In this document: one piece after another, positions 1-64,000 of the stretch
Position numbering within the stretch: the stretch's first letter is position 1
Layout of the letters: the number at the start of each line of letters is the position of its first letter
Source of the DNA: Gammaproteobacteria bacterium
GTDB taxonomy: Bacteria; Pseudomonadota; Gammaproteobacteria; Steroidobacterales; JBCCMA01
Length of the DNA: 64,000 bases
NCBI GenBank assembly: GCA_045106455.1
Contig: JBGCEL010000021.1
Location: 49,713-113,712, forward strand
Reading direction: 5' to 3'
Program-made: the position numbers and the translations under genes
Notes under the pieces: model-generated
Database searches by the model: none
Told to the model about the DNA's origin: nothing
What the model saw: the letters and a program-made list of their open reading frames with translations, nothing else

Positions 1-109
1 TCGTCAGTCGCTCGAAGATGTTTCCCTTACGCAGCTGTGCAATGAGCACACGCTAACCGTTCAATTCTCCCTCGGCGACGGCCTGGCCGTCCGCCCAGCT
101 ACCTCTTAA
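1..109 (+). CDS. 3' end of probable Rrf2/IscR-family SUF regulator (partial)
   Basis: Frame from nt 2 reads RQSLEDVSLTQLC...PATS with TAA at 107-109; the L-x-x-V-S-L-x-x-L pattern fits an Rrf2 C-terminus; lies directly upstream of sufB. Confidence 0.6.
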   Translation, partial: RQSLEDVSLTQLCNEHTLTVQFSLGDGLAVRPATS

Positions 110-127
110 AAGTCTAAGGATCCACCC

Positions 128-1576
128 ATGGCCAGTGCCAACGAAGACGTCGAAAAGCATTTAGAACGCAGCTACGAGCATGGTTTCGTCACTGACATCG
201 AGTCGGACACGTTGCCGCCGGGTTTGAATGAGGACGTCATTCGCGTTATTTCCGCCAAGAAAGACGAACCGGAATTTTTACTGGAGTGGCGCCTCAAAGC
301 GTATCGACGCTGGCTCAAGATGACCCCGCCGGAGTGGGCGCATTTGGGTATCGAGCCGATCGATTATCAGGCCATCTCGTATTTCTCTGCACCGAAGTCC
401 GAAAAAGACAAACCGCAAAGCTTGGATGAGGTGGACCCGAAGCTGCTCGAAACCTACGACAAGCTCGGCATTCCTCTGCACGAGCGCGCGCGACTGGCAG
501 GCGTCGCCGTTGACGCAGTGTTTGACAGCGTCTCGGTCGCCACCACGTTTAAGTCAAAGCTCGCCGAGGCCGGTGTGGTGTTTTGCTCGTTTTCTGAAGC
601 GGTGCATTCTCACCCCGAGCTGATCAAGAAATACTTGGGCAGCGTGGTGCCGCACTACGACAACTACTTCGCAGCGCTTAATTCTGCTGTGTTCACGGAC
701 GGTTCGTTTGTGTACATCCCGAAGGGCGTGCGTTGCCCCATGGAGCTGTCCACCTACTTTCGAATTAATGCGGCCAACACCGGTCAGTTCGAACGCACGC
801 TGATCATTGCCGATGAAGGTAGCCACGTCAGTTACCTTGAAGGCTGCACGGCCCCGATGCGTGATGAAAATCAGCTGCACGCGGCTGTGGTCGAGCTTGT
901 CGCGCTTGACGATGCCGACATCAAATACTCTACCGTCCAAAACTGGTATCCCGGTGATGAAAACGGCGTGGGTGGTATTTACAACTTTGTGACCAAACGC
1001 GGCGAGTGTCGCGGCGCGCGCAGCAAAATATCGTGGACTCAGGTGGAAACGGGTTCGGCCATTACCTGGAAATACCCCAGCTGCGTGTTGCGCGGCGACG
1101 AATCCGTGGGTGAATTTTATTCTGTCGCCGTCACCAACAATTATCAGCAGGCCGACACCGGCACGAAGATGATTCACATCGGGCGTGATACCAAGAGCAC
1201 GATTGTCTCCAAAGGCATTTCGGCCGGACACGCGCAGCAGTCTTACCGCGGACTCGTGAAGGTGCTGCCCACCGCCGACGGCGCGCGCAACTACGCTCAG
1301 TGCGATTCGCTGTTGATGGGCGCGACCTGCGGCGCTCACACGTATCCGTATATCGAAGTCAAAAACAAAAGCGCCAAAGTGGAACACGAAGCGACCACAT
1401 CGAAAATCGGTGAGGATCAGTTGTTTTACTGCCGTCAGCGCGGGTTATCCGAAGAAGATTCGGTCAACCTGATCGTGAACGGTTTTTGCAAAGACGTATT
1501 CAAGGAGCTGCCCATGGAATTTGCCGTGGAAGCGCAGGCTCTACTCAATGTCAGTCTCGAAGGAGCCGTCGGCTAA
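128..1576 (+). CDS. sufB: Fe-S cluster assembly protein SufB
   Basis: 482 aa; [30 protein letters not shown] and KVEHEATTS motifs. Confidence 0.98.
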
Positions 1577-2337
1577 TGTCATCCCCTCTTCTCAGCGTCA
1601 AAGATCTGCACGTAAGCGTCGGCGACAAGCCCATTTTGAAAGGCCTTGATTTCACGGCCAATGCCGGCGAAGTGCACGCCATCATGGGACCCAACGGTTC
1701 TGGCAAAAGCACACTTGCCGCCATTTTGGCTGGTCGCGATGGTTACGAGGTAACCCGCGGCAGCGTCACCTATAACGGCGAGGACTTACTCGAGCTGGAA
1801 CCCGAAGAGCGTGCACGAGCTGGCGTATTTCTGGCGTTCCAATACCCGGTTGAGATTCCCGGCGTTAATAACGCGTACCTGCTCAAAGCGGCCGTCAACG
1901 CCAAGCGCACGTTTGAGGGCAAACAGGAACTCGACGCGTTTGAGTTCTTGAAATCCGTGAAAGAAAACATGGCGTTCATGGAAATGGACGAAGCGTTTTT
2001 GTCACGCGGCGTCAACGAAGGCTTCTCGGGCGGCGAAAAAAAGCGCAACGAGATCTTGCAAATGCTGATGCTCGAACCGCGTTTGGCCGTACTGGATGAA
2101 ACCGATTCGGGCCTCGATATCGATGCGCTCAAGGTGGTCGCCAAGGGCGTCAATCAGCTGCGCAGCGAAGATCGCGTCATCATTATGGTAACGCACTACC
2201 AGCGGTTGCTCGACTACATCCAACCAGACTTTGTGCACGTGCTGTCAGGTGGCGACATCGTTAAGTCCGGCGACAAGTCGCTGGCGCTCGAACTTGAAGA
2301 GCGTGGCTATGACTGGCTGCGACGGGATATCGCCTGA
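1576..2337 (+). CDS. sufC: Fe-S cluster assembly ATPase SufC
   Basis: Walker A GPNGSGKS, FSGGEKKR signature, LDETDSGLD; ATG at 1576 overlaps the sufB stop (TAATG). Confidence 0.97.
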   Translation: MSSPLLSVKDLHVSVGDKPILKGLDFTANAGEVHAIMGPNGSGKSTLAAILAGRDGYEVTRGSVTYNGEDLLELEPEERARAGVFLAFQYPVEIPGVNNAYLLKAAVNAKRTFEGKQELDAFEFLKSVKENMAFMEMDEAFLSRGVNEGFSGGEKKRNEILQMLMLEPRLAVLDETDSGLDIDALKVVAKGVNQLRSEDRVIIMVTHYQRLLDYIQPDFVHVLSGGDIVKSGDKSLALELEERGYDWLRRDIA

Positions 2338-3614
2338 TGGCCGCAGCCTTGCCCGAAACCCAACCGCTGCTGGACGCACACGCCCGTATGCGCGCCTCCG
2401 ATACCGCTGCACCGACATCGTTAGCGCAACGTCAGAGCAGCGCAATGGAACGCTTTGCGCAGTCCGGCTTCCCCGGCCCACGCGAAGAAGACTGGCGCTA
2501 TACCAACCTGCGTGCGTTTCGCGATGCACCGTTGGTTGCTGCGAATGCCAGCGGCGCGCACGAGACCACGCTGCCCTTCCCCGCGTGGCTGTGGCAAGCC
2601 GATCCGGTGCAGCTTGCGGCGCCGCCAACCGCGCCAGCCGGCGTCACCGCCCTGCGCTTGCGCGATGCACTGGCGGCCAATCACCCCCTGTGCCAGCAAT
2701 TGGGGGTTAGCGGTGCCAACGGTGCATTGATTGATTTGAATGATGCGTTTGCCGCAGACGCCGTACTGCTGTCCATCGACAGCAATACCGAGCTGAGCGA
2801 GCCGTTAATTATTGATTGGCAGCTCGCTACGGATGCGCTGGGTTTGAGCAGCCCGCGACTTCTCATGCACATGGGCGTCAACAGCAAAGCTACGTTAGTC
2901 GAGCGCCGCATTGGACGCGGGGGTTTTAGCAACTCGCTAAGCGAACTGTTGCTCGAAGACGGCGCGCGCATGCAATACATAAGCGTCGCCCGCGACAACG
3001 CGTCAAGTCACGGCCTCACGCGCGTTGACGCCCAGCTGGCACGGGATGCTGCGCTCGATAGCTTTAATCTTTCGCTCGGCGGCACGCTCACCCGTAATGA
3101 CATGAATGTGGCGCTGAATGCGCCCGGTGCGCGCGTTTCATTGTGCGGCACGTTTGTCGCAGGCAAAGGTCAGCACATTGATAACCACACGAGCGTGGAT
3201 CACGTCAGCGAGTTGACGCACAGCGTTGAGAATTACCGCGGCATCATTGGACGCGCGGGCCACGGGGTGTTCAATGGCAAGGTGATCGTGCGCGAAAACG
3301 CACAGAAAATTACCTCGGCTCAAAGTAACGACAACTTGCTGCTGGACGACAGCGCGCAAATTGATACCAAACCCGAGCTACAGATTTACGCCGACGACGT
3401 GCGCTGCTCACACGGTGCCACGGTAGGTCGGCTCGATGAGCAGGCGTTGTTTTATTTGCGCAGCCGCGGACTGGACCCGCAAACGGCACAGCGCCTGCTG
3501 CTCGATGCGTTCGCGCGCAGCACGCTGTCGGGTCTTGAACCCGCCATGGCCGACGCGCTGGGCGACACTTTGACCGAATTTCTTGCCTCACAGGTGAAGG
3601 AGAGCTCGTCATGA
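2337..3614 (+). CDS. sufD: Fe-S cluster assembly protein SufD
   Basis: EDWRYTNL, FNGKVIV, KPELQIYADDVRCSHGAT, LFYLRSRG. Confidence 0.96.
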   Translation: MAAALPETQPLLDAHARMRASDTAAPTSLAQRQSSAMERFAQSGFPGPREEDWRYTNLRAFRDAPLVAANASGAHETTLPFPAWLWQADPVQLAAPPTAPAGVTALRLRDALAANHPLCQQLGVSGANGALIDLNDAFAADAVLLSIDSNTELSEPLIIDWQLATDALGLSSPRLLMHMGVNSKATLVERRIGRGGFSNSLSELLLEDGARMQYISVARDNASSHGLTRVDAQLARDAALDSFNLSLGGTLTRNDMNVALNAPGARVSLCGTFVAGKGQHIDNHTSVDHVSELTHSVENYRGIIGRAGHGVFNGKVIVRENAQKITSAQSNDNLLLDDSAQIDTKPELQIYADDVRCSHGATVGRLDEQALFYLRSRGLDPQTAQRLLLDAFARSTLSGLEPAMADALGDTLTEFLASQVKESSS

Positions 3615-4861
3615 GCACCGCCGCGGAAACCCTGAACCACGCCACGACGTTTGATGTCGAGACGGTGCGCGCGCAGTTCCCTGCCCTGCATCAAGACGTA
3701 CACGGCAAGCCCTTGGTGTACTTGGACAGCGCGGCCTCATCGCAGCGCGCGCAGTCCGTGATCGACGCTGTGGCGGCGTACGATTCCAACGACCACGCGA
3801 ACGTCCACCGCGGCGTGCATGAGCTTAGCCAGCGTGCCACCGACGCGTTTGAGGGGGCCCGACACAAGGTTGCGCAGTTTTTGAATGCGCGGCAGGACAA
3901 CGAAATTATTTTCACGCGCGGCACCACCGAGGCCATTAATCTTGTGGCCCAAAGCTATGGTCGCAGCAACCTCGGTCCCGGCGACGAAGTTCTGATCACA
4001 TGGATGGAGCACCACTCCAACATTGTGCCGTGGCAGATGGTGTGCGAACAGACGGGCGCCACGCTGAAAGTCGCGCGCATCACTCGCGATGGCGAAATAG
4101 ACCTGGATCACCTGTATTCGTTAATGAACGAGCGCACGCGCGTTGTGGGCGTGGTACACGTTTCCAACGCGTTGGGCACGGTCAATCCAGTCAAAGAGAT
4201 TACGCGCAAGGCGCACGAACACGGTGCGGTGGTGTTGGTTGATGGGGCGCAGGCCACGCCACATCTGGCCGTGGACGTGCAGGACATCGACTGCGATTTC
4301 TACGCACTGTCCGGCCATAAAATGTACGGCCCCACCGGCATCGGCGCGCTGTACGGGCGTCATGACCTGCTCAACAAGATGCCGCCATGGCAAGGCGGTG
4401 GCGACATGATTCTGGCCGTGAATTTTGAACGCACGGTGTACAACGAACTACCGTACAAATTTGAGGCCGGCACGCCAAATATTGCCGGCGCCGTCGGCCT
4501 GGGCGCCGCCTGCGACTTTTTGCAGGGCGTGGGCTTTGCGGCCATCGCCGCGCATGAAGCCAGCCTGCTTGAGTATGCCAACCAACGGCTGGCCGCGGAC
4601 GACTTCACGATCATTGGCACGGCCGCGCACAAAAGCGGCGTGGTCTCGTTCACGCTTGGCACGATTCATCCGCACGACATTGGCACCATTGTGGATGGCG
4701 AGGGTGTGGCCATCCGCACAGGTCATCATTGCGCGATGCCGGTCATGGAATTTTTCAATGTGCCGGCAACGTCACGAGCGTCGTTCGGCATTTACACCAA
4801 TCGGTCGGATATTGATCGACTGGTTCTGGCGCTCGATCAGGTACGCGAGGTGCTCGGCTAA
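3611..4861 (+). CDS. sufS: Cysteine desulfurase SufS
   Basis: YLDSAAS, ANVHRG, SGHK PLP lysine, RTGHHCA group II active site. Confidence 0.97.
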   Translation: MSTAAETLNHATTFDVETVRAQFPALHQDVHGKPLVYLDSAASSQRAQSVIDAVAAYDSNDHANVHRGVHELSQRATDAFEGARHKVAQFLNARQDNEIIFTRGTTEAINLVAQSYGRSNLGPGDEVLITWMEHHSNIVPWQMVCEQTGATLKVARITRDGEIDLDHLYSLMNERTRVVGVVHVSNALGTVNPVKEITRKAHEHGAVVLVDGAQATPHLAVDVQDIDCDFYALSGHKMYGPTGIGALYGRHDLLNKMPPWQGGGDMILAVNFERTVYNELPYKFEAGTPNIAGAVGLGAACDFLQGVGFAAIAAHEASLLEYANQRLAADDFTIIGTAAHKSGVVSFTLGTIHPHDIGTIVDGEGVAIRTGHHCAMPVMEFFNVPATSRASFGIYTNRSDIDRLVLALDQVREVLG

Positions 4862-5307
4862 TGGACGTGCAAGATCTGTATAAAGAAGTGATCGTCGACC
4901 ACAATCGCAGCCCGCGCAATTTTCGTCGCATCGAGGCGCCCACGCATCAGGCCGAGGGTTTCAACCCGCTGTGCGGTGACAAGCTGAACCTGTACATGAC
5001 GGTGGATGGCGACACCATCACCGATATTGCGTTTGAGGGCAGCGGCTGCGCTATTTCTGTGGCCTCCGCCTCCATGTTGACCGAAGCGCTCTACGGCCGT
5101 TCGCTCAGCGATGCACACAAGCTGTTCGAACGCATGCGCACCCTGTTTACCGATCAAGGCGACCAGCAGGATCTGGACGCTCTGGGCAAACTGGCCGCCC
5201 TTGGCGGCGTGCGCCAGTATCCATCGCGGATTAAATGCGCCAACTTAAGCTGGCACGCTCTGCACGCCGCGCTCGATGATGCGCAAGACGGCGCCTCAAC
5301 CGAATAA
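4861..5307 (+). CDS. sufU: SUF system NifU/SufU-type sulfur acceptor
   Basis: NPLCGD, GCAIS and RIKCA conserved cysteines; follows sufS. Confidence 0.93.
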   Translation: MDVQDLYKEVIVDHNRSPRNFRRIEAPTHQAEGFNPLCGDKLNLYMTVDGDTITDIAFEGSGCAISVASASMLTEALYGRSLSDAHKLFERMRTLFTDQGDQQDLDALGKLAALGGVRQYPSRIKCANLSWHALHAALDDAQDGASTE

Positions 5308-5344
5308 CTTCTTCACTCTGGCCAAACCCGGAAGCTCAACAACG

Positions 5345-5899
5345 ATGTTTCACCACAATAGCGAACCCTTCACATTACATCGCCTCTGCAATGCTGTACT
5401 GATTCCCTCAGGCGATGCCGTGACGCTGCCCGAAGGCTCAATCGGCTATATCACCCAGGCACTCGGCGGCAGCTTTACGGTCTACATCGAGGGCAGCCTG
5501 TTCCGCATTGCGGGTATCGACGCCGATGCATTAGGCAAAGAACCCGTACCGCCGCCAACACTTGCCGACAACGCCAGTGATGCCGATGTAGAAGACGTCA
5601 TCTGGGCACAAATGCGAACATGTTTTGATCCTGAGATACCCATCAACGTTGTGGACCTTGGCTTGATCTATCGTTGCGACGTTGAAACCAACGATGCCGG
5701 TGAACGCAACGTATCGATCGATATGACGCTGACGGCGCCGGGCTGCGGCATGGGCGACATTTTGGTCGAGGACGTGCGCAGCAAAGTGACCATGATTCCG
5801 ACGGTGGGCTATGTGGCCGTCGATCTGGTGTTTGATCCGCCCTGGGACCGCTCGATGATGTCGCAGGACGCGCAGCTACAAACGGGAATGATGTACTGA
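5345..5899 (+). CDS. sufT: Long-form SufT (DUF59) Fe-S assembly protein
   Basis: ITQALGGSFTV N-terminal extension, DPEIPINVVDLGL, MTLTAPGCGMG, FDPPW; start placed at ATG 5345. Confidence 0.9.
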   Translation: MFHHNSEPFTLHRLCNAVLIPSGDAVTLPEGSIGYITQALGGSFTVYIEGSLFRIAGIDADALGKEPVPPPTLADNASDADVEDVIWAQMRTCFDPEIPINVVDLGLIYRCDVETNDAGERNVSIDMTLTAPGCGMGDILVEDVRSKVTMIPTVGYVAVDLVFDPPWDRSMMSQDAQLQTGMMY

Positions 5900-5900
5900 T

Positions 5901-6392
5901 ATGAAGACGCTGTTGCTAATGCGGCACGCCAAATCGAGCTGGGAAGATGATCGCCTGCCGGACCACAAGCGCCCGCTGAACGATCGAGGTCGACGGGACG
6001 TGCCGACCATGGGTGATCGCCTTGCCAATCGCAATCTGTTTCCAGACATGATTATGTCGAGTCCGGCCGAGCGCGCCAAACACACGGCGTCGATTATTGC
6101 GCCTTACGTCAAAATGCCGGCCTCACGCGTGGTGCTGGCCGACGAGCTGTACATGGCCAACAGCGACATTTTTTTATCGTTGGTGCAGTTGTGCGATAAC
6201 AACGTCGAGACGCTGATGTTGGTGAGTCACAACCCCGGCATCACGCAGTTTGCCTCAACCCTGACCGATGCCGCGATCGAGCACATGCCCACCGCAGCCA
6301 TTTTCATCTGCAAATTTAATGTCAAAGCCTGGCACGAGATCGTGCCAGGCACCGGTCGCTACATTGCGTTTGAATACCCCAAAAAGTACTAG
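5901..6392 (+). CDS. SixA-like histidine phosphatase
   Basis: [30 protein letters not shown]. Confidence 0.9.
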
Positions 6393-6829
6393 CCGACTTC
6401 GCTGTCTTCGATGACGACGCTTTCCATGACATCACCTTGTTCGATGCTGTCCACCACGTCCTGACCCTCGAGTACCTGACCAAACACCGAGTGTTTGCCA
6501 TCCAGATGCGCGCATTGAACGTGAGTGATGAAAAACTGCGAGCCGTTGGTATTGGGGCCAGCATTGGCCATCGACAGGACACCCGGTCCGGTATGACGCA
6601 GTTCGGGATGAAACTCATCCTCAAACTTGTAGCCTGGCCCGCCGGTGCCGGTCCCCTCAGGACAGCCGCCCTGAATCATGAAATTCGGAATCACGCGGTG
6701 AAACTTGATGCCGTTGTAAAAGCCCTCGTCCACCAGCTTCTGGAAATTAGCGACCGTCTTTGGGGTCTTTTCCGCGTGCAGCTCGATCTTGATCGCGCCT
6801 CGACTGGTGGTAATGGTCGCCGTTTTCAT
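6389..6829 (-). CDS. Cyclophilin-type peptidyl-prolyl isomerase
   Basis: [30 protein letters not shown]. Confidence 0.96.
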
Positions 6830-6910
6830 GCTGTGTTTCCTTTTGATACGTTAATTTCGAGGCAGGCATTGTAAACTGCGCGCACACTCTCGCAAAGGAT
6901 AGCTCACCCC

Positions 6911-8146
6911 GTGCACAAGCCCGCCAACAGTACCCCCTCTTCCTTCATCACCGCGTTTTTCAAATTGGAATCCGCTGGCGGCATTTTGCTGATGGGATCG
7001 GCGGCGCTGGCCATTGTGTTGGCCAATTCTCCGTTGCGGCAATACTACGATTTGTTGCTCTCAACGCCAGTCGCCGTGCAGGTGGGGGCGCTCGTCATCG
7101 ACAAGCCGCTGCTTTTGTGGATCAACGATGGCTTGATGGCCGTGTTCTTTTTCCTGGTGGGCCTCGAGCTAAAACGCGAGCTCACAGAGGGGGAGCTGTC
7201 TGACAAGCGCAACGTCATTTTGCCCGGTGTTGGAGCGATCGGCGGACTGGCGATCCCCGCGCTTATTTACGCGGCATTCAACTACAAAGACCCTGTCGCG
7301 ATTCAGGGCTGGGCGATTCCGGCGGCCACGGATATCGCGTTTGCGCTGGGCATCCTGACGCTGGTGGGCTCCCGTGTGCCGGTGTCAATTAAGGTATTTC
7401 TGACCTCGCTGGCCATCTTTGATGATTTGGCGGCGATCTCCATAGTGGCTATTTTCTATACCGCCAAAATTTCGTTCTCCGCATTGTTGTTTGCCGGCTG
7501 CTGCATTCCGGTGCTGGCCGTTTTGAATCGGCGCAACGTGACCGCCCACAGCCCCTATATCGTGATCGGTTTGATCATGTGGGTGGCCACCCTGAAGTCC
7601 GGCGTCCACGCGACGCTCGCCGGCGTCATCCTCGCGCTGTTTATTCCAATGCGCGATCGGCAGAACCCGGAGTATTCGCCGCTTAAATCACTGGAGCACG
7701 ATCTGCACACCATCGTGGCATTCTTTGTGTTGCCGGTGTTTGCTTTCGCCAATGCCGGTATCAATTTGTCCGGCGTGGGGTTCGACCAGCTCATGCACGG
7801 CGTACCGCTCGGCATTGCTCTGGGCCTCATTGTTGGCAAACAGGTCGGTATTTTTGGTGCTTGCGCACTGGTCATCAAACTCGGACTCACCTCGCTACCA
7901 CGCGGCGTGTCGTGGCTGAGTTTGTACGGTACGACGGCACTGTGTGGTGTCGGTTTCACAATGAGCCTGTTTATTGGCTCGCTGGCGTTTGAGGAAACCG
8001 GCGTGAACCTGCTGTTCGACGAACGCTTGGGGATCATCGTCGGCTCACTGGTCTCAGGTGTGCTTGGCTATGTCGTGTTGCGCGCAAGTCTGCCGGCGCA
8101 GCCGGATGAAGGTGAATCTGCGGCCGGCACGACCACTAGCAACTGA
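6911..8146 (+). CDS. nhaA: Na+/H+ antiporter NhaA
   Basis: [39 protein letters not shown]. Confidence 0.96.
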
Positions 8147-9077
8147 ATTCGTCGAGCGTCGCATCGCCCTCGATGATTGAGCCGGCGCGACCGTCGCGAA
8201 TTTGCTTGATGGCACTTTGCAGTCTGCCGCTGATTTTGCGCACGCCCGTGTTTTTGTGCGGATGAATTTCATCCGCCCAGTCCTCCGCCCCGGCCAACGT
8301 GCCACGCAAATCCACGTAGTGAAACAAGCGCTGGGATAGCGCCACTTGACGCAGCATTGCGTTAAATTCATCGATCAGAAGCTTAAGCGCGGGCTGGCGC
8401 GCTTCCTCGGGAATGTGGCGTGCATCGAAGGCCGGTTTGAGCCAGGGCCCGAGCTTAATCAGGCCACCCAGTACTTCCATTCTTCGTCCATCCGGGATCG
8501 GATAATCGTAGCCGTGAATCAGTACACGCGCTTTGGAAAGCCCAGAGGGCTTGAGCACGTCGCCACGAAAGCGCCCCAATCGTTCGGCCATCACGGACAG
8601 TCGCTCGCGATAGGCCGCACAATTGACGACACACCGGGCCACCGCCTGCGGCGTGGTGGCATCCGCGAGGCAGCGCGCCACGTCCGCATCTTCCGTGGGG
8701 TCGCGCAGCAATTGGCGCATTTCGACGCCAAGAATATCGTTGCCACCCGTGCTCAGCAGAACCAGATCGTAGCTCTGATTGCCGAGCCAGTCCGCAAACG
8801 TCGCCAACGCGAAATCGATATTGTCGTTCACGATCGTGTTGCGCAGCTCGGTTGTGGGATTGGCCACTGACAGCACATTAAACGGGCGCCGGCGATTTTC
8901 CGTATGGCGCTTCAGGCTATCAATCAGCGTCGGGCCCTCCCACCCCTCTACAGGTGTGGTGAACCACGAGTCCCCTTCCGCAAGTATGCGATATCGATCC
9001 GGGTTGCGTTTCTGAGCGCCGACAAATGCCTTCACTCGGCGGCGAATCGAAATGAGATTTGCGGTGCTGTTCGCCAT
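8136..9077 (-). CDS. SGNH/GDSL-family hydrolase
   Basis: AEGDSW block I, GGND block III, DEIHP block V. Confidence 0.82.
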
Positions 9078-9159
9078 GCTAATTGCCTTGGGTAATGCGC
9101 TGTGTTGCTAATAAATATAGCAGACACGAAACAAATTTCATGAAACGGAGAATAGCGAC

Positions 9160-9174
9160 CTAAGTATTTTCCGA
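9160..9174 (+). promoter_or_regulatory. Candidate FixJ-type binding site upstream of ccoN (CTAAGTATTTTCCGA)
   Basis: Identical 15-mer at 19537-19551; resembles the S. meliloti fixK FixJ site as I recall it (CTAAGTAGTTTCCC). Confidence 0.6.
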
Positions 9175-9265
9175 CGGTCCGTACGGCCATCCCGGATGGG
9201 TCTGCAAAGACTCGGTCCGCACAATAGCGCTCATCCTTATTCCAAGGTCATCGCAGGAGTCTTTC

Positions 9266-10708
9266 ATGGACCTCGCTAATAGTAATAGCGCTAATACCTA
9301 TAACGATCGTGTCGTTCGCCAGTTCGCCATCATGACGGTGGTCTGGGGGATCGTCGGTATGCTTGTTGGCGTTATTATCGCCGCTCAACTTTACTGGCCG
9401 ACGCTTGGGTTTGAATTGCCCTGGCTCAGCTACGGTCGATTGCGGCCACTGCACACCAACGCGGTGATCTTTGCCTTTGGCGGCAGCGCGCTGATTGGCA
9501 CGTCACTGCACGTCGTGCAGCGCACCTGTCATACACGAGTGTTTAGCGACAAGCTCGCGGCATTCGTATTCTGGGGCTGGCAAACGGTCATCGTGTTAGC
9601 CGCGATATCGCTGCCACTGGGTCTGACCCAAAGTAAGGAATACGCCGAACTGATCTGGCCCATCGATGTGTTGATCGCCGTGGTTTGGGTGGCTTACGCC
9701 GTGGTGTTTTTTGGCACCATCGTTAAACGGCAGGTCAAACACATCTACGTTGCGAACTGGTTTTACGGCGCCTTCGTTCTGACCATCGCTGTGCTGCACA
9801 TTGTCAATTCGCTGGCCATCCCAACCTCACTCACCCACTCCTATCCGGTTTATTCCGGCGTCATCGATGCGATGGTGCAGTGGTGGTACGGGCACAACGC
9901 GGTGGGCTTTTTCCTGACCGCCGGCTTCCTCGGCATGATGTATTACTACGTACCGAAGCAGGCTGAACGCCCTATTTATTCCTATCGTTTGTCGGTGGTG
10001 CACTTTTGGGCGCTGATTTCGATCTACATGTGGGCCGGCCCGCATCATCTGCACTACACCTCGGTACCCGATTGGGCCCAGTCACTCGGCATGGTGTTCT
10101 CGCTAATTCTGCTGGCACCAAGTTGGGGCGGCATGATCAACGGCATGATGACCTTGAGCGGCGCGTGGGACAAACTGCGCGACGATCCGGTGCTCAAATT
10201 TATGATCGTCTCGTTGAGCTTCTACGGCATGTCCACCTTCGAAGGTCCGATGATGTCGATCAAGTCGGTCAACGCACTCTCGCACTACACCGACTGGACC
10301 ATCGGTCACGTGCACTCCGGTGCACTTGGCTGGGTTGCGATGATGACCATTGGCTGTATCTACAGCCTGCTGCCGAAACTGTTCGGGCGAGAGCACATGT
10401 ATTCGACCAGCCTGATCAATACGCATTTTTGGGTGATGACCATCGGCATCGTGCTCTACACCGTTTCGATGTGGATCGCTGGGATCACTCAGGGCCTCAT
10501 GTGGCGCGCTACCAACGTGGACGGCACGCTGACCTATACCTTTATTGAATCGTTGGTGGCGACGTACCCCTACTATCTGATGCGTCTGATCGGCGGCATC
10601 ACGGTGCTCGCGGGCATGTTCATCATGGCCTACAACGTGTTCAAGACGGCCCAGAGCGGAGACGCCAAAGAGGTGCCGGTGATGGCACCAGCGGGAGCTA
10701 CGGCATGA
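9266..10708 (+). CDS. ccoN: cbb3-type cytochrome c oxidase subunit I
   Basis: [35 protein letters not shown]. Confidence 0.98.
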
Positions 10709-11367
10709 AACATGAAATCGTTGAAAAGAACATTGGCTTGATGGGTGTCCTGATTCTGGTCGTGATTAGTATCGCGGGTCTGGTTGAGATTGTGCCGCTG
10801 GTGTCCCAGGCGCAGATCATCGAGCCGGCAGAGGGTATCGAGCCGTATGGCGCGCTCGCATTAGCCGGACGCGACGTCTACGTACGCGAAGGTTGCTACC
10901 TGTGTCACTCACAGCAGATTCGACCTTTTCGTGCAGAAACCCGTCGCTACGGTCACTACTCTCTGGCCGGAGAATCGGTTTACGATCGACCGCATCAGTG
11001 GGGCTCGAAGCGCACCGGGCCGGATTTGGCTCGCGTGGGTGGTCGCTACAGTGACGAGTGGCAGCGCGTTCATCTGATCAATCCGCGTGACGTGGTCCCC
11101 GAATCGAACATGCCGGCCTTCCCGTGGCTGGCAAAGGCATCCGTTGACGCCGACGTCATCGCCGGTCGTATGCGCGCACTGCGCAAGCTTGGCGATCCCT
11201 ATACCGATGCGCAAATCGCGGGCGCGGCCGAGGCGATCGGCGATGCGACGGAGCTTGATGCTCTGATCGCCTATTTGCAGGGGCTTGGCACCAATATTAG
11301 CCGCAACGCCGCCCCGGCCGGCGCCGCCGCGTCCACTGACAGCAACATGAACACCGGAGGCCAGTAA
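10705..11367 (+). CDS. ccoO: cbb3-type cytochrome c oxidase subunit II
   Basis: EGCYLCHSQ heme motif, [20 protein letters not shown]. Confidence 0.97.
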
Positions 11368-11558
11368 TGGAATCACTGATCGATATTGGCCTGCTTCGCG
11401 GCCTTCTGACCGCTCTGGTCTTTACCGCGTTTATTGGCTTGGTGTTCTGGGCTTACTCGGGTCGCCGCGAGCAAGAATTTGGCGCTGCCGCGCAGTTGCC
11501 ACTGGAAGAAGATACCTACATCAACACGACGACGCCGAACAAGGGAGAGCCATCATGA
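11367..11558 (+). CDS. ccoQ: cbb3-type oxidase small subunit CcoQ
   Basis: 63 aa, one TM segment, FIGLVFWAY...AAQLPL; lies between ccoO and ccoP. Confidence 0.92.
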   Translation: MESLIDIGLLRGLLTALVFTAFIGLVFWAYSGRREQEFGAAAQLPLEEDTYINTTTPNKGEPS

Positions 11559-12472
11559 GCAGTAGTTGGCATTGGTTTATCGTCGTCTTTTCGGTAATCA
11601 ACATCATCGCCTGTCTGTGGCTCATTGTCTGGACGACACGTCAGGGTGATGAACAAAAAGGCGCGATGGAAACGTTGGACCACAGCTGGGACGGCGATCT
11701 GCAGGAGCGCAACAACCCATTGCCACGCTGGTGGTTGTTTCTGTTCGTCGGCACCATTATCTGGGGCTTTGGCTATCTTGCCTGGTACCCGGGTCTTGGC
11801 GCGTTTGCCGGTGCCGGGAAATGGTCATCCGTTGATCAATACCTCGAAGAGCGCCGTAAAATTGACGCGGTCTACGAGCAAAAATTTAGCCAACTGGCGA
11901 GCATGGACTACGCCACACTCGGCCAACACGCTGAGGGTATGGAAATCGCCGGTCGACTGTACGGCGCAAACTGCGCTACCTGTCACGGCTCGGACGCCCG
12001 CGGCGCACGTGGCTTTCCAAATCTGGCCGATTCGGACTGGCTGTGGGGCGGTGATGCAAACGCCATCACCACCACCATCACTAACGGCCGCGTCGGTGCC
12101 ATGCCGGCGTGGGGTGCAGCGCTGGGTGAAGATGGCGTCAAAGCCACCGTGGCGTACGTTCGTTCGTTGGCCGGCAAAGAGGCTGACACCACACGGCTTG
12201 AACAAGGAAAAGCGCACTACAACACGCTGTGCATCGCCTGCCATGGTCCGACGGGCAAAGGCATGCAGGTGCTCGGCGCGCCAAACCTGACCGATGATAT
12301 CTGGCTTTATGGCAGCGACACCGCCGCTCTGACCAAAACCATCGCAGAAGGCCGCGCAGGCAATATGCCGGCGCACACAAACCTCCTGACGGCGCACGAA
12401 ATCAAGCTACTGACGGCGTATGTGATGACGCTCAATGGTGCGAATTCGGGCAGCACCACGGGTGGACAGTAG
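11555..12472 (+). CDS. ccoP: cbb3-type cytochrome c oxidase subunit III (diheme)
   Basis: HSWDG...NNPLPRWW; two CxxCH motifs (CATCH, CIACH). Confidence 0.97.
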   Translation: MSSSWHWFIVVFSVINIIACLWLIVWTTRQGDEQKGAMETLDHSWDGDLQERNNPLPRWWLFLFVGTIIWGFGYLAWYPGLGAFAGAGKWSSVDQYLEERRKIDAVYEQKFSQLASMDYATLGQHAEGMEIAGRLYGANCATCHGSDARGARGFPNLADSDWLWGGDANAITTTITNGRVGAMPAWGAALGEDGVKATVAYVRSLAGKEADTTRLEQGKAHYNTLCIACHGPTGKGMQVLGAPNLTDDIWLYGSDTAALTKTIAEGRAGNMPAHTNLLTAHEIKLLTAYVMTLNGANSGSTTGGQ

Positions 12473-12476
12473 CCCA

Positions 12477-12761
12477 ATGGCACACTGGAACTGGCGTCAG
12501 CGCAGCATCGCCGTCGCACTCTGGCCTTCGTTCCTGGCAGCGTGCCTTGGCACGCTGTTGTTTTTTGCCAAACTCGACGCAACAAGATTGCAGCAAGCCT
12601 TCGTGTTCGATTTTCAGCTGAGCGATCAGGCGGTCTACTCCATCGGCTTTTTGTTCTTCTGGCTCGTTGCCTTTACCTCGTCCGTACTCTCCACCTGGCT
12701 GATTCGGACCGAACGACGCATTGACGACTTTCCCACCCTTGACGATGACAATCGCCGTTAA
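12477..12761 (+). CDS. Small two-TM membrane protein in the cco cluster
   Basis: 94 aa from ATG 12477; LWPSFLAA and VYSIGFLFFW hydrophobic segments; packed between ccoP and ccoG. Confidence 0.75.
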   Translation: MAHWNWRQRSIAVALWPSFLAACLGTLLFFAKLDATRLQQAFVFDFQLSDQAVYSIGFLFFWLVAFTSSVLSTWLIRTERRIDDFPTLDDDNRR

Positions 12762-12778
12762 ATGAAAAAGATCGTCAC

Positions 12779-14155
12779 ATGAGCAACATCGCAAGCGCCG
12801 CCTCCCTGTATGAGAAGCAGGCGAAAATCTATCCACACGACGTCAAGGGCCCGTTTGCCACGCTACGCCGGGTTGCCGTGTACGTGCTGCTCGGCTTGTT
12901 CTACGGCGTCGTATGGCTGACCTGGGACAGCCGCCAGGCAGTGCTGTTTGACCTGCCTGCACGACAGTTTCATATTTTTGGTCTGACTCTGTGGCCGCAG
13001 GATTTTATCTATCTGGCGCTGCTGTTGCTGATTCTCGCCCTCATCCTGTTTTTTGTGACGGCACTGGCCGGGCGCCTATGGTGCGGCTACGCGTGTCCCC
13101 AAACGGTCTGGACCGAGGCATTCCTTCTGCTGGAGCGCTGGACAGAAGGACCACGCAATAAACGCATGAAACTGGATCGCGGGCCGATGACGCGTGAGAA
13201 GTTCATGCGCAAATCGGCCAAACAGTTTCTGTGGATCACGTTCTCGCTGTGGACCGGCCTCACCTTTGTCGGTTACTTCACGCCTATCCGCGGCTTGTTG
13301 GCCGACACGCTCACCTGGTCGATGCATCCATGGGCCGTGTTCTGGTTGTTTTTCTACGGCTTTGCGACCTACGGCAACGCCGGCTACCTGCGCGAGCAGG
13401 TGTGCAAATACATGTGTCCGTACGCGCGCTTCCAAAGCGCCATGTTTGACAAGAACACGCTGATTATCGCGTATGACGAAAACCGCGGTGAAGCACGCGG
13501 CGGGCGAAAAAAGAACGCGGAGCGCGCTGAGGGCGTTGGCGACTGCATCGACTGCACGCTGTGCGTTCAGGTGTGCCCTACCGGGATCGATATTCGGGAA
13601 GGGCTACAGTACGAATGCATCGCGTGCGCCGCGTGCATTGATGTCTGTAACGACGTCATGACCAAGATGGACTATCCCACCAACTTGATTCGTTACACCA
13701 CTGAAAATGCTGACAACGGTTCGCCCGCGAAGATCCTGCGACCACGCATCCTGTTGTACACCGCCCTGCTTTTAACCATCACAACGGGCATGCTGGTGTC
13801 ACTCACAACGCGCACGCCGCTGCGCATGGAAGTCATTCGTGATCGCAATGCGCTCTACCGGCTGGTCGCTGACGAAAAGGTAGAAAACGTCTATACCCTG
13901 CGCGTCATTAATATGACCGATGAAGCGCAAACCTATTCGCTGTCACTGCAGGGCGCTGATGGGTTTGACGCCGACGTACCCGCACTTACCGTGGCGGCTG
14001 CGCAAACGCAGGCGTTTCCCATTCGTTTGCGCACCCATCAAGCCAACGGCGTTGGCCGCATCCCGGTGACCGTCATATTGACCGCCGAGCGCGACGACAA
14101 TGTGCAAGTAGAACGCACCACCAACTTCTTTTTCCCCATGCCGAGTAACGAATGA
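12779..14155 (+). CDS. ccoG: Cytochrome c oxidase accessory protein CcoG (4Fe-4S)
   Basis: GRLWCGYACPQT, CKYMCPY, CIDCTLCVQVCP, CIACAACIDVC. Confidence 0.96.
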   Translation: MSNIASAASLYEKQAKIYPHDVKGPFATLRRVAVYVLLGLFYGVVWLTWDSRQAVLFDLPARQFHIFGLTLWPQDFIYLALLLLILALILFFVTALAGRLWCGYACPQTVWTEAFLLLERWTEGPRNKRMKLDRGPMTREKFMRKSAKQFLWITFSLWTGLTFVGYFTPIRGLLADTLTWSMHPWAVFWLFFYGFATYGNAGYLREQVCKYMCPYARFQSAMFDKNTLIIAYDENRGEARGGRKKNAERAEGVGDCIDCTLCVQVCPTGIDIREGLQYECIACAACIDVCNDVMTKMDYPTNLIRYTTENADNGSPAKILRPRILLYTALLLTITTGMLVSLTTRTPLRMEVIRDRNALYRLVADEKVENVYTLRVINMTDEAQTYSLSLQGADGFDADVPALTVAAAQTQAFPIRLRTHQANGVGRIPVTVILTAERDDNVQVERTTNFFFPMPSNE

Positions 14156-14355
14156 AAACTGATCAACCCACTCCCTGGTTTCGCGAACCGACCATGATGA
14201 TCGTTGCGGGCATTTTGGGATTTACTATAATCTCCGGCATCGCGATGCTGACGGTCGCAAGCAACGGCCACGACCAGCTCATCATGAGCGATCAGGATTA
14301 TCGCGAGTGGCGCGACGACATGCGCGCCACCACAGCTTTGCCAGACGATGACTAA
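14152..14355 (+). CDS. ccoH: Short FixH/CcoH-like protein
   Basis: PWFREP N-terminal motif plus one TM segment; overlaps ccoG and ccoI; only 67 aa. Confidence 0.7.
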   Translation: MKTDQPTPWFREPTMMIVAGILGFTIISGIAMLTVASNGHDQLIMSDQDYREWRDDMRATTALPDDD

Positions 14356-16849
14356 ACCCTGCTTCCATTGCCATGAGGATGTGCCACAGGGCCTTGCCCT
14401 GACGGTGCACATCAATGGTGAGGAGCAACCGGTCTGTTGTGCCGGCTGCCAAGCGGTGGCCACGCTCATTATCAGCGGCGGCAACGCTGCGTACTATCGC
14501 TTTCGCGAGGGGCCGGGGCAGCGACTTACGCCACAAGATCTTGAATCGCTGTCGCATTGGAAGGCGTTTGATTCGCAGTATCCAAGCGACGACGATGGCC
14601 TGTGCCAGATTCATATATTTATTGAAGGCCTGCACTGTGGTGCGTGCGGCTGGCTAATAGAAACGCGCCTCGGTGCTCTTGAGGGCGTCGTACACATCAA
14701 TATGGATGTACAAAGCTCGGCCGCCACGCTGAGCTGGTCACCCGCCTCTATCTTGCTGAGCGATGCACTCAGTGAACTGGTGCGGCTGGGCTATCGCCCG
14801 CATCCACTCGATGGTAACAGTGCCCGCGAAATACACACACAGGAGCGTAACGGTCTGCTGCGCCGGCTGGCGGTCGGTGGCCTGGGCATGATGCAGGTAA
14901 TGATGTTTGCTGTGGCAACCTATGCTGGCGCCCTCGAGGGCATTGATCCGGCCATTGAAAAACTCCTGTTGGGGGTGTCGATGTTGGTGGCGACACCCGT
15001 TGTTTTTTACGCAGGTTCGCCTTTTCTGGTCGGGGCGCTGCGTGCGCTTCTGAGTCGCCGTTTGAGTATGGATGTGCCAGTGGCGCTGGCGCTCATACTT
15101 GCCTACGGGGCGAGCTGCCTGCACTTTTTCAGCGACGGCGGTACAACGTACTTTGAATCCGTCAGCATGTTTGTGTTCTTCCTGCTGTGCGCACGTTTTC
15201 TCGCCATGATGGTCAGACATCGATCGCTGGACTCGCAGCTCGCATTGGCGCCAATGCTGCCCGACGTCGCCCTGAAATTCGTCGACCAGAGCAATGAACA
15301 AACGCAGCCCATCCCACGCACCGCATTGCGACCCGGCGATCGAATCCGGGTCCGAGCCGGTGATGCCGTGGCCGCCGATGGCATCGTTGTACAAGGCAGC
15401 GCGCGCATCGACGAATCCTTGCTGTCCGGCGAGTCTGAACCTGTACTGAGGACGACCGGCGATCAGGTTTTGGCAGCGAGCCTGAATCTGGACGGCTCGC
15501 TGGTGGTTCAGGTCACGGCCAGCGATGACAGCAGTCGCGTCGCAGGCATTGCCTCAACACTTGCCACGGCGCGCGATAAACGCCCGATCAGCACTCGCCT
15601 CACCGAGCGCCTGGCGGCGCGTTTCGTACTCGCGCTTCTCATTGTGGCGACGCTCGTCGGCGCCGTATGGTGGTGGATTGATCCGAGCCGCGCGCTGGGT
15701 ATTGTTCTGGCGGTTCTCGTGGTGACCTGCCCCTGCGCTCTGTCGCTGGCCATTCCCACCGCTCTGTCCGCGGCGGCGATGAAGCTTGCGTCCAGCGGAC
15801 TACTCGTTAATCGGTTGGATGCAGTGGAGACGCTCGTCAAAGTGAATCAGGCCCTCTTCGATAAGACCGGCACGCTGACGCGCGGCACGCCGGTGATCGA
15901 GACGGTAATGACCAATACTGAGCACCCGCTCGCCGTTGACGAAGACGAACTGCTTGGATTAATCGCAAGTCTGGAAGCGCACAGCACGCACCCGCTAGCC
16001 GAGGCGTTTCGTGACATTACGCCGGCCGGTCCGGCAAACGCTGTGCAAAATATTGCCGGCCGCGGACTGCGCGGTATGGTTGGCCTGCGTACTTTACGCG
16101 CGGGTCAGGCTGATTTTGTCGGTGTCACCAACAGCCATCCGCTTGCACTGCGCGCCAATATTCTGATCAGTGATCAGGACGGCTTCTTAGGCGGCGTTGT
16201 TTTGGGTGATCAGTGGCGCGACGATGCGCGTGCCACCGTTACCCAACTGCGTGAAATGAACATACGCAGCACCATTGCCAGTGGCGACCGCCACGAGCGC
16301 GTGATGGAGGCCGTCACCGCGCTTGGGCTGCACACCGGCTTTGGCCAATGCCTGCCTGAAGACAAGCTGGCGCACGTGCGACGCATGCAAGAACGCGGCG
16401 ATGTGGTGCTGGCCATCGGCGATGGCGTCAACGACGCGACGCTGCTGGCCGGTGCCGATGTGTCGGTAGCGGTAGCAAGCGGTGCACAGCTCGCGCAAAG
16501 TGGCGCCGATATTGTCATGACAAGTTCGGGCTTAAACGCTCTCGCCCAACTTCCACTGGTCGCGCAACAATGGCAGCGCACGGTGCGTCAAAATCTCATC
16601 TGGGCCATCGGCTACAACGTCATCGCCGTGCCGCTTGCCGCCGCGGGGCTCGTGGGTCCCGGTGTGGCCGCACTAGGCATGTCGTTGAGTTCGCTGTTTG
16701 TGGTGCTGAACTCGGCACGTCTGGCAAGATCCGGCGAGCGCTCCGTGCGACCACAGCCGTTACCGAACACGACTCCGACCCCGGCCCGGACGCCTGATAT
16801 TAAGCAGCTCACCACCGATAAAGTTCACGCCGTAAGAGACGCCGCATGA
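14348..16849 (+). CDS. ccoI: Cu-transporting P1B-type ATPase CcoI/FixI
   Basis: CFHC...CCAGC, CGAC, SGES, CPC, DKTGT, GDGVND. Confidence 0.95.
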   Translation: MTKPCFHCHEDVPQGLALTVHINGEEQPVCCAGCQAVATLIISGGNAAYYRFREGPGQRLTPQDLESLSHWKAFDSQYPSDDDGLCQIHIFIEGLHCGACGWLIETRLGALEGVVHINMDVQSSAATLSWSPASILLSDALSELVRLGYRPHPLDGNSAREIHTQERNGLLRRLAVGGLGMMQVMMFAVATYAGALEGIDPAIEKLLLGVSMLVATPVVFYAGSPFLVGALRALLSRRLSMDVPVALALILAYGASCLHFFSDGGTTYFESVSMFVFFLLCARFLAMMVRHRSLDSQLALAPMLPDVALKFVDQSNEQTQPIPRTALRPGDRIRVRAGDAVAADGIVVQGSARIDESLLSGESEPVLRTTGDQVLAASLNLDGSLVVQVTASDDSSRVAGIASTLATARDKRPISTRLTERLAARFVLALLIVATLVGAVWWWIDPSRALGIVLAVLVVTCPCALSLAIPTALSAAAMKLASSGLLVNRLDAVETLVKVNQALFDKTGTLTRGTPVIETVMTNTEHPLAVDEDELLGLIASLEAHSTHPLAEAFRDITPAGPANAVQNIAGRGLRGMVGLRTLRAGQADFVGVTNSHPLALRANILISDQDGFLGGVVLGDQWRDDARATVTQLREMNIRSTIASGDRHERVMEAVTALGLHTGFGQCLPEDKLAHVRRMQERGDVVLAIGDGVNDATLLAGADVSVAVASGAQLAQSGADIVMTSSGLNALAQLPLVAQQWQRTVRQNLIWAIGYNVIAVPLAAAGLVGPGVAALGMSLSSLFVVLNSARLARSGERSVRPQPLPNTTPTPARTPDIKQLTTDKVHAVRDAA

Positions 16850-17004
16850 AAATTTTGTTTGTTCTAATACCGCTCAGTTTGTCGCTGTTCGCGTTGGCGG
16901 TCTGGGGTTTTTTCTGGATGGTCCGCCATCGTCAGTTTGATGATCTGGATTCTGCCGGATGGCGCGTTCTGCTCGATGATCCGAAAGAACCCCCGCCCTC
17001 ATGA
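16846..17004 (+). CDS. ccoS: cbb3 oxidase maturation protein CcoS (52 aa, absent from the ORF track)
   Basis: Hand translation MKILFVLIPLSLSLFALAVWGFFWMVRHRQFDDLDSAGWRVLLDDPKEPPPS*; QFDDL motif; ATGA overlaps at both ends. Confidence 0.93.
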   Translation: MKILFVLIPLSLSLFALAVWGFFWMVRHRQFDDLDSAGWRVLLDDPKEPPPS

Positions 17005-17720
17005 TGATGCAGACCATGACATTCTCGGCCGCCCTGCTCGCAGGCTTTATGGCCAGCGGTCATTGCCTTGGCATGTGCGGGCCCATGACAGCGCTTGCCG
17101 CCGCGCCGGGCCACACAGCGACCGGCATGCGAGCGCTTGCTTACAATTCCGGGCGACTAGTCAGCTATTCCATCATTGGCGCGGTGTTTGGCTACCTTGG
17201 CTTCGCACTGGGTGATGCGGCCGGGGTCGCACGCTGGTCGGTAATCCTGCGCATTGCTCTGGGCGTGGTGATGTTGCTGATCGGCCTGCAGCTGCTGCGG
17301 CGACGCGGCGGCGCCTCCGTCTTCGAACGACTCGGCATGCGCATCTGGGCCCGCCTCGCGCCGCTCACACGCCACCTGAACCCGGCGGGACGCACTGTCG
17401 ACCTGTTTGCCATGGGACTTCTGTGGGGCTGGCTACCCTGCGGGATGGTCTACAGCATGCTCGCCGTGGCCGCGGTATCCGGCAGCGCCGTCCACGGTGC
17501 CAGCGTCATGCTGGCCTTCGGCCTCGGGACGTTGCCGGCGCTGCTGGGTCTGTCTCTGGCCGGCACACGACTGCACGTGCTGCGCAGTCTCCATTCACGT
17601 CGCGCGCTTGGCTTGGGTTTGATTCTGGCCGGCCTGTGGATGGCGGCCATGCCGCTGTACTCAACGCTCGGTGCTGCGGAGGACGGCGCACATGCTCACC
17701 ATCACATGCATCATCACTAA
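17001..17720 (+). CDS. Sulfite exporter TauE/SafE-like (DsbD_2) cco-associated membrane protein with His-rich tail
   Basis: HCLGMCG, YNSGRLVSY, WGWLPCGMVY, FGLGT; C-terminal HAHHHMHHH. Confidence 0.9.
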   Translation: MMMQTMTFSAALLAGFMASGHCLGMCGPMTALAAAPGHTATGMRALAYNSGRLVSYSIIGAVFGYLGFALGDAAGVARWSVILRIALGVVMLLIGLQLLRRRGGASVFERLGMRIWARLAPLTRHLNPAGRTVDLFAMGLLWGWLPCGMVYSMLAVAAVSGSAVHGASVMLAFGLGTLPALLGLSLAGTRLHVLRSLHSRRALGLGLILAGLWMAAMPLYSTLGAAEDGAHAHHHMHHH

Positions 17721-17723
17721 TCG

Positions 17724-18356
17724 TTAATCTGGAAAGTAGTCCGCGCGATGCAGCTGGCGAATCAGTTGCGCCAGCGACGTCACCTGCATTTTTTCCATCA
17801 CATGGGCACGGTGAATCTCAACCGTACGTTGAGAGATGTTCAGATCCATCGCCACCACTTTGTTGGCTTTACCGTCGGCCACCATGGCCAGCACATCGCG
17901 CTCGCGCGGTGTCAGTGTGTCCAAACGTGCGCGGACTTGTGCCACGGACGCCGATTTTTCCAACTGCGCACGATTGCCGTCCAGCGCCTGATGGATACGA
18001 TCCAACAGGTCTTGATCGCGAAAGGGCTTGGCCAGAAAATCCGTGGCGCCGCGTTTTAGGGCCTCAACGGCCATTTCAATATCGCCGTGACCGGAGATGA
18101 ATATGATCTTGAGCTGTGTGCAGCCGCGTTCCGCCAAAATCTCCTGCAGCTCCAAACCACTCATTGACGGCATGCGCACGTCCAGCACCAACACACCGTG
18201 AGTATTGTCGTAGGCCGCCAGAAAATCCGCGGCCGATTCGAAACTTCTTGCCTCAAGGCCAACCGAGTCCATCAAAAACCCGAGGCTGTCGCGAACGGCT
18301 GTATCGTCATCAACGATATATATTCGTTGCTCGCTTACTCCGGCGCTATTTTTCAT
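17724..18356 (-). CDS. fixJ: FixJ-type response regulator (REC + LuxR HTH)
   Basis: IVDDD, LDVRMP, SGHGD, KPF, LTPRERDVL...SQRTVEIHRAHVMEKM; alternative GTG start at 18368. Confidence 0.9.
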   Translation of the reverse strand: MKNSAGVSEQRIYIVDDDTAVRDSLGFLMDSVGLEARSFESAADFLAAYDNTHGVLVLDVRMPSMSGLELQEILAERGCTQLKIIFISGHGDIEMAVEALKRGATDFLAKPFRDQDLLDRIHQALDGNRAQLEKSASVAQVRARLDTLTPRERDVLAMVADGKANKVVAMDLNISQRTVEIHRAHVMEKMQVTSLAQLIRQLHRADYFPD

Positions 18357-19515
18357 TTCCACCCGCACTATCCTCCGCAGCAGGTAACGTAAACCGAAAA
18401 CGTGAACCGCCGCCAGGGTTAGGTTCGCAATAAAGCTGTCCGCCGTGACGCTGCACTATCGTACTGCAAATCGACAAACCGATGCCCATTCCACTGGGCT
18501 TGGATGTCTCAAACGGCAGAAAGATTGAGTCCACCTTCTCCAGCGGCACGCCCTCACCGTGATCGATCACCACGATTTCTACCCCTTCGGCATGCGCATG
18601 ACTCTCGATGCGAATGCCCTTCTCAGCTTGCGACCGCAAAATCATCGCCTCGAGACCATTACGGACCAAATTGATCACCACCTGCTGAATTTGCACTGGG
18701 TCAATTTTCACAGCCGGCAGGTCGTCACTCAGAGACAGTTTGATGGGCGCGTCACTGTCGCGCGCCTCGGTCTCCATCAGCACCAACAGGTCGCGTAACA
18801 CATGGTTGATATTGCGCAGGGCGCGCGGCGTCTCGGTCTGCTGCGCCAGATCGCGCATGCGTTGCACCACGTCGCCTGCCCGCCTTGCTTGTTGCGCGAT
18901 GCTGCTCAGCGCATACGCGATCTTTTCAACTTGAGGTGTGTCCTGCGCCGTAAAGCGTTGCGCGGCATCGGCGTACGTCGCGATGGCCGCCAAAGGCTGA
19001 TTGATCTCATGCGCAATTCCGGCCGTCATCTCACCCAGCGTCGACACGCGATGCACGTGTTCGAGTGAGCGTTCCAATTGACGCCCGTGGGCACGTTCGC
19101 TTTTCAATTCGTTTTCAAGGCTGGTGCGGCGGCGCAGATCGCGCATGATGCCCACAAACAACGAGTGATCCCCCATGGGCGCCTCACCCACGGACAAATC
19201 GATGGGGAACACGGTGCCGTCGCTGTGGCGGGCCTTAACCTCGCGCCCGATTCCGATGATGCGTGCTTGCCCGGTTTCAAGGTAACGATCCATGTAGCCG
19301 TCGTGCTCGCCGTGATAGGGCTCGGGCATCAGAACCGTGACGTTCTTCCCTATGACGAATTCGGTCGAGAACCCGAACATTTCTTGCGCCCCGGCACTAA
19401 ACGACAAAATTCTGGCCTTTTCGTCGATCACGACGATGCCGTCCACGGCCGCACCCAGCAAAGCCTCCAGAAGCTTGTCACTGGCGTTCTCTATGGTCTC
19501 CTGACGGTCGATCAT
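18346..19515 (-). CDS. fixL: Soluble heme-PAS O2-sensor histidine kinase, FixL-type
   Basis: PAS segment LMPEPYHGEHDGYMDRY...IIGIGR (proximal His and distal Arg of FixL), AHEINQP H-box, GMGIGL; no TM segments. Confidence 0.88.
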   Translation of the reverse strand: MIDRQETIENASDKLLEALLGAAVDGIVVIDEKARILSFSAGAQEMFGFSTEFVIGKNVTVLMPEPYHGEHDGYMDRYLETGQARIIGIGREVKARHSDGTVFPIDLSVGEAPMGDHSLFVGIMRDLRRRTSLENELKSERAHGRQLERSLEHVHRVSTLGEMTAGIAHEINQPLAAIATYADAAQRFTAQDTPQVEKIAYALSSIAQQARRAGDVVQRMRDLAQQTETPRALRNINHVLRDLLVLMETEARDSDAPIKLSLSDDLPAVKIDPVQIQQVVINLVRNGLEAMILRSQAEKGIRIESHAHAEGVEIVVIDHGEGVPLEKVDSIFLPFETSKPSGMGIGLSICSTIVQRHGGQLYCEPNPGGGSRFRFTLPAAEDSAGGNEK

Positions 19516-19536
19516 GGTCCTTGCCGTGTAGCCAAT

Positions 19537-19551
19537 CTAAGTATTTTCCGA
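19537..19551 (+). promoter_or_regulatory. Candidate FixJ-type binding site in the fixL/usp divergent region (CTAAGTATTTTCCGA)
   Basis: Exact copy of the 15-mer at 9160-9174, same orientation and similar distance relative to the downstream gene. Confidence 0.6.
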
Positions 19552-19647
19552 GGGTTGGCAGCGGATACCCCGCGCTGTGCCAATCACACCCACAGGGTAC
19601 CTTTTGCAGATGAAAACGCCAATTCCGAGTCGACGCGGGGAACCGGT

Positions 19648-20568
19648 TTGAAGACCTATGTGATCGACATTGCCGACCCGACAGAAGATGAGCCCGCTTC
19701 GATTGCTGCCGCACACGCGCTGCTCGAGTCAGGCGATCGGGTGGTGCTGTTTCATTACATCTTTCATCAGCGATTGGTGGAGGAGCAGGGAAACCCTGCT
19801 CACCGGTTAGTGGCCGAGGCGCGCGACCTGCTGATGGCAAGCCGCACAGAGCAACTCGCCGCGCTCGCCGGGCAGTTCGCAAACCAGGACGTCCGATGCG
19901 AGGTTGTGTGGACGGATAATGGCTGGCAATCGCTGGTCAATTTCGTGCGCGACCAAAAGGCCGACATGCTGATTGCGCAGAGCGAACGACCGAGTCGCTG
20001 GCGTCCATTGACACGTGCCAACGACGATTGGCAGCTCATCCGCCACTGCCCGGTGCCGTTGCTACTTGCGCGCCCCGAATGCGGACATCAGTACAAACAA
20101 ATTTTGGCCGCCGTCGATCCCCTGCATGTGGATGACAAGCCTGCCGAACTCGACTATCGAATTCTCGACCACGCATCCGAAATATCAGCGCGTCACAACG
20201 CTTCACTTTGCGTATTGAACGTGGCGGTACCGGTAACGGTGAGCTCAAGCATCGCTGCTGCACCCATCGCTGAGGCTCAGGTGGTCACCAAAGAGATTGT
20301 GACGGCCCATCGCGAACGTCTGGCCACGATCCTTGAAGAGTTGGGTATTGATATCGCTCAAATTTGCGTGATTCCGGGGCTGCCTGCTCAGGAAATCGTC
20401 AAGCACGCCCAGGATCAGAATGCCGATTTGGTTGTCATGGGCGCCGTGTCGCGTTCTGCACTGCGCAACCTTCTGATTGGGAATACGGCTGAAAAAGTGC
20501 TGGACCAGATTGCGGCGGACACGCTAATAATCAAGCCGTTCGTGGACGACAGCACCACCGCACAATAA
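19648..20568 (+). CDS. Tandem-domain universal stress protein, UspE-like
   Basis: DWQLIRHCPVPLLL, ILAAVDP, DLVVMGAVSRS...IGNTAEKVL; start placed at TTG 19648 (uncertain). Confidence 0.88.
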   Translation: MKTYVIDIADPTEDEPASIAAAHALLESGDRVVLFHYIFHQRLVEEQGNPAHRLVAEARDLLMASRTEQLAALAGQFANQDVRCEVVWTDNGWQSLVNFVRDQKADMLIAQSERPSRWRPLTRANDDWQLIRHCPVPLLLARPECGHQYKQILAAVDPLHVDDKPAELDYRILDHASEISARHNASLCVLNVAVPVTVSSSIAAAPIAEAQVVTKEIVTAHRERLATILEELGIDIAQICVIPGLPAQEIVKHAQDQNADLVVMGAVSRSALRNLLIGNTAEKVLDQIAADTLIIKPFVDDSTTAQ

Positions 20569-20602
20569 AAAGCCCGGACGGCCTTTTCAGGGCCGCCCGG
20601 GC
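20567..20602 (-). terminator. Rho-independent terminator of the giant gene (possibly bidirectional)
   Basis: GC stem gcccggacggcc / ggccgcccgggc, followed by TTTTT on the minus strand; lies between convergent genes. Confidence 0.8.
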
Positions 20603-20617
20603 ACTCAACTCAGCGCA

Positions 20618-23600
20618 TCATGGGTTGGGACACATCAACTGAATGTTCACATCTCCGTGACCGCTGTGCGCGATACAGTCGCCGTAATAATGGCAATCAT
20701 TGGGCTGGTCCACCGTCTCGAAATCAAACCAGCCTGAGCCACCGAAGATCGACTGCTCATTGGGATGGGCGTTGGCGCCGGTGCCTACCTGAAACGACGC
20801 GCCAGTACGCTCGATGTTGAGCAGCGCTCCGGTGTTCCAGGCCTCACCCGTGAGCGTGCCGCTCCAATTCGGGTAGTACACCCAGTCGGCCGGGTCCGCG
20901 CCTTGCGGGTTATACGGACTACCCGGTGGTGGCACGTCGGTACGTCCACTGAGCATCAGGTCCACATTGAAACGATAGTTTGGCTCGTCCTGTTTGAACG
21001 CCATCCCGGTCAGGCGTGCCGTGCCGTCGCCCAACGTCACAAACTGGGCACCGTCGTCGAGATCGTAGCGATCGAGTATGCCGTCGTTGTTGAAGTTCGG
21101 CAGAAACAACGCTTGATACTGCGTTTCGTTCGCGACACAGGCCTGACCGCCGTCATCGGCGCAATCAATGCGCACATTGAAGTCGCCTTTGCCCGTGTGC
21201 TCAACGCAGTCCCGCCCCAGATTCAGGCAGCGATCGCCCTGACGCTCAGTAACGTAGTCGAACCAGCCCGAACCGCCGAACACGTTCACGTCATCCTGCG
21301 TATCGTTGGCACCGGTGCCCACCTGGAACGACGGTCCGCGTCGTGTGACGCTCAAGCTCGCACCCGCGTAGTCGTCCAGACCCAACAGCGTACCGCTCCA
21401 GTTCGGGTAGTACACCCAATCACTGATATCGGCGCCGAAGTTATTTTTCGGACTACCGGGCGGTGGCGTCGTGGTACGACCTGACAGCATCAGGTCGACG
21501 TCAAACGATTCATCCGCATCGGTACGCTTGCGCGCCACGCCGGTCAGGCGCGCCGTGCCATCCGCGTTGCGTGTGAAGCGCGCGCCGGGCAGGAAGTCGA
21601 AGCGATCCGCGCCGCCGTTGCCATCGAGATTCTGGAACCACAGTCCATGGTTGGCAGCGGACGTCACCACACAATCGTCGCTGTCGCATTTCTTATCAAT
21701 GCGCACGTTGTCGATCATGAATTTGTCCCAGCGACCGCCAAACTTGTTGGTTACCACAAACTTGATCACCGTCTCACCTGAGATATACGGCGAGATGTCG
21801 TACGTCTCAAAGCCACTCGCCGCACCGTGATAGCCACTGAACACGTCAAGCACCGTAAACGACTGTCCGCCGTTGTCGGAGATCTTGAGTGTGACCTCAT
21901 CATCGGGATCCACTTCATTGGAGGTGGTCCAGTCGAACATCAGCATCGCCGCTGGATATCCGGACAGATCGACCTGACGACGAATGCTGGGCTTTTGATG
22001 ACTATTGGGATAGTCGGTCAGAATGAGCACACCGTCGGCCACGCGGATCGCACCATCGCTGGCACCGCCGCCCTGAGGATCGTGCTCGAGCCACGGACCG
22101 GCCCAATCCATCGAGCCATCGTTATTGTCGTAACGCACCCGATTGAATTGATCCGCCACATCGCCCGCCACGCAGACCGGCGCCGTGCACTTCTTATCGA
22201 TGCTGACGTTATCGACAAAGAACTCGTCGTGCGAACCGCCAAACAGATTCGTGATGCGGAAACGGATAATGGTGTTGGCCGAGATGTACGGCGTCAGATC
22301 AAACATCTCCGAAGCGCCGACCACCTGACCCTGCACGCTTTCAAACATGGCAAGCGTGGTAAACGTGATGCCGCCATCGGTGGACACTTCCACTACCGCT
22401 TCATCGTTCTTGGTGGCCGCCGACGTCGTTGACCAGTCGAACATCAACATCGCCGCCTCAAACCCGGTCAGATCAACGCCGCGCGCAATGGACGGAGCTT
22501 GATGGCTGTCAGGCCGATCATTGAGTTGCAGACGACCGTCCACAATCGACACCGAACCACTGCTGGCGCCACCGCCCTGCGGATCGTTCTCAACCCATGG
22601 ACCGTTCCAATTCATCGAACCGTCGTTGTTGTCGTACGACACTTGATTAAAGTGATCGGCCACGTTGCCATCGACGCAGGACGCTTCGCCAAAGTAATGG
22701 CTGGCGTCGCTGTCACTCACGGGATTGCCAATAGGCACACCGCCATCGATTGGCTGTCCGGTCACGCTACCGATGTTGGCATACTGACCGGCGATCGCCG
22801 TGCCGCTGCCGGTGCAGACAAAGCTCGCACCCGGTGCCAGCGTGTCAGCAGGACAGGTCACGGCAACGCCCTGATTGTCAGTGACCACAATGCCGGTGAG
22901 GGTCAGCTCACCGGTGTTGCTGACGATGTACTCCCAGTTGACCGCGTCGCCTGCCGTTAGGATGGGGCCCGTTGGCGTATCGGCATCTTCACCGTTGGTC
23001 AGCTTCTCGATGTCCACTTCACCCTTGAGGCGAATCAAACCCGCATCGATGGTGTTGTTGGACTCACCGGGCTGCAGCACGATGGCAGGTGTAATGCCAC
23101 TGGTCGGATCGGGGTCCGAATCCAGTGCATCATCACCGGCATCTGGCGTGGTAAACGGCAGACCCGGTACGGCGCCAAACTGCACGAAGTAGGTCTCGCG
23201 CGAATCCAGATCCGTAAACAGGTAGTTGCCATTGGCGTCGGTGGTCGTGGTCGCCACGATCAGATCCGGCGCGCCGTCACCGTCGGTATCAATCCACAGG
23301 TTTACCGTAACGCCCGGCTGACCTGGCTCGTTAGGATCCTGCAGACCGTCGCGATCGCTGTCGACAAACACTGTGTCACCGATGCTTGCGGTCGGCAAAG
23401 GTAGACCGAGGTAATGCGACGGATCGGTGTCACCCACCGGATCGCCGATCGGATTGCCGTTGTCATCCACCGGCTGACCGCTGGCACTGCCCACGTTCAT
23501 ATACTGGCCGACAACCGCAACGCCGCTACCGGTGCAAACAAGCGTTGCCCCCGGCGCCAGCGTGTCGGCAGGACAATTCACGGCAACGCCCTGATTATCG

Positions 23601-26600
23601 CTCACCGTAATGCCGCTGACGGTCACGTTGCCGGTGTTGCTCACCGTGTACTGCCAGTTCACAGGCTGACCTTCCACAATTTGTGGTCCGGTTGGTGTAT
23701 CAGCATCTTCGCCGTTCGTGGTCTTCTCGATAGTCAGACCGCCGCCGGCACCGAAGTAATGACTGGGATCGCTGCCCGACACGGGATCGCCCACAGGCGT
23801 ACCACCGTCGCTTGGCTGACCGGTCACACTGCCGATGTTCGCGTACTGACCGGCAACGGCCGTACCGCTACCGCTGCAAGTAAAGCTTGCACCGGCGTCG
23901 AGCGTCGTGCCCGGGCAGGTCACCGCGACGCCCTGATCATCCACCACCACAATATTGCTGAGCGTCAACTCACCGGTGTTGGTGATGACATACGACCACG
24001 TGATCGGAGCGCCCACAGGCACGACCGGTCCGGTGGGCGTATCGGCATCTTCACCGTTGGTCAGTTTCTCAATGCTCACGCCTGAGTTCAGCGTTATGAC
24101 ACCGGCGTCGATGGTCAGATTGCTCTGACCCGGGTTCAACGTGATCGGTCCCGTGATACCGGTAGCCGGATCAGCGTCGCTGTCGGTGCTGTCGTCGCCC
24201 ACGTTTGGCGTGGTAAAGGGCTGCCCCGGCACCGCACCAAACTGCACGAAGTAGGTCAAGCGCGGATCGAGATCGCTAAACAGATAGTTGCCGTTCGCAT
24301 CGGTCATCACGGTGGCGATGATCGTGTCGGGCACGCCGTCGTTGTTGTCGTCGGTCCACAGATTTACCGTGACGCCCGGCAGACCCGGTTCGCCCGCGTC
24401 CTGCATACCGTCACGATCGGTGTCGACAAACACGGTGTCGCCTATGCTTGCCGTGGCGATGGCCACACCCAGATAGTGCGATGGATCACTGTCGCCAATC
24501 GGCGCACCAATCGGGTTGCCGTTGTCATCCACCGGCTGGCCCGTCGCCGACCCAATATTCACATACTGACCCACCGTCGCGATGCCCTCGCCCGTGCAGG
24601 TAAGCGTGGCGCCCGGCGCCAACGTATCGGTCGGGCAACTCACGCTCACACCCTGATCATCCGTGACCGTAATGTTGTTGACCGTGACGTTGCCGTTGTT
24701 GGTCACCACGTAGGTCCACATCACCGGCTGGTCTTCGGTGATTTCCGGTCCGGTTGGTGTGTCGGCATCTTCGCCGTTGGTGAGCTTCTCGATGGTAAGA
24801 CCCGCGCCCGCACCAAAGTAGTGGCTGGGATCCGAGTCAATGCGCGGATCACCAAACGGCGTACCGTTGTCGGTAGGCTGCGCACTCACTGAACCCAAGT
24901 TGCTGTACTGACCGGCCGTGGCAACGCCGCTGCCGGTACAGGTCATCGATGCACCCACGTCCAGCGTGGTCATCGGACAACTGACGGTCACGCCCTGATC
25001 ATCCGTGACCACAATATCAATCAGCGGGAACTCACCGGGGTTGCGCACCACGTAGGTCCAGTTCACCGTCTCACCGACGGTCAGAATTGGGCCCGTTGGC
25101 ACATCGGCATCCACACCGTTGGTGAATTTCTGAATCGTCACGTCGGGTTTGAGTTTCAAGATACCCGCATCAATCGTGAGATTGGTCTCACCCGGTGCCA
25201 CTGTAATAGGACCCGTGATGCCACTCAGCGGATCGACATCCGAATCGGCGGCATCGTCACCCACGTTGGGTTGTGTAAACGGTTCACCCGGAACCGGCAC
25301 CACCTGCACAAAGTAGGTCAGGCGCGGATCGAGATCCGTAAACAAATAGTTGCCGTTACCGTCGGTCGTCGTGGTCGCAATGATGCGATCGGGCGTACCG
25401 TCGCCGTCGTCATCGACCCACAAGTTCACGATGCGATCGGGGACGCCCCGTTCGCCGGGATCTTGCACGCCGTCACGATCCTCGTCCACGAACACCGTGT
25501 CACCAATGGCCGCGGTGGCAATAGGTGTACCCAAATAGTGCGACGGATCGGTGTCACCCACCGGATCGCCAATCGGGTTGCCGTTGTCATCCACCGGCTG
25601 ACCGGTGGCGCTACCGATGTTCGCGTATTGACCGACCGTTGCAATGCCCTCACCCGTGCAGGTGAAGCTCGCGCCGGGGGCAAGTGAGGCGGCGGGGCAG
25701 CTGACCGCTACACCCTGATCGTCGGTCACGACAATGTTGTTGACCGTGACGTTGCCTGTGTTGGTCACAACGTAAGTCCAGCTCACCGGATCGTCTTCGG
25801 TAATTTCAGGTCCGGTTGGCGTATCAGCATCCTGACCATTGGTCGATTTTTCGATCGTCAGGCCACCGCCTGCACCGAAGTAATGGCTCGGATCGTCGCC
25901 CGTGATCGGATCGCCGATGGGCGTGCCGCCATCCGACGGCTGACCGGTAATGGTGCCGATGTTGCTGTACTGACCAGCCGTTGCAACGCCAGTACCGGTG
26001 CAGACCAACGTCTCACCCGGCGCCAACGTATCGCCAGGGCAGCTCACGGCCACGCCTTCGCTGTCAGTGACCACGATGTTTACCAAATCCAGCTCGCCGG
26101 TGTTGGTCACCGTGTACGTCCAGGTGATCGGATCACCTACGCTCACGATCGGACCCGTGGGCGTGTCGGCGTCTTCACCGTTGGTCGTCTTCTCGATGCT
26201 GGCGCCGGAGGTGAGCACAATCACGCCGGCATCGATCGTCAGATTCGTCTCACCTGGCGTGAGTGCGATCGGCGGACTGATGCCGGTGGCTGGGTCAACG
26301 TCGCTGTCGGCTGAATCATCACCCACGTTTGGCAACGTGAACGGCTGACCGGGAACCGGTACGACCTGCACAAAGTAATTCAAACGCGGATCGAGATCCG
26401 TGAACAGATAGTTGCCGTTCGCATCGGTAATGAGTGTGGCGATGATGGTATCGGGCGTGCCGTCACCGTCATCGTCGGTCCACAGGTTCACCGTTACACC
26501 GGGCAGACCGGGTTCACCCGGGTCCTGAATGCCGTCGCGGTCTTCATCGACAAACACGGTGTCGCCAATCGCCGCCGTGGCAATCGGCGTACCCAGATAA

Positions 26601-29600
26601 TGCGACGGATCGGTGTCACCGACCGGGTCGCCAATTGGGTTGCCGTTGTCATCCACCGGCTGGCCCGTGGCGCTACCGATGTTGGCGTACTGACCAACCG
26701 TTGCGATGCCCTCACCCGTACAGGTGAAGCTCGCACCAGCGGCAAGACTGTCCGCCGGGCAGTTTACGGCCACACCCTGATCGTCGGTCACGACAATGTT
26801 GTTGACCGTCACGTTGCCCGTGTTCGTCACAACGTAAGTCCAGCTCACCGGATCGTCTTCGGTGATTTCCGGACCGGTAGGCGTATCGGCATCTTCGCCA
26901 TTGGTCGATTTCTCGATGGTCAGGCCCGCGCCGGCACCAAAGTAATGACTGGGATCGTCGCCCGTAATCGGATCGCCAACCGGTGTGCCGCCGTCCGACG
27001 GCTGACCGGTAATCGTACCGATGTTGCTGTATTGACCCGCCGTCGCAACGCCTGTACCGGTGCAGACCAACGTCTCACCCGGCGCCAACGTATCGCTCGG
27101 GCAGCTCACGGCAACGCCTTCGCTGTCAGTGACCACGATGTTTACCAAATCCAGCTCGCCGGTGTTGGTCACCGTGTACGTCCAGGTGATCGGATCACCT
27201 ACGCTCACGATCGGACCGGTGGGCGTATCGGCATCTTCGCCGTTGGTGGTTTTCTCGATGCTCGCGCCTGAAGTCAGCACGATGACACCGGCATCAATGG
27301 TCAGGTTTGTTTCGCCCGGCGTCAGTGCGATCGGCGGGCTAATGCCTGTGGCCGGATCAACGTCGCTGTCGGCCGTGTCGTCACCTACGTTTGGCAACGT
27401 GAACGGCTGACCGGGAACCGGTACGACCTGCACAAAGTAATTCAGCCGCGGATCAAGATCCGTAAACAGATAATTGCCGTTCGCATCGGTAACCAGTGTG
27501 GCGATGATCGTGTCGGGCGTGCCGTCACCGTCATCGTCCGTCCACAGGTTCACCGTCACACCAGGCAGACCCGGTTCACCGGGGTCCTGAATGCCATCGC
27601 GGTCTTCATCCACAAATACGGTATCGCCAATCGCGGCTGGTGCAATCGGTGTGCCCAAATAGTGCGACGGATCGGTGTCACCGACCGGGTCGCCAATCGG
27701 GTTGCCGTTGTCATCCACCGGCTGGCCCGTGGCGCTGCCGATGTTCGCGTATTGGCCGAGAACGGCGATGCCCTCACCCGTGCAGGTGAAACTCGCGCCC
27801 GGCGCAAGCGAATCGGCGGGACAGCTGACAGCCACCCCTTGATCATCCGTGACCACAATGTTGTTCACGGTCACGTTGCCGCTGTTGGTCACGACATAGG
27901 TCCAGCTCACCGGATCGTCTTCGGTGATCTCGGGACCGGTGGGCGTATCAGCGTCTTCGCCGTTGGTCGATTTCTCAATGGTCAGGCCCGCGCCGGCACC
28001 AAAGTAATGACTGGGATCGTCACCCGTAACGGGATCGCCGACCGGCGTACCGCCGTCCGAAGGCTGACCCGTGATGGTGCCGATGTTGCTGTATTGGCCC
28101 GCGGTGGCAACACCGCTTCCGGTGCAGACCAACGTCTCACCCGGCGCCAACGTATCGGCAGGGCAGCTCACCGCCACGCCTTCGCTGTCGGTGACCACAA
28201 TATCGATCAGATCAAGTTCGCCCGTGTTCGTGACGGTGTACGTCCAGGTAACGGGATCACCTACGCTCACAATCGGACCGGTGGGCGTGTCGGCATCTTC
28301 GCCGTTGGTCGTCTTCTCGATGCTGGCGCCGGAGGTGAGCACAATCACGCCGGCGTCAATGGTCAGGTTGGTCTCACCTGGCGTCAGTGTGATCAACGGA
28401 CTGATGCCGGTCGCCGGATCGACGTCGCTGTCGGCCGTGTCATCGCCAACGTTTGGCAACGTGAAGGGCTGACCGGGAACCGGTACCACTTGCACGAAGT
28501 AATCCAGTCGCGGATCGAGATCCGGGAACAGATAGTTGCCGTTCGCGTCCGTGACGACCGTCGCGATAATTGTGTCGGGCGTGCCGTCACCGTCATCGTC
28601 CGTCCACAGATTAACGGTAACGCCAGGCAGACCCGGCTCGCCGGCATCCTGAATGCCGTCGCGGTCTTCATCGACAAACACGGTGTCGCCAATGGTTGCC
28701 GTTGGGATTGGCGTACCCAAATAGTGCGATGGATCGGTGTCGCCAACAGGGTCACCAATTGGGTTGCCGTTATCGTCCACCGGCTGGCCCGTGGCGCTGC
28801 CGATATTCGCGTACTGACCCACGATGGCAATGCCCTCACCCGTACAGGTAAAGCTTGCGCCTGCTGCCAGCGTATCCGCGGGGCAATCTACGGCCACACC
28901 CTGATCATCGGTGACCACAATGTTGTTCACCGCCACGTTGCCGGTGTTGGTGACGACATACGTCCAGGTCACCGGATCGTCTTCGGTGATCTCGGGGCCG
29001 GTGGGTGTATCGGCATCTTCGCCGTTGGTCGATTTTTCGATCGTCAGGCCACCACCCGCGCCGAAGTAATGACTGGGGTCGTCGCTGGTAATCGGATCGC
29101 CGATGGGCGTACCGCCATCTGACGGCTGACCCGTGATGGTGCCGATGTTGCTGTACTGACCCGCGGTGGCAACACCGCTGCCGGTGCACACCAAGGTATC
29201 ACCGGGAGCCAGCGTATCGCCGGGGCAGCTCACCGCCACGCCTTCGCTGTCGGTGACCACAATGTTCACCAAATCCAACTCGCCGGTATTGGTCACCGTG
29301 TACGTCCAGGTGATCGGATCACCCACGCTCACGATCGGACCGGTGGGCGTGTCAGCATCTTCGCCATTGGTGGTCTTCTCGATGCTGGCGCCCGAGGTCA
29401 ACACAATCACGCCAGCGTCGATGGTCAGGTTGGTCTCGCCGGGTGTTAATGCGATCGGCGGGCTGATGCCGGTCGCTGGGTCAACGTCGCTGTCGGCAGA
29501 ATCGTCACCTACGTTTGGCAATGTGAACGGCTGACCGGGAACCGGTTCTACCTGCACGAAGTAATCCAGACGTGGATCGAGATCGGGGAACAAATAGTTG

Positions 29601-32600
29601 CCGTTCGCGTCCGTCACCACCGTCGCGATGATCGTGTCGGGCGTGCCGTCGCCATCATCATCGGTCCACAGATTGACGGTAACGCCAGGCAGACCCGGCT
29701 CACCCGGATCCTGAATGCCGTCACGGTCTTCATCGACAAACACGGTGTCGCCAATGGCGCCCGTGGGAATGGGTGTACCTAAATAATGCGACGGGTCGCT
29801 GCCGGCGACCGGATCGCCAACCGGGTTGCCGTTTTCATCCACCGGTTGACCCGTGGCGCTACCGATGTTGGCGTACTGCCCCACGGTGGCGATGCCCTCA
29901 CCCGTACAGGTAAAGCTTGCACCGGGCGCAAGCGTATCGGCGGGACAGTCGACCGCCACGCCCTGATCATCGGTGACCACGATGTTGTTGACCGTCACGT
30001 TGCCCGTGTTGGTCACCACATAGGTCCAGGTTACCGGATCATCTTCGGTAATTTCCGGACCGGTCGGCGTATCGGCATCTTCGCCGTTGGTCGACTTCTC
30101 GACCGCCAGGCCGCTGCCCGCACCAAAGTAGTGACTGGGGTCGGTGTCGCACACTTCCTCTTCTTCGAAGAAGCCGCAAACATTACCGATGTTGGCGTAC
30201 TGACCCGACTGCGCGATGCCCTCGCCCGTGCAGGTAATTGATTCACCCGGGTCCAGGAATTCGATCGCCGGACAGGTAACGGTCACACCCTGATCATCGC
30301 TGAGCAAAATGGTGTTCAAACGCACGTTACCGGTGTTGGTGGCAACGTAGGTCCAGATGACCGTGTCACCCACGGGAATGGCCGGACCCGGCGCCACATC
30401 GGCATCAAAACCGATGGTGTCTTTTTCCAGCGAGATTTCAAAAAAGATGCCGAAGTAATGACTCGGGTCGCTGTCGCTGACCGTCTCGCCATTGCCCTGC
30501 GCCGACACCGAACCGACGTTGGCGTACTGTCCCGCCGTCGACGTGCCGTTAGCCGAGCAGGTAAACGACTCGCCCGGCGCAAGCGTTGTTGCGGGGCAAG
30601 TAACGGGTACGCCCTGGTCATCCACCACCACGATGTCGGTCAGCGTGACGCCGCCGGTGTTCGTGACAACGTAGTCCCAGGTGACGGGCAAACCAACAAT
30701 GACTTCCGGTCCGGTTGGGTCATCGGCGTCGACATTCTGTGTCAACGTTTCGATCTCGATCATTGCACCGGCGCCGGTGTAATGACTCGGATCGGTTGCG
30801 CACACTGGCTCACCGTCACCCACACTCGCGCAGGCCGTACCGATGTTCATGTACGGACCGCTTTGGGCCACGCCCGTACCCGTACAGGTCACCGATCCAC
30901 CCGGCGGCAGACTCAGCGGCGGACACGTGACCACCACGCCCTGATCATCCGTCACATTGATTGATGACAGCACCACGTTGCCGTCATTAGAAATGGTGTA
31001 TTCCCAGGTAATGGGCTCACCGACGCCAATGGTCGGTCCCGGTGCGACGTCGGCATCTTCACCGTTGGTCGTTTTCTGCAGTGAGATAAGCGGATCGGAG
31101 CCAAAGTAATGACTCGGATCAGAATCGCTAACGTCCGCGCCTACCGGCGGCGTGCCCGTGACCGCGCCCACATTCATATACTGACCCGAGGTCACGGTGC
31201 CCGTCGCCGTACACGTCATTGACACACCCGGTGCAAGCGTCGTGCTTGGGCAGGTGACCGTCACGCCTTCGCTATCGGTGACCACGACATCAGACAACTC
31301 GATGTTGCCGCTGTTTGTCACGACGTATTCCCACGTCACCATACCGCCCACCGGCAACTCGGGGCCGGTTGGTGAGTCGGCATCAAACGACTCGGTCAAC
31401 GTTTCAATGAGAATCGCTGGCACAGAACCGAAGTAGTGACTCGCGTCACTGGCGCACACCTCCTGCGGCTCGTCGGTTTGATCGTTACCGCAGACGGTCG
31501 CGTTGTTCACATACTGACCGGCCTGCGCATCATCAGTTGAGCCGGTGCAGGTGAAGGTGGCGCCCGTGGCAAGAAAATCGCTCGGGCACGTCACGCTCAC
31601 GCCCTGGTCATCGACCACGAGCACTTCAAACAAATCGGCGTCACCCGTGTTGGTAACAATGTATTCCCAGGTAACGTCGGCACCGGCCTCAACGATCGGA
31701 CCGGTCGGTTCATCGGCGTCCACGCCGTTGGTGAGTTTTTCGATCGCGATATCGACCGGTTCACCGCCAAACAAGCCCAAATCAACGTCCATACGTTCGC
31801 CACCCGAACGCACGGGAATCACACGCGTGGTGCCCAGCGAGTTGGCGTCGCTGTCGAGCTGAATGTCGATACCCTGATTGCGTTTACCAATGCGATACGG
31901 CGCCGGCACGACGTACTGCACGCGGTAGTCGCCGGGCTGCAGGTTCGCAAATTCGAAATAACCGCGCGCGTCCGTCTTCATGACCTGACCTGTCGGCACA
32001 CCGTCGGCGGTCAGCAGCAGCACTTCGATGCCCGCGACGCCCTCTTCGCCCGCATTCTGCAAACCGTCGCCGTCGCGATCAAACCAAACCCAGTCGCCCA
32101 CACTCGCGGTGCGATACATACCGGCATCGAGATCGAAATGACCGAACTGTTCGCGCACGTCGACCGGCGAGCTCATGGACGTGGCCGGATCGATGTCACT
32201 GTCGAGCGATTCAAGCGCCGCGTTGGTGGCCGAAAATTGCCACTCACCATCCGCCTCAATACCTAATCGATAGCAGCCTGCCTGCATCGTTTGAAAAACG
32301 AAATAGCCACTGCTATCGGTGCGCGTGGCACGCGCCGCGCCTTGATCATCCACCATGGCTTTGCCAGCGCAGTCGTACAACGCAACGTTGACGTTGGCGA
32401 GGCCGGGTTCGCCGACATTCTGGATACCGTCCGCATTCAAGTCTTCCCAGACCCGGTCACCCAGTTCGCCGTGTTTGATGTTCACGACACCGGCATCGAT
32501 GCCGGCAAGCGTGGCACCCGCCGCAATTTCAAGCTTTGATGAAATGCCCGTAGCAGGATCGACGTCACTGTCTACTTGCGTATCGCGCCCCATTTGCGCC

Positions 32601-32947
32601 GGGCAGAATTTGCGTCCTGCTTCACTTGCCACGCGAATGCGATAGCAACCGGCCGGCACATCAAATTTGTAGACGCCGCGCGAGTCGGTGCGCGTTGCCG
32701 CTAAAAAAGCGCCATCGCAGCCCAACAGACTCACATGAACGTCGGCCAGACCGGCCTCCGATTTATCACGCACGCCATTTTCATTTTGATCCAGCCAAAC
32801 CGTGCTGCGCACCTGCGCATCGACGGCCAACCGGTCGGCTCCGGCGTTTAGCGCGCCTGGCAAGACGGCCAGCGCAAAGCCGACCACCAACAACGTGGAA
32901 AACCATCGAGAAAACCCGGTCCCTGCGGTCGTATGCATGCGGTGCAT
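20618..32947 (-). CDS. Giant (~4,109 aa) secreted repetitive adhesin-like protein: 10 SdrD-B-like domains, 19 DUF11/DUF7507-like Ig repeats, 2+2 C-terminal domains
   Basis: Uninterrupted ORF; purine-rich GGGGAG ribosome site before ATG 32947; Sec-type signal peptide; GDxVWxDxxxDGxQ SdrD-B motifs; repeated IEKxTNG...WxYxVTNTG...VTD...CP...C...QYxN...DPSHY units. Confidence 0.9.
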   Translation of the reverse strand: MHRMHTTAGTGFSRWFSTLLVVGFALAVLPGALNAGADRLAVDAQVRSTVWLDQNENGVRDKSEAGLADVHVSLLGCDGAFLAATRTDSRGVYKFDVPAGCYRIRVASEAGRKFCPAQMGRDTQVDSDVDPATGISSKLEIAAGATLAGIDAGVVNIKHGELGDRVWEDLNADGIQNVGEPGLANVNVALYDCAGKAMVDDQGAARATRTDSSGYFVFQTMQAGCYRLGIEADGEWQFSATNAALESLDSDIDPATSMSSPVDVREQFGHFDLDAGMYRTASVGDWVWFDRDGDGLQNAGEEGVAGIEVLLLTADGVPTGQVMKTDARGYFEFANLQPGDYRVQYVVPAPYRIGKRNQGIDIQLDSDANSLGTTRVIPVRSGGERMDVDLGLFGGEPVDIAIEKLTNGVDADEPTGPIVEAGADVTWEYIVTNTGDADLFEVLVVDDQGVSVTCPSDFLATGATFTCTGSTDDAQAGQYVNNATVCGNDQTDEPQEVCASDASHYFGSVPAILIETLTESFDADSPTGPELPVGGMVTWEYVVTNSGNIELSDVVVTDSEGVTVTCPSTTLAPGVSMTCTATGTVTSGQYMNVGAVTGTPPVGADVSDSDPSHYFGSDPLISLQKTTNGEDADVAPGPTIGVGEPITWEYTISNDGNVVLSSINVTDDQGVVVTCPPLSLPPGGSVTCTGTGVAQSGPYMNIGTACASVGDGEPVCATDPSHYTGAGAMIEIETLTQNVDADDPTGPEVIVGLPVTWDYVVTNTGGVTLTDIVVVDDQGVPVTCPATTLAPGESFTCSANGTSTAGQYANVGSVSAQGNGETVSDSDPSHYFGIFFEISLEKDTIGFDADVAPGPAIPVGDTVIWTYVATNTGNVRLNTILLSDDQGVTVTCPAIEFLDPGESITCTGEGIAQSGQYANIGNVCGFFEEEEVCDTDPSHYFGAGSGLAVEKSTNGEDADTPTGPEITEDDPVTWTYVVTNTGNVTVNNIVVTDDQGVAVDCPADTLAPGASFTCTGEGIATVGQYANIGSATGQPVDENGNPVGDPVAGSDPSHYLGTPIPTGAIGDTVFVDEDRDGIQDPGEPGLPGVTVNLWTDDDGDGTPDTIIATVVTDANGNYLFPDLDPRLDYFVQVEPVPGQPFTLPNVGDDSADSDVDPATGISPPIALTPGETNLTIDAGVIVLTSGASIEKTTNGEDADTPTGPIVSVGDPITWTYTVTNTGELDLVNIVVTDSEGVAVSCPGDTLAPGDTLVCTGSGVATAGQYSNIGTITGQPSDGGTPIGDPITSDDPSHYFGAGGGLTIEKSTNGEDADTPTGPEITEDDPVTWTYVVTNTGNVAVNNIVVTDDQGVAVDCPADTLAAGASFTCTGEGIAIVGQYANIGSATGQPVDDNGNPIGDPVGDTDPSHYLGTPIPTATIGDTVFVDEDRDGIQDAGEPGLPGVTVNLWTDDDGDGTPDTIIATVVTDANGNYLFPDLDPRLDYFVQVVPVPGQPFTLPNVGDDTADSDVDPATGISPLITLTPGETNLTIDAGVIVLTSGASIEKTTNGEDADTPTGPIVSVGDPVTWTYTVTNTGELDLIDIVVTDSEGVAVSCPADTLAPGETLVCTGSGVATAGQYSNIGTITGQPSDGGTPVGDPVTGDDPSHYFGAGAGLTIEKSTNGEDADTPTGPEITEDDPVSWTYVVTNSGNVTVNNIVVTDDQGVAVSCPADSLAPGASFTCTGEGIAVLGQYANIGSATGQPVDDNGNPIGDPVGDTDPSHYLGTPIAPAAIGDTVFVDEDRDGIQDPGEPGLPGVTVNLWTDDDGDGTPDTIIATLVTDANGNYLFTDLDPRLNYFVQVVPVPGQPFTLPNVGDDTADSDVDPATGISPPIALTPGETNLTIDAGVIVLTSGASIEKTTNGEDADTPTGPIVSVGDPITWTYTVTNTGELDLVNIVVTDSEGVAVSCPSDTLAPGETLVCTGTGVATAGQYSNIGTITGQPSDGGTPVGDPITGDDPSHYFGAGAGLTIEKSTNGEDADTPTGPEITEDDPVSWTYVVTNTGNVTVNNIVVTDDQGVAVNCPADSLAAGASFTCTGEGIATVGQYANIGSATGQPVDDNGNPIGDPVGDTDPSHYLGTPIATAAIGDTVFVDEDRDGIQDPGEPGLPGVTVNLWTDDDGDGTPDTIIATLITDANGNYLFTDLDPRLNYFVQVVPVPGQPFTLPNVGDDSADSDVDPATGISPPIALTPGETNLTIDAGVIVLTSGASIEKTTNGEDADTPTGPIVSVGDPITWTYTVTNTGELDLVNIVVTDSEGVAVSCPGDTLAPGETLVCTGTGVATAGQYSNIGTITGQPSDGGTPIGDPITGDDPSHYFGAGGGLTIEKSTNGQDADTPTGPEITEDDPVSWTYVVTNTGNVTVNNIVVTDDQGVAVSCPAASLAPGASFTCTGEGIATVGQYANIGSATGQPVDDNGNPIGDPVGDTDPSHYLGTPIATAAIGDTVFVDEDRDGVQDPGERGVPDRIVNLWVDDDGDGTPDRIIATTTTDGNGNYLFTDLDPRLTYFVQVVPVPGEPFTQPNVGDDAADSDVDPLSGITGPITVAPGETNLTIDAGILKLKPDVTIQKFTNGVDADVPTGPILTVGETVNWTYVVRNPGEFPLIDIVVTDDQGVTVSCPMTTLDVGASMTCTGSGVATAGQYSNLGSVSAQPTDNGTPFGDPRIDSDPSHYFGAGAGLTIEKLTNGEDADTPTGPEITEDQPVMWTYVVTNNGNVTVNNITVTDDQGVSVSCPTDTLAPGATLTCTGEGIATVGQYVNIGSATGQPVDDNGNPIGAPIGDSDPSHYLGVAIATASIGDTVFVDTDRDGMQDAGEPGLPGVTVNLWTDDNNDGVPDTIIATVMTDANGNYLFSDLDPRLTYFVQFGAVPGQPFTTPNVGDDSTDSDADPATGITGPITLNPGQSNLTIDAGVITLNSGVSIEKLTNGEDADTPTGPVVPVGAPITWSYVITNTGELTLSNIVVVDDQGVAVTCPGTTLDAGASFTCSGSGTAVAGQYANIGSVTGQPSDGGTPVGDPVSGSDPSHYFGAGGGLTIEKTTNGEDADTPTGPQIVEGQPVNWQYTVSNTGNVTVSGITVSDNQGVAVNCPADTLAPGATLVCTGSGVAVVGQYMNVGSASGQPVDDNGNPIGDPVGDTDPSHYLGLPLPTASIGDTVFVDSDRDGLQDPNEPGQPGVTVNLWIDTDGDGAPDLIVATTTTDANGNYLFTDLDSRETYFVQFGAVPGLPFTTPDAGDDALDSDPDPTSGITPAIVLQPGESNNTIDAGLIRLKGEVDIEKLTNGEDADTPTGPILTAGDAVNWEYIVSNTGELTLTGIVVTDNQGVAVTCPADTLAPGASFVCTGSGTAIAGQYANIGSVTGQPIDGGVPIGNPVSDSDASHYFGEASCVDGNVADHFNQVSYDNNDGSMNWNGPWVENDPQGGGASSGSVSIVDGRLQLNDRPDSHQAPSIARGVDLTGFEAAMLMFDWSTTSAATKNDEAVVEVSTDGGITFTTLAMFESVQGQVVGASEMFDLTPYISANTIIRFRITNLFGGSHDEFFVDNVSIDKKCTAPVCVAGDVADQFNRVRYDNNDGSMDWAGPWLEHDPQGGGASDGAIRVADGVLILTDYPNSHQKPSIRRQVDLSGYPAAMLMFDWTTSNEVDPDDEVTLKISDNGGQSFTVLDVFSGYHGAASGFETYDISPYISGETVIKFVVTNKFGGRWDKFMIDNVRIDKKCDSDDCVVTSAANHGLWFQNLDGNGGADRFDFLPGARFTRNADGTARLTGVARKRTDADESFDVDLMLSGRTTTPPPGSPKNNFGADISDWVYYPNWSGTLLGLDDYAGASLSVTRRGPSFQVGTGANDTQDDVNVFGGSGWFDYVTERQGDRCLNLGRDCVEHTGKGDFNVRIDCADDGGQACVANETQYQALFLPNFNNDGILDRYDLDDGAQFVTLGDGTARLTGMAFKQDEPNYRFNVDLMLSGRTDVPPPGSPYNPQGADPADWVYYPNWSGTLTGEAWNTGALLNIERTGASFQVGTGANAHPNEQSIFGGSGWFDFETVDQPNDCHYYGDCIAHSGHGDVNIQLMCPNP
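22691..30124 (-). repeat. Intragenic tandem array: 7 units of 1062 bp (354 aa; Ig + SdrD-B + Ig)
   Basis: Equivalent HYFG anchor positions at 22691 and 30125 are 7434 = 7 x 1062 bp apart; seven IGDTVFVD motifs; 26052-26155 is identical to 27114-27217. Confidence 0.93.
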
Positions 32948-33205
32948 CGCCCTCTCCCCTTTCAAAGCTTGTTGTAATGCTCTTGGCACGTGATCGGATC
33001 GTGTAATTGCCCAATCATCGTTTTATCGTTATTCAGCTAAGCCATGGTAGTCCAAAACCCGTTTTTCTTCACCTTTACGGGTTATGCGCAATCGCGCGTA
33101 AGTACTTAATAAAACATAAGTACCACGAGACCGCGTTGCGCTGCTGGCCATCCTTGACTTAAGTTATGTCATACCACAAATAGATCAGCGACGAAGCGAC
33201 GCGGG

Positions 33206-33221
33206 TGTGACGCGTTTCACA
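33206..33221. promoter_or_regulatory. CRP-family (CRP/Vfr/Clp) box 1
   Basis: TGTGA-CGCGTT-TCACA, a perfect TGTGA-N6-TCACA match in a divergent intergenic region. Confidence 0.7.
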
Positions 33222-33244
33222 AATGTGAACTTTGGGGTGAAACC

Positions 33245-33260
33245 TGTGACCCGGCTCACT
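33245..33260. promoter_or_regulatory. CRP-family box 2
   Basis: TGTGA-CCCGGC-TCACT, 9/10 match, offset 39 bp from box 1. Confidence 0.62.
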
Positions 33261-33377
33261 GTCGAAATGTAAAACGGCATGGCATGTTGAAGCTCGAACT
33301 TATGCAATGTACGACGACAAAGACAGACAGAACGCAAACGCGCCGCGTGCGCGAACCCCTACACGGAGGTGGCAACC

Positions 33378-34133
33378 ATGGCCGCATCGAGCAATGTTGA
33401 GAAAACCCGAATGAATGAGCGCATGCACTGCAGCGCGGCGGCAACACTCACGCTGCTGAGCGGACTGCTGTTGAGCGGCTGCACGACGCCCCAGCCCAGC
33501 GTTACACCCAGCGAATCCAGCAACATGGCGGTGAGCGCCGCGTTTCATTTTCAGGCCGAGCCCCTGAATTGCGAAGAGCCCGGTCACGAGACACTGTCCT
33601 CTGTGGTGCGCGTGGCCAGCACTGACGGTGCGGATGCCAGTGGCGTTGTCATTGCACGCAACCGTGTCCTCACGGCCGCACACGTGCTGGACGATCATAT
33701 ACAGGCGCTGGTGTACGTCGACGCAACCTATCAACAAGCCACGGTGATCGCGCGCGATTCAGCCAACGACCTGGTCATTCTCGATACCCCTACCGGATTT
33801 TTAACGCCGATCCGCATCAGCACGGAAAATTTGTTTTCCGCCGAGCCGGTCTGGACAGTCGGCTTTCCGCTGGCGCTGGAACAAACGGCCAACTTTGGCC
33901 GCTATCAGCAACACGTTAACGGTGCTATCCACAGCACAGCGTCCACCAACGCCGGTGCATCAGGCGGCGGTCTTTTGCGCTGCACGGGCGGCAATTTCGA
34001 ACTGGCGGGAATGATTCGAGGCTACGGCGCCTACTGGGACGCCGGTGAGCTGCGCCGCATCGAAGATCTGTCGATTTCCGTGCCGGCCGATACGATTTCA
34101 GCGTTTGTTGTGAACGCGGGCGTCGGACTCTAA
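33378..34133 (+). CDS. Trypsin-like (S1) serine protease, probable lipoprotein
   Basis: LLLSGC lipobox; LTAAHV, NDL and GASGG triad motifs; GGAGG before ATG 33378 (33411 and 33423 also possible). Confidence 0.85.
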   Translation: MAASSNVEKTRMNERMHCSAAATLTLLSGLLLSGCTTPQPSVTPSESSNMAVSAAFHFQAEPLNCEEPGHETLSSVVRVASTDGADASGVVIARNRVLTAAHVLDDHIQALVYVDATYQQATVIARDSANDLVILDTPTGFLTPIRISTENLFSAEPVWTVGFPLALEQTANFGRYQQHVNGAIHSTASTNAGASGGGLLRCTGGNFELAGMIRGYGAYWDAGELRRIEDLSISVPADTISAFVVNAGVGL

Positions 34134-34140
34134 CCGCGAT

Positions 34141-35511
34141 CTAGCACTCGATGACGTTGACGGCGAGACCACCCTCAGACGTCTCTTTGTAAATCGAGCC
34201 CATATCAAGACCGGTTTGTCGCATTGTCTCGATGACCTGATCCAGTGATACTTTGTGCTCGCCGTCGCCGCGTCGGGCGATACGCACAGCGTTGATGGCT
34301 TTCACCGCGCCCATGGCATTGCGCTCAATGCACGGGATCTGCACCAGACCGCCAATGGGATCGCACGTCAGACCCAGATTATGCTCCATGCCAATCTCCG
34401 CGGCATTTTCGACAATCTGATTATTGTAGCCCTGCGCCGCGGCGAGACCGGCTGCTGCCATCGAGCACGCTACGCCCACCTCGCCCTGACAGCCCATTTC
34501 CGCCCCTGAAATGGACGCGTTCATTTTGTACAGCATGCCAATGGCCGCCGACGTGAGTAAGAAACGATCGATACCGTCGCGATCCGCATCGGGGTGAAAC
34601 CGTGCGTAAAAATGCAGCACGGACGGCACGATACCCGCCGCACCGTTGGTGGGCGCTGTCACCACCCGACCGCCCGCCGCGTTTTCTTCATTGACCGCCA
34701 ACGCCCACGCATTGACCCAATCCATCGTGCTCATGGGATCGGGCTCACCCGCGGCATTGAGCTCACGAAACAACTGTGGCGCACGACGCTTTACGGCAAG
34801 TCTTCCCGGCAAAACGCCATCGCTGCGTGACCCGCGCTCGACGCAGCCTTGCATGGTCGACCAAATTGCATCAAGACAGACTCGTAGCTGCGACTCTGAA
34901 CGCCACGTCAGCTCGTTCTTCCACACCAGTTCATCAATCCGAAGGCCACTGGTCTCACCGTGTGCCAAGAGCGCCGCAGCGCTGTCAAAACTGTACGGCG
35001 CCGATTCGATCGCATCGTCCGAGGCGGCGTTCATGTCTTCGCCTTTACGGGCAATAAAGCCGCCGCCGATGGAATAAAACTCGGCATCGGCGATCACGTT
35101 ATTCGCACCGTCCAACGCCTCGAAACGCATTCCGTTGGGATGGGCCGGCAACGCTTCGTCGTAGTGAAAAATCAGATCCTGATCACCGGCAAACGCCACG
35201 GGCTTCTCGCCACCCAGCGCAAGCTCGCCAGATTGAGCAATACCTTCAAGTGTCGAATCGATGGAATCCGGATCAATCGTGTCCGGCAGCGCGCCGGTGA
35301 GGCCCAATATGACCGCTCGGTCCGTGCAGTGCCCCTTCCCCGTTAACGCCAACGATCCGTAGAGGTGCACACGCACCCGCGCGACCTCCGTCAATTGTGC
35401 CGCCGCACGCAGATCGTCGACAAACGCCGCTGCCGCTTTCATGGGACCCATCGTGTGGGAACTCGACGGGCCGATGCCAATTTTGTACATGTCCGTCACG
35501 CTAATACGCAT
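34141..35511 (-). CDS. sdaA: L-serine ammonia-lyase (Fe-S)
   Basis: IGIGPSSSHT, VTAPTNGAAG, GCQGEVG, GLTCDP...PCIERN. Confidence 0.96.
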   Translation of the reverse strand: MRISVTDMYKIGIGPSSSHTMGPMKAAAAFVDDLRAAAQLTEVARVRVHLYGSLALTGKGHCTDRAVILGLTGALPDTIDPDSIDSTLEGIAQSGELALGGEKPVAFAGDQDLIFHYDEALPAHPNGMRFEALDGANNVIADAEFYSIGGGFIARKGEDMNAASDDAIESAPYSFDSAAALLAHGETSGLRIDELVWKNELTWRSESQLRVCLDAIWSTMQGCVERGSRSDGVLPGRLAVKRRAPQLFRELNAAGEPDPMSTMDWVNAWALAVNEENAAGGRVVTAPTNGAAGIVPSVLHFYARFHPDADRDGIDRFLLTSAAIGMLYKMNASISGAEMGCQGEVGVACSMAAAGLAAAQGYNNQIVENAAEIGMEHNLGLTCDPIGGLVQIPCIERNAMGAVKAINAVRIARRGDGEHKVSLDQVIETMRQTGLDMGSIYKETSEGGLAVNVIEC

Positions 35512-35538
35512 GGCGATCTCTCCGTGGTAGTGCCGCGA

Positions 35539-38500
35539 TTATTCGCTTGGTGTTTTGCCGTCAGTAACGCTCGATAGCGACAGCAACGAGGTGTTACCAC
35601 CCACCGCCGCTGTATTCACCGAGACCGTTTTCTCCGTGGCAAAACGCGTGAGGTATAGCGGCCCACCGGCTTTGGGCCCGGTACCCGATAATCCACGACC
35701 GCCAAACGGCTGCACGCCAACCACGGCTCCCACCATGTTGCGATTCACGTATACGTTGCCCACGCGCACCTGACGTGCGATGTAACGCGCCCGACTGTCG
35801 ATGCGACTGTGCACACCAAGTGTTAATCCATAGCCTGTGGTGTTGATGGCCTCAATCACTTTGTCGAGATCTTTCGACTTGTAGCGCACGATGTGGAGCA
35901 CCGGCCCAAACACTTCGCGCTCTAATTCTCCGATGCTGTCGATCTCCGCCGCGATGGGCGCGAAAAAGGTGCCATTGGCACACGCTTCAGGAAGACTCAT
36001 TTCTAACACCACGCGATTGCTCGCGCGCAGTTTGTCCGCGTGAGCGTTGAGCACGTTCAGTGCATCCTGATCAATGACTGGCCCCACATCCGTGGTAATC
36101 AACGCTGGATCACCGATCGACAGTTCGTCCACAGCGCCTTTGAGCAACTCGAGAATGCGTGGTGCGATGTCTTCTTGCAGCATCAACACACGCAGAGCAG
36201 AACAGCGCTGACCGGCTGAATTAAACGACGAGCGCAGCACGTCATTGACCACCTGTTCGGGCAGCGCGGAGCTATCCACCAGCATTGCGTTCTGACCGCC
36301 GGTCTCGGCGATCAGCGTCGCAATGGGGCCGTCTTTTTGTGCCAGCGCCAGCGCGATGTGCCGCGCCGTTTGGGTTGAACCGGTGAACGCGACCCCCGCC
36401 GTCGCCGGATGCGCGACCGCCGCGGCACCCACCGTGACGCCGTCTCCGGGCAAAAAGTGCAATACGTCAGACGGCACGCCCGCATCGCGCATCAATGAGA
36501 TGGCACGCGCTGCCACCAGCGGTGTTTGCTCCGCCGGCTTTGCGACCACCGCGTTACCCGCGGCCAATGCGGCCGCGACCTGCCCGACAAAAATGGCTAA
36601 CGGAAAATTCCACGGACTGATGCAAACGAACACACCACGGCCCGCCATCTCAAGCGTGTTGTGCTCGCCGGTGGGTCCAGGCAAATCTACTGGCGTGGTG
36701 AACTGGGCGCGGGCCTGCGCGGCGTAGTAACGCAGAAAATCGACCGCCTCGCGCAGCTCGTCGTTAGCATCGCCAATCAGCTTACCGGCTTCGCGGACGC
36801 ACAGCGCCAGTAGCGTGTTGGCATCGGCCTCCAAAGCATCCGCAGCGGCCTCCAATATTTTGGCGCGCTCAGCGCCGCCGGAGCGGTCCCAGGCCGGTTG
36901 CGCTGCGACCGCAAGCTCAAACGCGCGCTGCACGTCAGCCTCGCTCGCGCTGGCCGTATGGCCGACGACGCGCTCGTGATTCGCCGGGTCCACTACCGCT
37001 TTGGCATCGCCCATCGCGCTGCTGGTCCCAACCATCACCGGTGCTTCAAAACGGGTCGCGGCACTTTGAGCTAAATCGGCGGACAACGTCTGCAGATATT
37101 GCGTATCGGCCAGGTTGAGCCCTTTGGAATTGCGCCGACCGTGTCCAAACAGATCGGCCGGCAACGGAATATCCGGATGCGGCTTGTGGGCAAGCGACGC
37201 CAGCATATCGAACGGATCGGCGACGATATCCTCTACCGGCGCATTTTCATCCACAATGCGATTCACAAATGAGGTGTTGGCGCCGTTCTCGAGCAGACGT
37301 CGCACAAGATAAGGCAGCAAGTCTTCGTGCTGACCCACGGGCGCGTAGACGCGACACGGCCGCGTGTTGTCGCCCTTCTCGGTAATTTGCGCGTAGAGCT
37401 CTTCACCCATACCGTGCAATCGTTGAAACTCAAAGCCGCGCGTATCGCCGGCCAGCTCAAGAATGCTCGCCACCGTGTGAGCGTTGTGCGTCGCGAACTG
37501 CGGATAAACATGATCGCGCGATGCCATTAGGCGCTGCGCGCACACCAGATACGAGACGTCCGTGGTGACCTTGCGCGTGTACACCGGGTAGCTCGACAGA
37601 CCCAATTCCTGACCGTGTTTGATTTCGGTATCCCAGTACGCCCCTTTCACCAGACGGATCGGAATTTTGCGACCGCCGCGTCGCGCCAGATCAATCAGCC
37701 ACTCGACCGTGGCCGGTGCGCGCTTTTGATACGCCTGCAAGGCTAAACCAAAGCCGTTCCAGTCGGCGCACGCTTCGCTGTTATAGACGGCCTCAAAAAT
37801 GTCCAGCGACAGCTCCAGACGATCCGCTTCTTCGGCGTCTACACAAAAACCTATGTTGTAACGCTTGGCGCGCGCGGCCAGCTCGGCTAACGCCGGCACC
37901 AGTTCGCGCATCACGCGGGCACGGTTGGCCACGTCGTAACGCGGATGCAGCGCCGACAGTTTCACGGAAATCCCCGGGGCCTGAAATACGGATTCGGCAT
38001 CGGCGGCTTTGGCCCCGATCGCATCAATCGCACGCGCGTAGGCCGCGTGATAGGTCTGCGCGTCTTTCGTGGTTAGTGCAGCCTCTCCGAGCATGTCGAA
38101 GGAATAGCGATAGGGTGCGTTTTCTTTATCACGTGAACGCTTCAGAGCATCGACAATGGTGCGTCCCATCACAAACTGATGGCCCATAATTTTCATGGCC
38201 TGACGCATCGCGGTGCGCACCACCGGTTCGCCTGCACGTGAGACCAGACGTGACATCACCGAGCCGGGTGCCTCAATGGCGGATTCTGTGGGTCCAAGCA
38301 CACGCCCGGTGAGCATCAGCCCCCAAGTCGAGGCGTTGACGAACATCGATGAACTGGTGCCCAGGTGTTCTTTCCAGTCGCCGCCCTGCAGTTTGTCGCG
38401 GATCAGCTGGTCTGCCGTATCGGCGTCAGGCACGCGCAGCAGCGCCTCGGCCAGACACATCAACACAATGCCCTCCTGCGAGGACAAATCGTATTGATGC

Positions 38501-38808
38501 AAGAACGCATCGAGCCCACCGGTTTTGCCACGCTCCGCACGTACGGTGTGCACCAGGCGAGCCGCCGCCGTTTTGATTTTGCGCCGCTGTTCGGCGTCCA
38601 ACGTGTTGGCGTCGAGCAGTGCTTTCACGCATTGGGTTTCATCGGCCAGGTAGTGCGCATTCATCGCATGCTGCAGAACGCTGCGCTCGGGCAATGGATG
38701 ATCGAAAACAAACGAAGCCAGGTTTTCTGGTCGGGTTTTAGCGTGCACGGCGAGCTCCGGTAATCCGTTTTGAACTGGCCCCGGATTATATTGGATTTGT
38801 CCCGCCAC
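35539..38808 (-). CDS. putA: Bifunctional proline dehydrogenase / P5C dehydrogenase PutA
   Basis: LMCLAEALLRVPD, SFDMLGE, RLVKGAYWD, RRLLENGANTSF, SAGQRCSA; start uncertain. Confidence 0.96.
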   Translation of the reverse strand: MAGQIQYNPGPVQNGLPELAVHAKTRPENLASFVFDHPLPERSVLQHAMNAHYLADETQCVKALLDANTLDAEQRRKIKTAAARLVHTVRAERGKTGGLDAFLHQYDLSSQEGIVLMCLAEALLRVPDADTADQLIRDKLQGGDWKEHLGTSSSMFVNASTWGLMLTGRVLGPTESAIEAPGSVMSRLVSRAGEPVVRTAMRQAMKIMGHQFVMGRTIVDALKRSRDKENAPYRYSFDMLGEAALTTKDAQTYHAAYARAIDAIGAKAADAESVFQAPGISVKLSALHPRYDVANRARVMRELVPALAELAARAKRYNIGFCVDAEEADRLELSLDIFEAVYNSEACADWNGFGLALQAYQKRAPATVEWLIDLARRGGRKIPIRLVKGAYWDTEIKHGQELGLSSYPVYTRKVTTDVSYLVCAQRLMASRDHVYPQFATHNAHTVASILELAGDTRGFEFQRLHGMGEELYAQITEKGDNTRPCRVYAPVGQHEDLLPYLVRRLLENGANTSFVNRIVDENAPVEDIVADPFDMLASLAHKPHPDIPLPADLFGHGRRNSKGLNLADTQYLQTLSADLAQSAATRFEAPVMVGTSSAMGDAKAVVDPANHERVVGHTASASEADVQRAFELAVAAQPAWDRSGGAERAKILEAAADALEADANTLLALCVREAGKLIGDANDELREAVDFLRYYAAQARAQFTTPVDLPGPTGEHNTLEMAGRGVFVCISPWNFPLAIFVGQVAAALAAGNAVVAKPAEQTPLVAARAISLMRDAGVPSDVLHFLPGDGVTVGAAAVAHPATAGVAFTGSTQTARHIALALAQKDGPIATLIAETGGQNAMLVDSSALPEQVVNDVLRSSFNSAGQRCSALRVLMLQEDIAPRILELLKGAVDELSIGDPALITTDVGPVIDQDALNVLNAHADKLRASNRVVLEMSLPEACANGTFFAPIAAEIDSIGELEREVFGPVLHIVRYKSKDLDKVIEAINTTGYGLTLGVHSRIDSRARYIARQVRVGNVYVNRNMVGAVVGVQPFGGRGLSGTGPKAGGPLYLTRFATEKTVSVNTAAVGGNTSLLSLSSVTDGKTPSE

Positions 38809-38831
38809 GGTGCATTTTTAATTCGCGGCGT

Positions 38832-39263
38832 TCAGGACTCTTCGTCGGTCTCAGGCGGCACACTCTGTTTGCGCACGAAGCGGATTAGACGGCGTCGGTC
38901 GCGCTTATTTGGACGCCCCTCCGGCCGTGGTGCAGTGCGGTAACTCACCCGTCGATCTTCCGCCGCCGCTTCACGTCGCGCACGGCTCTCGTCTGACTCC
39001 AGATAGGCTTTGGCCGCCAGCGGCGCGGACACTCTTTTGGTCAGGAGCTCGAGCACCTGGATATCAAACGTTTCCTCGCCCCGCGTTACGGTTAAATGAT
39101 CGCCCAATTTGATCGCCCGCGACGGCTTCACACGCTGCGTATTCCACAGCACCTTATGACCTTTCACCGCTTTTGCGGCCAGCGCCCGGGTCTTGAAGAA
39201 CCGGGTCGCGTGCAGCCATTGATCGAGCCGAACGGTTGGCTCTGGCGGAGCATCTAACTTCAT
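38832..39263 (-). CDS. hslR: Ribosome-associated heat shock protein Hsp15 (S4 domain)
   Basis: RLDQWL...[14 protein letters not shown]; start placed at ATG 39263. Confidence 0.9.
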
Positions 39264-39330
39264 GGAGATCGTGACACGGCGAACCAAAGAAGCCGTTATA
39301 CTGCGGCCAATTTTATGCGGAGACAAGCGC

Positions 39331-40542
39331 GTGACCAGCACCTATCTCGAAACACTGCGCCGGGACACCGACGCCCTCAAAGATGACGGCCTGTTCAAAA
39401 CCGAACGCGTGATCACGAGTCCACAGGACGCCAACATTGCGGTGACCGATGCCGACGGACAGGCCCACAACGTGATCAACCTGTGCGCCAATAATTATTT
39501 GGGCCTGGCCAACCACCCGGCTCTGATTGAAGCCGGCAAAGCCGCGCTGGATCGGTACGGTTTCGGCATGGCCTCCGTGCGCTTTATCTGCGGCACACAG
39601 TCCGTGCACAAAGAACTCGAAGCGGCCTTGAGCGATTTCCTCGGCACTGAGGACACCATCTTGTACCCCTCGTGCTTTGATGCCAACGGCGGTCTGTTCG
39701 AAACGCTGCTGGGTCCTGATGACGCGGTAATCAGCGACGCGCTTAACCATGCGAGCATTATCGATGGCATTCGTCTGTGTAAAGCGCAGCGTCACCGCTT
39801 TGCCCACAACGATATGGCCGACCTCGAAGAAAAGCTCAAAAGCACGGCTTCGGCACGCACGCGTCTCATTGCTACCGACGGTGTTTTTTCTATGGACGGC
39901 ACCGTCGCGCAACTGGACAAAATCACACAGCTGGCCGAACGCTACGACGCGATGATTATGATGGACGACTGTCACGCCACGGGCTTTCTCGGCAGCGGCG
40001 GTCGCGGCACGCACGAATATCACAACGTGGTGGGCAAAATTGATTTGCTCACCGGCACGCTGGGCAAAGCGCTCGGCGGCGCGGCGGGCGGCTATATCAG
40101 TGGGCACCAAGTACTCATCGACTGGCTGCGTCAGCGGTCACGGCCCTATCTGTTTTCTAATACGCTCGCACCGGTCATTGCCGCTACTTCGCTAAAAGTG
40201 CTCGACATGATTCGCGACGGCAATGCCCTGCGCGAGCAGCTCATCGACAACACGCGCTACTTTCGCACCGCCATGACCGACGCCGGCTTCACGCTGTTAC
40301 CCGGCGACCACCCGATCGTGCCGGTGATGCTCGGCAGCGAATCTCTGGCCAGTGATATGGCAGACCGCTTGCTTGCAAAAGGTCTCTACGTCATCGGCTT
40401 TTCCTTTCCCGTCGTGCCGCGCGGGCAGGCCCGAATTCGCACGCAAATGTGCGCGTCGCACACCCGCGCTCAGCTTGAGCAGTCGGTACAAGCGTTTATC
40501 GACGTCGGCCGCGAACTGGGTGTGATTGAAGGAGCCGCTTGA
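39331..40542 (+). CDS. kbl: 2-amino-3-ketobutyrate CoA ligase (glycine C-acetyltransferase)
   Basis: [36 protein letters not shown]; GTG start at 39331. Confidence 0.96.
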
Positions 40543-41570
40543 TGAAAGCACTGGTCAAAGCCCGCGCTGAAGAAGGCCTGTGGCTGCAAGACACACCCGT
40601 GCCGTCTATCGGCCCCAATGACGTGTTGGTCAAGATTCGCAAAACCGCCGTGTGCGGTACCGACATGCATATCTACGGTTGGGACGAATGGGCACAAAAT
40701 ACCATTCCGGTGCCGATGACCGTCGGCCACGAATTTGTCGGCACCATTGAAGACATGGGCAGCGAAGTCCGCGGCTTCAGTGTGGGCGATCGGGTTTCAG
40801 GTGAAGGCCACATTAACTGCGGCTTTTGCCGCAAGTGCCGCGCCGGGCAGCGCCACTTGTGTCGCTCAACTCAAGGGGTCGGCGTCAACCGTCCCGGCTG
40901 CTTCGCTGAGTACTTGAGTATTCCTGCGACCAACGCCTTCAAGCTGCCCGACGACATCAGTGACGACATTGCGTCAATGCTCGATCCACTGGGCAACGCC
41001 ACGCACACGGCCCTGTCGTTTGATCTGGTGGGTGAAGACGTGCTGATTACCGGCGCTGGCCCGATTGGTGCCATGGCCGCCGCGATCGCGCGCTTTGCCG
41101 GCGCACGCCATGTGGTGGTCACCGACATTAATGACTACCGCCTCGATCTGGCGGCTCGCCTCGGCGCGACGCGCACCGTGAACGTGGCCCGTGATGCCAT
41201 TGCCGACACGATGAATGAGCTGGGCATGCAGGAAGGCTTCGACGTCGGGCTGGAGATGTCGGGCGTCGCCAGCGCGCTGCGTTCACAGCTCAAGCACGCG
41301 GTCCACGGCGGCAAAATCGCGATGCTGGGCATCCCACCAGCGGATATCTCAATCGACTGGAATGATGTGATTTTCAAGGGAATTGTGATCAAAGGTATCT
41401 ACGGCCGGGAGATGTTCGAAACCTGGTATAAGATGATCAGCATGCTGCAAAGCGGCCTGGACGTGGGCGAGATCATCACGCACCGTATGGCCTACACCGA
41501 CTATCAACAGGGCTTCGAGCTCATGCGCTCGGGTGAAAGCGGCAAAGTAATTTTAGACTGGGCACCCTGA
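40542..41570 (+). CDS. tdh: L-threonine 3-dehydrogenase
   Basis: [32 protein letters not shown]. Confidence 0.97.
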
Positions 41571-41598
41571 GCCCGGAGTTTTTGGCAGAGGATTTGGC

Positions 41599-43146
41599 AT
41601 GCGCAATTGGTTACTCACACTTTTACTGGCCGCCGCGCTCACAGGCTGTGGCACCAACCCGGTCACGGGTAAAAAAGAACTGCAGTTCGTCGGCGAAGCC
41701 TCCGAAATCAGTATGGGCCAGCAGAACTATCTGCCGGCGCGGCAAATGCAGGGCGGCGATTACGTCATCGATCCGCAGCTCACCGAATACGTGCGCGGCA
41801 TTGGTCAGCGTCTGGCGCGTGTCAGCGGTCGGCCCAACCTGCCCTACGAATTTGTCGTGCTAAACAACTCCGTACCTAACGCCTGGGCCATGCCCGGCGG
41901 CAAGATCGCATTCAACCGCGGCCTGCTCACTGAGATGCAGTCCGAAGCCGAACTCGCGGCCGTGATGGGTCACGAGATTGTTCACGCCGCCGCTCGTCAC
42001 GGCGCCAAGAGCATGGAGCGCGGCACGCTGTTGCAGGTCGGCATGCTCGCCGTACAGGTCTCGCAAATTGACAACGAATACGGTGGCTACGTGGTCAACG
42101 CCGGTGCCCTTGCCGCACAGCTTATTTCGCAAAAATATGGCCGCAACGCCGAACTCGAATCCGACCTCTACGGCATGCGCTACATGAAAGATGCCGGCTA
42201 CGACCCAAGCGCTGCCGTCGACCTTCAGCAAACCTTTGTACGCCTCTCAGGCGCCTCAGGACGCCAGTCCAACTGGTTGACAGGCCTGTTCTCATCGCAC
42301 CCGCCGTCGCAGGTGCGCGTCGATCGTAATCGTGAAACGCTTACCGAGCTTGGTGATGGCGGTGAGTATGGCCGCGAACGCTATCAACAAATGATCGCTT
42401 CGCTCATCCGTAACAAGCCGGCCTACGACGCGTTCGATGAAGGCGTTAAGGCGATGGGAAGCGGTGACCACGGCAAGGCCGCTCGACTGGCCCAGCAGGC
42501 CATCAACATCGAGCCACGCGAAGCAAAGTTTTATGGCCTGTTCGGTGACACGCTGCTGAAACAAAAAGACTACGACGGGGCGATCGGCTACTATCAGACC
42601 GCCATCGAGCGCAACGCCAATTATTTCCAGCCCTACCTAACGCGCGGCATTGCCTATCGCGCCAAGGGCAATCGGGATCAGGCGCAACGCGATTTTCAAA
42701 AAAGCATTTCGCTGCTGCCCACGGCCACGGCGTATCACGGGCTCGGCATGATCGCACTCGATACCGGCAATCGCGCGCAGGCGGTTAAGTTTCTGGAACA
42801 AGCCGCGCAGTCCAATACGGCGGTCGGCAACGAAGCACGCGGCACGCTCGCGCAGCTGCAGCCCGAACGTTTCATCGCCACTCGAGTGGGCACCGATGCC
42901 GAAGGCAACGTGGTGGTGCAGGTACAAAATCAGGCCACGTTGCCCATGGGCAACGTGCAGCTTGAAGTTCAGGTGCTCGATCCCTCCGGTCGGCAAATTC
43001 AAAGCCGCAAGACCGTGGGCGTGCGCAACTGGATTAGCGCCGGACAGGCCACCGTGGTGGCCACCGGGCTCGGCCCAATTCAGGACCGCGCCCAGCTGCA
43101 GCGTGTGAAGGTGGTTGTACGCGGCGCTACACCGCAAACCAATTAA
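41599..43146 (+). CDS. M48-family Zn metallopeptidase lipoprotein with TPR repeats
   Basis: LTGC lipobox, NAWAMPGG, HEIVH, SSHP, TPR-like helices. Confidence 0.9.
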   Translation: MRNWLLTLLLAAALTGCGTNPVTGKKELQFVGEASEISMGQQNYLPARQMQGGDYVIDPQLTEYVRGIGQRLARVSGRPNLPYEFVVLNNSVPNAWAMPGGKIAFNRGLLTEMQSEAELAAVMGHEIVHAAARHGAKSMERGTLLQVGMLAVQVSQIDNEYGGYVVNAGALAAQLISQKYGRNAELESDLYGMRYMKDAGYDPSAAVDLQQTFVRLSGASGRQSNWLTGLFSSHPPSQVRVDRNRETLTELGDGGEYGRERYQQMIASLIRNKPAYDAFDEGVKAMGSGDHGKAARLAQQAINIEPREAKFYGLFGDTLLKQKDYDGAIGYYQTAIERNANYFQPYLTRGIAYRAKGNRDQAQRDFQKSISLLPTATAYHGLGMIALDTGNRAQAVKFLEQAAQSNTAVGNEARGTLAQLQPERFIATRVGTDAEGNVVVQVQNQATLPMGNVQLEVQVLDPSGRQIQSRKTVGVRNWISAGQATVVATGLGPIQDRAQLQRVKVVVRGATPQTN

Positions 43147-43151
43147 GCCGA

Positions 43152-45011
43152 TTACTCGATGCGGCAGAAGCAGTAAGCGTAGACGCCGAACGGATCATTA
43201 AAGCGGGCGATCGTCTCAATCTCCCGCTGCACACGATCCAAACCGAGCGTGGCACTGATCTGACGCAGCGAGCGGCTTGTCGGTGTGGTGAGCAGCTCAT
43301 CGCCAAACCAAACCTGCGCTTTGGCGGCGAACATCAGCGCCAACTGCTCTTTAAATGTGAGCTCTTTTTCCACGTAGCGAACGCCGTAGCTGTCGCCCAG
43401 GTCGGCACGTAGCGCCGCCGCGGCGATCGCTTCGTCCAGCGTACCCAACGTGTCTACCAAGCCCAGACGCTTAGCGTCTGTGCCACTCCACACGCGCCCC
43501 CGCGCGATGCGATCAATGTCTGGTACCGGCAAATCGCGGGCCGTCGCCACCGAATTAATAAACTGTTGATAGCCGTGCTCCGTGACACGTTGAATCACGG
43601 TCTGCGCATCTTCACTCATCGCCCGGTCCGGTCGAAACTCGCCGCTAAAACGGGTCGTGCCGACACCATCAACGTGCATGCCAAGTCGATCCAGCGTGCG
43701 CTGGAAGGTGGGGAAAAAGCCGCCGATGCCGATGGAGCCGGTGATGGTGGTCGGGCTCGCCCAAATTTCATCGGCGTCCATCGCAATCCAGTAACCACCC
43801 GATGCCGCAACGCTGCTCATATACGCCACCACGGGGCGTCCACTGCGCTTAAAGGCCAGAATTTCGCGTTGAATCACCTCAGAGGCAAACTTCGAACCGC
43901 CGCCGCTATCGACCACAAGCACCAGTGCTTTGAGATCATCCTGCTCACGGGCGTCGCGCAGAATACGTGCCAGGCTGTCACCGCCGATGGTGCCCGACGG
44001 CTGCGTGCCGTCCAGAATCTGACCGGATGCGACGACGATGCCAACCGAATCGACCCCAGGTGTTACCACCGGACTGCCGATGCCGTTCGCGGCCACATAA
44101 TTGCGCAGCGACACATACGAAAACGTATTGCTGATCTCGTCACGTCCGACGATACCAATCATGTAATCGCGAAACTCGTCGCGATTCCACAAAGCGTCTA
44201 TGAGCTCGGCGTCACGGGCGAGCTCGCCCAGGTCACCGCCGTTCGCATTAAGGCTCTGCGCGATATTGTCGGTGTAAACGGAAATAGCATCGGCACTCAA
44301 GCCACGTGCCTCACCGACATTATCCAAATACGCCGACCACATCTGACTCAGCCACACCTGACTCGACTGGCGATCTTCCGGCGACATGTCGTCGCGCAGA
44401 TAAGGCTCGACGAACGACTTAAACTCACCCACCTTAAAGACATTCCAGTCGACCTGGAGCTTCTCAATGGCCTCGCGATAGTAGGTTTGGAAGCGACCGT
44501 AGCCATCAAGCACTACGCCACCAGAAGGATGCAGATAGACCTCGTCGGCGTGCGCGGCCAGATAGTATTGCGTCTGCGAATAGAAATCGCCGTAGGCATA
44601 GACTTTTTTGCCACTGGCACGAAAACGCAGTAGTGCGTCACCTACCGAATTGAGCTTGGTGATGCCGCCGCCGGAAAGTGACTCAAGACTCAGCACAATC
44701 GAATCGATGCGCGCGTCATCCGCCGCACTGTCGATGGCACCCACGATCTCGCGCAACAGCTCGCCATTGGTGGCCGCACCCTGCAGCTCCGCCACCGCGC
44801 GATCCACTGGATCGCCGCTGAGCTGTTCGACCAACGGGCCATCGGGATTGATCAGCAGCGCGCCACGCTCGGGCAGGCGCGGCGCCGAATCGCCGGAAAA
44901 AGCGGCGAGCAGAAACATAAACAAGAACACCAGTACGATGAAGTGCATGATTTTTCGCACTACATCGAACACGCTGCCAATGCCGCCAAACAACTTACCT
45001 ATCGCGCCCAT
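43152..45011 (-). CDS. sppA: Signal peptide peptidase SppA (67K type)
   Basis: Tandem S49 domains, DSGGGS, AASGGYWI, TITGSIG, ARGRVW, C-terminal YCFC. Confidence 0.95.
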   Translation of the reverse strand: MGAIGKLFGGIGSVFDVVRKIMHFIVLVFLFMFLLAAFSGDSAPRLPERGALLINPDGPLVEQLSGDPVDRAVAELQGAATNGELLREIVGAIDSAADDARIDSIVLSLESLSGGGITKLNSVGDALLRFRASGKKVYAYGDFYSQTQYYLAAHADEVYLHPSGGVVLDGYGRFQTYYREAIEKLQVDWNVFKVGEFKSFVEPYLRDDMSPEDRQSSQVWLSQMWSAYLDNVGEARGLSADAISVYTDNIAQSLNANGGDLGELARDAELIDALWNRDEFRDYMIGIVGRDEISNTFSYVSLRNYVAANGIGSPVVTPGVDSVGIVVASGQILDGTQPSGTIGGDSLARILRDAREQDDLKALVLVVDSGGGSKFASEVIQREILAFKRSGRPVVAYMSSVAASGGYWIAMDADEIWASPTTITGSIGIGGFFPTFQRTLDRLGMHVDGVGTTRFSGEFRPDRAMSEDAQTVIQRVTEHGYQQFINSVATARDLPVPDIDRIARGRVWSGTDAKRLGLVDTLGTLDEAIAAAALRADLGDSYGVRYVEKELTFKEQLALMFAAKAQVWFGDELLTTPTSRSLRQISATLGLDRVQREIETIARFNDPFGVYAYCFCRIE

Positions 45012-45028
45012 ATCGCACCTTAAAAAAT

Positions 45029-46282
45029 CTAATCAATCAAAAACAAAGACAGTGCCGGCCAGAACGTAATTATCAAGACCGAGACCAGCAAAATTAACAG
45101 AAACGGCAACGTTGCGGCGTACACCGTCATGATCGGCTGGCGGAAGCGGTAGCTGGCGATGAACAAATTGAGCCCCACCGGAGGGGTAAGATAGCCCAGC
45201 TGCATCGTGGCCAGAAATACGATACCCAGATGCACCGGATGCACACCGTAGTTGGCGGCCAGCGGCAAAATAAGCGGTACCACCAGCACAATGGCTGAGA
45301 AAATATCCAGAATCGCGCCGAGAATCAGCAGAAACACGAACAACGCAAACAAGAACGTGAGCTGCGAACTCACACGTGATTCGGTGAGCTCAAACAGCTT
45401 CTCCGGCACGCCGGCGTCGATCATGTAGTTGGTGGAGGCAAACGACACACCGAGGATAATGAGAATTCCGCCCACCAGCACCATCGATTCGCGCACGATC
45501 CGCGGGAGGTCACGCCACGCGATTTCACGTCGCACCAACACTTCAATCACAAACACATAGAGCGCCGTGACGGCAGCCGCTTCGGACACGGCCAGAATAC
45601 CGCCATAGATGCCACCCAGCACAACGATGGGCAGCGGCATCTCGAGCGCCGCGTCTTTGCTCGCCGCCCACACCTCGGACCACGAAAACTCGGACAATGT
45701 GGTACGCGTGCCACGATTGCGCCAGATCGACCAGCCACCCAGAAGAATCAGCATCAGCAGACCGGGTGCTGCACCGGCCACGAACAGCGTATCAATGGGC
45801 ACTTTCGCAACCACGCCGTACAGAATGATCGGCAGTGACGGCGCAAATAGAAGCCCGAGACTACCGGCCGACGTTACGAGGCCAAGATTAAATCGTTCTT
45901 CGTATCCGGCCTGCGCCAGCGCCGGATACAAAATCGCGCCGAGCGCAATAATGGTGACACCGGAGGCGCCGGTAAACGCCGTGAAAAACGCGCAGGCCGC
46001 CAGCGACACAATCGCCAGCCCACCCGGCATCCAGCCAAACACGGCCTGGGTGAATCGCACCAGTCGCGCCGGCGCCTTCGATTCGCTCAGCACGTAGCCG
46101 GCAAACGTAAACAACGGGATGGCGAGCAAAATTGGAGTCTCGGCAATCGAATAGATTTCAATCGACAAAACACTTAACGGCACTTCCTGCTGGTAAAACC
46201 CCCACAAGGCGCTGGCAGCAATAATCACAAACAGGGGGGCGCCAAACAGCGCCAGCAGCCCAAACAACCCGTTAAGCGGCAT
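45029..46282 (-). CDS. TRAP transporter large permease (DctM)
   Basis: LLAIPLF, FTGASG, GYLTPPVGLNLF; start placed at ATG 46282. Confidence 0.93.
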   Translation of the reverse strand: MPLNGLFGLLALFGAPLFVIIAASALWGFYQQEVPLSVLSIEIYSIAETPILLAIPLFTFAGYVLSESKAPARLVRFTQAVFGWMPGGLAIVSLAACAFFTAFTGASGVTIIALGAILYPALAQAGYEERFNLGLVTSAGSLGLLFAPSLPIILYGVVAKVPIDTLFVAGAAPGLLMLILLGGWSIWRNRGTRTTLSEFSWSEVWAASKDAALEMPLPIVVLGGIYGGILAVSEAAAVTALYVFVIEVLVRREIAWRDLPRIVRESMVLVGGILIILGVSFASTNYMIDAGVPEKLFELTESRVSSQLTFLFALFVFLLILGAILDIFSAIVLVVPLILPLAANYGVHPVHLGIVFLATMQLGYLTPPVGLNLFIASYRFRQPIMTVYAATLPFLLILLVSVLIITFWPALSLFLID

Positions 46283-46793
46283 TGTCTGCCCCTTCTTCGG
46301 CGCCTGCGTACACTTCAAACGCATGCCGCCCGGCCCACAGCAAATAGCGATACGCGATCAAGCCAAAGCCTAACGGCAAGACAGCCTGAAACCACCACAG
46401 GGGAAGTTTGCCAAACGCCAAATTTTCATCCAGCCGTGTCCAGCCCACAAACTCCACGCCGTACCAGGCCACTATGGCGCACACGGCAAACGTGAACAGG
46501 TCCACCACCACACGCATGGCTTTGCGTAAACGAAACGGTAAAAAACGCGACAGAATATCGATACGAATGTGATGATCATCACGACTGGCGGCCACCGCGC
46601 CCACCATCGCCACCCACAGCACCAGCAAGCGCAACAGCTCATCGCTAAAGGCCATGCCGCCAATGCCCGCATTGCGCGCTACGATCTGTGCCACGGCCAA
46701 AAGGATCATGGCGCCCAGGCTTAAAATTAGCAGCGTGTTCTCGGCCGCGGCGCCTACTCTATCGAGACGCCGCCACCACGCGGGCAGGTTCAC
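46272..46793 (-). CDS. TRAP transporter small permease (DctQ)
   Basis: Four TM segments, DELLR, HIRID. Confidence 0.92.
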   Translation of the reverse strand: MNLPAWWRRLDRVGAAAENTLLILSLGAMILLAVAQIVARNAGIGGMAFSDELLRLLVLWVAMVGAVAASRDDHHIRIDILSRFLPFRLRKAMRVVVDLFTFAVCAIVAWYGVEFVGWTRLDENLAFGKLPLWWFQAVLPLGFGLIAYRYLLWAGRHAFEVYAGAEEGADNAA

Positions 46794-47797
46794 GGCGTTG
46801 GGTTTGCCGTACGGTATTGCGCCAGAAGTGAATCAATACGAGCCAGCCGATCGGCGCTGTAAACGCCTTCGGCAGCAAGCTTGGCGCGCACTTTGGCCGA
46901 CTGCGCACTCCATTGATCCTCGAGACCTATCTCTGGCTCAACCAGTTCGATGTCGCCTTTGAGCATCGCGGCGAGCGCTTTCTCATCATCTTTGAGGTTA
47001 TCGACCTCGAACTGCGCGTAAACGTCTGCCATGACGTCGCGCACGACCTGCTGATCGGCGGGCGACAGACGCTTAAAGATCTTTTTCTCAATCGCGAGCG
47101 TGCCGTATAGATACGCCACCGGCACGGGCGTGACGTAATTTACTTTCGTGTGCCACTGCAACACCAGTGCGCCCACCGGCGACGAGCCGATAATATCGAT
47201 CAGTCCGGTTTGCATCCCGGTCAGCACGTCGGTGATCGGCAGCGTAACCGGTGACAAACCCAGCGATTCCATGGTTGCGTACGAGATCAGATCGCCCTCG
47301 GGCACCCAGACTTTCTGACCGTTGAGATCGCTCGCCACGCGCACGGGCTCGGACGACATGATATTGGCGAAGCCACCGCCGGCGATACCAAGACAGACCA
47401 GACCGGCCTCCTCCATGCCGCCCATGATGTCGGCATCGAGCGCCTCGCGCACGTAATTGACTTCGTCCTGCGTGCGGAACAACAGCGGCAAACCGTAGAG
47501 CTGGATATCCGGATAGCGCTCAGCCAGCCCGCTGGCGGTAAACGCGCCACCGTGCAACTGGCCGATGCGCATCTTGCGCATGACTTTTTTGTCGTTGCCC
47601 ATCACGCCGCCGCCGTAAAACTTGAGCTTCACGCGGTTGTCGGTGCGCTCCGCGATTGTTTTGGCGCCGGCGCGCATGCTGTTCATCCACGACGAGCCCT
47701 CGGGCGCGACCGTCGCAATCTTGATGGTCTGCGCTGACGCGAATGGCAGCAGTGCGGTCATGAGCAATGCAGCGGTCAATTGTGTGAGTAAACGCAT
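46790..47797 (-). CDS. TRAP substrate-binding protein (DctP/TatP type)
   Basis: Signal peptide, IKIATVAPEGSSW, FYGGGVMG. Confidence 0.92.
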   Translation of the reverse strand: MRLLTQLTAALLMTALLPFASAQTIKIATVAPEGSSWMNSMRAGAKTIAERTDNRVKLKFYGGGVMGNDKKVMRKMRIGQLHGGAFTASGLAERYPDIQLYGLPLLFRTQDEVNYVREALDADIMGGMEEAGLVCLGIAGGGFANIMSSEPVRVASDLNGQKVWVPEGDLISYATMESLGLSPVTLPITDVLTGMQTGLIDIIGSSPVGALVLQWHTKVNYVTPVPVAYLYGTLAIEKKIFKRLSPADQQVVRDVMADVYAQFEVDNLKDDEKALAAMLKGDIELVEPEIGLEDQWSAQSAKVRAKLAAEGVYSADRLARIDSLLAQYRTANPTP

Positions 47798-47819
47798 GGC
47801 AGTGTGCTTCCCTAAAAAC

Positions 47820-48707
47820 TTAAAAATATTCGTCGGCAGAATCGAGCAGTGCCTGCGCCTGCTCCTGCGCCATCACATTGAACAGGGTGAGACCCTCGGC
47901 TTCCGGTGACGCGGCAACCACCTCACCGAGCAGCTGATCGTGCAGCTCACGATCGTAAAGCAGACGAGCATAGCCACGAGCAAACTCTACTTTCGCGCTC
48001 AAGTCGCGACCTTCGCTCAATTCGATAGCTCGCTCAAAGTACCTGCGTCCCACTTCTGGCTTGCCACCCAGCGCGGGGGGACGCAGCGTATTGAGTACAC
48101 CCAGATAAAGCGCGATATTGCCCTGCTCATAATCCGACTCCTGCTGGTCCAGAGTATTGAGCACGGCCTCAACTTTGGGCAAATCGGCGAGTACCGCCCA
48201 ATCGTCCGAGTGCGCGCGCATGTAGGCCAGCCAGCTCACCGCGTAGGCGTAAAACGCCGGCACGTCGTCTTCACCCATGGTGGCAATGCGTTCGTTAAAT
48301 TCATCGAAGCCGCTGTCGTTTAAGCCGCAGAAACGATCCTCGTGGGCACAAATGGCGCGACTGCCATAGTCCCGTGCTCGACTCGTTAGACGCTTCGCCC
48401 GCACGCCGTCATCAACAAACGCGACGCCATAGGCGGCGTACAGCGTCGACGCAGCCGATAGCGATCCGGCACTCTCGGGGTCGTTACGCACCAGCGCATC
48501 GAGCAGGACCAGATACGCCGGCGCCGCATCCCGCACGGTGGCCGGATCATTTTGATTCAAGATCGCTTCGGACAGCGATGTGGCGGCGCTATCTGTGGCA
48601 CGCGAAATAAGTGCACCACAACCGCTTAGTGCAAGACAAAGCACGGCACAACCCAAAAAACGCCCAACTGTTTGGCCGCGCTGCGACCCGAATGTTTCCC
48701 TAATCAT
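47820..48707 (-). CDS. TRAP transporter TatT component (TPR-like lipoprotein)
   Basis: LALSGC lipobox, PPALGGKPE...FERAI motif, helical; first gene of the T-P-Q-M operon. Confidence 0.85.
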   Translation of the reverse strand: MIRETFGSQRGQTVGRFLGCAVLCLALSGCGALISRATDSAATSLSEAILNQNDPATVRDAAPAYLVLLDALVRNDPESAGSLSAASTLYAAYGVAFVDDGVRAKRLTSRARDYGSRAICAHEDRFCGLNDSGFDEFNERIATMGEDDVPAFYAYAVSWLAYMRAHSDDWAVLADLPKVEAVLNTLDQQESDYEQGNIALYLGVLNTLRPPALGGKPEVGRRYFERAIELSEGRDLSAKVEFARGYARLLYDRELHDQLLGEVVAASPEAEGLTLFNVMAQEQAQALLDSADEYF

Positions 48708-48763
48708 GCTTCGTGCTCAAGTTCCCGCAGGTTTTGAGTGCCTAGGGCACTGCAAAGTTCCGT

Positions 48764-50623
48764 TTAAGCCAGTATGGCGTTATTCACGCGCGTCAGGAAG
48801 GCCGTAGGGTCATCAAGCTGCCCGCCTGCCGCCAAAATCGCCTGCTCGTAGATCAGGTGACTCCAATCGGTGAACTGACTCTTGTCCTCAAGGTTCGCAA
48901 GACGCACCACCATCGGATGCGTTGGATTGATCTCAAGCACTTTTTGCTCCGCCGGCACCTCATGGCCTGCGTCGCGCAGCATACGTTTAACATGATCCCC
49001 CAGGTCACCCTCGGGGGCGACGAGACACGACACAGAATCGACCAGCCGCTTCGACACGCGTACATCCGACACGTGCTGTTTAAGAATGGATGCGATGCGG
49101 GCGGAGGTTTCGCGATACTGTTCATTCAGCGCATCGTCTTCGTCGCTTTTCTCTTCCTCGGGCTCCGTCGCTTCGCCGTGCGCCGCACTGCGCAGAGGCT
49201 TTTCTTCGAATTGCGTAAGATGCGCCACCAACCACTCATCCAGTGGTTCGGTCAGGATCAGCACTTCATGCCCTTTGGCGAGCAAACCTTCGAGGTACGC
49301 CGACTTGCGACCGGCACTCAAAGAATCGGCCAGCAAGTAATATATGGGCGCCTCTTTGTCGTCCTGACGTTCAACGTAGTCTGCCAAACTGACGTTCTGC
49401 ACGTCGCCGTCGGATTTGGTTGATGCGAAACGCAGCAGCTTGGCAATCGCATCGGCATTGGCGTGATCTTCCATCATGCCTTCTTTGAGCACCATGCCAA
49501 ACGCGTCCCAAAATGTTTGGTACTTTTCCTTATCCTTGGCAAGCGTTGAGAGCATACCCAGCACTTTTTTCGTGGAGCCCGCACGAATGCTGTCCACCGT
49601 GCGATCGTTTTGCAAAATCTCGCGCGATACGTTCAACGGCAGATCGTCGGCATCAATCACGCCGCGCACAAAGCGCAGATAGTTGGGCAACATAGCCTGC
49701 GCTTCGTCCATGATGAACACGCGCTTCACGAACAATTTTACACCGCGTGCTTTCTCACGATCCCACAAATCAAACGTGCGCTGGGACGGCACGTACAGCA
49801 GCGAACTGTATTCGGTTTTGCCTTCCACCCGGTTGTGGCTACGCGCCAGCGGCGCCTCACTGTCGTTAGAGACGTAGGTATAAAATTCGTTGTACTGCTC
49901 GTCGGTGATCTCGCTTTTAGCCCGGCGCCAAAGTGCCGATGACTGATTCACCGTGTCGATGGTCACCTCACCGTTTTCGCCCTCGCCCACCAGCTTGACC
50001 GGCACGGCGATGTGATCGGAGTATTTTTGTACGGTGTATTTAATGCGATGACTCTCGCTAAACGATTTGTCGTCTTCGCGCAGATGCAGCGTGATGGTGG
50101 TGCCGCGTGTGGTGCGCGCGCCGGCGTCCAGCGTGTACTCGCCGTCGCCGCTTGAACGCCACAATACCGCCGACTCGTCGCCCGCGCGGCGCGTGTCCAC
50201 CTCCACGGTGTCGGCCACGATAAAGGCGCTGTAAAAACCAACCCCGAATTGACCGATCAGCGCCGCGTCACGTTTTTCATCGCCGCTCATCTTGTCTAAA
50301 AATTCGCGCGTGCCTGAACGCGCGATAGTGCCGAGATTTTCGATCACCTCGTCGCGACTCATGCCGATACCGTTGTCCTCGATCTGCACCGTGCCTTTTT
50401 CGGCATCGAGCGTGATCGTGATACCGAGATCCGGATCGTCGGCCAGCAGTTCGGGTTGCTTGATCGCCTCAAAGCGCAGCTTGTCGCACGCATCGGCGGC
50501 GTTGGAAATCAGTTCGCGCAGAAAGATCTCTTTGTTGGAATAAAGCGAGTGGATCATCAAATGAAGCAGCTGCTTCACTTCGGCCTGAAAGGCATGGGTC
50601 TTGGCGGTGGTAGTAGCCGTCAT
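48764..50623 (-). CDS. htpG: Molecular chaperone HtpG (Hsp90)
   Basis: YSNKEIFLRELISNA, IGQFGVGFYS, LPLNVSRE. Confidence 0.97.
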   Translation of the reverse strand: MTATTTAKTHAFQAEVKQLLHLMIHSLYSNKEIFLRELISNAADACDKLRFEAIKQPELLADDPDLGITITLDAEKGTVQIEDNGIGMSRDEVIENLGTIARSGTREFLDKMSGDEKRDAALIGQFGVGFYSAFIVADTVEVDTRRAGDESAVLWRSSGDGEYTLDAGARTTRGTTITLHLREDDKSFSESHRIKYTVQKYSDHIAVPVKLVGEGENGEVTIDTVNQSSALWRRAKSEITDEQYNEFYTYVSNDSEAPLARSHNRVEGKTEYSSLLYVPSQRTFDLWDREKARGVKLFVKRVFIMDEAQAMLPNYLRFVRGVIDADDLPLNVSREILQNDRTVDSIRAGSTKKVLGMLSTLAKDKEKYQTFWDAFGMVLKEGMMEDHANADAIAKLLRFASTKSDGDVQNVSLADYVERQDDKEAPIYYLLADSLSAGRKSAYLEGLLAKGHEVLILTEPLDEWLVAHLTQFEEKPLRSAAHGEATEPEEEKSDEDDALNEQYRETSARIASILKQHVSDVRVSKRLVDSVSCLVAPEGDLGDHVKRMLRDAGHEVPAEQKVLEINPTHPMVVRLANLEDKSQFTDWSHLIYEQAILAAGGQLDDPTAFLTRVNNAILA

Positions 50624-50645
50624 CACATTCTCCTGAAGCTCAACG

Positions 50646-50671
50646 AAAAAACGGGCTGTTGTCAGCCCGTT
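50646..50671 (-). terminator. Rho-independent terminator after rplS
   Basis: Stem aacgggctg / cagcccgtt with 4-nt loop and a T run on the minus strand. Confidence 0.75.
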
Positions 50672-50700
50672 CGTTCTTAAATTGGAAGGTTGGGCGCGCC

Positions 50701-51048
50701 CTAGATCTTCTCTTTAATACGTGCGGCTTTACCGGTGCGCTCACGCAGGTAGTAAAGCTTGGCGCGACGTACGTCACCGCGCCGCTTGATCGTTACGCTG
50801 TCGACCGTTGGGCTGTAGGTTTGGAACACACGCTCCACGCCTTCGCCGTGCGAAATCTTGCGCACTGTGAACGCTGAGTTGATACCGCGGTTGCGCTTGG
50901 CAATCACAACACCTTCGTAGGCCTGCAAACGCTCGCGCGTGCCTTCTTTCACTTTCACCTGCACAACCACAGTGTCGCCCGGACGGAAATCCGGCATCTC
51001 ACGGTTCATGTTTTCTTTGTCCAGCTGTTCAATAATGTTAGTCGCCAT
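50701..51048 (-). CDS. rplS: 50S ribosomal protein L19
   Basis: [24 protein letters not shown]. Confidence 0.98.
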
Positions 51049-51068
51049 GACGGTTTCCTGTTCTCTTC

Positions 51069-51839
51069 TTAACGTCGCGTTGCGTTTGGCACTTCGTCCA
51101 ACTCCCGACGATATTCGTCGAGCAACGCTTTTTCATCTTCATTTACACCCCGCGCGTCGAGCAAATCTGGTCTTCGCTCCCACGTGCGGCCCAAAGCCTG
51201 TTTCAATCGCCAACGGGCGATTTTCGCATGATCACCGGACAGCAACACCGGTGGCACGCTGCGACCGTTGTGCGTATCCGGTCGCGTGTAGTGCGGATGG
51301 TCCAGCAGTCCGTTTGAAAACGAATCCTGCTGCGCCGACTCGGGATGGCCCAGCACACCGGGCAGAAGTCGAATCACCGCGTCCATCACGCTGAGCGCCG
51401 CCAATTCGCCGCCGCTCAACACAAAATCTCCAACCGACCATTCTTCGTCGATCGCCTCATCCATCAGTCGCTCGTCGACGCCTTCGTAGCGTCCTGCCAC
51501 CAGGATCAATCCCGGTTGTGCAGCCGACTCCTCAGCCAGCGCCTGATCAAACCGTTTGCCCTGCGGGCTCATCAGCACGACCTTGCTGCCTTTCGGGCAG
51601 TCCTGACGTGCCGCGGCGATGGCTTTTTCCAGCGGCTCGGCCTTCATGACCATGCCCGGACCACCACCAAACGGTCGGTCGTCCACCGTACGATGAACGT
51701 CCGTGCACTGCTCGCGCGGGTTGTACAACGACAACGTCGCCGTGCCTCGCTCGAGCGCGCTGCCGGTCACCCCCATCCCTGCCGCCGCTTTCACAGCCTC
51801 GGGAAACAACGTCACCAGCGCAAAATTCGTTAGTGGCAA
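51069..51839 (-). CDS. trmD: tRNA (guanine37-N1)-methyltransferase
   Basis: [30 protein letters not shown]. Confidence 0.98.
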
Positions 51840-51840
51840 A

Positions 51841-52335
51841 CTAGAACTCCGCGTCCCAGTCCACCACGATGCACTTGGTTTTCAGGTCGACCGAATCGAC
51901 CACCCGATCGCGCGCATACGGAATGAGTCGTTCCCGCTCGCCTTCGACCACCATCACATCGTGAGCACCGGTCTCCACCATGCGGCCGACCGTGCCCAAT
52001 GCCTCGCCTTCACGATTGACGACGCTCAGGCCGACCAGATCGCTCCAGTAATACTCACCGCTATCGAGTTCGGGTAGCTGTGATCGATCGACATCGATAT
52101 CACGCCCTACCAGCGCTGCGGCTTGATCTCGATCGTCGATCCCTTCGAGATGGACGATCAACCCTTTGCCGTGCGCCCGACCCGATGTCGGTTTCACCGC
52201 TCCGCGACCTTCAATTTGCCACGGACCGTAGTCCAGAATATTTTCGATGGGCTGCGTGAAGGACTGCACACGCAACCAACCCTTGACGCCGTACACGCCC
52301 GCCAGTCGCCCGACGATGACGCGCTCGGCGCTCAC
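51841..52335 (-). CDS. rimM: Ribosome maturation factor RimM
   Basis: [22 protein letters not shown]. Confidence 0.96.
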
Positions 52336-52341
52336 CGGACT

Positions 52342-52599
52342 TTACTCGGCGGCCGCCTGAGCGCGTGAACGCTTCAGCAACTGACGAACGCGATCAGAGG
52401 TTTGGGCGCCCTGACCGATCCAGTAATCTGCACGTTCTGCATCCAGACGCAGGCCTTCTGAGGCACCGCGCGCCAGCGGGTTGAAGAACCCAAGTCGCTC
52501 AATGTAGCGGCCGTCGCGGCGGTTGCGGCTATCCGTTACCACGATGTGGTAGAACGGACGTTTCTTGGCCCCGCCACGGGACAAACGAATCGTAACCAT
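52342..52599 (-). CDS. rpsP: 30S ribosomal protein S16
   Basis: [24 protein letters not shown]. Confidence 0.98.
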
Positions 52600-52780
52600 G
52601 ATGATAGTTTCCCAACTGATGAAAACGGCCCGACGCCTCGTTGTGAAGCGGCTGGGCCGAACAAACCCGGCATACTACTGTATTCGCGGAAAAAAGAAAG
52701 GGTTTTTGCACAGCAGCACGATGCTCGTGCCTTTGCTCCGAAAAAGCCCCTAAATTTATGTAATTCAGGCGCTTATTGGG

Positions 52781-54142
52781 TTATCGAGGGCCCATTCCGG
52801 GTGGCAGACGCCCCTGCAGGCCACGCATCATGCCCTTGATCCCTACTTTGCCGAGCTTTTTCATCTGCTTTTGCATCAGATTATGTTGCTTCATGAGGCG
52901 ATTGAGGTCCTGAATCGTGAGCCCGGCGCCGTTGGCAATGCGCCGTTTGCGCGAACCATTAATAAGTTTGGGAAAACGCCGCTCGCGTGGTGTCATCGAA
53001 TTGATCAACGCAATCTGACGCCGCAACACCGAATCGTCCGCCTGCTTGGACAGCTGCTGTGACATACCGCCCATGCCCGGCAGTTTGTCCATCATCGCCC
53101 CCATGCCGCCCATGTCCAGCATCTGACTGTATTGACTGCGCAGGTCAGTAAGATCGAAACCCTTGCCGGCTTTGAGCTTGCGCGCCAAACGCTCGGCTTC
53201 GTCGTGATCGACCTTTTCCTGCACCTCTTCGGCCAGCGACACCACGTCGCCCATGCCGAGGATGCGTGACGCGAGTCGATCCGGGTGAAACGGCTCCAGC
53301 GCGTCAATCTTCTCACCGCTGCCCAGAAACTTGATCGGTTTGCCGGTGACTTCACGCACCGACAACGCCGCACCACCGCGCGCGTCGCCATCGGTCTTGG
53401 TCAGGATGACGCCGGTCAGATCCAGTGCCTCACCAAAGGCACTGGCGGCGGTCACGGCGTCCTGCCCGGCCATCGCGTCCACCACAAACAGGGTTTCAAC
53501 GGGATTGATGGCCGCGTGTACGGCCTGCACTTCACCCATCATGTCCGCATCGACATGAAGCCGACCTGCCGTATCAACAATGAGCACGTCCATACCGGCT
53601 TTGCGTGCATCGTCGAGCGCACGGCTCGCGATGACCGTGGCCTTCTCGCTCGCTTCGCTTTTGTGGAAGGTGGCATTGACCTGCTCGGCCAAACGCTCGA
53701 GCTGCAAGATGGCGGCCGGACGGTAGATGTCGGCGCTGACCAACATCACCTTTTTCTTGTCGCGTTCAATAAGGTGGCGCGCCAATTTGGCGGCGGTGGT
53801 GGTTTTACCCGCGCCCTGCAAGCCAGCGAGCAACACGACGGCCGGCGGCTGCGCGCGCAAGTCCAGGCTTTCGTTTTGCTGACCCATCACCTGCACGAGC
53901 TCGTCGTGCACGATTTTTATGAACGCCTGACCCGGCGTCAGGCTTTTCGAAAACGCCTGCCCTTGCGCCTTCTCTTTAATGTGACCGACGAAGGTTTTGA
54001 CCACCGGCAGCGCGACATCCGCCTCGAGCAGCGCCATGCGTACCTGACGCAGCGCATCTTTGATGTTGTCGTCAGTGAGACGGCCCTTGCCTTTAAGCAG
54101 GCCGAATGTATTGGAGAGCCGATCGCTAAGGGTATCGAACAT
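52781..54142 (-). CDS. ffh: Signal recognition particle protein Ffh
   Basis: GLQGAGKTT, DTAGR, DGDARGG, Met-rich M domain. Confidence 0.98.
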   Translation of the reverse strand: MFDTLSDRLSNTFGLLKGKGRLTDDNIKDALRQVRMALLEADVALPVVKTFVGHIKEKAQGQAFSKSLTPGQAFIKIVHDELVQVMGQQNESLDLRAQPPAVVLLAGLQGAGKTTTAAKLARHLIERDKKKVMLVSADIYRPAAILQLERLAEQVNATFHKSEASEKATVIASRALDDARKAGMDVLIVDTAGRLHVDADMMGEVQAVHAAINPVETLFVVDAMAGQDAVTAASAFGEALDLTGVILTKTDGDARGGAALSVREVTGKPIKFLGSGEKIDALEPFHPDRLASRILGMGDVVSLAEEVQEKVDHDEAERLARKLKAGKGFDLTDLRSQYSQMLDMGGMGAMMDKLPGMGGMSQQLSKQADDSVLRRQIALINSMTPRERRFPKLINGSRKRRIANGAGLTIQDLNRLMKQHNLMQKQMKKLGKVGIKGMMRGLQGRLPPGMGPR

Positions 54143-54204
54143 GAACTTCGCCGCAGTGTGGAAACAGGCTTTAGATTATATCAGCCCTTGCGCGCAAACA
54201 CGTC

Positions 54205-54972
54205 TTAAAGATCGAACACGTCACCGCGGCGCAGGCGTTTGATAAAACGCTCGGGAATGGCGTTTTGGACCTGGGCGAAAATCTCATCCTCCGTACCCGG
54301 CTTCATCGCCGTCACCCACAGGTCTGGCGTGTGCCGTAAGTTTTTCAGATCGGCGGCGAGCGTTGCCGGGCAGTAATGACCGGATTTTTCCGCAAGTTCA
54401 GCCTGCTGATTGGGAAAAGAGACTTCCATGATCAGCGTGTCCACGGTTTTGTAGTCGTTCAGCACTTCCCACAAAGACGCGTTGGTCATCGTGTCGCCGC
54501 TGAACGCGAACACAGAATCACCGCGCTCAATGCAGTAGCCCAATGACGGTACCGAATGGTGCACGTCCACCGCGCGCAGCGTGCATTCCTCAAACGCCGT
54601 GCGATCACCTGGTGCGAGCGTCACAAAGCGCAGCATGGATTCTTCCGGGGTGGGCAAGGCTTCGAAATCGGGCCAGATAACCCAGTTGAACACGTGCTCA
54701 CGTAACGCGGTGATCGTCTCCGCGCGGGCGTAAACCGTAATGGGGTGTTCCATGAGATCGTCGAACACGCTGTCGAGAAACAGCGGCAGACCGGCAATAT
54801 GATCAAGATGGCTGTGGGTCAGGAACACGTGGCGGATGCCTTTGAGTTCCCCCACAGTCAAATCGCCCACACCGGTACCGGCGTCGATAAGAATGTGATT
54901 GTTGACGAGGATCGAGGTGGTACGTAGCCCGAGGCCAATACCGCCGCTGCACCCTAAAATTCTGACACGCAT
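54205..54972 (-). CDS. MBL-fold 3',5'-cyclic-nucleotide phosphodiesterase (class II-like)
   Basis: LGCSGGIG, THSHLDHI, HVFNWVIWPDF, SGDT; start placed at ATG 54972. Confidence 0.8.
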   Translation of the reverse strand: MRVRILGCSGGIGLGLRTTSILVNNHILIDAGTGVGDLTVGELKGIRHVFLTHSHLDHIAGLPLFLDSVFDDLMEHPITVYARAETITALREHVFNWVIWPDFEALPTPEESMLRFVTLAPGDRTAFEECTLRAVDVHHSVPSLGYCIERGDSVFAFSGDTMTNASLWEVLNDYKTVDTLIMEVSFPNQQAELAEKSGHYCPATLAADLKNLRHTPDLWVTAMKPGTEDEIFAQVQNAIPERFIKRLRRGDVFDL

Positions 54973-55068
54973 ACGAGTGATTCCGGCTCTTGCACTCTTC
55001 TTTTCGCACAGAGCTTGTGCGATCATTAAGGCCTAAGTATAACCTAGCGATTTCATTAAAGGTTTTCT

Positions 55069-55854
55069 GTGCTGCAATTCACAGTACCCCTGTGCTACGC
55101 CACGCTCGGCGGCTGGCTCGTTCGTCACGACCCGACGAACGACCGTGGGCTCACATTTGCGGCCATGGGCGCCGTCCTGCTGGCGCATGCCCTCATGCTG
55201 GGCCAGATGTTGTCCATGCACAAAGCCGTGAGCCTCAGCATCGGCGAGCTTTTGTCGTTAATCGGTTTCGCTGTCGCGCTGGCGGCACTGGCGGGGGCGG
55301 CTCGCGCCCGTTCGAAAATTTTGGCCGGTTCGTCTCTCATTCTGGCTGCCGTGCTCAGCGCGGCGTCCACCTTCGGAACACAGCAAGTATCGACCGGACC
55401 ACTGGGCTGGCCGCTGCTGGCGCACGTCGTGCTCTCGGTGCTGTCGTATGCGTTGCTGAGCATAGCCGCGGTCACCGCGGTCTTTCTGGCTCTGAAACAC
55501 CGCGCGCTGAAGTCCGGCGTGGCCGCGCTGCAGTCGCCATCGCGCATCTCTATCGAAGCACTGGAAACCGAACTCTTTGGTGCCATTGGCGCCGGTTTCG
55601 GCTGTTTGTCGCTGGCGATCTTCAGCGGCTTATTTTATGTCGACGATATGTTCGCGCAGCACCTGGCTCACAAGACCGTGCTCACGATCGCGAGCTGGGT
55701 TTTCTTCGGCATTCTATTGATCGGTCGCTGGCGTTTCGGCTGGCGTGCACAAACCGCCGTGCGCTGGACGCTGGGCGGTTTTGCAACGCTGCTTCTGGCC
55801 TACTTCGGATCGCGCATCGTGCTCGAGCAGCTGCTCCAGCGTCAGTGGGGGTAG
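55069..55854 (+). CDS. ypjD: Inner-membrane protein YpjD (cytochrome c assembly CcsA family)
   Basis: AQHLAHKTVL, GRWRFGWR, LAYFGSR; synteny with ffh. Confidence 0.85.
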   Translation: MLQFTVPLCYATLGGWLVRHDPTNDRGLTFAAMGAVLLAHALMLGQMLSMHKAVSLSIGELLSLIGFAVALAALAGAARARSKILAGSSLILAAVLSAASTFGTQQVSTGPLGWPLLAHVVLSVLSYALLSIAAVTAVFLALKHRALKSGVAALQSPSRISIEALETELFGAIGAGFGCLSLAIFSGLFYVDDMFAQHLAHKTVLTIASWVFFGILLIGRWRFGWRAQTAVRWTLGGFATLLLAYFGSRIVLEQLLQRQWG

Positions 55855-55873
55855 CAGTCCGTTTCGGGCGCCC

Positions 55874-57139
55874 GTGACCACCACCCAGCTTTTTATCATC
55901 CTCGGTATTCTGCTCCTGACTTCGGCCTTTTTTTCTGGCAGCGAAACCGCTCTGATGCGTGTCTCCACGTTCCGGCTGCGCGCACTGGCGCGCGGTGGCA
56001 GCCGCGGTGCACGTCTGGCTGAGAAACTCCTGTCGCGCCCGGACCGCTTAATCGGCTTAATTTTGGCCGGCAATAACGCGGTCAACTTTGCCGCCTCGGC
56101 GATTACCGTCATTATCGCTCAGCGTCTGGGCGGCCAGGCGGCCGTGGGTCTGGCTACCGTGCTGCTGGTTTTCGTCGTGCTCATTTTTGCCGAGCTCACG
56201 CCTAAAACACTCGCGGCCCTGCACCCCGAGCGTGTCGCCCTGCCCGCCTCGATCATCTACTACCCACTCATGTTTGTGTTCTCGCCCATCGTGATGCTGG
56301 TCAATGCCATTGCGAACGGACTGCTGCGATTGTTTGGCGTACCGGTCGATGCCGACAGTTTGGAGACGCTCACGCGCGACGAACTGCATGCCACGGTGGC
56401 CGCATCGAGTGGTGTTATTCCAGCACGCCGGCAAAGCATGCTGCTGCGCATCCTCGAACTCGAAGAGGTGACGGTCGAAGACATCATGGTGCCGCGCGCC
56501 GACATTCATGGCATCGATCTTGAGGACGACTGGCCCACCATTCTGGCCGACATCAACAGCGCCACGCACACACGTCTGCCGGTGTTTCGGGAAAACCTCG
56601 ATCAGGTCGAGGGCATGTTGCATTTGCGCAGCGTGGTAAAAGCGCTGGCCCGCGATGCGCTCGATAAAGACGGCTTAATCGACGCGGTCATTCCCGCTTA
56701 TTTTGTGCCCGAAGACACGCCGCTGAACAAACAGCTGGTGAACTTCCAAAGCGCTCGTCAGCGATTGGGGCTGGTGGTGGATGAATACGGCGATCTGCAG
56801 GGCATGGTGACGCTGGATGATCTGCTGCAGGAAATCGTGGGCGATTATTCGTTGGGCTCAACGCCCACCGAGGAATCGGTGAATGTGAATGACGACGGCA
56901 GCTTTGTGGTGAGCGGCACCGCCAACGTCCGTGCGCTCAATCGAACGCTGCGCTGGCAACTGCCGGTCACGGGCGCAAAAACGCTCAATGGTTTGATTAC
57001 CGAGCATCTGCAAACAATTCCTGAATCGGGCACCGAACTCGATGTGGGCGGCTACAAAATGACGGTGTTGCGTACCCAGGGCAACGCCATAAGCTCAGTG
57101 CGTGTGGTAACGCCGCCTGCCAGTGACAACGACGACTAA
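55874..57139 (+). CDS. CNNM/HlyC-CorC family membrane protein (DUF21-CBS-CorC), YfjD/CorB-like
   Basis: SAFFSGSETA, HTRLPV, VVDEYG, KTLNGLI; GTG start at 55874. Confidence 0.9.
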   Translation: MTTTQLFIILGILLLTSAFFSGSETALMRVSTFRLRALARGGSRGARLAEKLLSRPDRLIGLILAGNNAVNFAASAITVIIAQRLGGQAAVGLATVLLVFVVLIFAELTPKTLAALHPERVALPASIIYYPLMFVFSPIVMLVNAIANGLLRLFGVPVDADSLETLTRDELHATVAASSGVIPARRQSMLLRILELEEVTVEDIMVPRADIHGIDLEDDWPTILADINSATHTRLPVFRENLDQVEGMLHLRSVVKALARDALDKDGLIDAVIPAYFVPEDTPLNKQLVNFQSARQRLGLVVDEYGDLQGMVTLDDLLQEIVGDYSLGSTPTEESVNVNDDGSFVVSGTANVRALNRTLRWQLPVTGAKTLNGLITEHLQTIPESGTELDVGGYKMTVLRTQGNAISSVRVVTPPASDNDD

Positions 57140-58491
57140 CCCGTCGCGATTTCCAACGCCTGCGCCAGTGAATCGACCGGCAGCACTTCCAACCCTTTAA
57201 TCGCTTTGCGCGGCGCGTTTGCGGTCGGCACGATGGCGCGTTTGAAACCCTGCTTGGCCGCGGCCAACAATCGCTCCTCGCCAAACGGGACGGGACGAAT
57301 TTCACCGGCAAGACCCACTTCGCCAAACGCCACCCCAACACCCTCGAGCGGTCGATCACGATAGCTCGACAGCACGGCCAGAAGCAGCGGCAAGTCCACC
57401 GCCGTTTCACTGACGCGCACGCCGCCGACAACGTTCACAAACACATCCTGCCCGCCGATGGGCACGTTGCCATGGCGGGCGAGCACCGCCAGCAACATCA
57501 CAAGACGATTGGGTTCGAGTCCCACGGAAACTCGGCGTGGATTGCCGGAGGTATCGCTGGCGAGCGCCTGCACCTCTACCAGCAGAGGCCGACTGCCTTC
57601 ACGACTCACCATGATGGCGCTTCCGGCCACGGCGCGGCTGTGCTGCGACAGAAAAATGGCCGACGGATTTTTGACTTCCTTAAGCCCGGTGTCGGTCATT
57701 GCAAACACGCCGATTTCGTTGGCGGCGCCAAAGCGGTTTTTCGCCGCGCGCACGATGCGATAGCGGCTGCCCGCGTCGCTTTCAAAATACAAGACGGTAT
57801 CGACCATGTGCTCAAGCACGCGCGGCCCGGCGATCACGCCTTCTTTGGTCACGTGGCCCACCAGAAAGACCGCCATGCCCGACAGCTTGGCCAGACGCAC
57901 GAGCTGCGCGGCGCACTCGCGCAGTTGACTTACCGTGCCGGGCGCGGCCTGCAGGCCGTCGGAGTACATCGTTTGTATGGAGTCGACGACTAACACGCCG
58001 GGCTTGCGCGCCACGGCTTCGGCCACAATTTTCTCAACACAGGTTTCGGCCAGCAGATTGAGCTCGACGTCGCCCAAATCCAGACGACGCGCGCGCAGCC
58101 CGATCTGGCGCAGCGATTCCTCACCACTGACATAGAGCGTTGAGAGTGTTTTGGAGAGTACGGCGCCGGCCTGCAGCAGCAGCGTGGACTTGCCGATTCC
58201 CGGCTCACCACCGATCAGACTCACCGAACCCGGCACCAAGCCGCCGCCCAGCACGCGATCGAGCTCTTTGAGTCCGGTGTCGATTCGCGGTTCCGGCTGG
58301 TTTTCAACGTCGCTGAGCCGTCGCACATTCCCTGCCGCCCCGGCGTAACCGCCACCACGCGCCGCTTTGGGCGCCACGGGCTGGGATTCGTTGAGCGTGT
58401 TCCAGGCCTCACAGTCGGGGCATTGCCCCTGCCATTTGGGCGTGGTGGCACCGCAGTCGCTGCAGACGTAAGTCGTTTTGGTTCTGGCCAT
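57136..58491 (-). CDS. radA: DNA repair protein RadA/Sms
   Basis: CSDC...CPDC Zn finger, GEPGIGKS, KNRFG. Confidence 0.97.
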   Translation of the reverse strand: MARTKTTYVCSDCGATTPKWQGQCPDCEAWNTLNESQPVAPKAARGGGYAGAAGNVRRLSDVENQPEPRIDTGLKELDRVLGGGLVPGSVSLIGGEPGIGKSTLLLQAGAVLSKTLSTLYVSGEESLRQIGLRARRLDLGDVELNLLAETCVEKIVAEAVARKPGVLVVDSIQTMYSDGLQAAPGTVSQLRECAAQLVRLAKLSGMAVFLVGHVTKEGVIAGPRVLEHMVDTVLYFESDAGSRYRIVRAAKNRFGAANEIGVFAMTDTGLKEVKNPSAIFLSQHSRAVAGSAIMVSREGSRPLLVEVQALASDTSGNPRRVSVGLEPNRLVMLLAVLARHGNVPIGGQDVFVNVVGGVRVSETAVDLPLLLAVLSSYRDRPLEGVGVAFGEVGLAGEIRPVPFGEERLLAAAKQGFKRAIVPTANAPRKAIKGLEVLPVDSLAQALEIATG

Positions 58492-58667
58492 TTGCGCGCG
58501 ATGTTAGCACTGGCGGCACGCGCCATGACAGGCGCACATCCGGGCGCTTTGTCGAACAGCGCAAAAGCGCCAACCAGGTGTCGAAAATTGGTACTGCGTC
58601 ACAAAATAACCGCAGAATTAACAGGTTCTTATGGTCTATACTCTCGTTCGACATAATGGAGTCTTTC

Positions 58668-61205
58668 GTGACAGGCAGCGGTCGCCCACCCTTTTTTAAA
58701 TCTGATCTATTCGCCGGTGCGCTTTATGCGCTGGCGTTTGGCGTGGTGTTGCTTGCGTTTGGCGAGCGCTGGTTCTATCCGCTGGAAGCCGGTCTGTACG
58801 ATCGAATCATGACGTCGCGTTCGGTCAGTCCGCACCCGGACATCACCATCGTTGCCATCGATGAGGCCAGCGTGCGCAACATCGGTCGTTTTCCCTTTTC
58901 ACGTGACGTGACGGCCGCTGTTATTGACACACTGGCGACAGGCGGTGCGCATACGATCGCCAGCACGCTCGTATTTTCCGAGGCACAAGTCGACGCCGGC
59001 TCCGATTTCCTGCGCGATTTGCGCGGCACCGCGACCGATATCGCGGCAACGCTGGGTAATCCCGAAGACCAGGGCAAACTCGACGCGCTGCAACGCCAAA
59101 TCGACGGAGCCATTGCGGCCATCGATTACGATCAGACCCTCACCAGCAGTGTCGCCAGTGCTGGCAACGTGCTGCTTCCGGTTTTGTTCGACGCCGTGGG
59201 GTATCCGGCAGGCCGTCCCACAACGCCGTTGCCGGTTTTTGCGGCAGAGCACGCGCTGGCCAACGGCACGACGCTGCCCGCCGTCCCTTTTTTGCAGCCA
59301 ACGCTGCCGCTGAGCGCGCTTGGCAAGGTCGCCGCCGACATTGGTCATCTCGGTCTAATTGCCGACGTAGACGGTGTGGTGCGTGATGTGCCTCTGATCG
59401 CAAATTACTACGGCACCGCGTTCAGCTCACTGGCGCTGACCACAGCGCTGCACACGTTAAATCTCGACAGTGAAGATCTGACCCTGCGCGATGACGGCGC
59501 GCTGGTCGCCGCAGGACTGGTTCTGCCGGCCGACAACGAGGGTCGACTGCGTACCCAGTTTTACCGCAGCCGCGACGGCCAGGAACTGTTCCGCCAAGAG
59601 TCGTTTTATGACGTGTTCTCCGGCATCACGCCCGCGGCGTCGTTTCGCGGCAAAACGGTATTGATCGGACCGACCGCCGCCGGCATCGGCGACGCCCTCA
59701 ACACACCAGCCGGCACCAATACCGCACCGGTCACGCTACTGGCCAACGCGGTTAGTGCGATTTTGCAACAGCACATCATCACGCGCCCGAGCTTCACCCG
59801 CTGGCTGGAATGGCTGCTGTATGGCCTCTTGTTTGCTTATATCGCGCTGGCGCTGCCGCGCCTCAAAGCCACGTTGGCCGCCGGCATTACGCTCGCGCTA
59901 ATTGTCGGACTATTGGTGGTGCAGTGGCTGGCGCTCAACGGTGCATCACTGTGGCTGCAGTGTTTAACCCCCGTCTGGTTCCTGATTGGCGGGCATTTGG
60001 TTATGACCAGCAAACGCTTCGGGGTGACCGAACGACTCAAAGTGCAAACCGACGCCGCCAGTGCGGAATCCAATCGCATGCTCGGACTCGCGTTTCAAAA
60101 TCAGGGCCAGCTGGATATGGCGTTTGAGAAATTTCGCCGCTGTCCGCTGGACGATTCGATGATGGAGCCGCTGTACAATCTCGCTCTGGATTTTGAACGC
60201 AAACGCCAGTTCAACAAAGCGGGTGCCGTGTACTCACGCATGGCGTCGCACGATCCGGACTACCGCGATCTGGCCGGCCGCCTGAAACGCAGCGAGCAGC
60301 TCGACGAAACGCTCATCATTGGCCACGGCGGCGACGCCGGCGCCACGCTTATGCTCGATGGCGACAATATTCAAAAGCCGATGCTGGGCCGCTACACGGT
60401 GGAAAAAGAACTCGGCAAAGGCGCCATGGGCACCGTCTACATGGGGCGGGATCCGAAAATCAACCGCATTGTGGCTATCAAGACCATCGCCATATCGCAG
60501 GAATTCGATGAAAACGAAGTGGCGAGCGTGCGCGACCGCTTCTTCCGCGAGGCCGAAACGGCCGGACGCCTGAACCATCCCGATATCGTCACCGTTTTTG
60601 ATGCCGGCGAAGAACACGATCTGGCCTACATCGCCATGGAATACCTGCGTGGCGATCATTTGAGCGGCCGCACGCGCTCACCGGATTTGCTGCCCGACGA
60701 AACCACCATTGAGCTGATGGCGCGTGTCGCACAGGCGCTCGACTATGCCCACCGCGAAGACGTCGTCCATCGCGATATCAAACCGGCCAACATCATGTAC
60801 GACCCGGATTCGGGCGATGTGAAAGTGACCGATTTTGGTATCGCCCGGATCACCTCCTCGTCCAAGACCAAAACCGGCATCGTTCTGGGCACGCCCTCGT
60901 ACATGTCGCCCGAGCAACTGTCCGGGAAAAACGTGACGGGTCGCTCGGACTTATTTTCGCTCGGTGTTACGCTTTATCAGTTACTTGCGGGTCAGTTGCC
61001 GTTCCGGGCCGACTCGATGGCGACCTTGATGTACAAGATCGCCAATGAGCCCCACACGCCGCTGCGTGTCGCGCGACCTGACCTGCCCGGATGCCTCGAA
61101 GCGGTAATCGACAAAGCACTGGCCAAAGACGCCGACGAGCGCTACCAAACGGGCGCCGAAATGGCGCTGGACCTGCGCGACTGTCGCGCCACGCTGGCGG
61201 CATAA
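58668..61205 (+). CDS. Membrane Hanks-type Ser/Thr kinase with CHASE2 sensor and TPR-like linker
   Basis: IVAIDE...GRFPFSR and DVDGVVR (CHASE2), three TM segments, TPR-like segment, LGKGAMG, VAIK, HRDIKPAN, DFG, YMSPE; GTG 58668 follows GGAG (ATG 58656 alternative). Confidence 0.92.
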   Translation: MTGSGRPPFFKSDLFAGALYALAFGVVLLAFGERWFYPLEAGLYDRIMTSRSVSPHPDITIVAIDEASVRNIGRFPFSRDVTAAVIDTLATGGAHTIASTLVFSEAQVDAGSDFLRDLRGTATDIAATLGNPEDQGKLDALQRQIDGAIAAIDYDQTLTSSVASAGNVLLPVLFDAVGYPAGRPTTPLPVFAAEHALANGTTLPAVPFLQPTLPLSALGKVAADIGHLGLIADVDGVVRDVPLIANYYGTAFSSLALTTALHTLNLDSEDLTLRDDGALVAAGLVLPADNEGRLRTQFYRSRDGQELFRQESFYDVFSGITPAASFRGKTVLIGPTAAGIGDALNTPAGTNTAPVTLLANAVSAILQQHIITRPSFTRWLEWLLYGLLFAYIALALPRLKATLAAGITLALIVGLLVVQWLALNGASLWLQCLTPVWFLIGGHLVMTSKRFGVTERLKVQTDAASAESNRMLGLAFQNQGQLDMAFEKFRRCPLDDSMMEPLYNLALDFERKRQFNKAGAVYSRMASHDPDYRDLAGRLKRSEQLDETLIIGHGGDAGATLMLDGDNIQKPMLGRYTVEKELGKGAMGTVYMGRDPKINRIVAIKTIAISQEFDENEVASVRDRFFREAETAGRLNHPDIVTVFDAGEEHDLAYIAMEYLRGDHLSGRTRSPDLLPDETTIELMARVAQALDYAHREDVVHRDIKPANIMYDPDSGDVKVTDFGIARITSSSKTKTGIVLGTPSYMSPEQLSGKNVTGRSDLFSLGVTLYQLLAGQLPFRADSMATLMYKIANEPHTPLRVARPDLPGCLEAVIDKALAKDADERYQTGAEMALDLRDCRATLAA

Positions 61206-61233
61206 TATTGAAACATGCGGATTCGAAAAACAG

Positions 61234-62058
61234 ATGAGTCTTAAGGGCAAAATTGAGCACGTCACACTGACCGATACCGGTCTGGTGCGTGAACACAATG
61301 AAGACGCCATCGGAGCCGACATGGACATCGGCCTGCTGGTGCTTGCCGACGGTATGGGTGGCTACAACGCCGGCGAAGTGGCGAGCGGCATTGCCGTGAA
61401 AACCACCATGGACATGGTCCAGGACGCCATCGCACGGGAAGACCGCGCGGCGATCGATCCCGAAACCGGCTTGATGCGCCAGACCATCGTGCTGCGCGAT
61501 GCCATCATGCGCGCCAACAAAATTATTCATCAGACCGCTCAGACGCGTTCTGAATGCGAAGGCATGGGCACCACGATTGTCGCCTGCCTGTTTTGGGACA
61601 ACACGGTCTCGATTGCCCACGTCGGTGATTCGCGACTGTATCGACTCAGAGACTCACGCTTCGCCCAGGTCACGAAAGACCATTCGCTGTTTCGCGAATT
61701 GGTGGATCGCGGTTTCTACTCTCCGGAAGAGGCCGAGCGGTCGCTAAACCGGAATTATGTGACACGCGCACTGGGCATAGAACCGAAGGTCGAGGTAGAA
61801 CTGTCTGAGGAAAAGGTGCGCCCGCAGGACGTTTATGTCCTCTGCTCGGATGGCCTTTCAGACATGGTGGATGATGAGGATATTCATTTAACTATCAGCA
61901 CTTTTAATGCTAATCTTAACCTTATTGGTCAACAGCTTATCCGCCTGACCAATGACAACGGCGGACGCGACAACGTCTCGATCGTTGTGGCCAAAGTGCT
62001 CAAGCCTTTTTCCGAACGACAAAAACTGCTCAAGAAATTGAGTTCCATTTTCAGCTAG
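61234..62058 (+). CDS. PP2C-family Ser/Thr phosphatase (Stp1/IreP type)
   Basis: REHNED, ADGMGG, HVGDSR, CSDGL, GGRDN. Confidence 0.95.
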   Translation: MSLKGKIEHVTLTDTGLVREHNEDAIGADMDIGLLVLADGMGGYNAGEVASGIAVKTTMDMVQDAIAREDRAAIDPETGLMRQTIVLRDAIMRANKIIHQTAQTRSECEGMGTTIVACLFWDNTVSIAHVGDSRLYRLRDSRFAQVTKDHSLFRELVDRGFYSPEEAERSLNRNYVTRALGIEPKVEVELSEEKVRPQDVYVLCSDGLSDMVDDEDIHLTISTFNANLNLIGQQLIRLTNDNGGRDNVSIVVAKVLKPFSERQKLLKKLSSIFS

Positions 62059-62076
62059 ACGCATAGAGATCGCGAC

Positions 62077-62862
62077 ATGGCACGCTTAATTTTGAATCTC
62101 GATGGGCAAGTGCTCGCCGAATACAACATGCAGAAAGAGCGCTATACGGTGGGTCGCCTGCCGGATAACGACGTGCGTATTGATAACCCGGCGGTCAGTG
62201 GTCACCACTCGCTTGTGATCAACATTCTCAACGACTCGTTCCTTGAGGATCTCAACAGCACCAACGGCACCTATGTGAACGGCAAACTGGTCAAAAAACA
62301 CGCCCTGCAACACGGCGATGTGATTACGATCGGTCATCACCAGCTGCGATTTGTCGACGACGATAAAGAAGATCAGGACAACGACGAATTCGAAAAGACC
62401 ATGATCATTCGGCCGGGCGCCCAAAGCGGTGCGCCGAGTGTCGACAAGGTCAACGATGCGTTGCTCTCCGCAGGTCAAGGCGAGGTCATTCGCCCACCGG
62501 CGTCACCACCGCCTACCGCCACACAGACGCTGGACGAATCTGACGTCGCCGCCGCGGTCACGATGGCTGAGAACAAAAGCTCAGCATTGCCCAAAGCCAA
62601 GCTACAGGTATTGAGCGGTGCGTTTGCCGGCAAAGAACTTGCGCTGACCAAAGCGCTCACCACGCTCGGACGGCCGGGTGTGCAGGTGGCCGCGATCACA
62701 CGTCGCGCCGAGGGTTACTCCGTGGTTCATGTCGACAGCGGCAAGCCCGGCCACTACCCTCACGTCAATGGCCAGCCCATTGGGCCGCAGGCCAGACGCT
62801 TGAACGACAACGACGTGATTGAATTAGCCGGCGTCAAAATGGGCTTTTTCAGCACCTCGTAA
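62077..62862 (+). CDS. FHA-domain protein (canonical N-terminal FHA plus degenerate C-terminal FHA)
   Basis: VGR...VSGHH...DLNSTNGT; second domain LGRPG...VNG...LNDNDVI. Confidence 0.9.
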   Translation: MARLILNLDGQVLAEYNMQKERYTVGRLPDNDVRIDNPAVSGHHSLVINILNDSFLEDLNSTNGTYVNGKLVKKHALQHGDVITIGHHQLRFVDDDKEDQDNDEFEKTMIIRPGAQSGAPSVDKVNDALLSAGQGEVIRPPASPPPTATQTLDESDVAAAVTMAENKSSALPKAKLQVLSGAFAGKELALTKALTTLGRPGVQVAAITRRAEGYSVVHVDSGKPGHYPHVNGQPIGPQARRLNDNDVIELAGVKMGFFSTS

Positions 62863-62875
62863 GTGCCTACCCAGC

Positions 62876-62894
62876 GCCCGGGCCATGCCCGGGC
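62876..62894. terminator. GC hairpin between the convergent FHA gene and alr
   Basis: gcccgggc-cat-gcccgggc inverted repeat; no clear U tract. Confidence 0.4.
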
Positions 62895-62896
62895 CG

Positions 62897-63991
62897 TTAG
62901 CGAGCCGAAGTCGGATGCGTAAGATCGATCCGCACGCGCTGCGAAATACCGCATAACAGCTCATAGGGAATGGTCCCGATGCTGTGTGCGAGTTCTTCAA
63001 CGCCAAGACCCGGCCCCCAGAGCACGGCCTCATCGCCCACGCAGACCTCAGTGCCCTGCCCCAGATCCACCGCAATCATATCCATCGACACACGGCCCAC
63101 CATCGCCACGCGCTGCTCACGAATGAGCACTGGCGTGCCGCTGGGCAAACGCCACGGATAACCGTCGCCGTAGCCGGCCGCAACAATGCCAAGCACGGTG
63201 TCGTGTTGCGCCTGCCAGGTGCCGCCGTAACCCACGCGCTCGCCCGCCGCCACCGGCTTCACCGCGATCACTTTGGACCACAGGGTCATCACCGGTGTGA
63301 GATTCAAATCTTCGGTGGTTTGCTCGGCAACGGGCGACGCGCCGTACAGCATGAGTCCGGGGCGCACCCAGTCACCGTGACTCTGTGGCACGCGCAAAAT
63401 CCCGGCCGAGTTGACGATGCTACGCTCGCCGGGCCATCCGGACGTCACCTGTTGAAAGAGCTCAACCTGCTTCACCGACGTGGTGTCCGCAGGATCGTCC
63501 GCGCAGGCCAGATGGGTCATGAGCGTAACCGGCTGGTGAACGCAGCCGATGCGCTGCAAACGCGCCCACGCACCGTGCCCCTCATCGGCCTTGAAACCCA
63601 GTCGGTTCATACCCGAATCAATTTTGAGCCAGACCCGAAACAGCCCGGCGCCGCCATAGGCCTCGAGCATGTCGATCTGGTCATGGCGATGTACGACGAG
63701 GTCAAAATGATAGCGCGCGGCCAGATCCAGCTCGTTGGCCGTCATGATGCCCTCAAGCAGCAGCACCCGCGACGTGCAGCCCGCATCACGCACGGCCACC
63801 GCTTCGCTCATGCGCGCCACGGCCAGCGCATCCGCGTCACTGAGCGCCCGCGCCACGTGGGTAATGCCATGGCCATAAGCGTTGGCTTTGACCACCGCCA
63901 TCACGCGCGCACCACGCGCCAACTCGCGCACGCGCGCCAGGTTGTCGCGCAGTGCCTGTCCATTGACACGTACCTGCGCTTGAGCGGTCAA
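62897..63991 (-). CDS. alr: Alanine racemase
   Basis: AVVKANAYGHG, DSGMNRLG, VRPGLMLYG, GRVSMD. Confidence 0.97.
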   Translation of the reverse strand: MTAQAQVRVNGQALRDNLARVRELARGARVMAVVKANAYGHGITHVARALSDADALAVARMSEAVAVRDAGCTSRVLLLEGIMTANELDLAARYHFDLVVHRHDQIDMLEAYGGAGLFRVWLKIDSGMNRLGFKADEGHGAWARLQRIGCVHQPVTLMTHLACADDPADTTSVKQVELFQQVTSGWPGERSIVNSAGILRVPQSHGDWVRPGLMLYGASPVAEQTTEDLNLTPVMTLWSKVIAVKPVAAGERVGYGGTWQAQHDTVLGIVAAGYGDGYPWRLPSGTPVLIREQRVAMVGRVSMDMIAVDLGQGTEVCVGDEAVLWGPGLGVEELAHSIGTIPYELLCGISQRVRIDLTHPTSAR

Positions 63992-64000
63992 AACTCGTCG

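Follow-up and report, generated by a model that had tools for sequence, protein, structure and literature searches.

Can the response regulator FixJ control a cbb3 oxidase operon directly, i.e., without an intervening FixK/FNR tier? The question is raised by a window of 64,000 nucleotides (the whole stretch of DNA that was analysed) from the genome of an uncultured gammaproteobacterium, referred to here as G000. A preliminary description of this window reported one and the same FixJ-box-like 15-mer upstream of ccoN and of a universal stress protein gene (usp), and proposed that phosphorylated FixJ (FixJ~P) directly activates both. It also stated that the fixNOQP genes of rhizobia are controlled indirectly, through FixK, which agrees with the available excerpts of PMC4999443 and PMC13327599. 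According to the former excerpt, fixK is the sole known conserved FixJ target in Alphaproteobacteria.

Organization of the locus

The cbb3 operon lies on the + strand and begins with ccoN, encoding oxidase subunit I (9266..10708; Pfam COX1, E 6e-119), followed by ccoO (10705..11367; Pfam FixO, E 4e-80) and ccoP (11555..12472; Pfam FixP_N and Cytochrome_CBB3). The assembly genes ccoG/fixG (12779..14155; Pfam Fer4_18 and FixG_C) and ccoI/fixI, which encodes a P-type ATPase (14348..16849; Pfam E1-E2_ATPase, HMA, and ATPase-cat_bd), come next, so that ccoN, ccoO, and ccoP are accompanied by both assembly genes as judged by Pfam. The last gene of the cluster encodes a DsbD_2-family membrane protein (17001..17720, + strand; Pfam DsbD_2, E 2e-47), and its position is kept in the loci L024–L028 of relatives. 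On the opposite strand follow fixJ (17724..18368) and fixL (18346..19515), beyond which the + strand carries a gene for a tandem, UspE-like universal stress protein (19648..20568; two Pfam Usp domains; NCBIfam UspE at 130 bits, under the cut-off). The TTG at 19648 was taken as the usp start because relatives align TTG or GTG there. At the other end, a divergent GDSL-like gene (8136..9077, − strand; Pfam Lipase_GDSL_2, weak and under the cut-off) shares the intergenic region of ccoN, and is itself a possible further FixJ target.

FixL is short and soluble, has no visible membrane part, and combines a single haem-PAS domain with HisKA and HATPase. The PAS domain aligns to two FixL haem domains, 1d06 (E 1e-30) and 1dp6. 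A His conserved in both structures, which we take to be the proximal haem ligand, is matched by a His of the query (geHdgy) in the same column. FixL is the best NCBIfam family for this protein with 317 bits, under the equivalog cut-off of 850 of a model that represents the longer rhizobial form. For FixJ, which joins a receiver to a GerE/LuxR helix-turn-helix, the best NCBIfam family is FixJ with 226 bits, under the equivalog cut-off of 255, and the second-best is TtrR. The best solved match of the whole protein is B. japonicum FixJ (5xso), and that of the C-terminal domain alone is S. meliloti FixJC (1x3u), where the recognition helix RTVEIHRAHVM of the present protein aligns with RTVEVHRANVM. 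Both the kinase core (HisKA and HATPase_c) and the regulator (receiver and GerE) are thus present by Pfam, and a single FixJ-like match at E ≤ 1e-40 was found in G000. The nearest named relatives, as judged from a set of 502 FixJ-positive loci, are metagenome-assembled genomes (MAGs) of Gammaproteobacteria and, further out, MAGs of Steroidobacteraceae and Nevskiales.

Two exact copies of a 15-mer

The 15-mer CTAAGTATTTTCCGA has two exact copies in the window, at 9160..9174 before ccoN and at 19537..19551 before usp, both on the + strand. The coordinates, the common orientation, and the following nGGT are exactly as first described, and the spacings given there are reproduced from the gene starts, i.e., 91 nt from the ccoN box to the ccoN ATG (9266), 96 nt from the usp box to the usp TTG (19648), and 21 nt from the usp box to the divergent fixL ATG (first base 19515, minus strand). 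The start of the divergent GDSL-like gene is 83 nt from the ccoN box. Both boxes are intergenic, have the same orientation, and bracket fixLJ. The stretch common to the two places is 19 nt long with 18 identical positions, consisting of CTAAGTATTTTCCGA followed by CGGT (ccoN) or GGGT (usp). A duplicated promoter was considered as the origin of the two copies and ruled out, since identity ends after these 19 nt.

When the window was shuffled 100 times with its dinucleotides preserved, no exact copy of CTAAGTATTTTCCGA appeared; the same test at up to three mismatches is uninformative, with at least two matches in 12 of the 100 shuffles. A genome-wide scan for the 15-mer, which had been proposed as a check, found the exact sequence nowhere beyond these two places in the whole assembly (4,579,007 bases in 179 contigs, 93% complete). 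When up to two mismatches were allowed, the assembly held 6 matches versus 7 for a backwards control pattern, showing no wider or dispersed repeat family of the 15-mer.

Agreement with published FixJ sites

The excerpt of PMC4999443 gives the FixJ site of the S. meliloti fixK promoter as TAAGTAATTTCCCTTA and the FixJ SELEX classes as GTAGTTTCCC and GTAMGTAG, quoting Kurashima-Ito 2005, Ferrieres and Kahn 2002 for SELEX, and Galinier 1994 for footprints. In the same excerpt, a TAAG element is located ‘around −64’, with footprints from −69 to −44 and from −57 to −31. The fixK promoter of R. palustris contains GTACGTAG, according to the excerpt of PMC13327599. The sequence TAAGTATTTTCC of the window (9161–9172) agrees with the 16-nt S. 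meliloti fixK site as excerpted at 11 of the first 12 positions, and with the class GTAGTTTCCC at 8 of 10 positions; the orthologous ccoN site of the relative G002, GTAGTTTCCG, agrees with that class at 9 of 10. The TACGTAG form is present in the relative L027. The S. meliloti site given in the preliminary description turned out to be a blend of two published sequences, although the lead to FixJ sites was sound, and the FixJ-box-like nature of the 15-mer agrees with the experimentally defined sites quoted in the excerpt of PMC4999443.

Conservation among relatives

Orthologous sites were compared by gap-free alignment starting from the box. TAnGTAnTTnCCG precedes usp in all nine genomes examined (G000, G002, G004, L025–L028, G006, and G009) and precedes ccoN in eight (G000, G002, L025, L027, L028, L030, G013, and G032). 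The third position of the box varies among A, G, and C, the flanks are largely unalike among relatives, and about 17 orthologous sites yield the consensus yTAvGTAdTTwCCGAr. Conservation in orthologous promoters had been named as a test of the motif, and the nine of nine usp sites and eight ccoN sites, lying in diverged flanks, bear it out. The gene order usp <> fixL-fixJ <> dsbD2-ccoI-G-P-O-N was found in five further loci, with FixJ identities of 81–62%; one of these five, L024, is identical with G004 over the region compared. The usp box lies 14–27 nt from the fixL start, just beyond the fixL ribosome-binding site, in all seven close relatives, and in G006, too, the box is flanked by a UspE-like gene on one side and a divergent fixL (43% identical) on the other. 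In G013, G032, and L030, the box stands after fixJ and before ccoN, with no divergent gene.

Order-wide, a FixJ-like gene (E ≤ 1e-40) was found in 31 of 41 genomes and ccoN in 24, with usable ccoN upstream regions in 22 of the 24 loci. A sense-strand box of at least 11 bits precedes ccoN in five of these 22 regions (G000, G002, G013, G032, and G011), where G000 and G002 belong to the training set of the matrix, G011 is weak at 11.5 bits, and the highest score of the reversed-sequence control before ccoN is 10.6 bits. In G013 and G032, fixJ directly precedes ccoN. The small share of ccoN regions with a box, in spite of the FixJ-like genes in 31 of 41 genomes, indicates that the direct wiring is lineage-specific. 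The loci found with this wiring all come from MAGs, with no cultured member among them.

The pattern TAVGTADTTWCCGAR has 11 hits in the 41 genomes versus 4 in the control, and 4 of the 11 are sites already known. The seven new hits include two before usp genes (G006 and G009) and one before an FtrB-like Crp/Fnr gene (G033), together with one before an unknown 181-aa ORF (G013), one before a long unclassified ORF (G028), and one with no gene start nearby (G015). The hit in G035 falls inside a ferredoxin-like coding frame and is probably not a regulatory site. A strict regular-expression scan of 80 FixJ loci had missed TACGTA and TTACC variants, and was replaced by the matrix scan. At the loci L031 and L032, where the cco genes adjoin fixLJ, the matrix finds no box; the sequence upstream of ccoN there reads GTACGTAC or GTACGTAG.

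The box also occurs in a wiring of the classical kind. A matrix scan of 71 more distant FixJ loci (1.25 Mb) gave 13 hits of at least 13 bits versus 9 in the reversed control. The three best hits score 22.9, 22.7, and 21.2 bits, and two of them precede genes of the Fnr family, i.e., in L046 (Ningiella sp. W23; 22.9 bits) and in L038 (a Nevskiales MAG; 22.7 bits), where the Fnr-family gene comes immediately after fixJ. The two Fnr-family proteins score 164 and 159 bits against NCBIfam Fnr, under the cut-off of 228, and that of L038 has a CxxCxxxxxC motif. The presence of the box before Fnr-family genes at FixJ loci is a link to FixJ that does not depend on the sites at ccoN and usp. This distribution shows that both predicted wirings, i.e., the box before an Fnr/FixK gene and the box before ccoN and usp, exist among Gammaproteobacteria.

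Promoter geometry and a conserved downstream block

A −10-like hexamer follows the box at a nearly fixed distance. In all nine usp promoters, a hexamer of the form TAnnnT/A (TACCTT, TAAGCT, TAAAGT, TAGAAT, TATAAA, or TAAATA) begins at an offset of 59–62 nt, counted from the first T of the box, and the putative −10 element of usp in the window is TACCTT at 19598..19603 (+ strand). Seven of eight ccoN promoters carry a hexamer of the form xACAAT or xAxAAT (CACAAT, GACAAT, CAAAAT, or CAGAAT) at an offset of 59–61 from the box, with CACAAT at 9220..9225 (+ strand) as the putative −10 element of ccoN in the window. In L027 and L028, the end of the hexamer is 7 nt from the ccoN ATG and there is no Shine–Dalgarno sequence, as expected for a leaderless message. 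If the hexamers are −10 elements, the box would span about −71 to −58 at each promoter, with its centre near −65, close to the rhizobial position but not identical with it.

The preliminary description also mentioned a degenerate second copy of the motif, beginning 21 bp after the TAAG. The sequence is present (the CGGCCATCCCGGATGG region at 9181..9196, + strand), yet at −10.8 bits against the box matrix (9181–9195) it is unsupported as an independent half-site. This block is kept in G002 and L025, and L027 and L028 have a related one. Of six offsets compared, the +21/+22 register scores highest in five of six ccoN promoters and five of seven usp promoters; the scores are negative in 12 of 13 cases, and the block is kept within the promoters of each gene. 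A second FixJ box was rejected on these negative scores, and the sequence is treated here as a conserved block with no assigned role, which may be the −35 region or may, as at fixK, offer FixJ a weak second contact.

Specificity of the matrix and further regulon members

For the scan of the source genome itself, a matrix was built from the sites of 11 relatives, leaving out those of G000. Its best scores in the real genome are 22.1 (usp), 21.8, 17.7, and 17.0 bits (ccoN), versus 24.8, 19.1, and 18.1 bits in the reversed-genome control. The box matrix alone is thus not specific, and the case for a FixJ box is built instead on the exact identity of the two copies, their position, their conservation, and their link to fixLJ. 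The hit of 21.8 bits (C123:8157), which includes a TATAAT, is located beside a GGDEF gene, and 37 nt separate it from the ATG of an uncharacterized 262-aa ORF downstream; it was rejected as a regulon member, given its different geometry and the 24.8 bits reached in the reversed control. No further FixJ regulon members in the source genome were callable by the matrix scan.

Other regulatory routes in the genome

The reported lack of an FNR/FixK box in either intergenic region was confirmed with two patterns. TTGA-N6-TCAA occurs three times in the window and not at all in the ccoN or usp intergenic region, and TTGAT-N4-ATCAA at up to two mismatches was found neither before ccoN (9078–9265) nor before usp. 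The best TTGAT-N4-ATCAA match is a single one with three mismatches before ccoN, with none before usp.

The preliminary description had allowed for an FNR/FixK or RegA protein encoded elsewhere in the genome. The search found no RegA, although one FixK-like gene does exist. In the 93% complete genome, no protein reached the cut-off for ActR/PrrA/RegA (best 77 of 250 bits), and an FNR gene was not found; either could be unassembled. The real Crp-family genes are two, i.e., CRP and a Cys-less FixK-like protein (contig C151), for which FixK is the best family with 100 bits versus a cut-off of 300. The latter carries an E--SR-type recognition helix and is 23% identical to the box-preceded Crp/Fnr protein of G033. 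Upstream of its gene, the sole FixK-like gene of G000, no FixJ box was found, the best matrix score being 0.3 bits.

Among relatives, FNR boxes at up to two mismatches precede ccoN in 6 of 22 regions versus 2 of 22 in the reversed control. Two perfect TTGAT-N4-ATCAA boxes stand before ccoN in G026, and perfect ones were found in no other of the 22 regions. None of the strong-box genomes G000, G002, G013, and G032 has an FNR-like box before ccoN.

Proposed mechanism and competing explanations

As judged from sequence, FixJ~P probably activates the cbb3 operon and usp directly, as first proposed; the match to published sites, the placement of fixLJ between the boxes, and the conservation of the boxes all support this reading. 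The 11-kb block between the boxes, comprising ccoNOP-ccoG-ccoI-dsbD2, fixJ and fixL on the opposite strand, and usp, is best explained as a predicted self-contained low-oxygen module. In the proposed mechanism, loss of O2 from the haem of the soluble single-PAS FixL would lead the kinase to phosphorylate FixJ, and FixJ~P would then bind TAAGTATTTTCCGA and activate two promoters of the sigma-70 type, one for the cbb3 oxidase and its assembly genes and the other for the tandem universal stress protein. The ccoN and usp promoters would skip the FixK/FNR tier through which the cascade runs in rhizobia and Caulobacter. The usp box immediately precedes the fixL ribosome-binding site, which implies that fixLJ transcripts start at or beyond the box, and by its position FixJ~P may also modulate fixLJ, in either direction.

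A two-step route may persist, in which a Crp/Fnr regulator (the Cys-less FixK-like protein or an unassembled FNR) activates ccoN via an unrecognised site while the FixJ box fine-tunes. This is the wiring of rhizobia and Caulobacter, where ccoN/fixN is controlled through FixK according to the excerpts of PMC4999443 and PMC13327599, and the relative G026 has two perfect FNR boxes before ccoN. The FixK-like gene of G000 also exists, with an E--SR-type helix, in a genome that is 93% complete. However, that gene has no FixJ box of its own and so is not visibly under FixLJ, its product has just 23% identity to the box-preceded Crp/Fnr protein of G033, neither intergenic region has TTGAT-N4-ATCAA at up to two mismatches, and the strong-box regions are all without an FNR-like box, which makes this route improbable. 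FixJ might instead bind the boxes with another main role, i.e., repression, autoregulation of fixLJ, or control of the divergent GDSL-like gene. FixJ represses at nifH in R. palustris, as stated in the excerpt of PMC13327599; moreover, a spacer of 21 nt separates the usp box from the fixL ATG (14–27 nt in seven close relatives), and one of 83 nt separates the ccoN box from the divergent gene start. We nevertheless consider such a role unlikely, since the orientation of the box and its spacing of about 60 nt to the −10-like hexamer are constant toward ccoN and usp, the divergent gene beside the ccoN box was seen conserved no further than G002, and the box between fixJ and ccoN in G013, G032, and L030 has no divergent gene next to it.

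That the box belongs to another response regulator of the LuxR/NarL family appears very unlikely. The genome does have many response regulators (71 first-look candidates), and its FixJ stays under the equivalog cut-off with TtrR as the second-best family, but FixJ is matched at E ≤ 1e-40 by one protein alone, fixLJ accompanies the boxes at every locus examined, and the motif agrees with sites defined using S. meliloti FixJ, as excerpted in PMC4999443. The equally high matrix scores of the reversed-genome control would fit two copies arising by coincidence or as a non-functional remnant. The exact copy was nevertheless found in 0 of 100 shuffles, up to nine genomes retain the box at orthologous positions amid diverged flanks, and identity stopping after 19 nt is not that of a mobile repeat, so that this explanation is hardly credible.

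Beyond direct activation of the cbb3 operon and usp, a wider scenario can be put forward tentatively, with somewhat more doubt than confidence. The FixK tier would have been dropped altogether in this lineage, and FixLJ with the cbb3/assembly genes and usp would form a portable 11-kb hypoxia module, in which direct control of both outputs falls to the only two FixJ boxes of the genome, with the usp box also serving as the autoregulatory site of fixLJ. Such a module could have arisen by the box moving to effector promoters from a fixK-type gene, where it still stands in the Nevskiales and Ningiella relatives.

Significance and comparison with known systems

The results extend the FixJ box to Gammaproteobacteria, with a clean consensus and a fixed promoter geometry, and point to a one-step circuit from an oxygen sensor to a high-affinity oxidase and a stress protein. 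The occurrence of both wirings within related genomes offers a tractable case of regulatory rewiring. In addition, the two promoters with fixLJ constitute a compact, FixK-free, predicted oxygen-responsive expression module, which is a candidate for heterologous hosts. In the literature searched, i.e., that outside subscription journals, no description of ccoNOQP under direct control by FixJ was found.

The closest comparison is with the FixJ site of S. meliloti fixK, as presented in the excerpt of PMC4999443, with which the present box shares the core TAAGTA-N-TTTCC and a nearly identical helix-turn-helix of the regulator. There the box lies upstream of the −35 of a sigma-70-type promoter with a weaker contact downstream, and the present promoters may be arranged in a similar way, as judged from their sequences. 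The box continues with CCGA(G/A) here versus CCCTTA in the excerpted S. meliloti site, and its predicted position of about −71 to −58 compares with the rhizobial TAAG element ‘around −64’. Unlike in S. meliloti, the predicted targets are ccoN and usp rather than fixK or nifA, and the host is a gammaproteobacterium. The locus also resembles the FixLJ–FixK cascade of rhizobia and Caulobacter as a whole in its sensor, its regulator, and its predicted cbb3 output at low oxygen, with fixLJ adjoining fix/cco genes, but the middle tier is not visible, i.e., the FixK-like gene lacks a FixJ box and ccoN lacks a FixK box.

In the DosS/DosT–DosR system, haem sensor kinases feed a regulator of the NarL/FixJ family that switches on hypoxia genes directly, which is the arrangement proposed here. 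The DosR regulon of M. tuberculosis includes several universal stress proteins. However, its sensor domain is GAF rather than PAS, and the DNA site, the phylum, and the regulon differ, so that the likeness is one of design and no membership is claimed. The placement of M. tuberculosis DosR (DevR) in the NarL/FixJ family follows the excerpt of PMC3029386. In the hFixL–FxkR system of Rhizobium, FxkR sites were predicted computationally before the cco operon, according to the excerpt of PMC4999443, so that there, as here, direct action on cco is predicted for a response regulator that stands downstream of a sensor of the FixL type. FxkR is, however, a different regulator, with the site GTTACA-N4-GTTACA in the same excerpt. 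Set against these systems, the present locus joins a known regulator to a known site in a predicted new wiring, and is not a new kind of element.

Sequences flanking the ccoN and usp boxes

Upstream of the ccoN box, i.e., the putative FixJ site of the ccoN promoter, lies an A/T-rich block, ACACGAAACAAATTTCATGAAAC (window 9113-9137), within which the palindrome TTTCATGAAA is found. In the relative G002, this block is nearly identical although the flanking sequence diverges, and no such block was seen in the FixJ locus L025. The block could be the site of another regulator, or the divergent GDSL-like gene could have its promoter here.

On the usp side, a 13-codon frame opens on the plus strand (window 19610-19651) where usp transcription is predicted to start, and it closes with a TGA that overlaps the TTG start codon of usp. 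This frame is likewise open in G002, where it starts with GTG, and in a further relative, G004, where it runs from an internal ATG; it is not evident in the FixJ loci L025-L028. Directly after usp, the minus strand carries one continuous reading frame of 4123 aa (window 20618-32989).

Box-like matches elsewhere

A weak plus-strand match to the position matrix for the FixJ box, ATACGTTAATTTCGAGG (window 6846-6862), is located 65 nt upstream of the nhaA start, in the interval that separates nhaA from the cyclophilin gene, and its score of 11.2 bits is inside the range of chance hits. The second-best matrix match in the genome to which the window belongs (21.8 bits; G000:C123:8157, L111 2658-2674) sits between a GGDEF gene and a 262-aa ORF. 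This candidate includes TATAAT, and no more than 37 nt separate it from the ATG of that ORF; it is thus probably a −10 element rather than a FixJ box. Two further FixJ loci, L034 and L035, possess box-like motifs on the minus strand (at 9183 with 17.2 bits and at 4321 with 16.9 bits, respectively), each flanked by a FixL-like kinase gene on one side and, on the other, by a divergent ORF of ~275 aa, which by eye looks like a nitroreductase.

ccoN upstream regions in relatives

In L027 and L028, the conserved xACAAT, a putative −10 hexamer ~60 nt downstream of the box, ends 7 nt upstream of the ccoN ATG, and no Shine–Dalgarno sequence precedes ccoN. Judging from these sequences, ccoN appears to be leaderless in both loci; a second candidate start is an in-frame ATG within the hexamer itself. 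The classical FNR/FixK signature at ccoN was found in G026 alone among 22 relatives, as two perfect TTGAT-N4-ATCAA boxes 181 and 125 nt upstream of the gene (L128). The region upstream of ccoN in L031 and L032, two MAG loci in which cco adjoins fixLJ, gave no match to the box matrix. At ~150 nt upstream of ccoN, these two loci carry GTACGTAC or GTACGTAG, followed by TAAGTGTACCTACG; the former two sequences correspond to the second published class of FixJ site, a SELEX class as quoted in PMC4999443.

Follow-up and report, generated by a model that had tools for sequence, protein, structure and literature searches.

Fibrillar adhesins that are built from CLIPPER (DUF11, PF01345) and CLIPPER_2 (DUF7507, PF24346) modules were described in 2025, B9T28_05395 of the Gram-negative Acinetobacter silvestris being one example. 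They are long proteins with a signal peptide and tandem CnaA-like Ig modules that hold a Lys/Asp/Asn set and a disulfide; in the CnaA-type layout, the first strand bears Lys and the penultimate one Asn, and an Asp is catalytic (10.1101/2025.04.25.650565 = PMC12617251). The B domains of the staphylococcal Sdr MSCRAMMs (SdrD, SdrG, UafA; PDB 10ps, 4jdz, 3irp) hold three Ca2+ and withstand more than 2 nN (PMC6232131). The biofilm adhesins Bap1 and RbmC of Vibrio cholerae act as a 'double-sided tape', with a constant part on matrix polysaccharide and variable domains pointing outward (PMC10102183).

We analysed a 64,000-nt stretch of DNA (the window) from an uncultured gammaproteobacterium, a Gram-negative host, that encodes a long protein with the CLIPPER_2 features given above. 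Its stalk is a large example of this known kind of adhesin and holds no surprise for a specialist; the new part is a family of barrel domains, which we call U. Compared with the CLIPPER adhesins as that article presents them, the protein alternates CLIPPER_2 with SdrD_B modules, has its putative binding end at the C-terminus, lacks an OmpA-like or other anchor, and carries the unnamed barrel family at its tip.

Results

The gene lies at 20618..32947 of the window, on the minus strand like all features below. It starts with the ATG at 32947 and encodes 4,109 aa, confirming the frame of about 4,100 aa given by an earlier, sequence-only reading of this DNA; the stop-free frame spans 20618-32989 if a GTG start is used. 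Direct reading of the sequence shows a Shine-Dalgarno-like GGAGAGG 5' of the ATG (32951..32957), and a terminator-like hairpin of the intrinsic type, with 12 pairs (11 of them G-C) and a T tail, lies directly 3' of the stop (20572..20602). An Rfam scan of the whole window gave no match. The mature protein is about 419 kDa, with a pI of about 4.05 and a net charge of about -481, and the richness in T, G, D, P and V reported by that reading was borne out by the measured composition (G 12.6%, T 11.3%, D 10.9%, V 9.9%, P 7.3%). The signal peptide it proposed is likely of the Sec type (32840..32947), with a basic N-region, hydrophobic residues 15-33 and an Ala-rich cleavage region. Hydropathy in a 19-residue window reaches its maximum of 1.99 at residue 15, and beyond residue 60 the best value is 1.38. 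No lipoprotein or Tat signal was evident when N-termini were inspected by eye.

A Pfam scan of the protein, the check suggested with the sequence-only reading, returned 10 SdrD_B and 19 DUF7507 stretches. These 29 Ig-like repeats and four end domains follow the order SSS IIIII (I S I)x7 J J U U (S, SdrD_B; I, DUF7507/CLIPPER_2), which matches exactly the order read before: three SdrD-B, five Ig, seven Ig-SdrD-B-Ig, two beta-sandwich and two unassigned domains. The three N-terminal SdrD_B modules are divergent (31766..32815; aa 45-394) and are followed by five CLIPPER_2/DUF7507 modules (30122..31756; aa 398-942) and by seven 354-aa CLIPPER_2-SdrD_B-CLIPPER_2 units (22688..30115; aa 945-3420). 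Identity among units 1-4 is 92-97% at the protein level and 83-88% at the DNA level. A split donor-strand domain was considered but not seen: the opening SdrD-B and the final U both align over their full length.

An assembly artefact, whether a chimera or wrongly expanded repeats, would be consistent with several observations: among the read pieces listed, the contigs of three runs stay continuous on either side of about 25.6-29.3 kb but not within it, and the summed depth inside this interval is about 1.3-1.5x that of the flanks; short loose ends occur at 27553; and the orthologue in genome G004 has an N gap within its array. Run X4, with only two 151-base pieces, was left out of this comparison. 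However, the present genome is free of N, the units diverge at third codon positions (46-69% identity), and the longest exact in-register run between units is 104 nt. Gene order is kept on both sides in G004, downstream in G001 and upstream in G003, and these syntenic orthologues argue against the chimera that the sequence-only reading had named as a possible refutation. The depth, if anything, suggests missing rather than extra units. We give an artefact almost no credence, and take the number of central units as the assembly's count.

Against PF17210, SdrD-B modules of the protein scored 98 and 88 bits (cut-off 29.7). The motif Dx[DN]x[DN]G occurs 17 times in the protein versus a mean of 1.4 and a maximum of 8 in 500 shuffles, with two loops in all seven array modules, as had been claimed, and one in each of the three N-terminal modules. 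The SdrD-B model shares its fold with Sdr B domains (Z 14.7-15.8), most closely with those of SdrD and UafA (Z 15.7-15.8; at 15.8, rmsd 1.7 over 109 aligned residues). The first acidic loop is common to both, aligning with the matching DxDxDG loop of SdrD, whereas the extra loop replaces a shorter turn of SdrD B1. This extra loop is found in the stalk SdrD-B modules of the family and is absent from most other SdrD-B arrays examined. By analogy with these homologues, the stalk SdrD-B modules probably bind calcium. The protein is nevertheless not an Sdr MSCRAMM (NF012181): its NCBIfam SdrD score is 342 bits against a cut-off of 2500, and the N2N3 ligand region, SD repeats and LPxTG are all missing.

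Three Ig modules scanned singly each scored 50-59 bits against the PF24346 cut-off of 27, and a stalk model showed tandem beta-sandwiches (pLDDT 90.8), so that the tandem Ig folds on which the sequence-only reading had staked itself were obtained. That reading also gave every Ig repeat a CP...C pair and a D[PA]SHY linker. Both CP..C and DxSHY are indeed present in 19/19 modules, but in the Ig model DxSHY (model residues 228-232) forms part of the final beta-strand (224-235) and is therefore not a linker. Of the 19 modules, 17 retain the Lys/Asp/Asn set; in modules 2 and 4 of the five-module stretch, Thr replaces Lys, a change also seen in two orthologues, and the Ig-module tree is compatible with its single or double origin. 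Asp, Asn and both Cys are invariant across 30/30 aligned modules. In the model of Ig module 19, the first strand carries Lys and the penultimate one Asn, with Asp in between. The residues of a CnaA-type isopeptide bond would be expected on these strands, and by homology such bonds probably form. The earlier guess of isopeptide bonds thus holds up for the Ig modules as far as residue sets go; it cannot apply to 6/7 array SdrD-B modules, in which Lys is absent and the bonds are therefore impossible. A profile search with 30 Ig modules against the PDB gave no match at E<=10. No solved CLIPPER structure was among the matches listed for the stalk and J1 models, lists that the jelly-roll fills, and Foldseek with the two-domain and three-domain models reached TM-scores of only 0.08-0.27.

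Beyond the stalk lie two jelly-roll domains. J1 (22178..22678) was modelled as a galactose-binding-like jelly-roll of the reelin subrepeat, cleaved adhesin or CBM-like kind with Cys at both ends, and J2 (21677..22177), 56% identical to it, was assigned by sequence. The best matches of the J1 model include reelin (Z 14.1), the gingipain K1 cleaved adhesin (13.8) and a hyaluronan-binding module (12.7). Across this group (PF21471, gingipain cleaved adhesin, CBM16/22/61, MAM) the fold is alike (Z 11-14, rmsd 2.4-3.4), but sequence identity is at most 20%, and against reelin-subrepeat B (PF21471) the J domains score 24.6 and 20.6 bits, below the cut-off of 27 (whole protein, 32.7). The fold also occurs in protein-binding MAM and Eph domains, and no adhesive Pfam family was above its cut-off in the J and U domains. 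These models, with a fold common to cleaved-adhesin and CBM domains, make the binding role proposed earlier for the C-terminal domains plausible.

The protein ends in two copies of an unnamed domain of about 175 aa. U1 (21152..21676) is a predicted 8-stranded beta-barrel with conserved Q3875, W3895, D3922, N3924 and K3834. U2 (20621..21151) is 51% identical to U1, has Tyr where the conserved Lys would stand, and forms the protein's end with no sorting signal. A sequence search with U gave 1,520 hits and found 920 clusters at E<=1e-10 in several phyla. U had no match in Pfam or NCBIfam and no relative in the PDB by sequence (best E 0.21); the ESM Atlas gave no usable match, which speaks neither for absence nor for novelty. 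We found no description of the domain in the literature searched, mostly that outside subscription journals and including the main text of the CLIPPER paper. Among 31 long homologues scanned, SdrD_B was found in nine, T9SS sorting tails in six and PA14 in three; U stands within SdrD-B arrays (L031, L039) and in T9SS cargo, and some proteins consist almost only of U in 2-6 copies. A hydrophobic N-terminus was present in 122/173 U proteins compared with 342/743 control ORFs, a comparison that carries little weight because the control is weak.

The U model is an up-and-down 8-stranded barrel (pLDDT 91), and its ten best matches in a VIA structure search were all membrane barrels of eight strands, of which nine occur naturally and one is designed (Z 9.0-10.9, rmsd 3.0-4.5, identity 6-9%). 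These matches could mean that U2 is an outer-membrane barrel that anchors the fibre, with the C-terminus as base and the N-terminus as tip, and it would provide the missing anchor. Outer-membrane barrels have lipid-facing hydrophobic strands and a terminal aromatic residue. By a crude count, however, U1 has one membrane-type strand and U2 two (mean 3.3 over 527 U domains), compared with a mean of 6.5 in ten outer-membrane controls from the same genome. The non-hydrophobic face of the U strands is variable and charged, and only 4/73 proteins ending in U terminate in Phe, Tyr or Trp. No outer-membrane Pfam family matched U, a designed soluble barrel reaches Z 8.9, U occurs inside the arrays and cargo named above and in 4-6 tandem copies, and one family member (L020) lacks U entirely. 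We consider a membrane anchor very unlikely and, from the sequence pattern and contexts, favour U as an unnamed, widespread family of predicted soluble beta-barrel domains.

The natural soluble barrels that resemble U are BcnB/BcnA (Z 7.9/7.7), pyocyanin demethylase (7.8), YceI (7.2) and HtaB (7.1), and the sole Foldseek matches at E<=0.001 were kievitone hydratase chains, at a TM-score of about 0.21. Together with the proteins made almost only of U, these matches would suit U as a pocket for small molecules, be it of the lipocalin, YceI or haem-binding type, or as an enzyme, the fibre being a scavenging or sensing arm rather than mainly an adhesin. Against this, Z values under 8 are common background on the VIA scale, the hydrophobic face has Gly/Ala that hardly vary and so suggest tight packing of the core, the polar residues that are conserved sit on the opposite face, and U accompanies stalk and lectin domains; we regard pockets or enzymes as unlikely. 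Lectins were not among the best structural matches of U. The up-and-down 8-strand topology predicted for U is shared by small barrels of both kinds (OmpA/OmpW/NspA/TtoA; YceI/BcnA, TbpB-type, designed soluble), but U is at most 13% identical to them, bears a Cys at either end and a long Pro-rich loop, and shows motifs of its own; none of the barrels stands clear as a relative.

Two readings of the co-varying U1 residues K3834, D3922, N3924 and W3895 were weighed. They may be a salt-bridged ligand site of a new barrel-fold binding family, which we hold to be an even prospect and far likelier than the second reading, an aromatic-capped Lys-Asn isopeptide bond in a new soluble barrel family, which is highly improbable. 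If true, such a bond would be the first natural one beyond the CnaA/CnaB beta-sandwich folds.

Neither LPxTG, [VI]PEP, an RTX motif nor a second hydrophobic segment was found in the 4,109-aa sequence, and neither Pfam nor NCBIfam gave a match to an anchor family. RTX giant adhesins carry RTX nonapeptides and no N-terminal signal peptide. A type I-secreted adhesin of that kind was rejected, as the protein has no GGxGxDx[LIF] match and has a hydrophobic N-terminus; no type I-type transporter genes were among the 47 window ORFs scanned. No polysaccharide or secretion genes adjoin the gene. The genome encodes gspC, D, E and F (G000:C31) and gspG and L (C22), with gspD, E, G and L above curated cut-offs, and because gsp genes are present and other signals are lacking, the type II route is the most likely one. 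Bap1 and RbmC are exported by the type II system. To our knowledge, a 419-kDa chain exceeds known type II substrates in size.

Among family members, the SSS N-terminus is common to 6/6 full-length proteins examined, and the C-terminal ends differ (JJUU, JJU, JJJ, U; in partial genes JUU, JJJU, UJJ). A paralogue in the same genome (G000:C37:10957-18369) also has the SSS N-terminus, a CLIPPER_2 and SdrD_B stalk, a JJU tip and no anchor, but is a 2,471-aa open frame with a stalk mainly of SdrD_B and a single U. In G000 and G004 this paralogue is divergent from Wzy/glycosyltransferase polysaccharide genes.

Discussion

We suggest that, on balance, the protein is a secreted adhesin or matrix fibre that is kept on the cell or matrix non-covalently. 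Calcium, disulfides and isopeptide bonds probably stiffen it, and its four end domains probably bind surface or matrix sugars. Its hydrophobic N-terminal stretch and its cysteine pairs point to Sec export and periplasmic folding with disulfide formation, followed by outer-membrane crossing, most likely through the type II system. The 10 SdrD-B and 19 CLIPPER_2 modules would form a rod, predicted from the fold, with calcium and Lys-Asn bonds as in homologues; at 4-4.5 nm per domain, a rough estimate puts the fibre at about 120 nm. Glycan binding at the tip is suggested by fold neighbours, domain company and the conserved outward Trp/Asp/Asn/Lys patch. For retention, the candidate base is the SdrD-B triplet at the N-terminus, which stays constant, and the shuffled C-terminal end would be the outward tip.

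The strongly negative charge and low pI, the extra acidic loops and the missing anchor would also fit a structural part in a matrix or sheath, the protein being a calcium-binding rod that cross-links matrix without a specific ligand. We judge this to have a small chance: between orthologues the tip is conserved like the rest (J pair 92%, U pair 87%, SSS 80%), and its modules are shuffled across the family, as expected for binding domains.

For the secreted adhesin, Bap1 and RbmC serve as a working analogy: they too are secreted modular adhesins with no covalent cell anchor (PMC10102183), but they share no domain or fold with our protein and have no long stalk. By the description of fibrillar adhesins in PMC9210967, the protein has the large length and repeated stalk domains and lacks the cell-surface anchor; since anchors were present in only 846 of 1,666 positives in that study, the missing anchor weakens the likeness, which may still hold. 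That description also includes an adhesive domain at the distal end, a place for which J1, by its fold, is a candidate here.

How a 419-kDa anchorless fibre crosses the outer membrane and is retained is a question that the protein raises for such adhesins. A stalk locked by calcium and, probably, by isopeptide bonds, with two inherited Lys-less modules, suits force spectroscopy. U is an uncatalogued family, carried on stalks beside lectin and sorting domains in several phyla; a predicted soluble barrel is unusual among adhesin modules, and at 175 residues it is an easy structural target.

The putative adhesin gene and the integrity of its array

A single stop-free frame runs from 32989 to 20618 on the minus strand of the window and, counted from the ATG at 32947, encodes the putative adhesin of 4,109 aa. 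This ATG is preceded by a GGAGAGG element and agrees with the start region of the orthologue in a second genome (G004), and right after the stop codon comes a T-tailed hairpin of 12 pairs. The mature protein is about 419 kDa with a net charge near -481. A Pfam scan, a check proposed in the sequence-only reading, found 10 SdrD_B and 19 DUF7507 stretches, and division of the protein into modules bore out the order which that reading had given: three SdrD-B modules (S), five Ig modules (I), seven units of Ig, SdrD-B and Ig (354 aa each), two jelly-roll domains (J1 and J2, 56% identical) and two copies of an unnamed domain (U1 and U2, 51% identical). Alignment gave no sign of a split domain in the adhesin. 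The Cys pair and the DxSHY motif reported for every Ig module were found in all 19, but DxSHY had been taken for a linker and in fact belongs to the last strand of the modelled Ig. Two Dx[DN]x[DN]G loops, also as claimed, occur in each of the seven array SdrD-B modules, and one in each of the three N-terminal SdrD-B modules; in the whole adhesin 17 were observed against a mean of 1.4 across 500 shuffles. The earlier description holds, and the interpretation offered with it, a stabilised stalk that would present C-terminal binding domains, is well supported as an interpretation.

We then considered whether the frame could be an assembly chimera, a concern raised in that reading. Synteny argues against this, since the orthologue in G004 has the same neighbours on both sides; the downstream genes are also common to G001 and the upstream genes to G003. 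The source genome contains no N, and units 1-4, at 92-97% protein identity, are only 61-69% identical at third codon positions, with a longest exact in-register run of 104 nt. Contig pieces from three runs were compared with the window, although these runs may be the source of its DNA and hence are not independent. Among the pieces listed for the best run, 19600-25568 and 29294-33600 were unbroken or overlapping, with fragmentation in between and loose ends at 27553. Summed depth over 25671-29406 (averages of 8 bins; depth is no copy number) was 44.8, 17.7 and 14.8 in the three runs against flanks near 30, 12 and 11, a rise that may come from pieces placed twice or from the collapse of one or two units. 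Because the array of the G004 orthologue holds a 33-residue gap, its shorter length proves nothing. A family member in G003 with a gap-free 1,759-aa frame (SSS I6 S I S I U), as judged from that frame, does show that adhesin length varies within the genus.

Stalk modules

The repeats model as had been expected, with a pLDDT of 90.8 for SdrD-B10, Ig19 and J1 together. The modelled SdrD-B10 matches the B domains of SdrD (Z 15.8, rmsd 1.7) and UafA (Z 15.7, rmsd 2.1). The first acidic loop of the window modules aligns with the SdrD loop, whereas SdrD B1 has a five-residue gap in place of the second, and SdrD-B arrays of other phyla mostly carry one loop per module. B domains are reported to bind three Ca2+ and to unfold above 2 nN (PMC6232131); by analogy, the window modules would bind Ca2+ and resist force in the same manner.

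DUF7507 has been renamed CLIPPER_2, for which CnaA-type Lys-Asn bonds from the first to the penultimate strand, with Asp catalysing, are reported as predicted, an isopeptide bond being visible in a CLIPPER crystal structure (10.1101/2025.04.25.650565). In the Ig19 model the first strand carries Lys (residue 129), the penultimate strand carries Asn (205), and Asp (171) stands at the end of a middle strand. Among 90 aligned Ig modules, 75 have K/D/N and six have T/D/N; two of the others are interrupted, by a gap or by the end of a contig, and seven, all from one locus (L025), are misaligned around an insertion, and after realignment two modules of that locus keep the Asn. The residue set predicted for the isopeptide bonds, suggested earlier as possible, is present in 17 of the 19 window modules but incomplete in modules 2 and 4 (30449-31420, minus strand), where Thr replaces Lys, likewise in G004 and G003. 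This substitution was thus seen in three species (the window and loci L013 and L024). Ig modules 1-5 cluster by position across species, while the central units are instead homogenised. Modules 2 and 4 are possibly extensible segments near the base. Since six of the seven array SdrD-B modules have no Lys, any isopeptide bonds are confined to the Ig modules.

J domains

The J domains match the Pfam reelin subrepeat B under cut-off. The J1 model is most like reelin (Z 14.1, rmsd 2.6, 132 aligned), followed by the gingipain cleaved adhesin K1 (Z 13.8), a hyaluronan-binding module (Z 12.7), MAM domains (Z 12.6) and many carbohydrate-binding modules (Z 11-12). J1 as modelled thus has a binding fold, one that does not tell a glycan from a protein ligand. 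A small protein elsewhere in the genome (C87:42436-43104, plus strand), with a hydrophobic N-terminus, one weak J-like domain (26 bits) and a PEP-CTERM-like tail, suggests that the jelly-roll can be displayed alone.

The U domain

U has no sequence match in Pfam, NCBIfam or the PDB, and no description of it was found in the literature searched, a negative on which further supplements and subscription papers may bear. A profile built from 15 close copies and searched against 1.84 billion representatives returned 1,520 clusters at E<=0.001, 920 at 1e-10 and 268 at 1e-30. Among the carriers with a name or title are Planctomycetota, Bacteroidota, Verrucomicrobiota, Acidobacteriota, Bdellovibrionota, Deltaproteobacteria and Thiotrichaceae. 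In 192 of 193 proteins scanned there were 525 U domains, and successive copies were spaced by 30 residues or fewer in 245 of 333 cases. Domain company was scanned in 31 of 150 listed representatives, picked as long and not seen before: SdrD_B accompanied U in nine, a T9SS tail in six, PA14 in three, pAdhesive_15 in two, and VWA, ricin lectin and LamG in one each, while seven had no other domain at E<=1e-8. Two Acidobacteriota records (L031, L039) carry U at intervals within long SdrD-B arrays, for example S8-U-S7-UU-S4-U-S3-J. Near-pure tandem proteins of two to six copies occur in Planctomycetota, Thiotrichaceae and Bdellovibrionota records (proteins P0003-P0015, P0017, P0022, P0023 and P0025; loci L036, L040, L042 and L047), with three U genes in a row at L040.

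Because no anchor was found in the adhesin, it matters whether U is a membrane barrel that anchors it or a soluble domain. U1U2 was modelled as all-beta (pLDDT 91.0), and the top structural scores of this model favour the membrane: the ten highest-scoring of 48,161 chains compared were 8-stranded membrane barrels, led by TtoA (Z 10.9, rmsd 3.5, 132 aligned), with a designed barrel (Z 10.8) and OprF (Z 10.5) also near the top. Soluble barrels came next (designed BB1, Z 8.9; BcnB, Z 7.9), and identity was at most 13% in all matches. Foldseek placed soluble double-barrel enzymes first and gave algal and bacterial agglutinins at E 0.004-0.02, both at low TM-score. Against an anchor, the strands of 527 U domains have one conserved, hydrophobic face with near-fixed Gly/Ala and one variable, polar, often charged face, a pattern that, read from the alignment, is that of a soluble barrel. 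In addition, a crude count of membrane-type strands gave 1 for U1, 2 for U2 and a family mean of 3.3, against 6.5 for OMP controls (10 of the 11 over-cut-off OMP matches in the source genome); only 4 of 73 proteins ending in U have an aromatic last residue; and U occurs within SdrD-B arrays, as part of T9SS cargo and as tandem runs of up to six copies. On these strand faces, counts, ends and contexts we read U as soluble. Cys near both ends suggests that the termini lie close together, and soluble U would hang as a bead off the chain.

Q118 (U1 numbering) is present in 520 of 527 U domains. In mean-field covariation (390 effective sequences; figures inflated by related sequences) W138, D165, N167 and K77 were coupled, and the top 20 pairs include W138-D165, W138-N167, K77-W138 and K77-D165; N167 is found in 89% of the weight where K77 is present and in 42% where it is not, values subject to the same inflation. 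Strand alternation puts W138, D165 and N167 on the polar face. Read simply, the patch would be a salt bridge whose Lys stacks on Trp, and it would lock a loop or form a ligand site. The same residues also resemble an aromatic-capped isopeptide triad; the survey reports such triads only in beta-sandwich folds (10.1101/2025.04.25.650565). Against a bond of this kind, D165 and N167 share one strand, the site seems to face outward, and U2 has Tyr replacing the Lys; we regard it as highly improbable.

Export, orientation and neighbourhood

The sole strongly hydrophobic segment of the adhesin is residues 15-33, and no LPxTG, [VI]PEP or RTX motif was found in its sequence. Its paired Cys suggest periplasmic folding. 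Because the source genome has gsp genes (gspC, D, E and F in a row, gspG and gspL elsewhere; gspD, E, G and L exceed curated cut-offs), type II export would be the likeliest route across the outer membrane. A 1,896-aa PKD-domain protein (L050:6235-11925, on C31) directly follows gspCDEF, and gspG and gspL lie on another contig. Giant ORFs of 5,345 aa (C9:47454-63488) and 2,722 aa (C13:22755-30920) have OMP-barrel matches near their C-termini and one of 2,762 aa (C125:19068-27353) ends in a Gly-rich hydrophobic tail, so the genome uses recognisable anchors elsewhere; a further giant ORF has 4,685 aa (C163:8351-22405).

All six full-length family members examined start with SSS but differ in their C-terminal set, which suggests an N-terminal base and a C-terminal tip, an orientation opposite to that of staphylococcal adhesins.

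A trypsin-like protease gene (33369-34133, plus strand), divergent from the adhesin and adjacent to it also in G004 and G003, could process the fibre. Directly downstream of the adhesin, 9266-20568 holds a cbb3 oxidase cluster (ccoN, O, P, G, I and a DsbD_2-like gene), a FixLJ-like pair (PAS histidine kinase, LuxR response regulator) and a tandem Usp gene, in an order kept in G004 and G001. The window also holds consecutive CHASE2-Ser/Thr kinase, PP2C phosphatase and FHA protein genes (58578-62862, plus strand) and a TRAP transporter with a T component (TAtT, DctP, Q, M; 45029-48707, minus strand) adjoining an S49 peptidase.

The window corresponds to C21:49713-113712 of the source genome. Close protein relatives come from sources named 'Gammaproteobacteria bacterium' or 'Pseudomonadota bacterium', and the runs holding window DNA are labelled plant metagenome. 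Of 41 genomes searched with JJUU as the query, 14 gave a match, the source included; the U part of the query matched all four congeners plus G011 and G022, and of a further 300 genomes sampled from the class one had a match to the U profile.

A paralogue (C37:10957-18369; SSS IIII S x8 I JJ U; L016, L053) lies divergent from a polysaccharide operon (chain-length-regulator-like ORF, AAA_31, Wzy, GT2, GT4) in both the source genome and G004. By analogy, this neighbourhood fits a matrix-bound fibre like Vibrio Bap1 and RbmC, whose constant domain is reported to bind exopolysaccharide (PMC10102183), although they have no domain in common with the adhesin. Of known fibrillar adhesins, no more than about half are reported with an anchor (PMC9210967). 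As a variant that lacks a known anchor, the adhesin belongs with the CLIPPER/SdrD-B fibrillar kind; its new element is the U barrel family.
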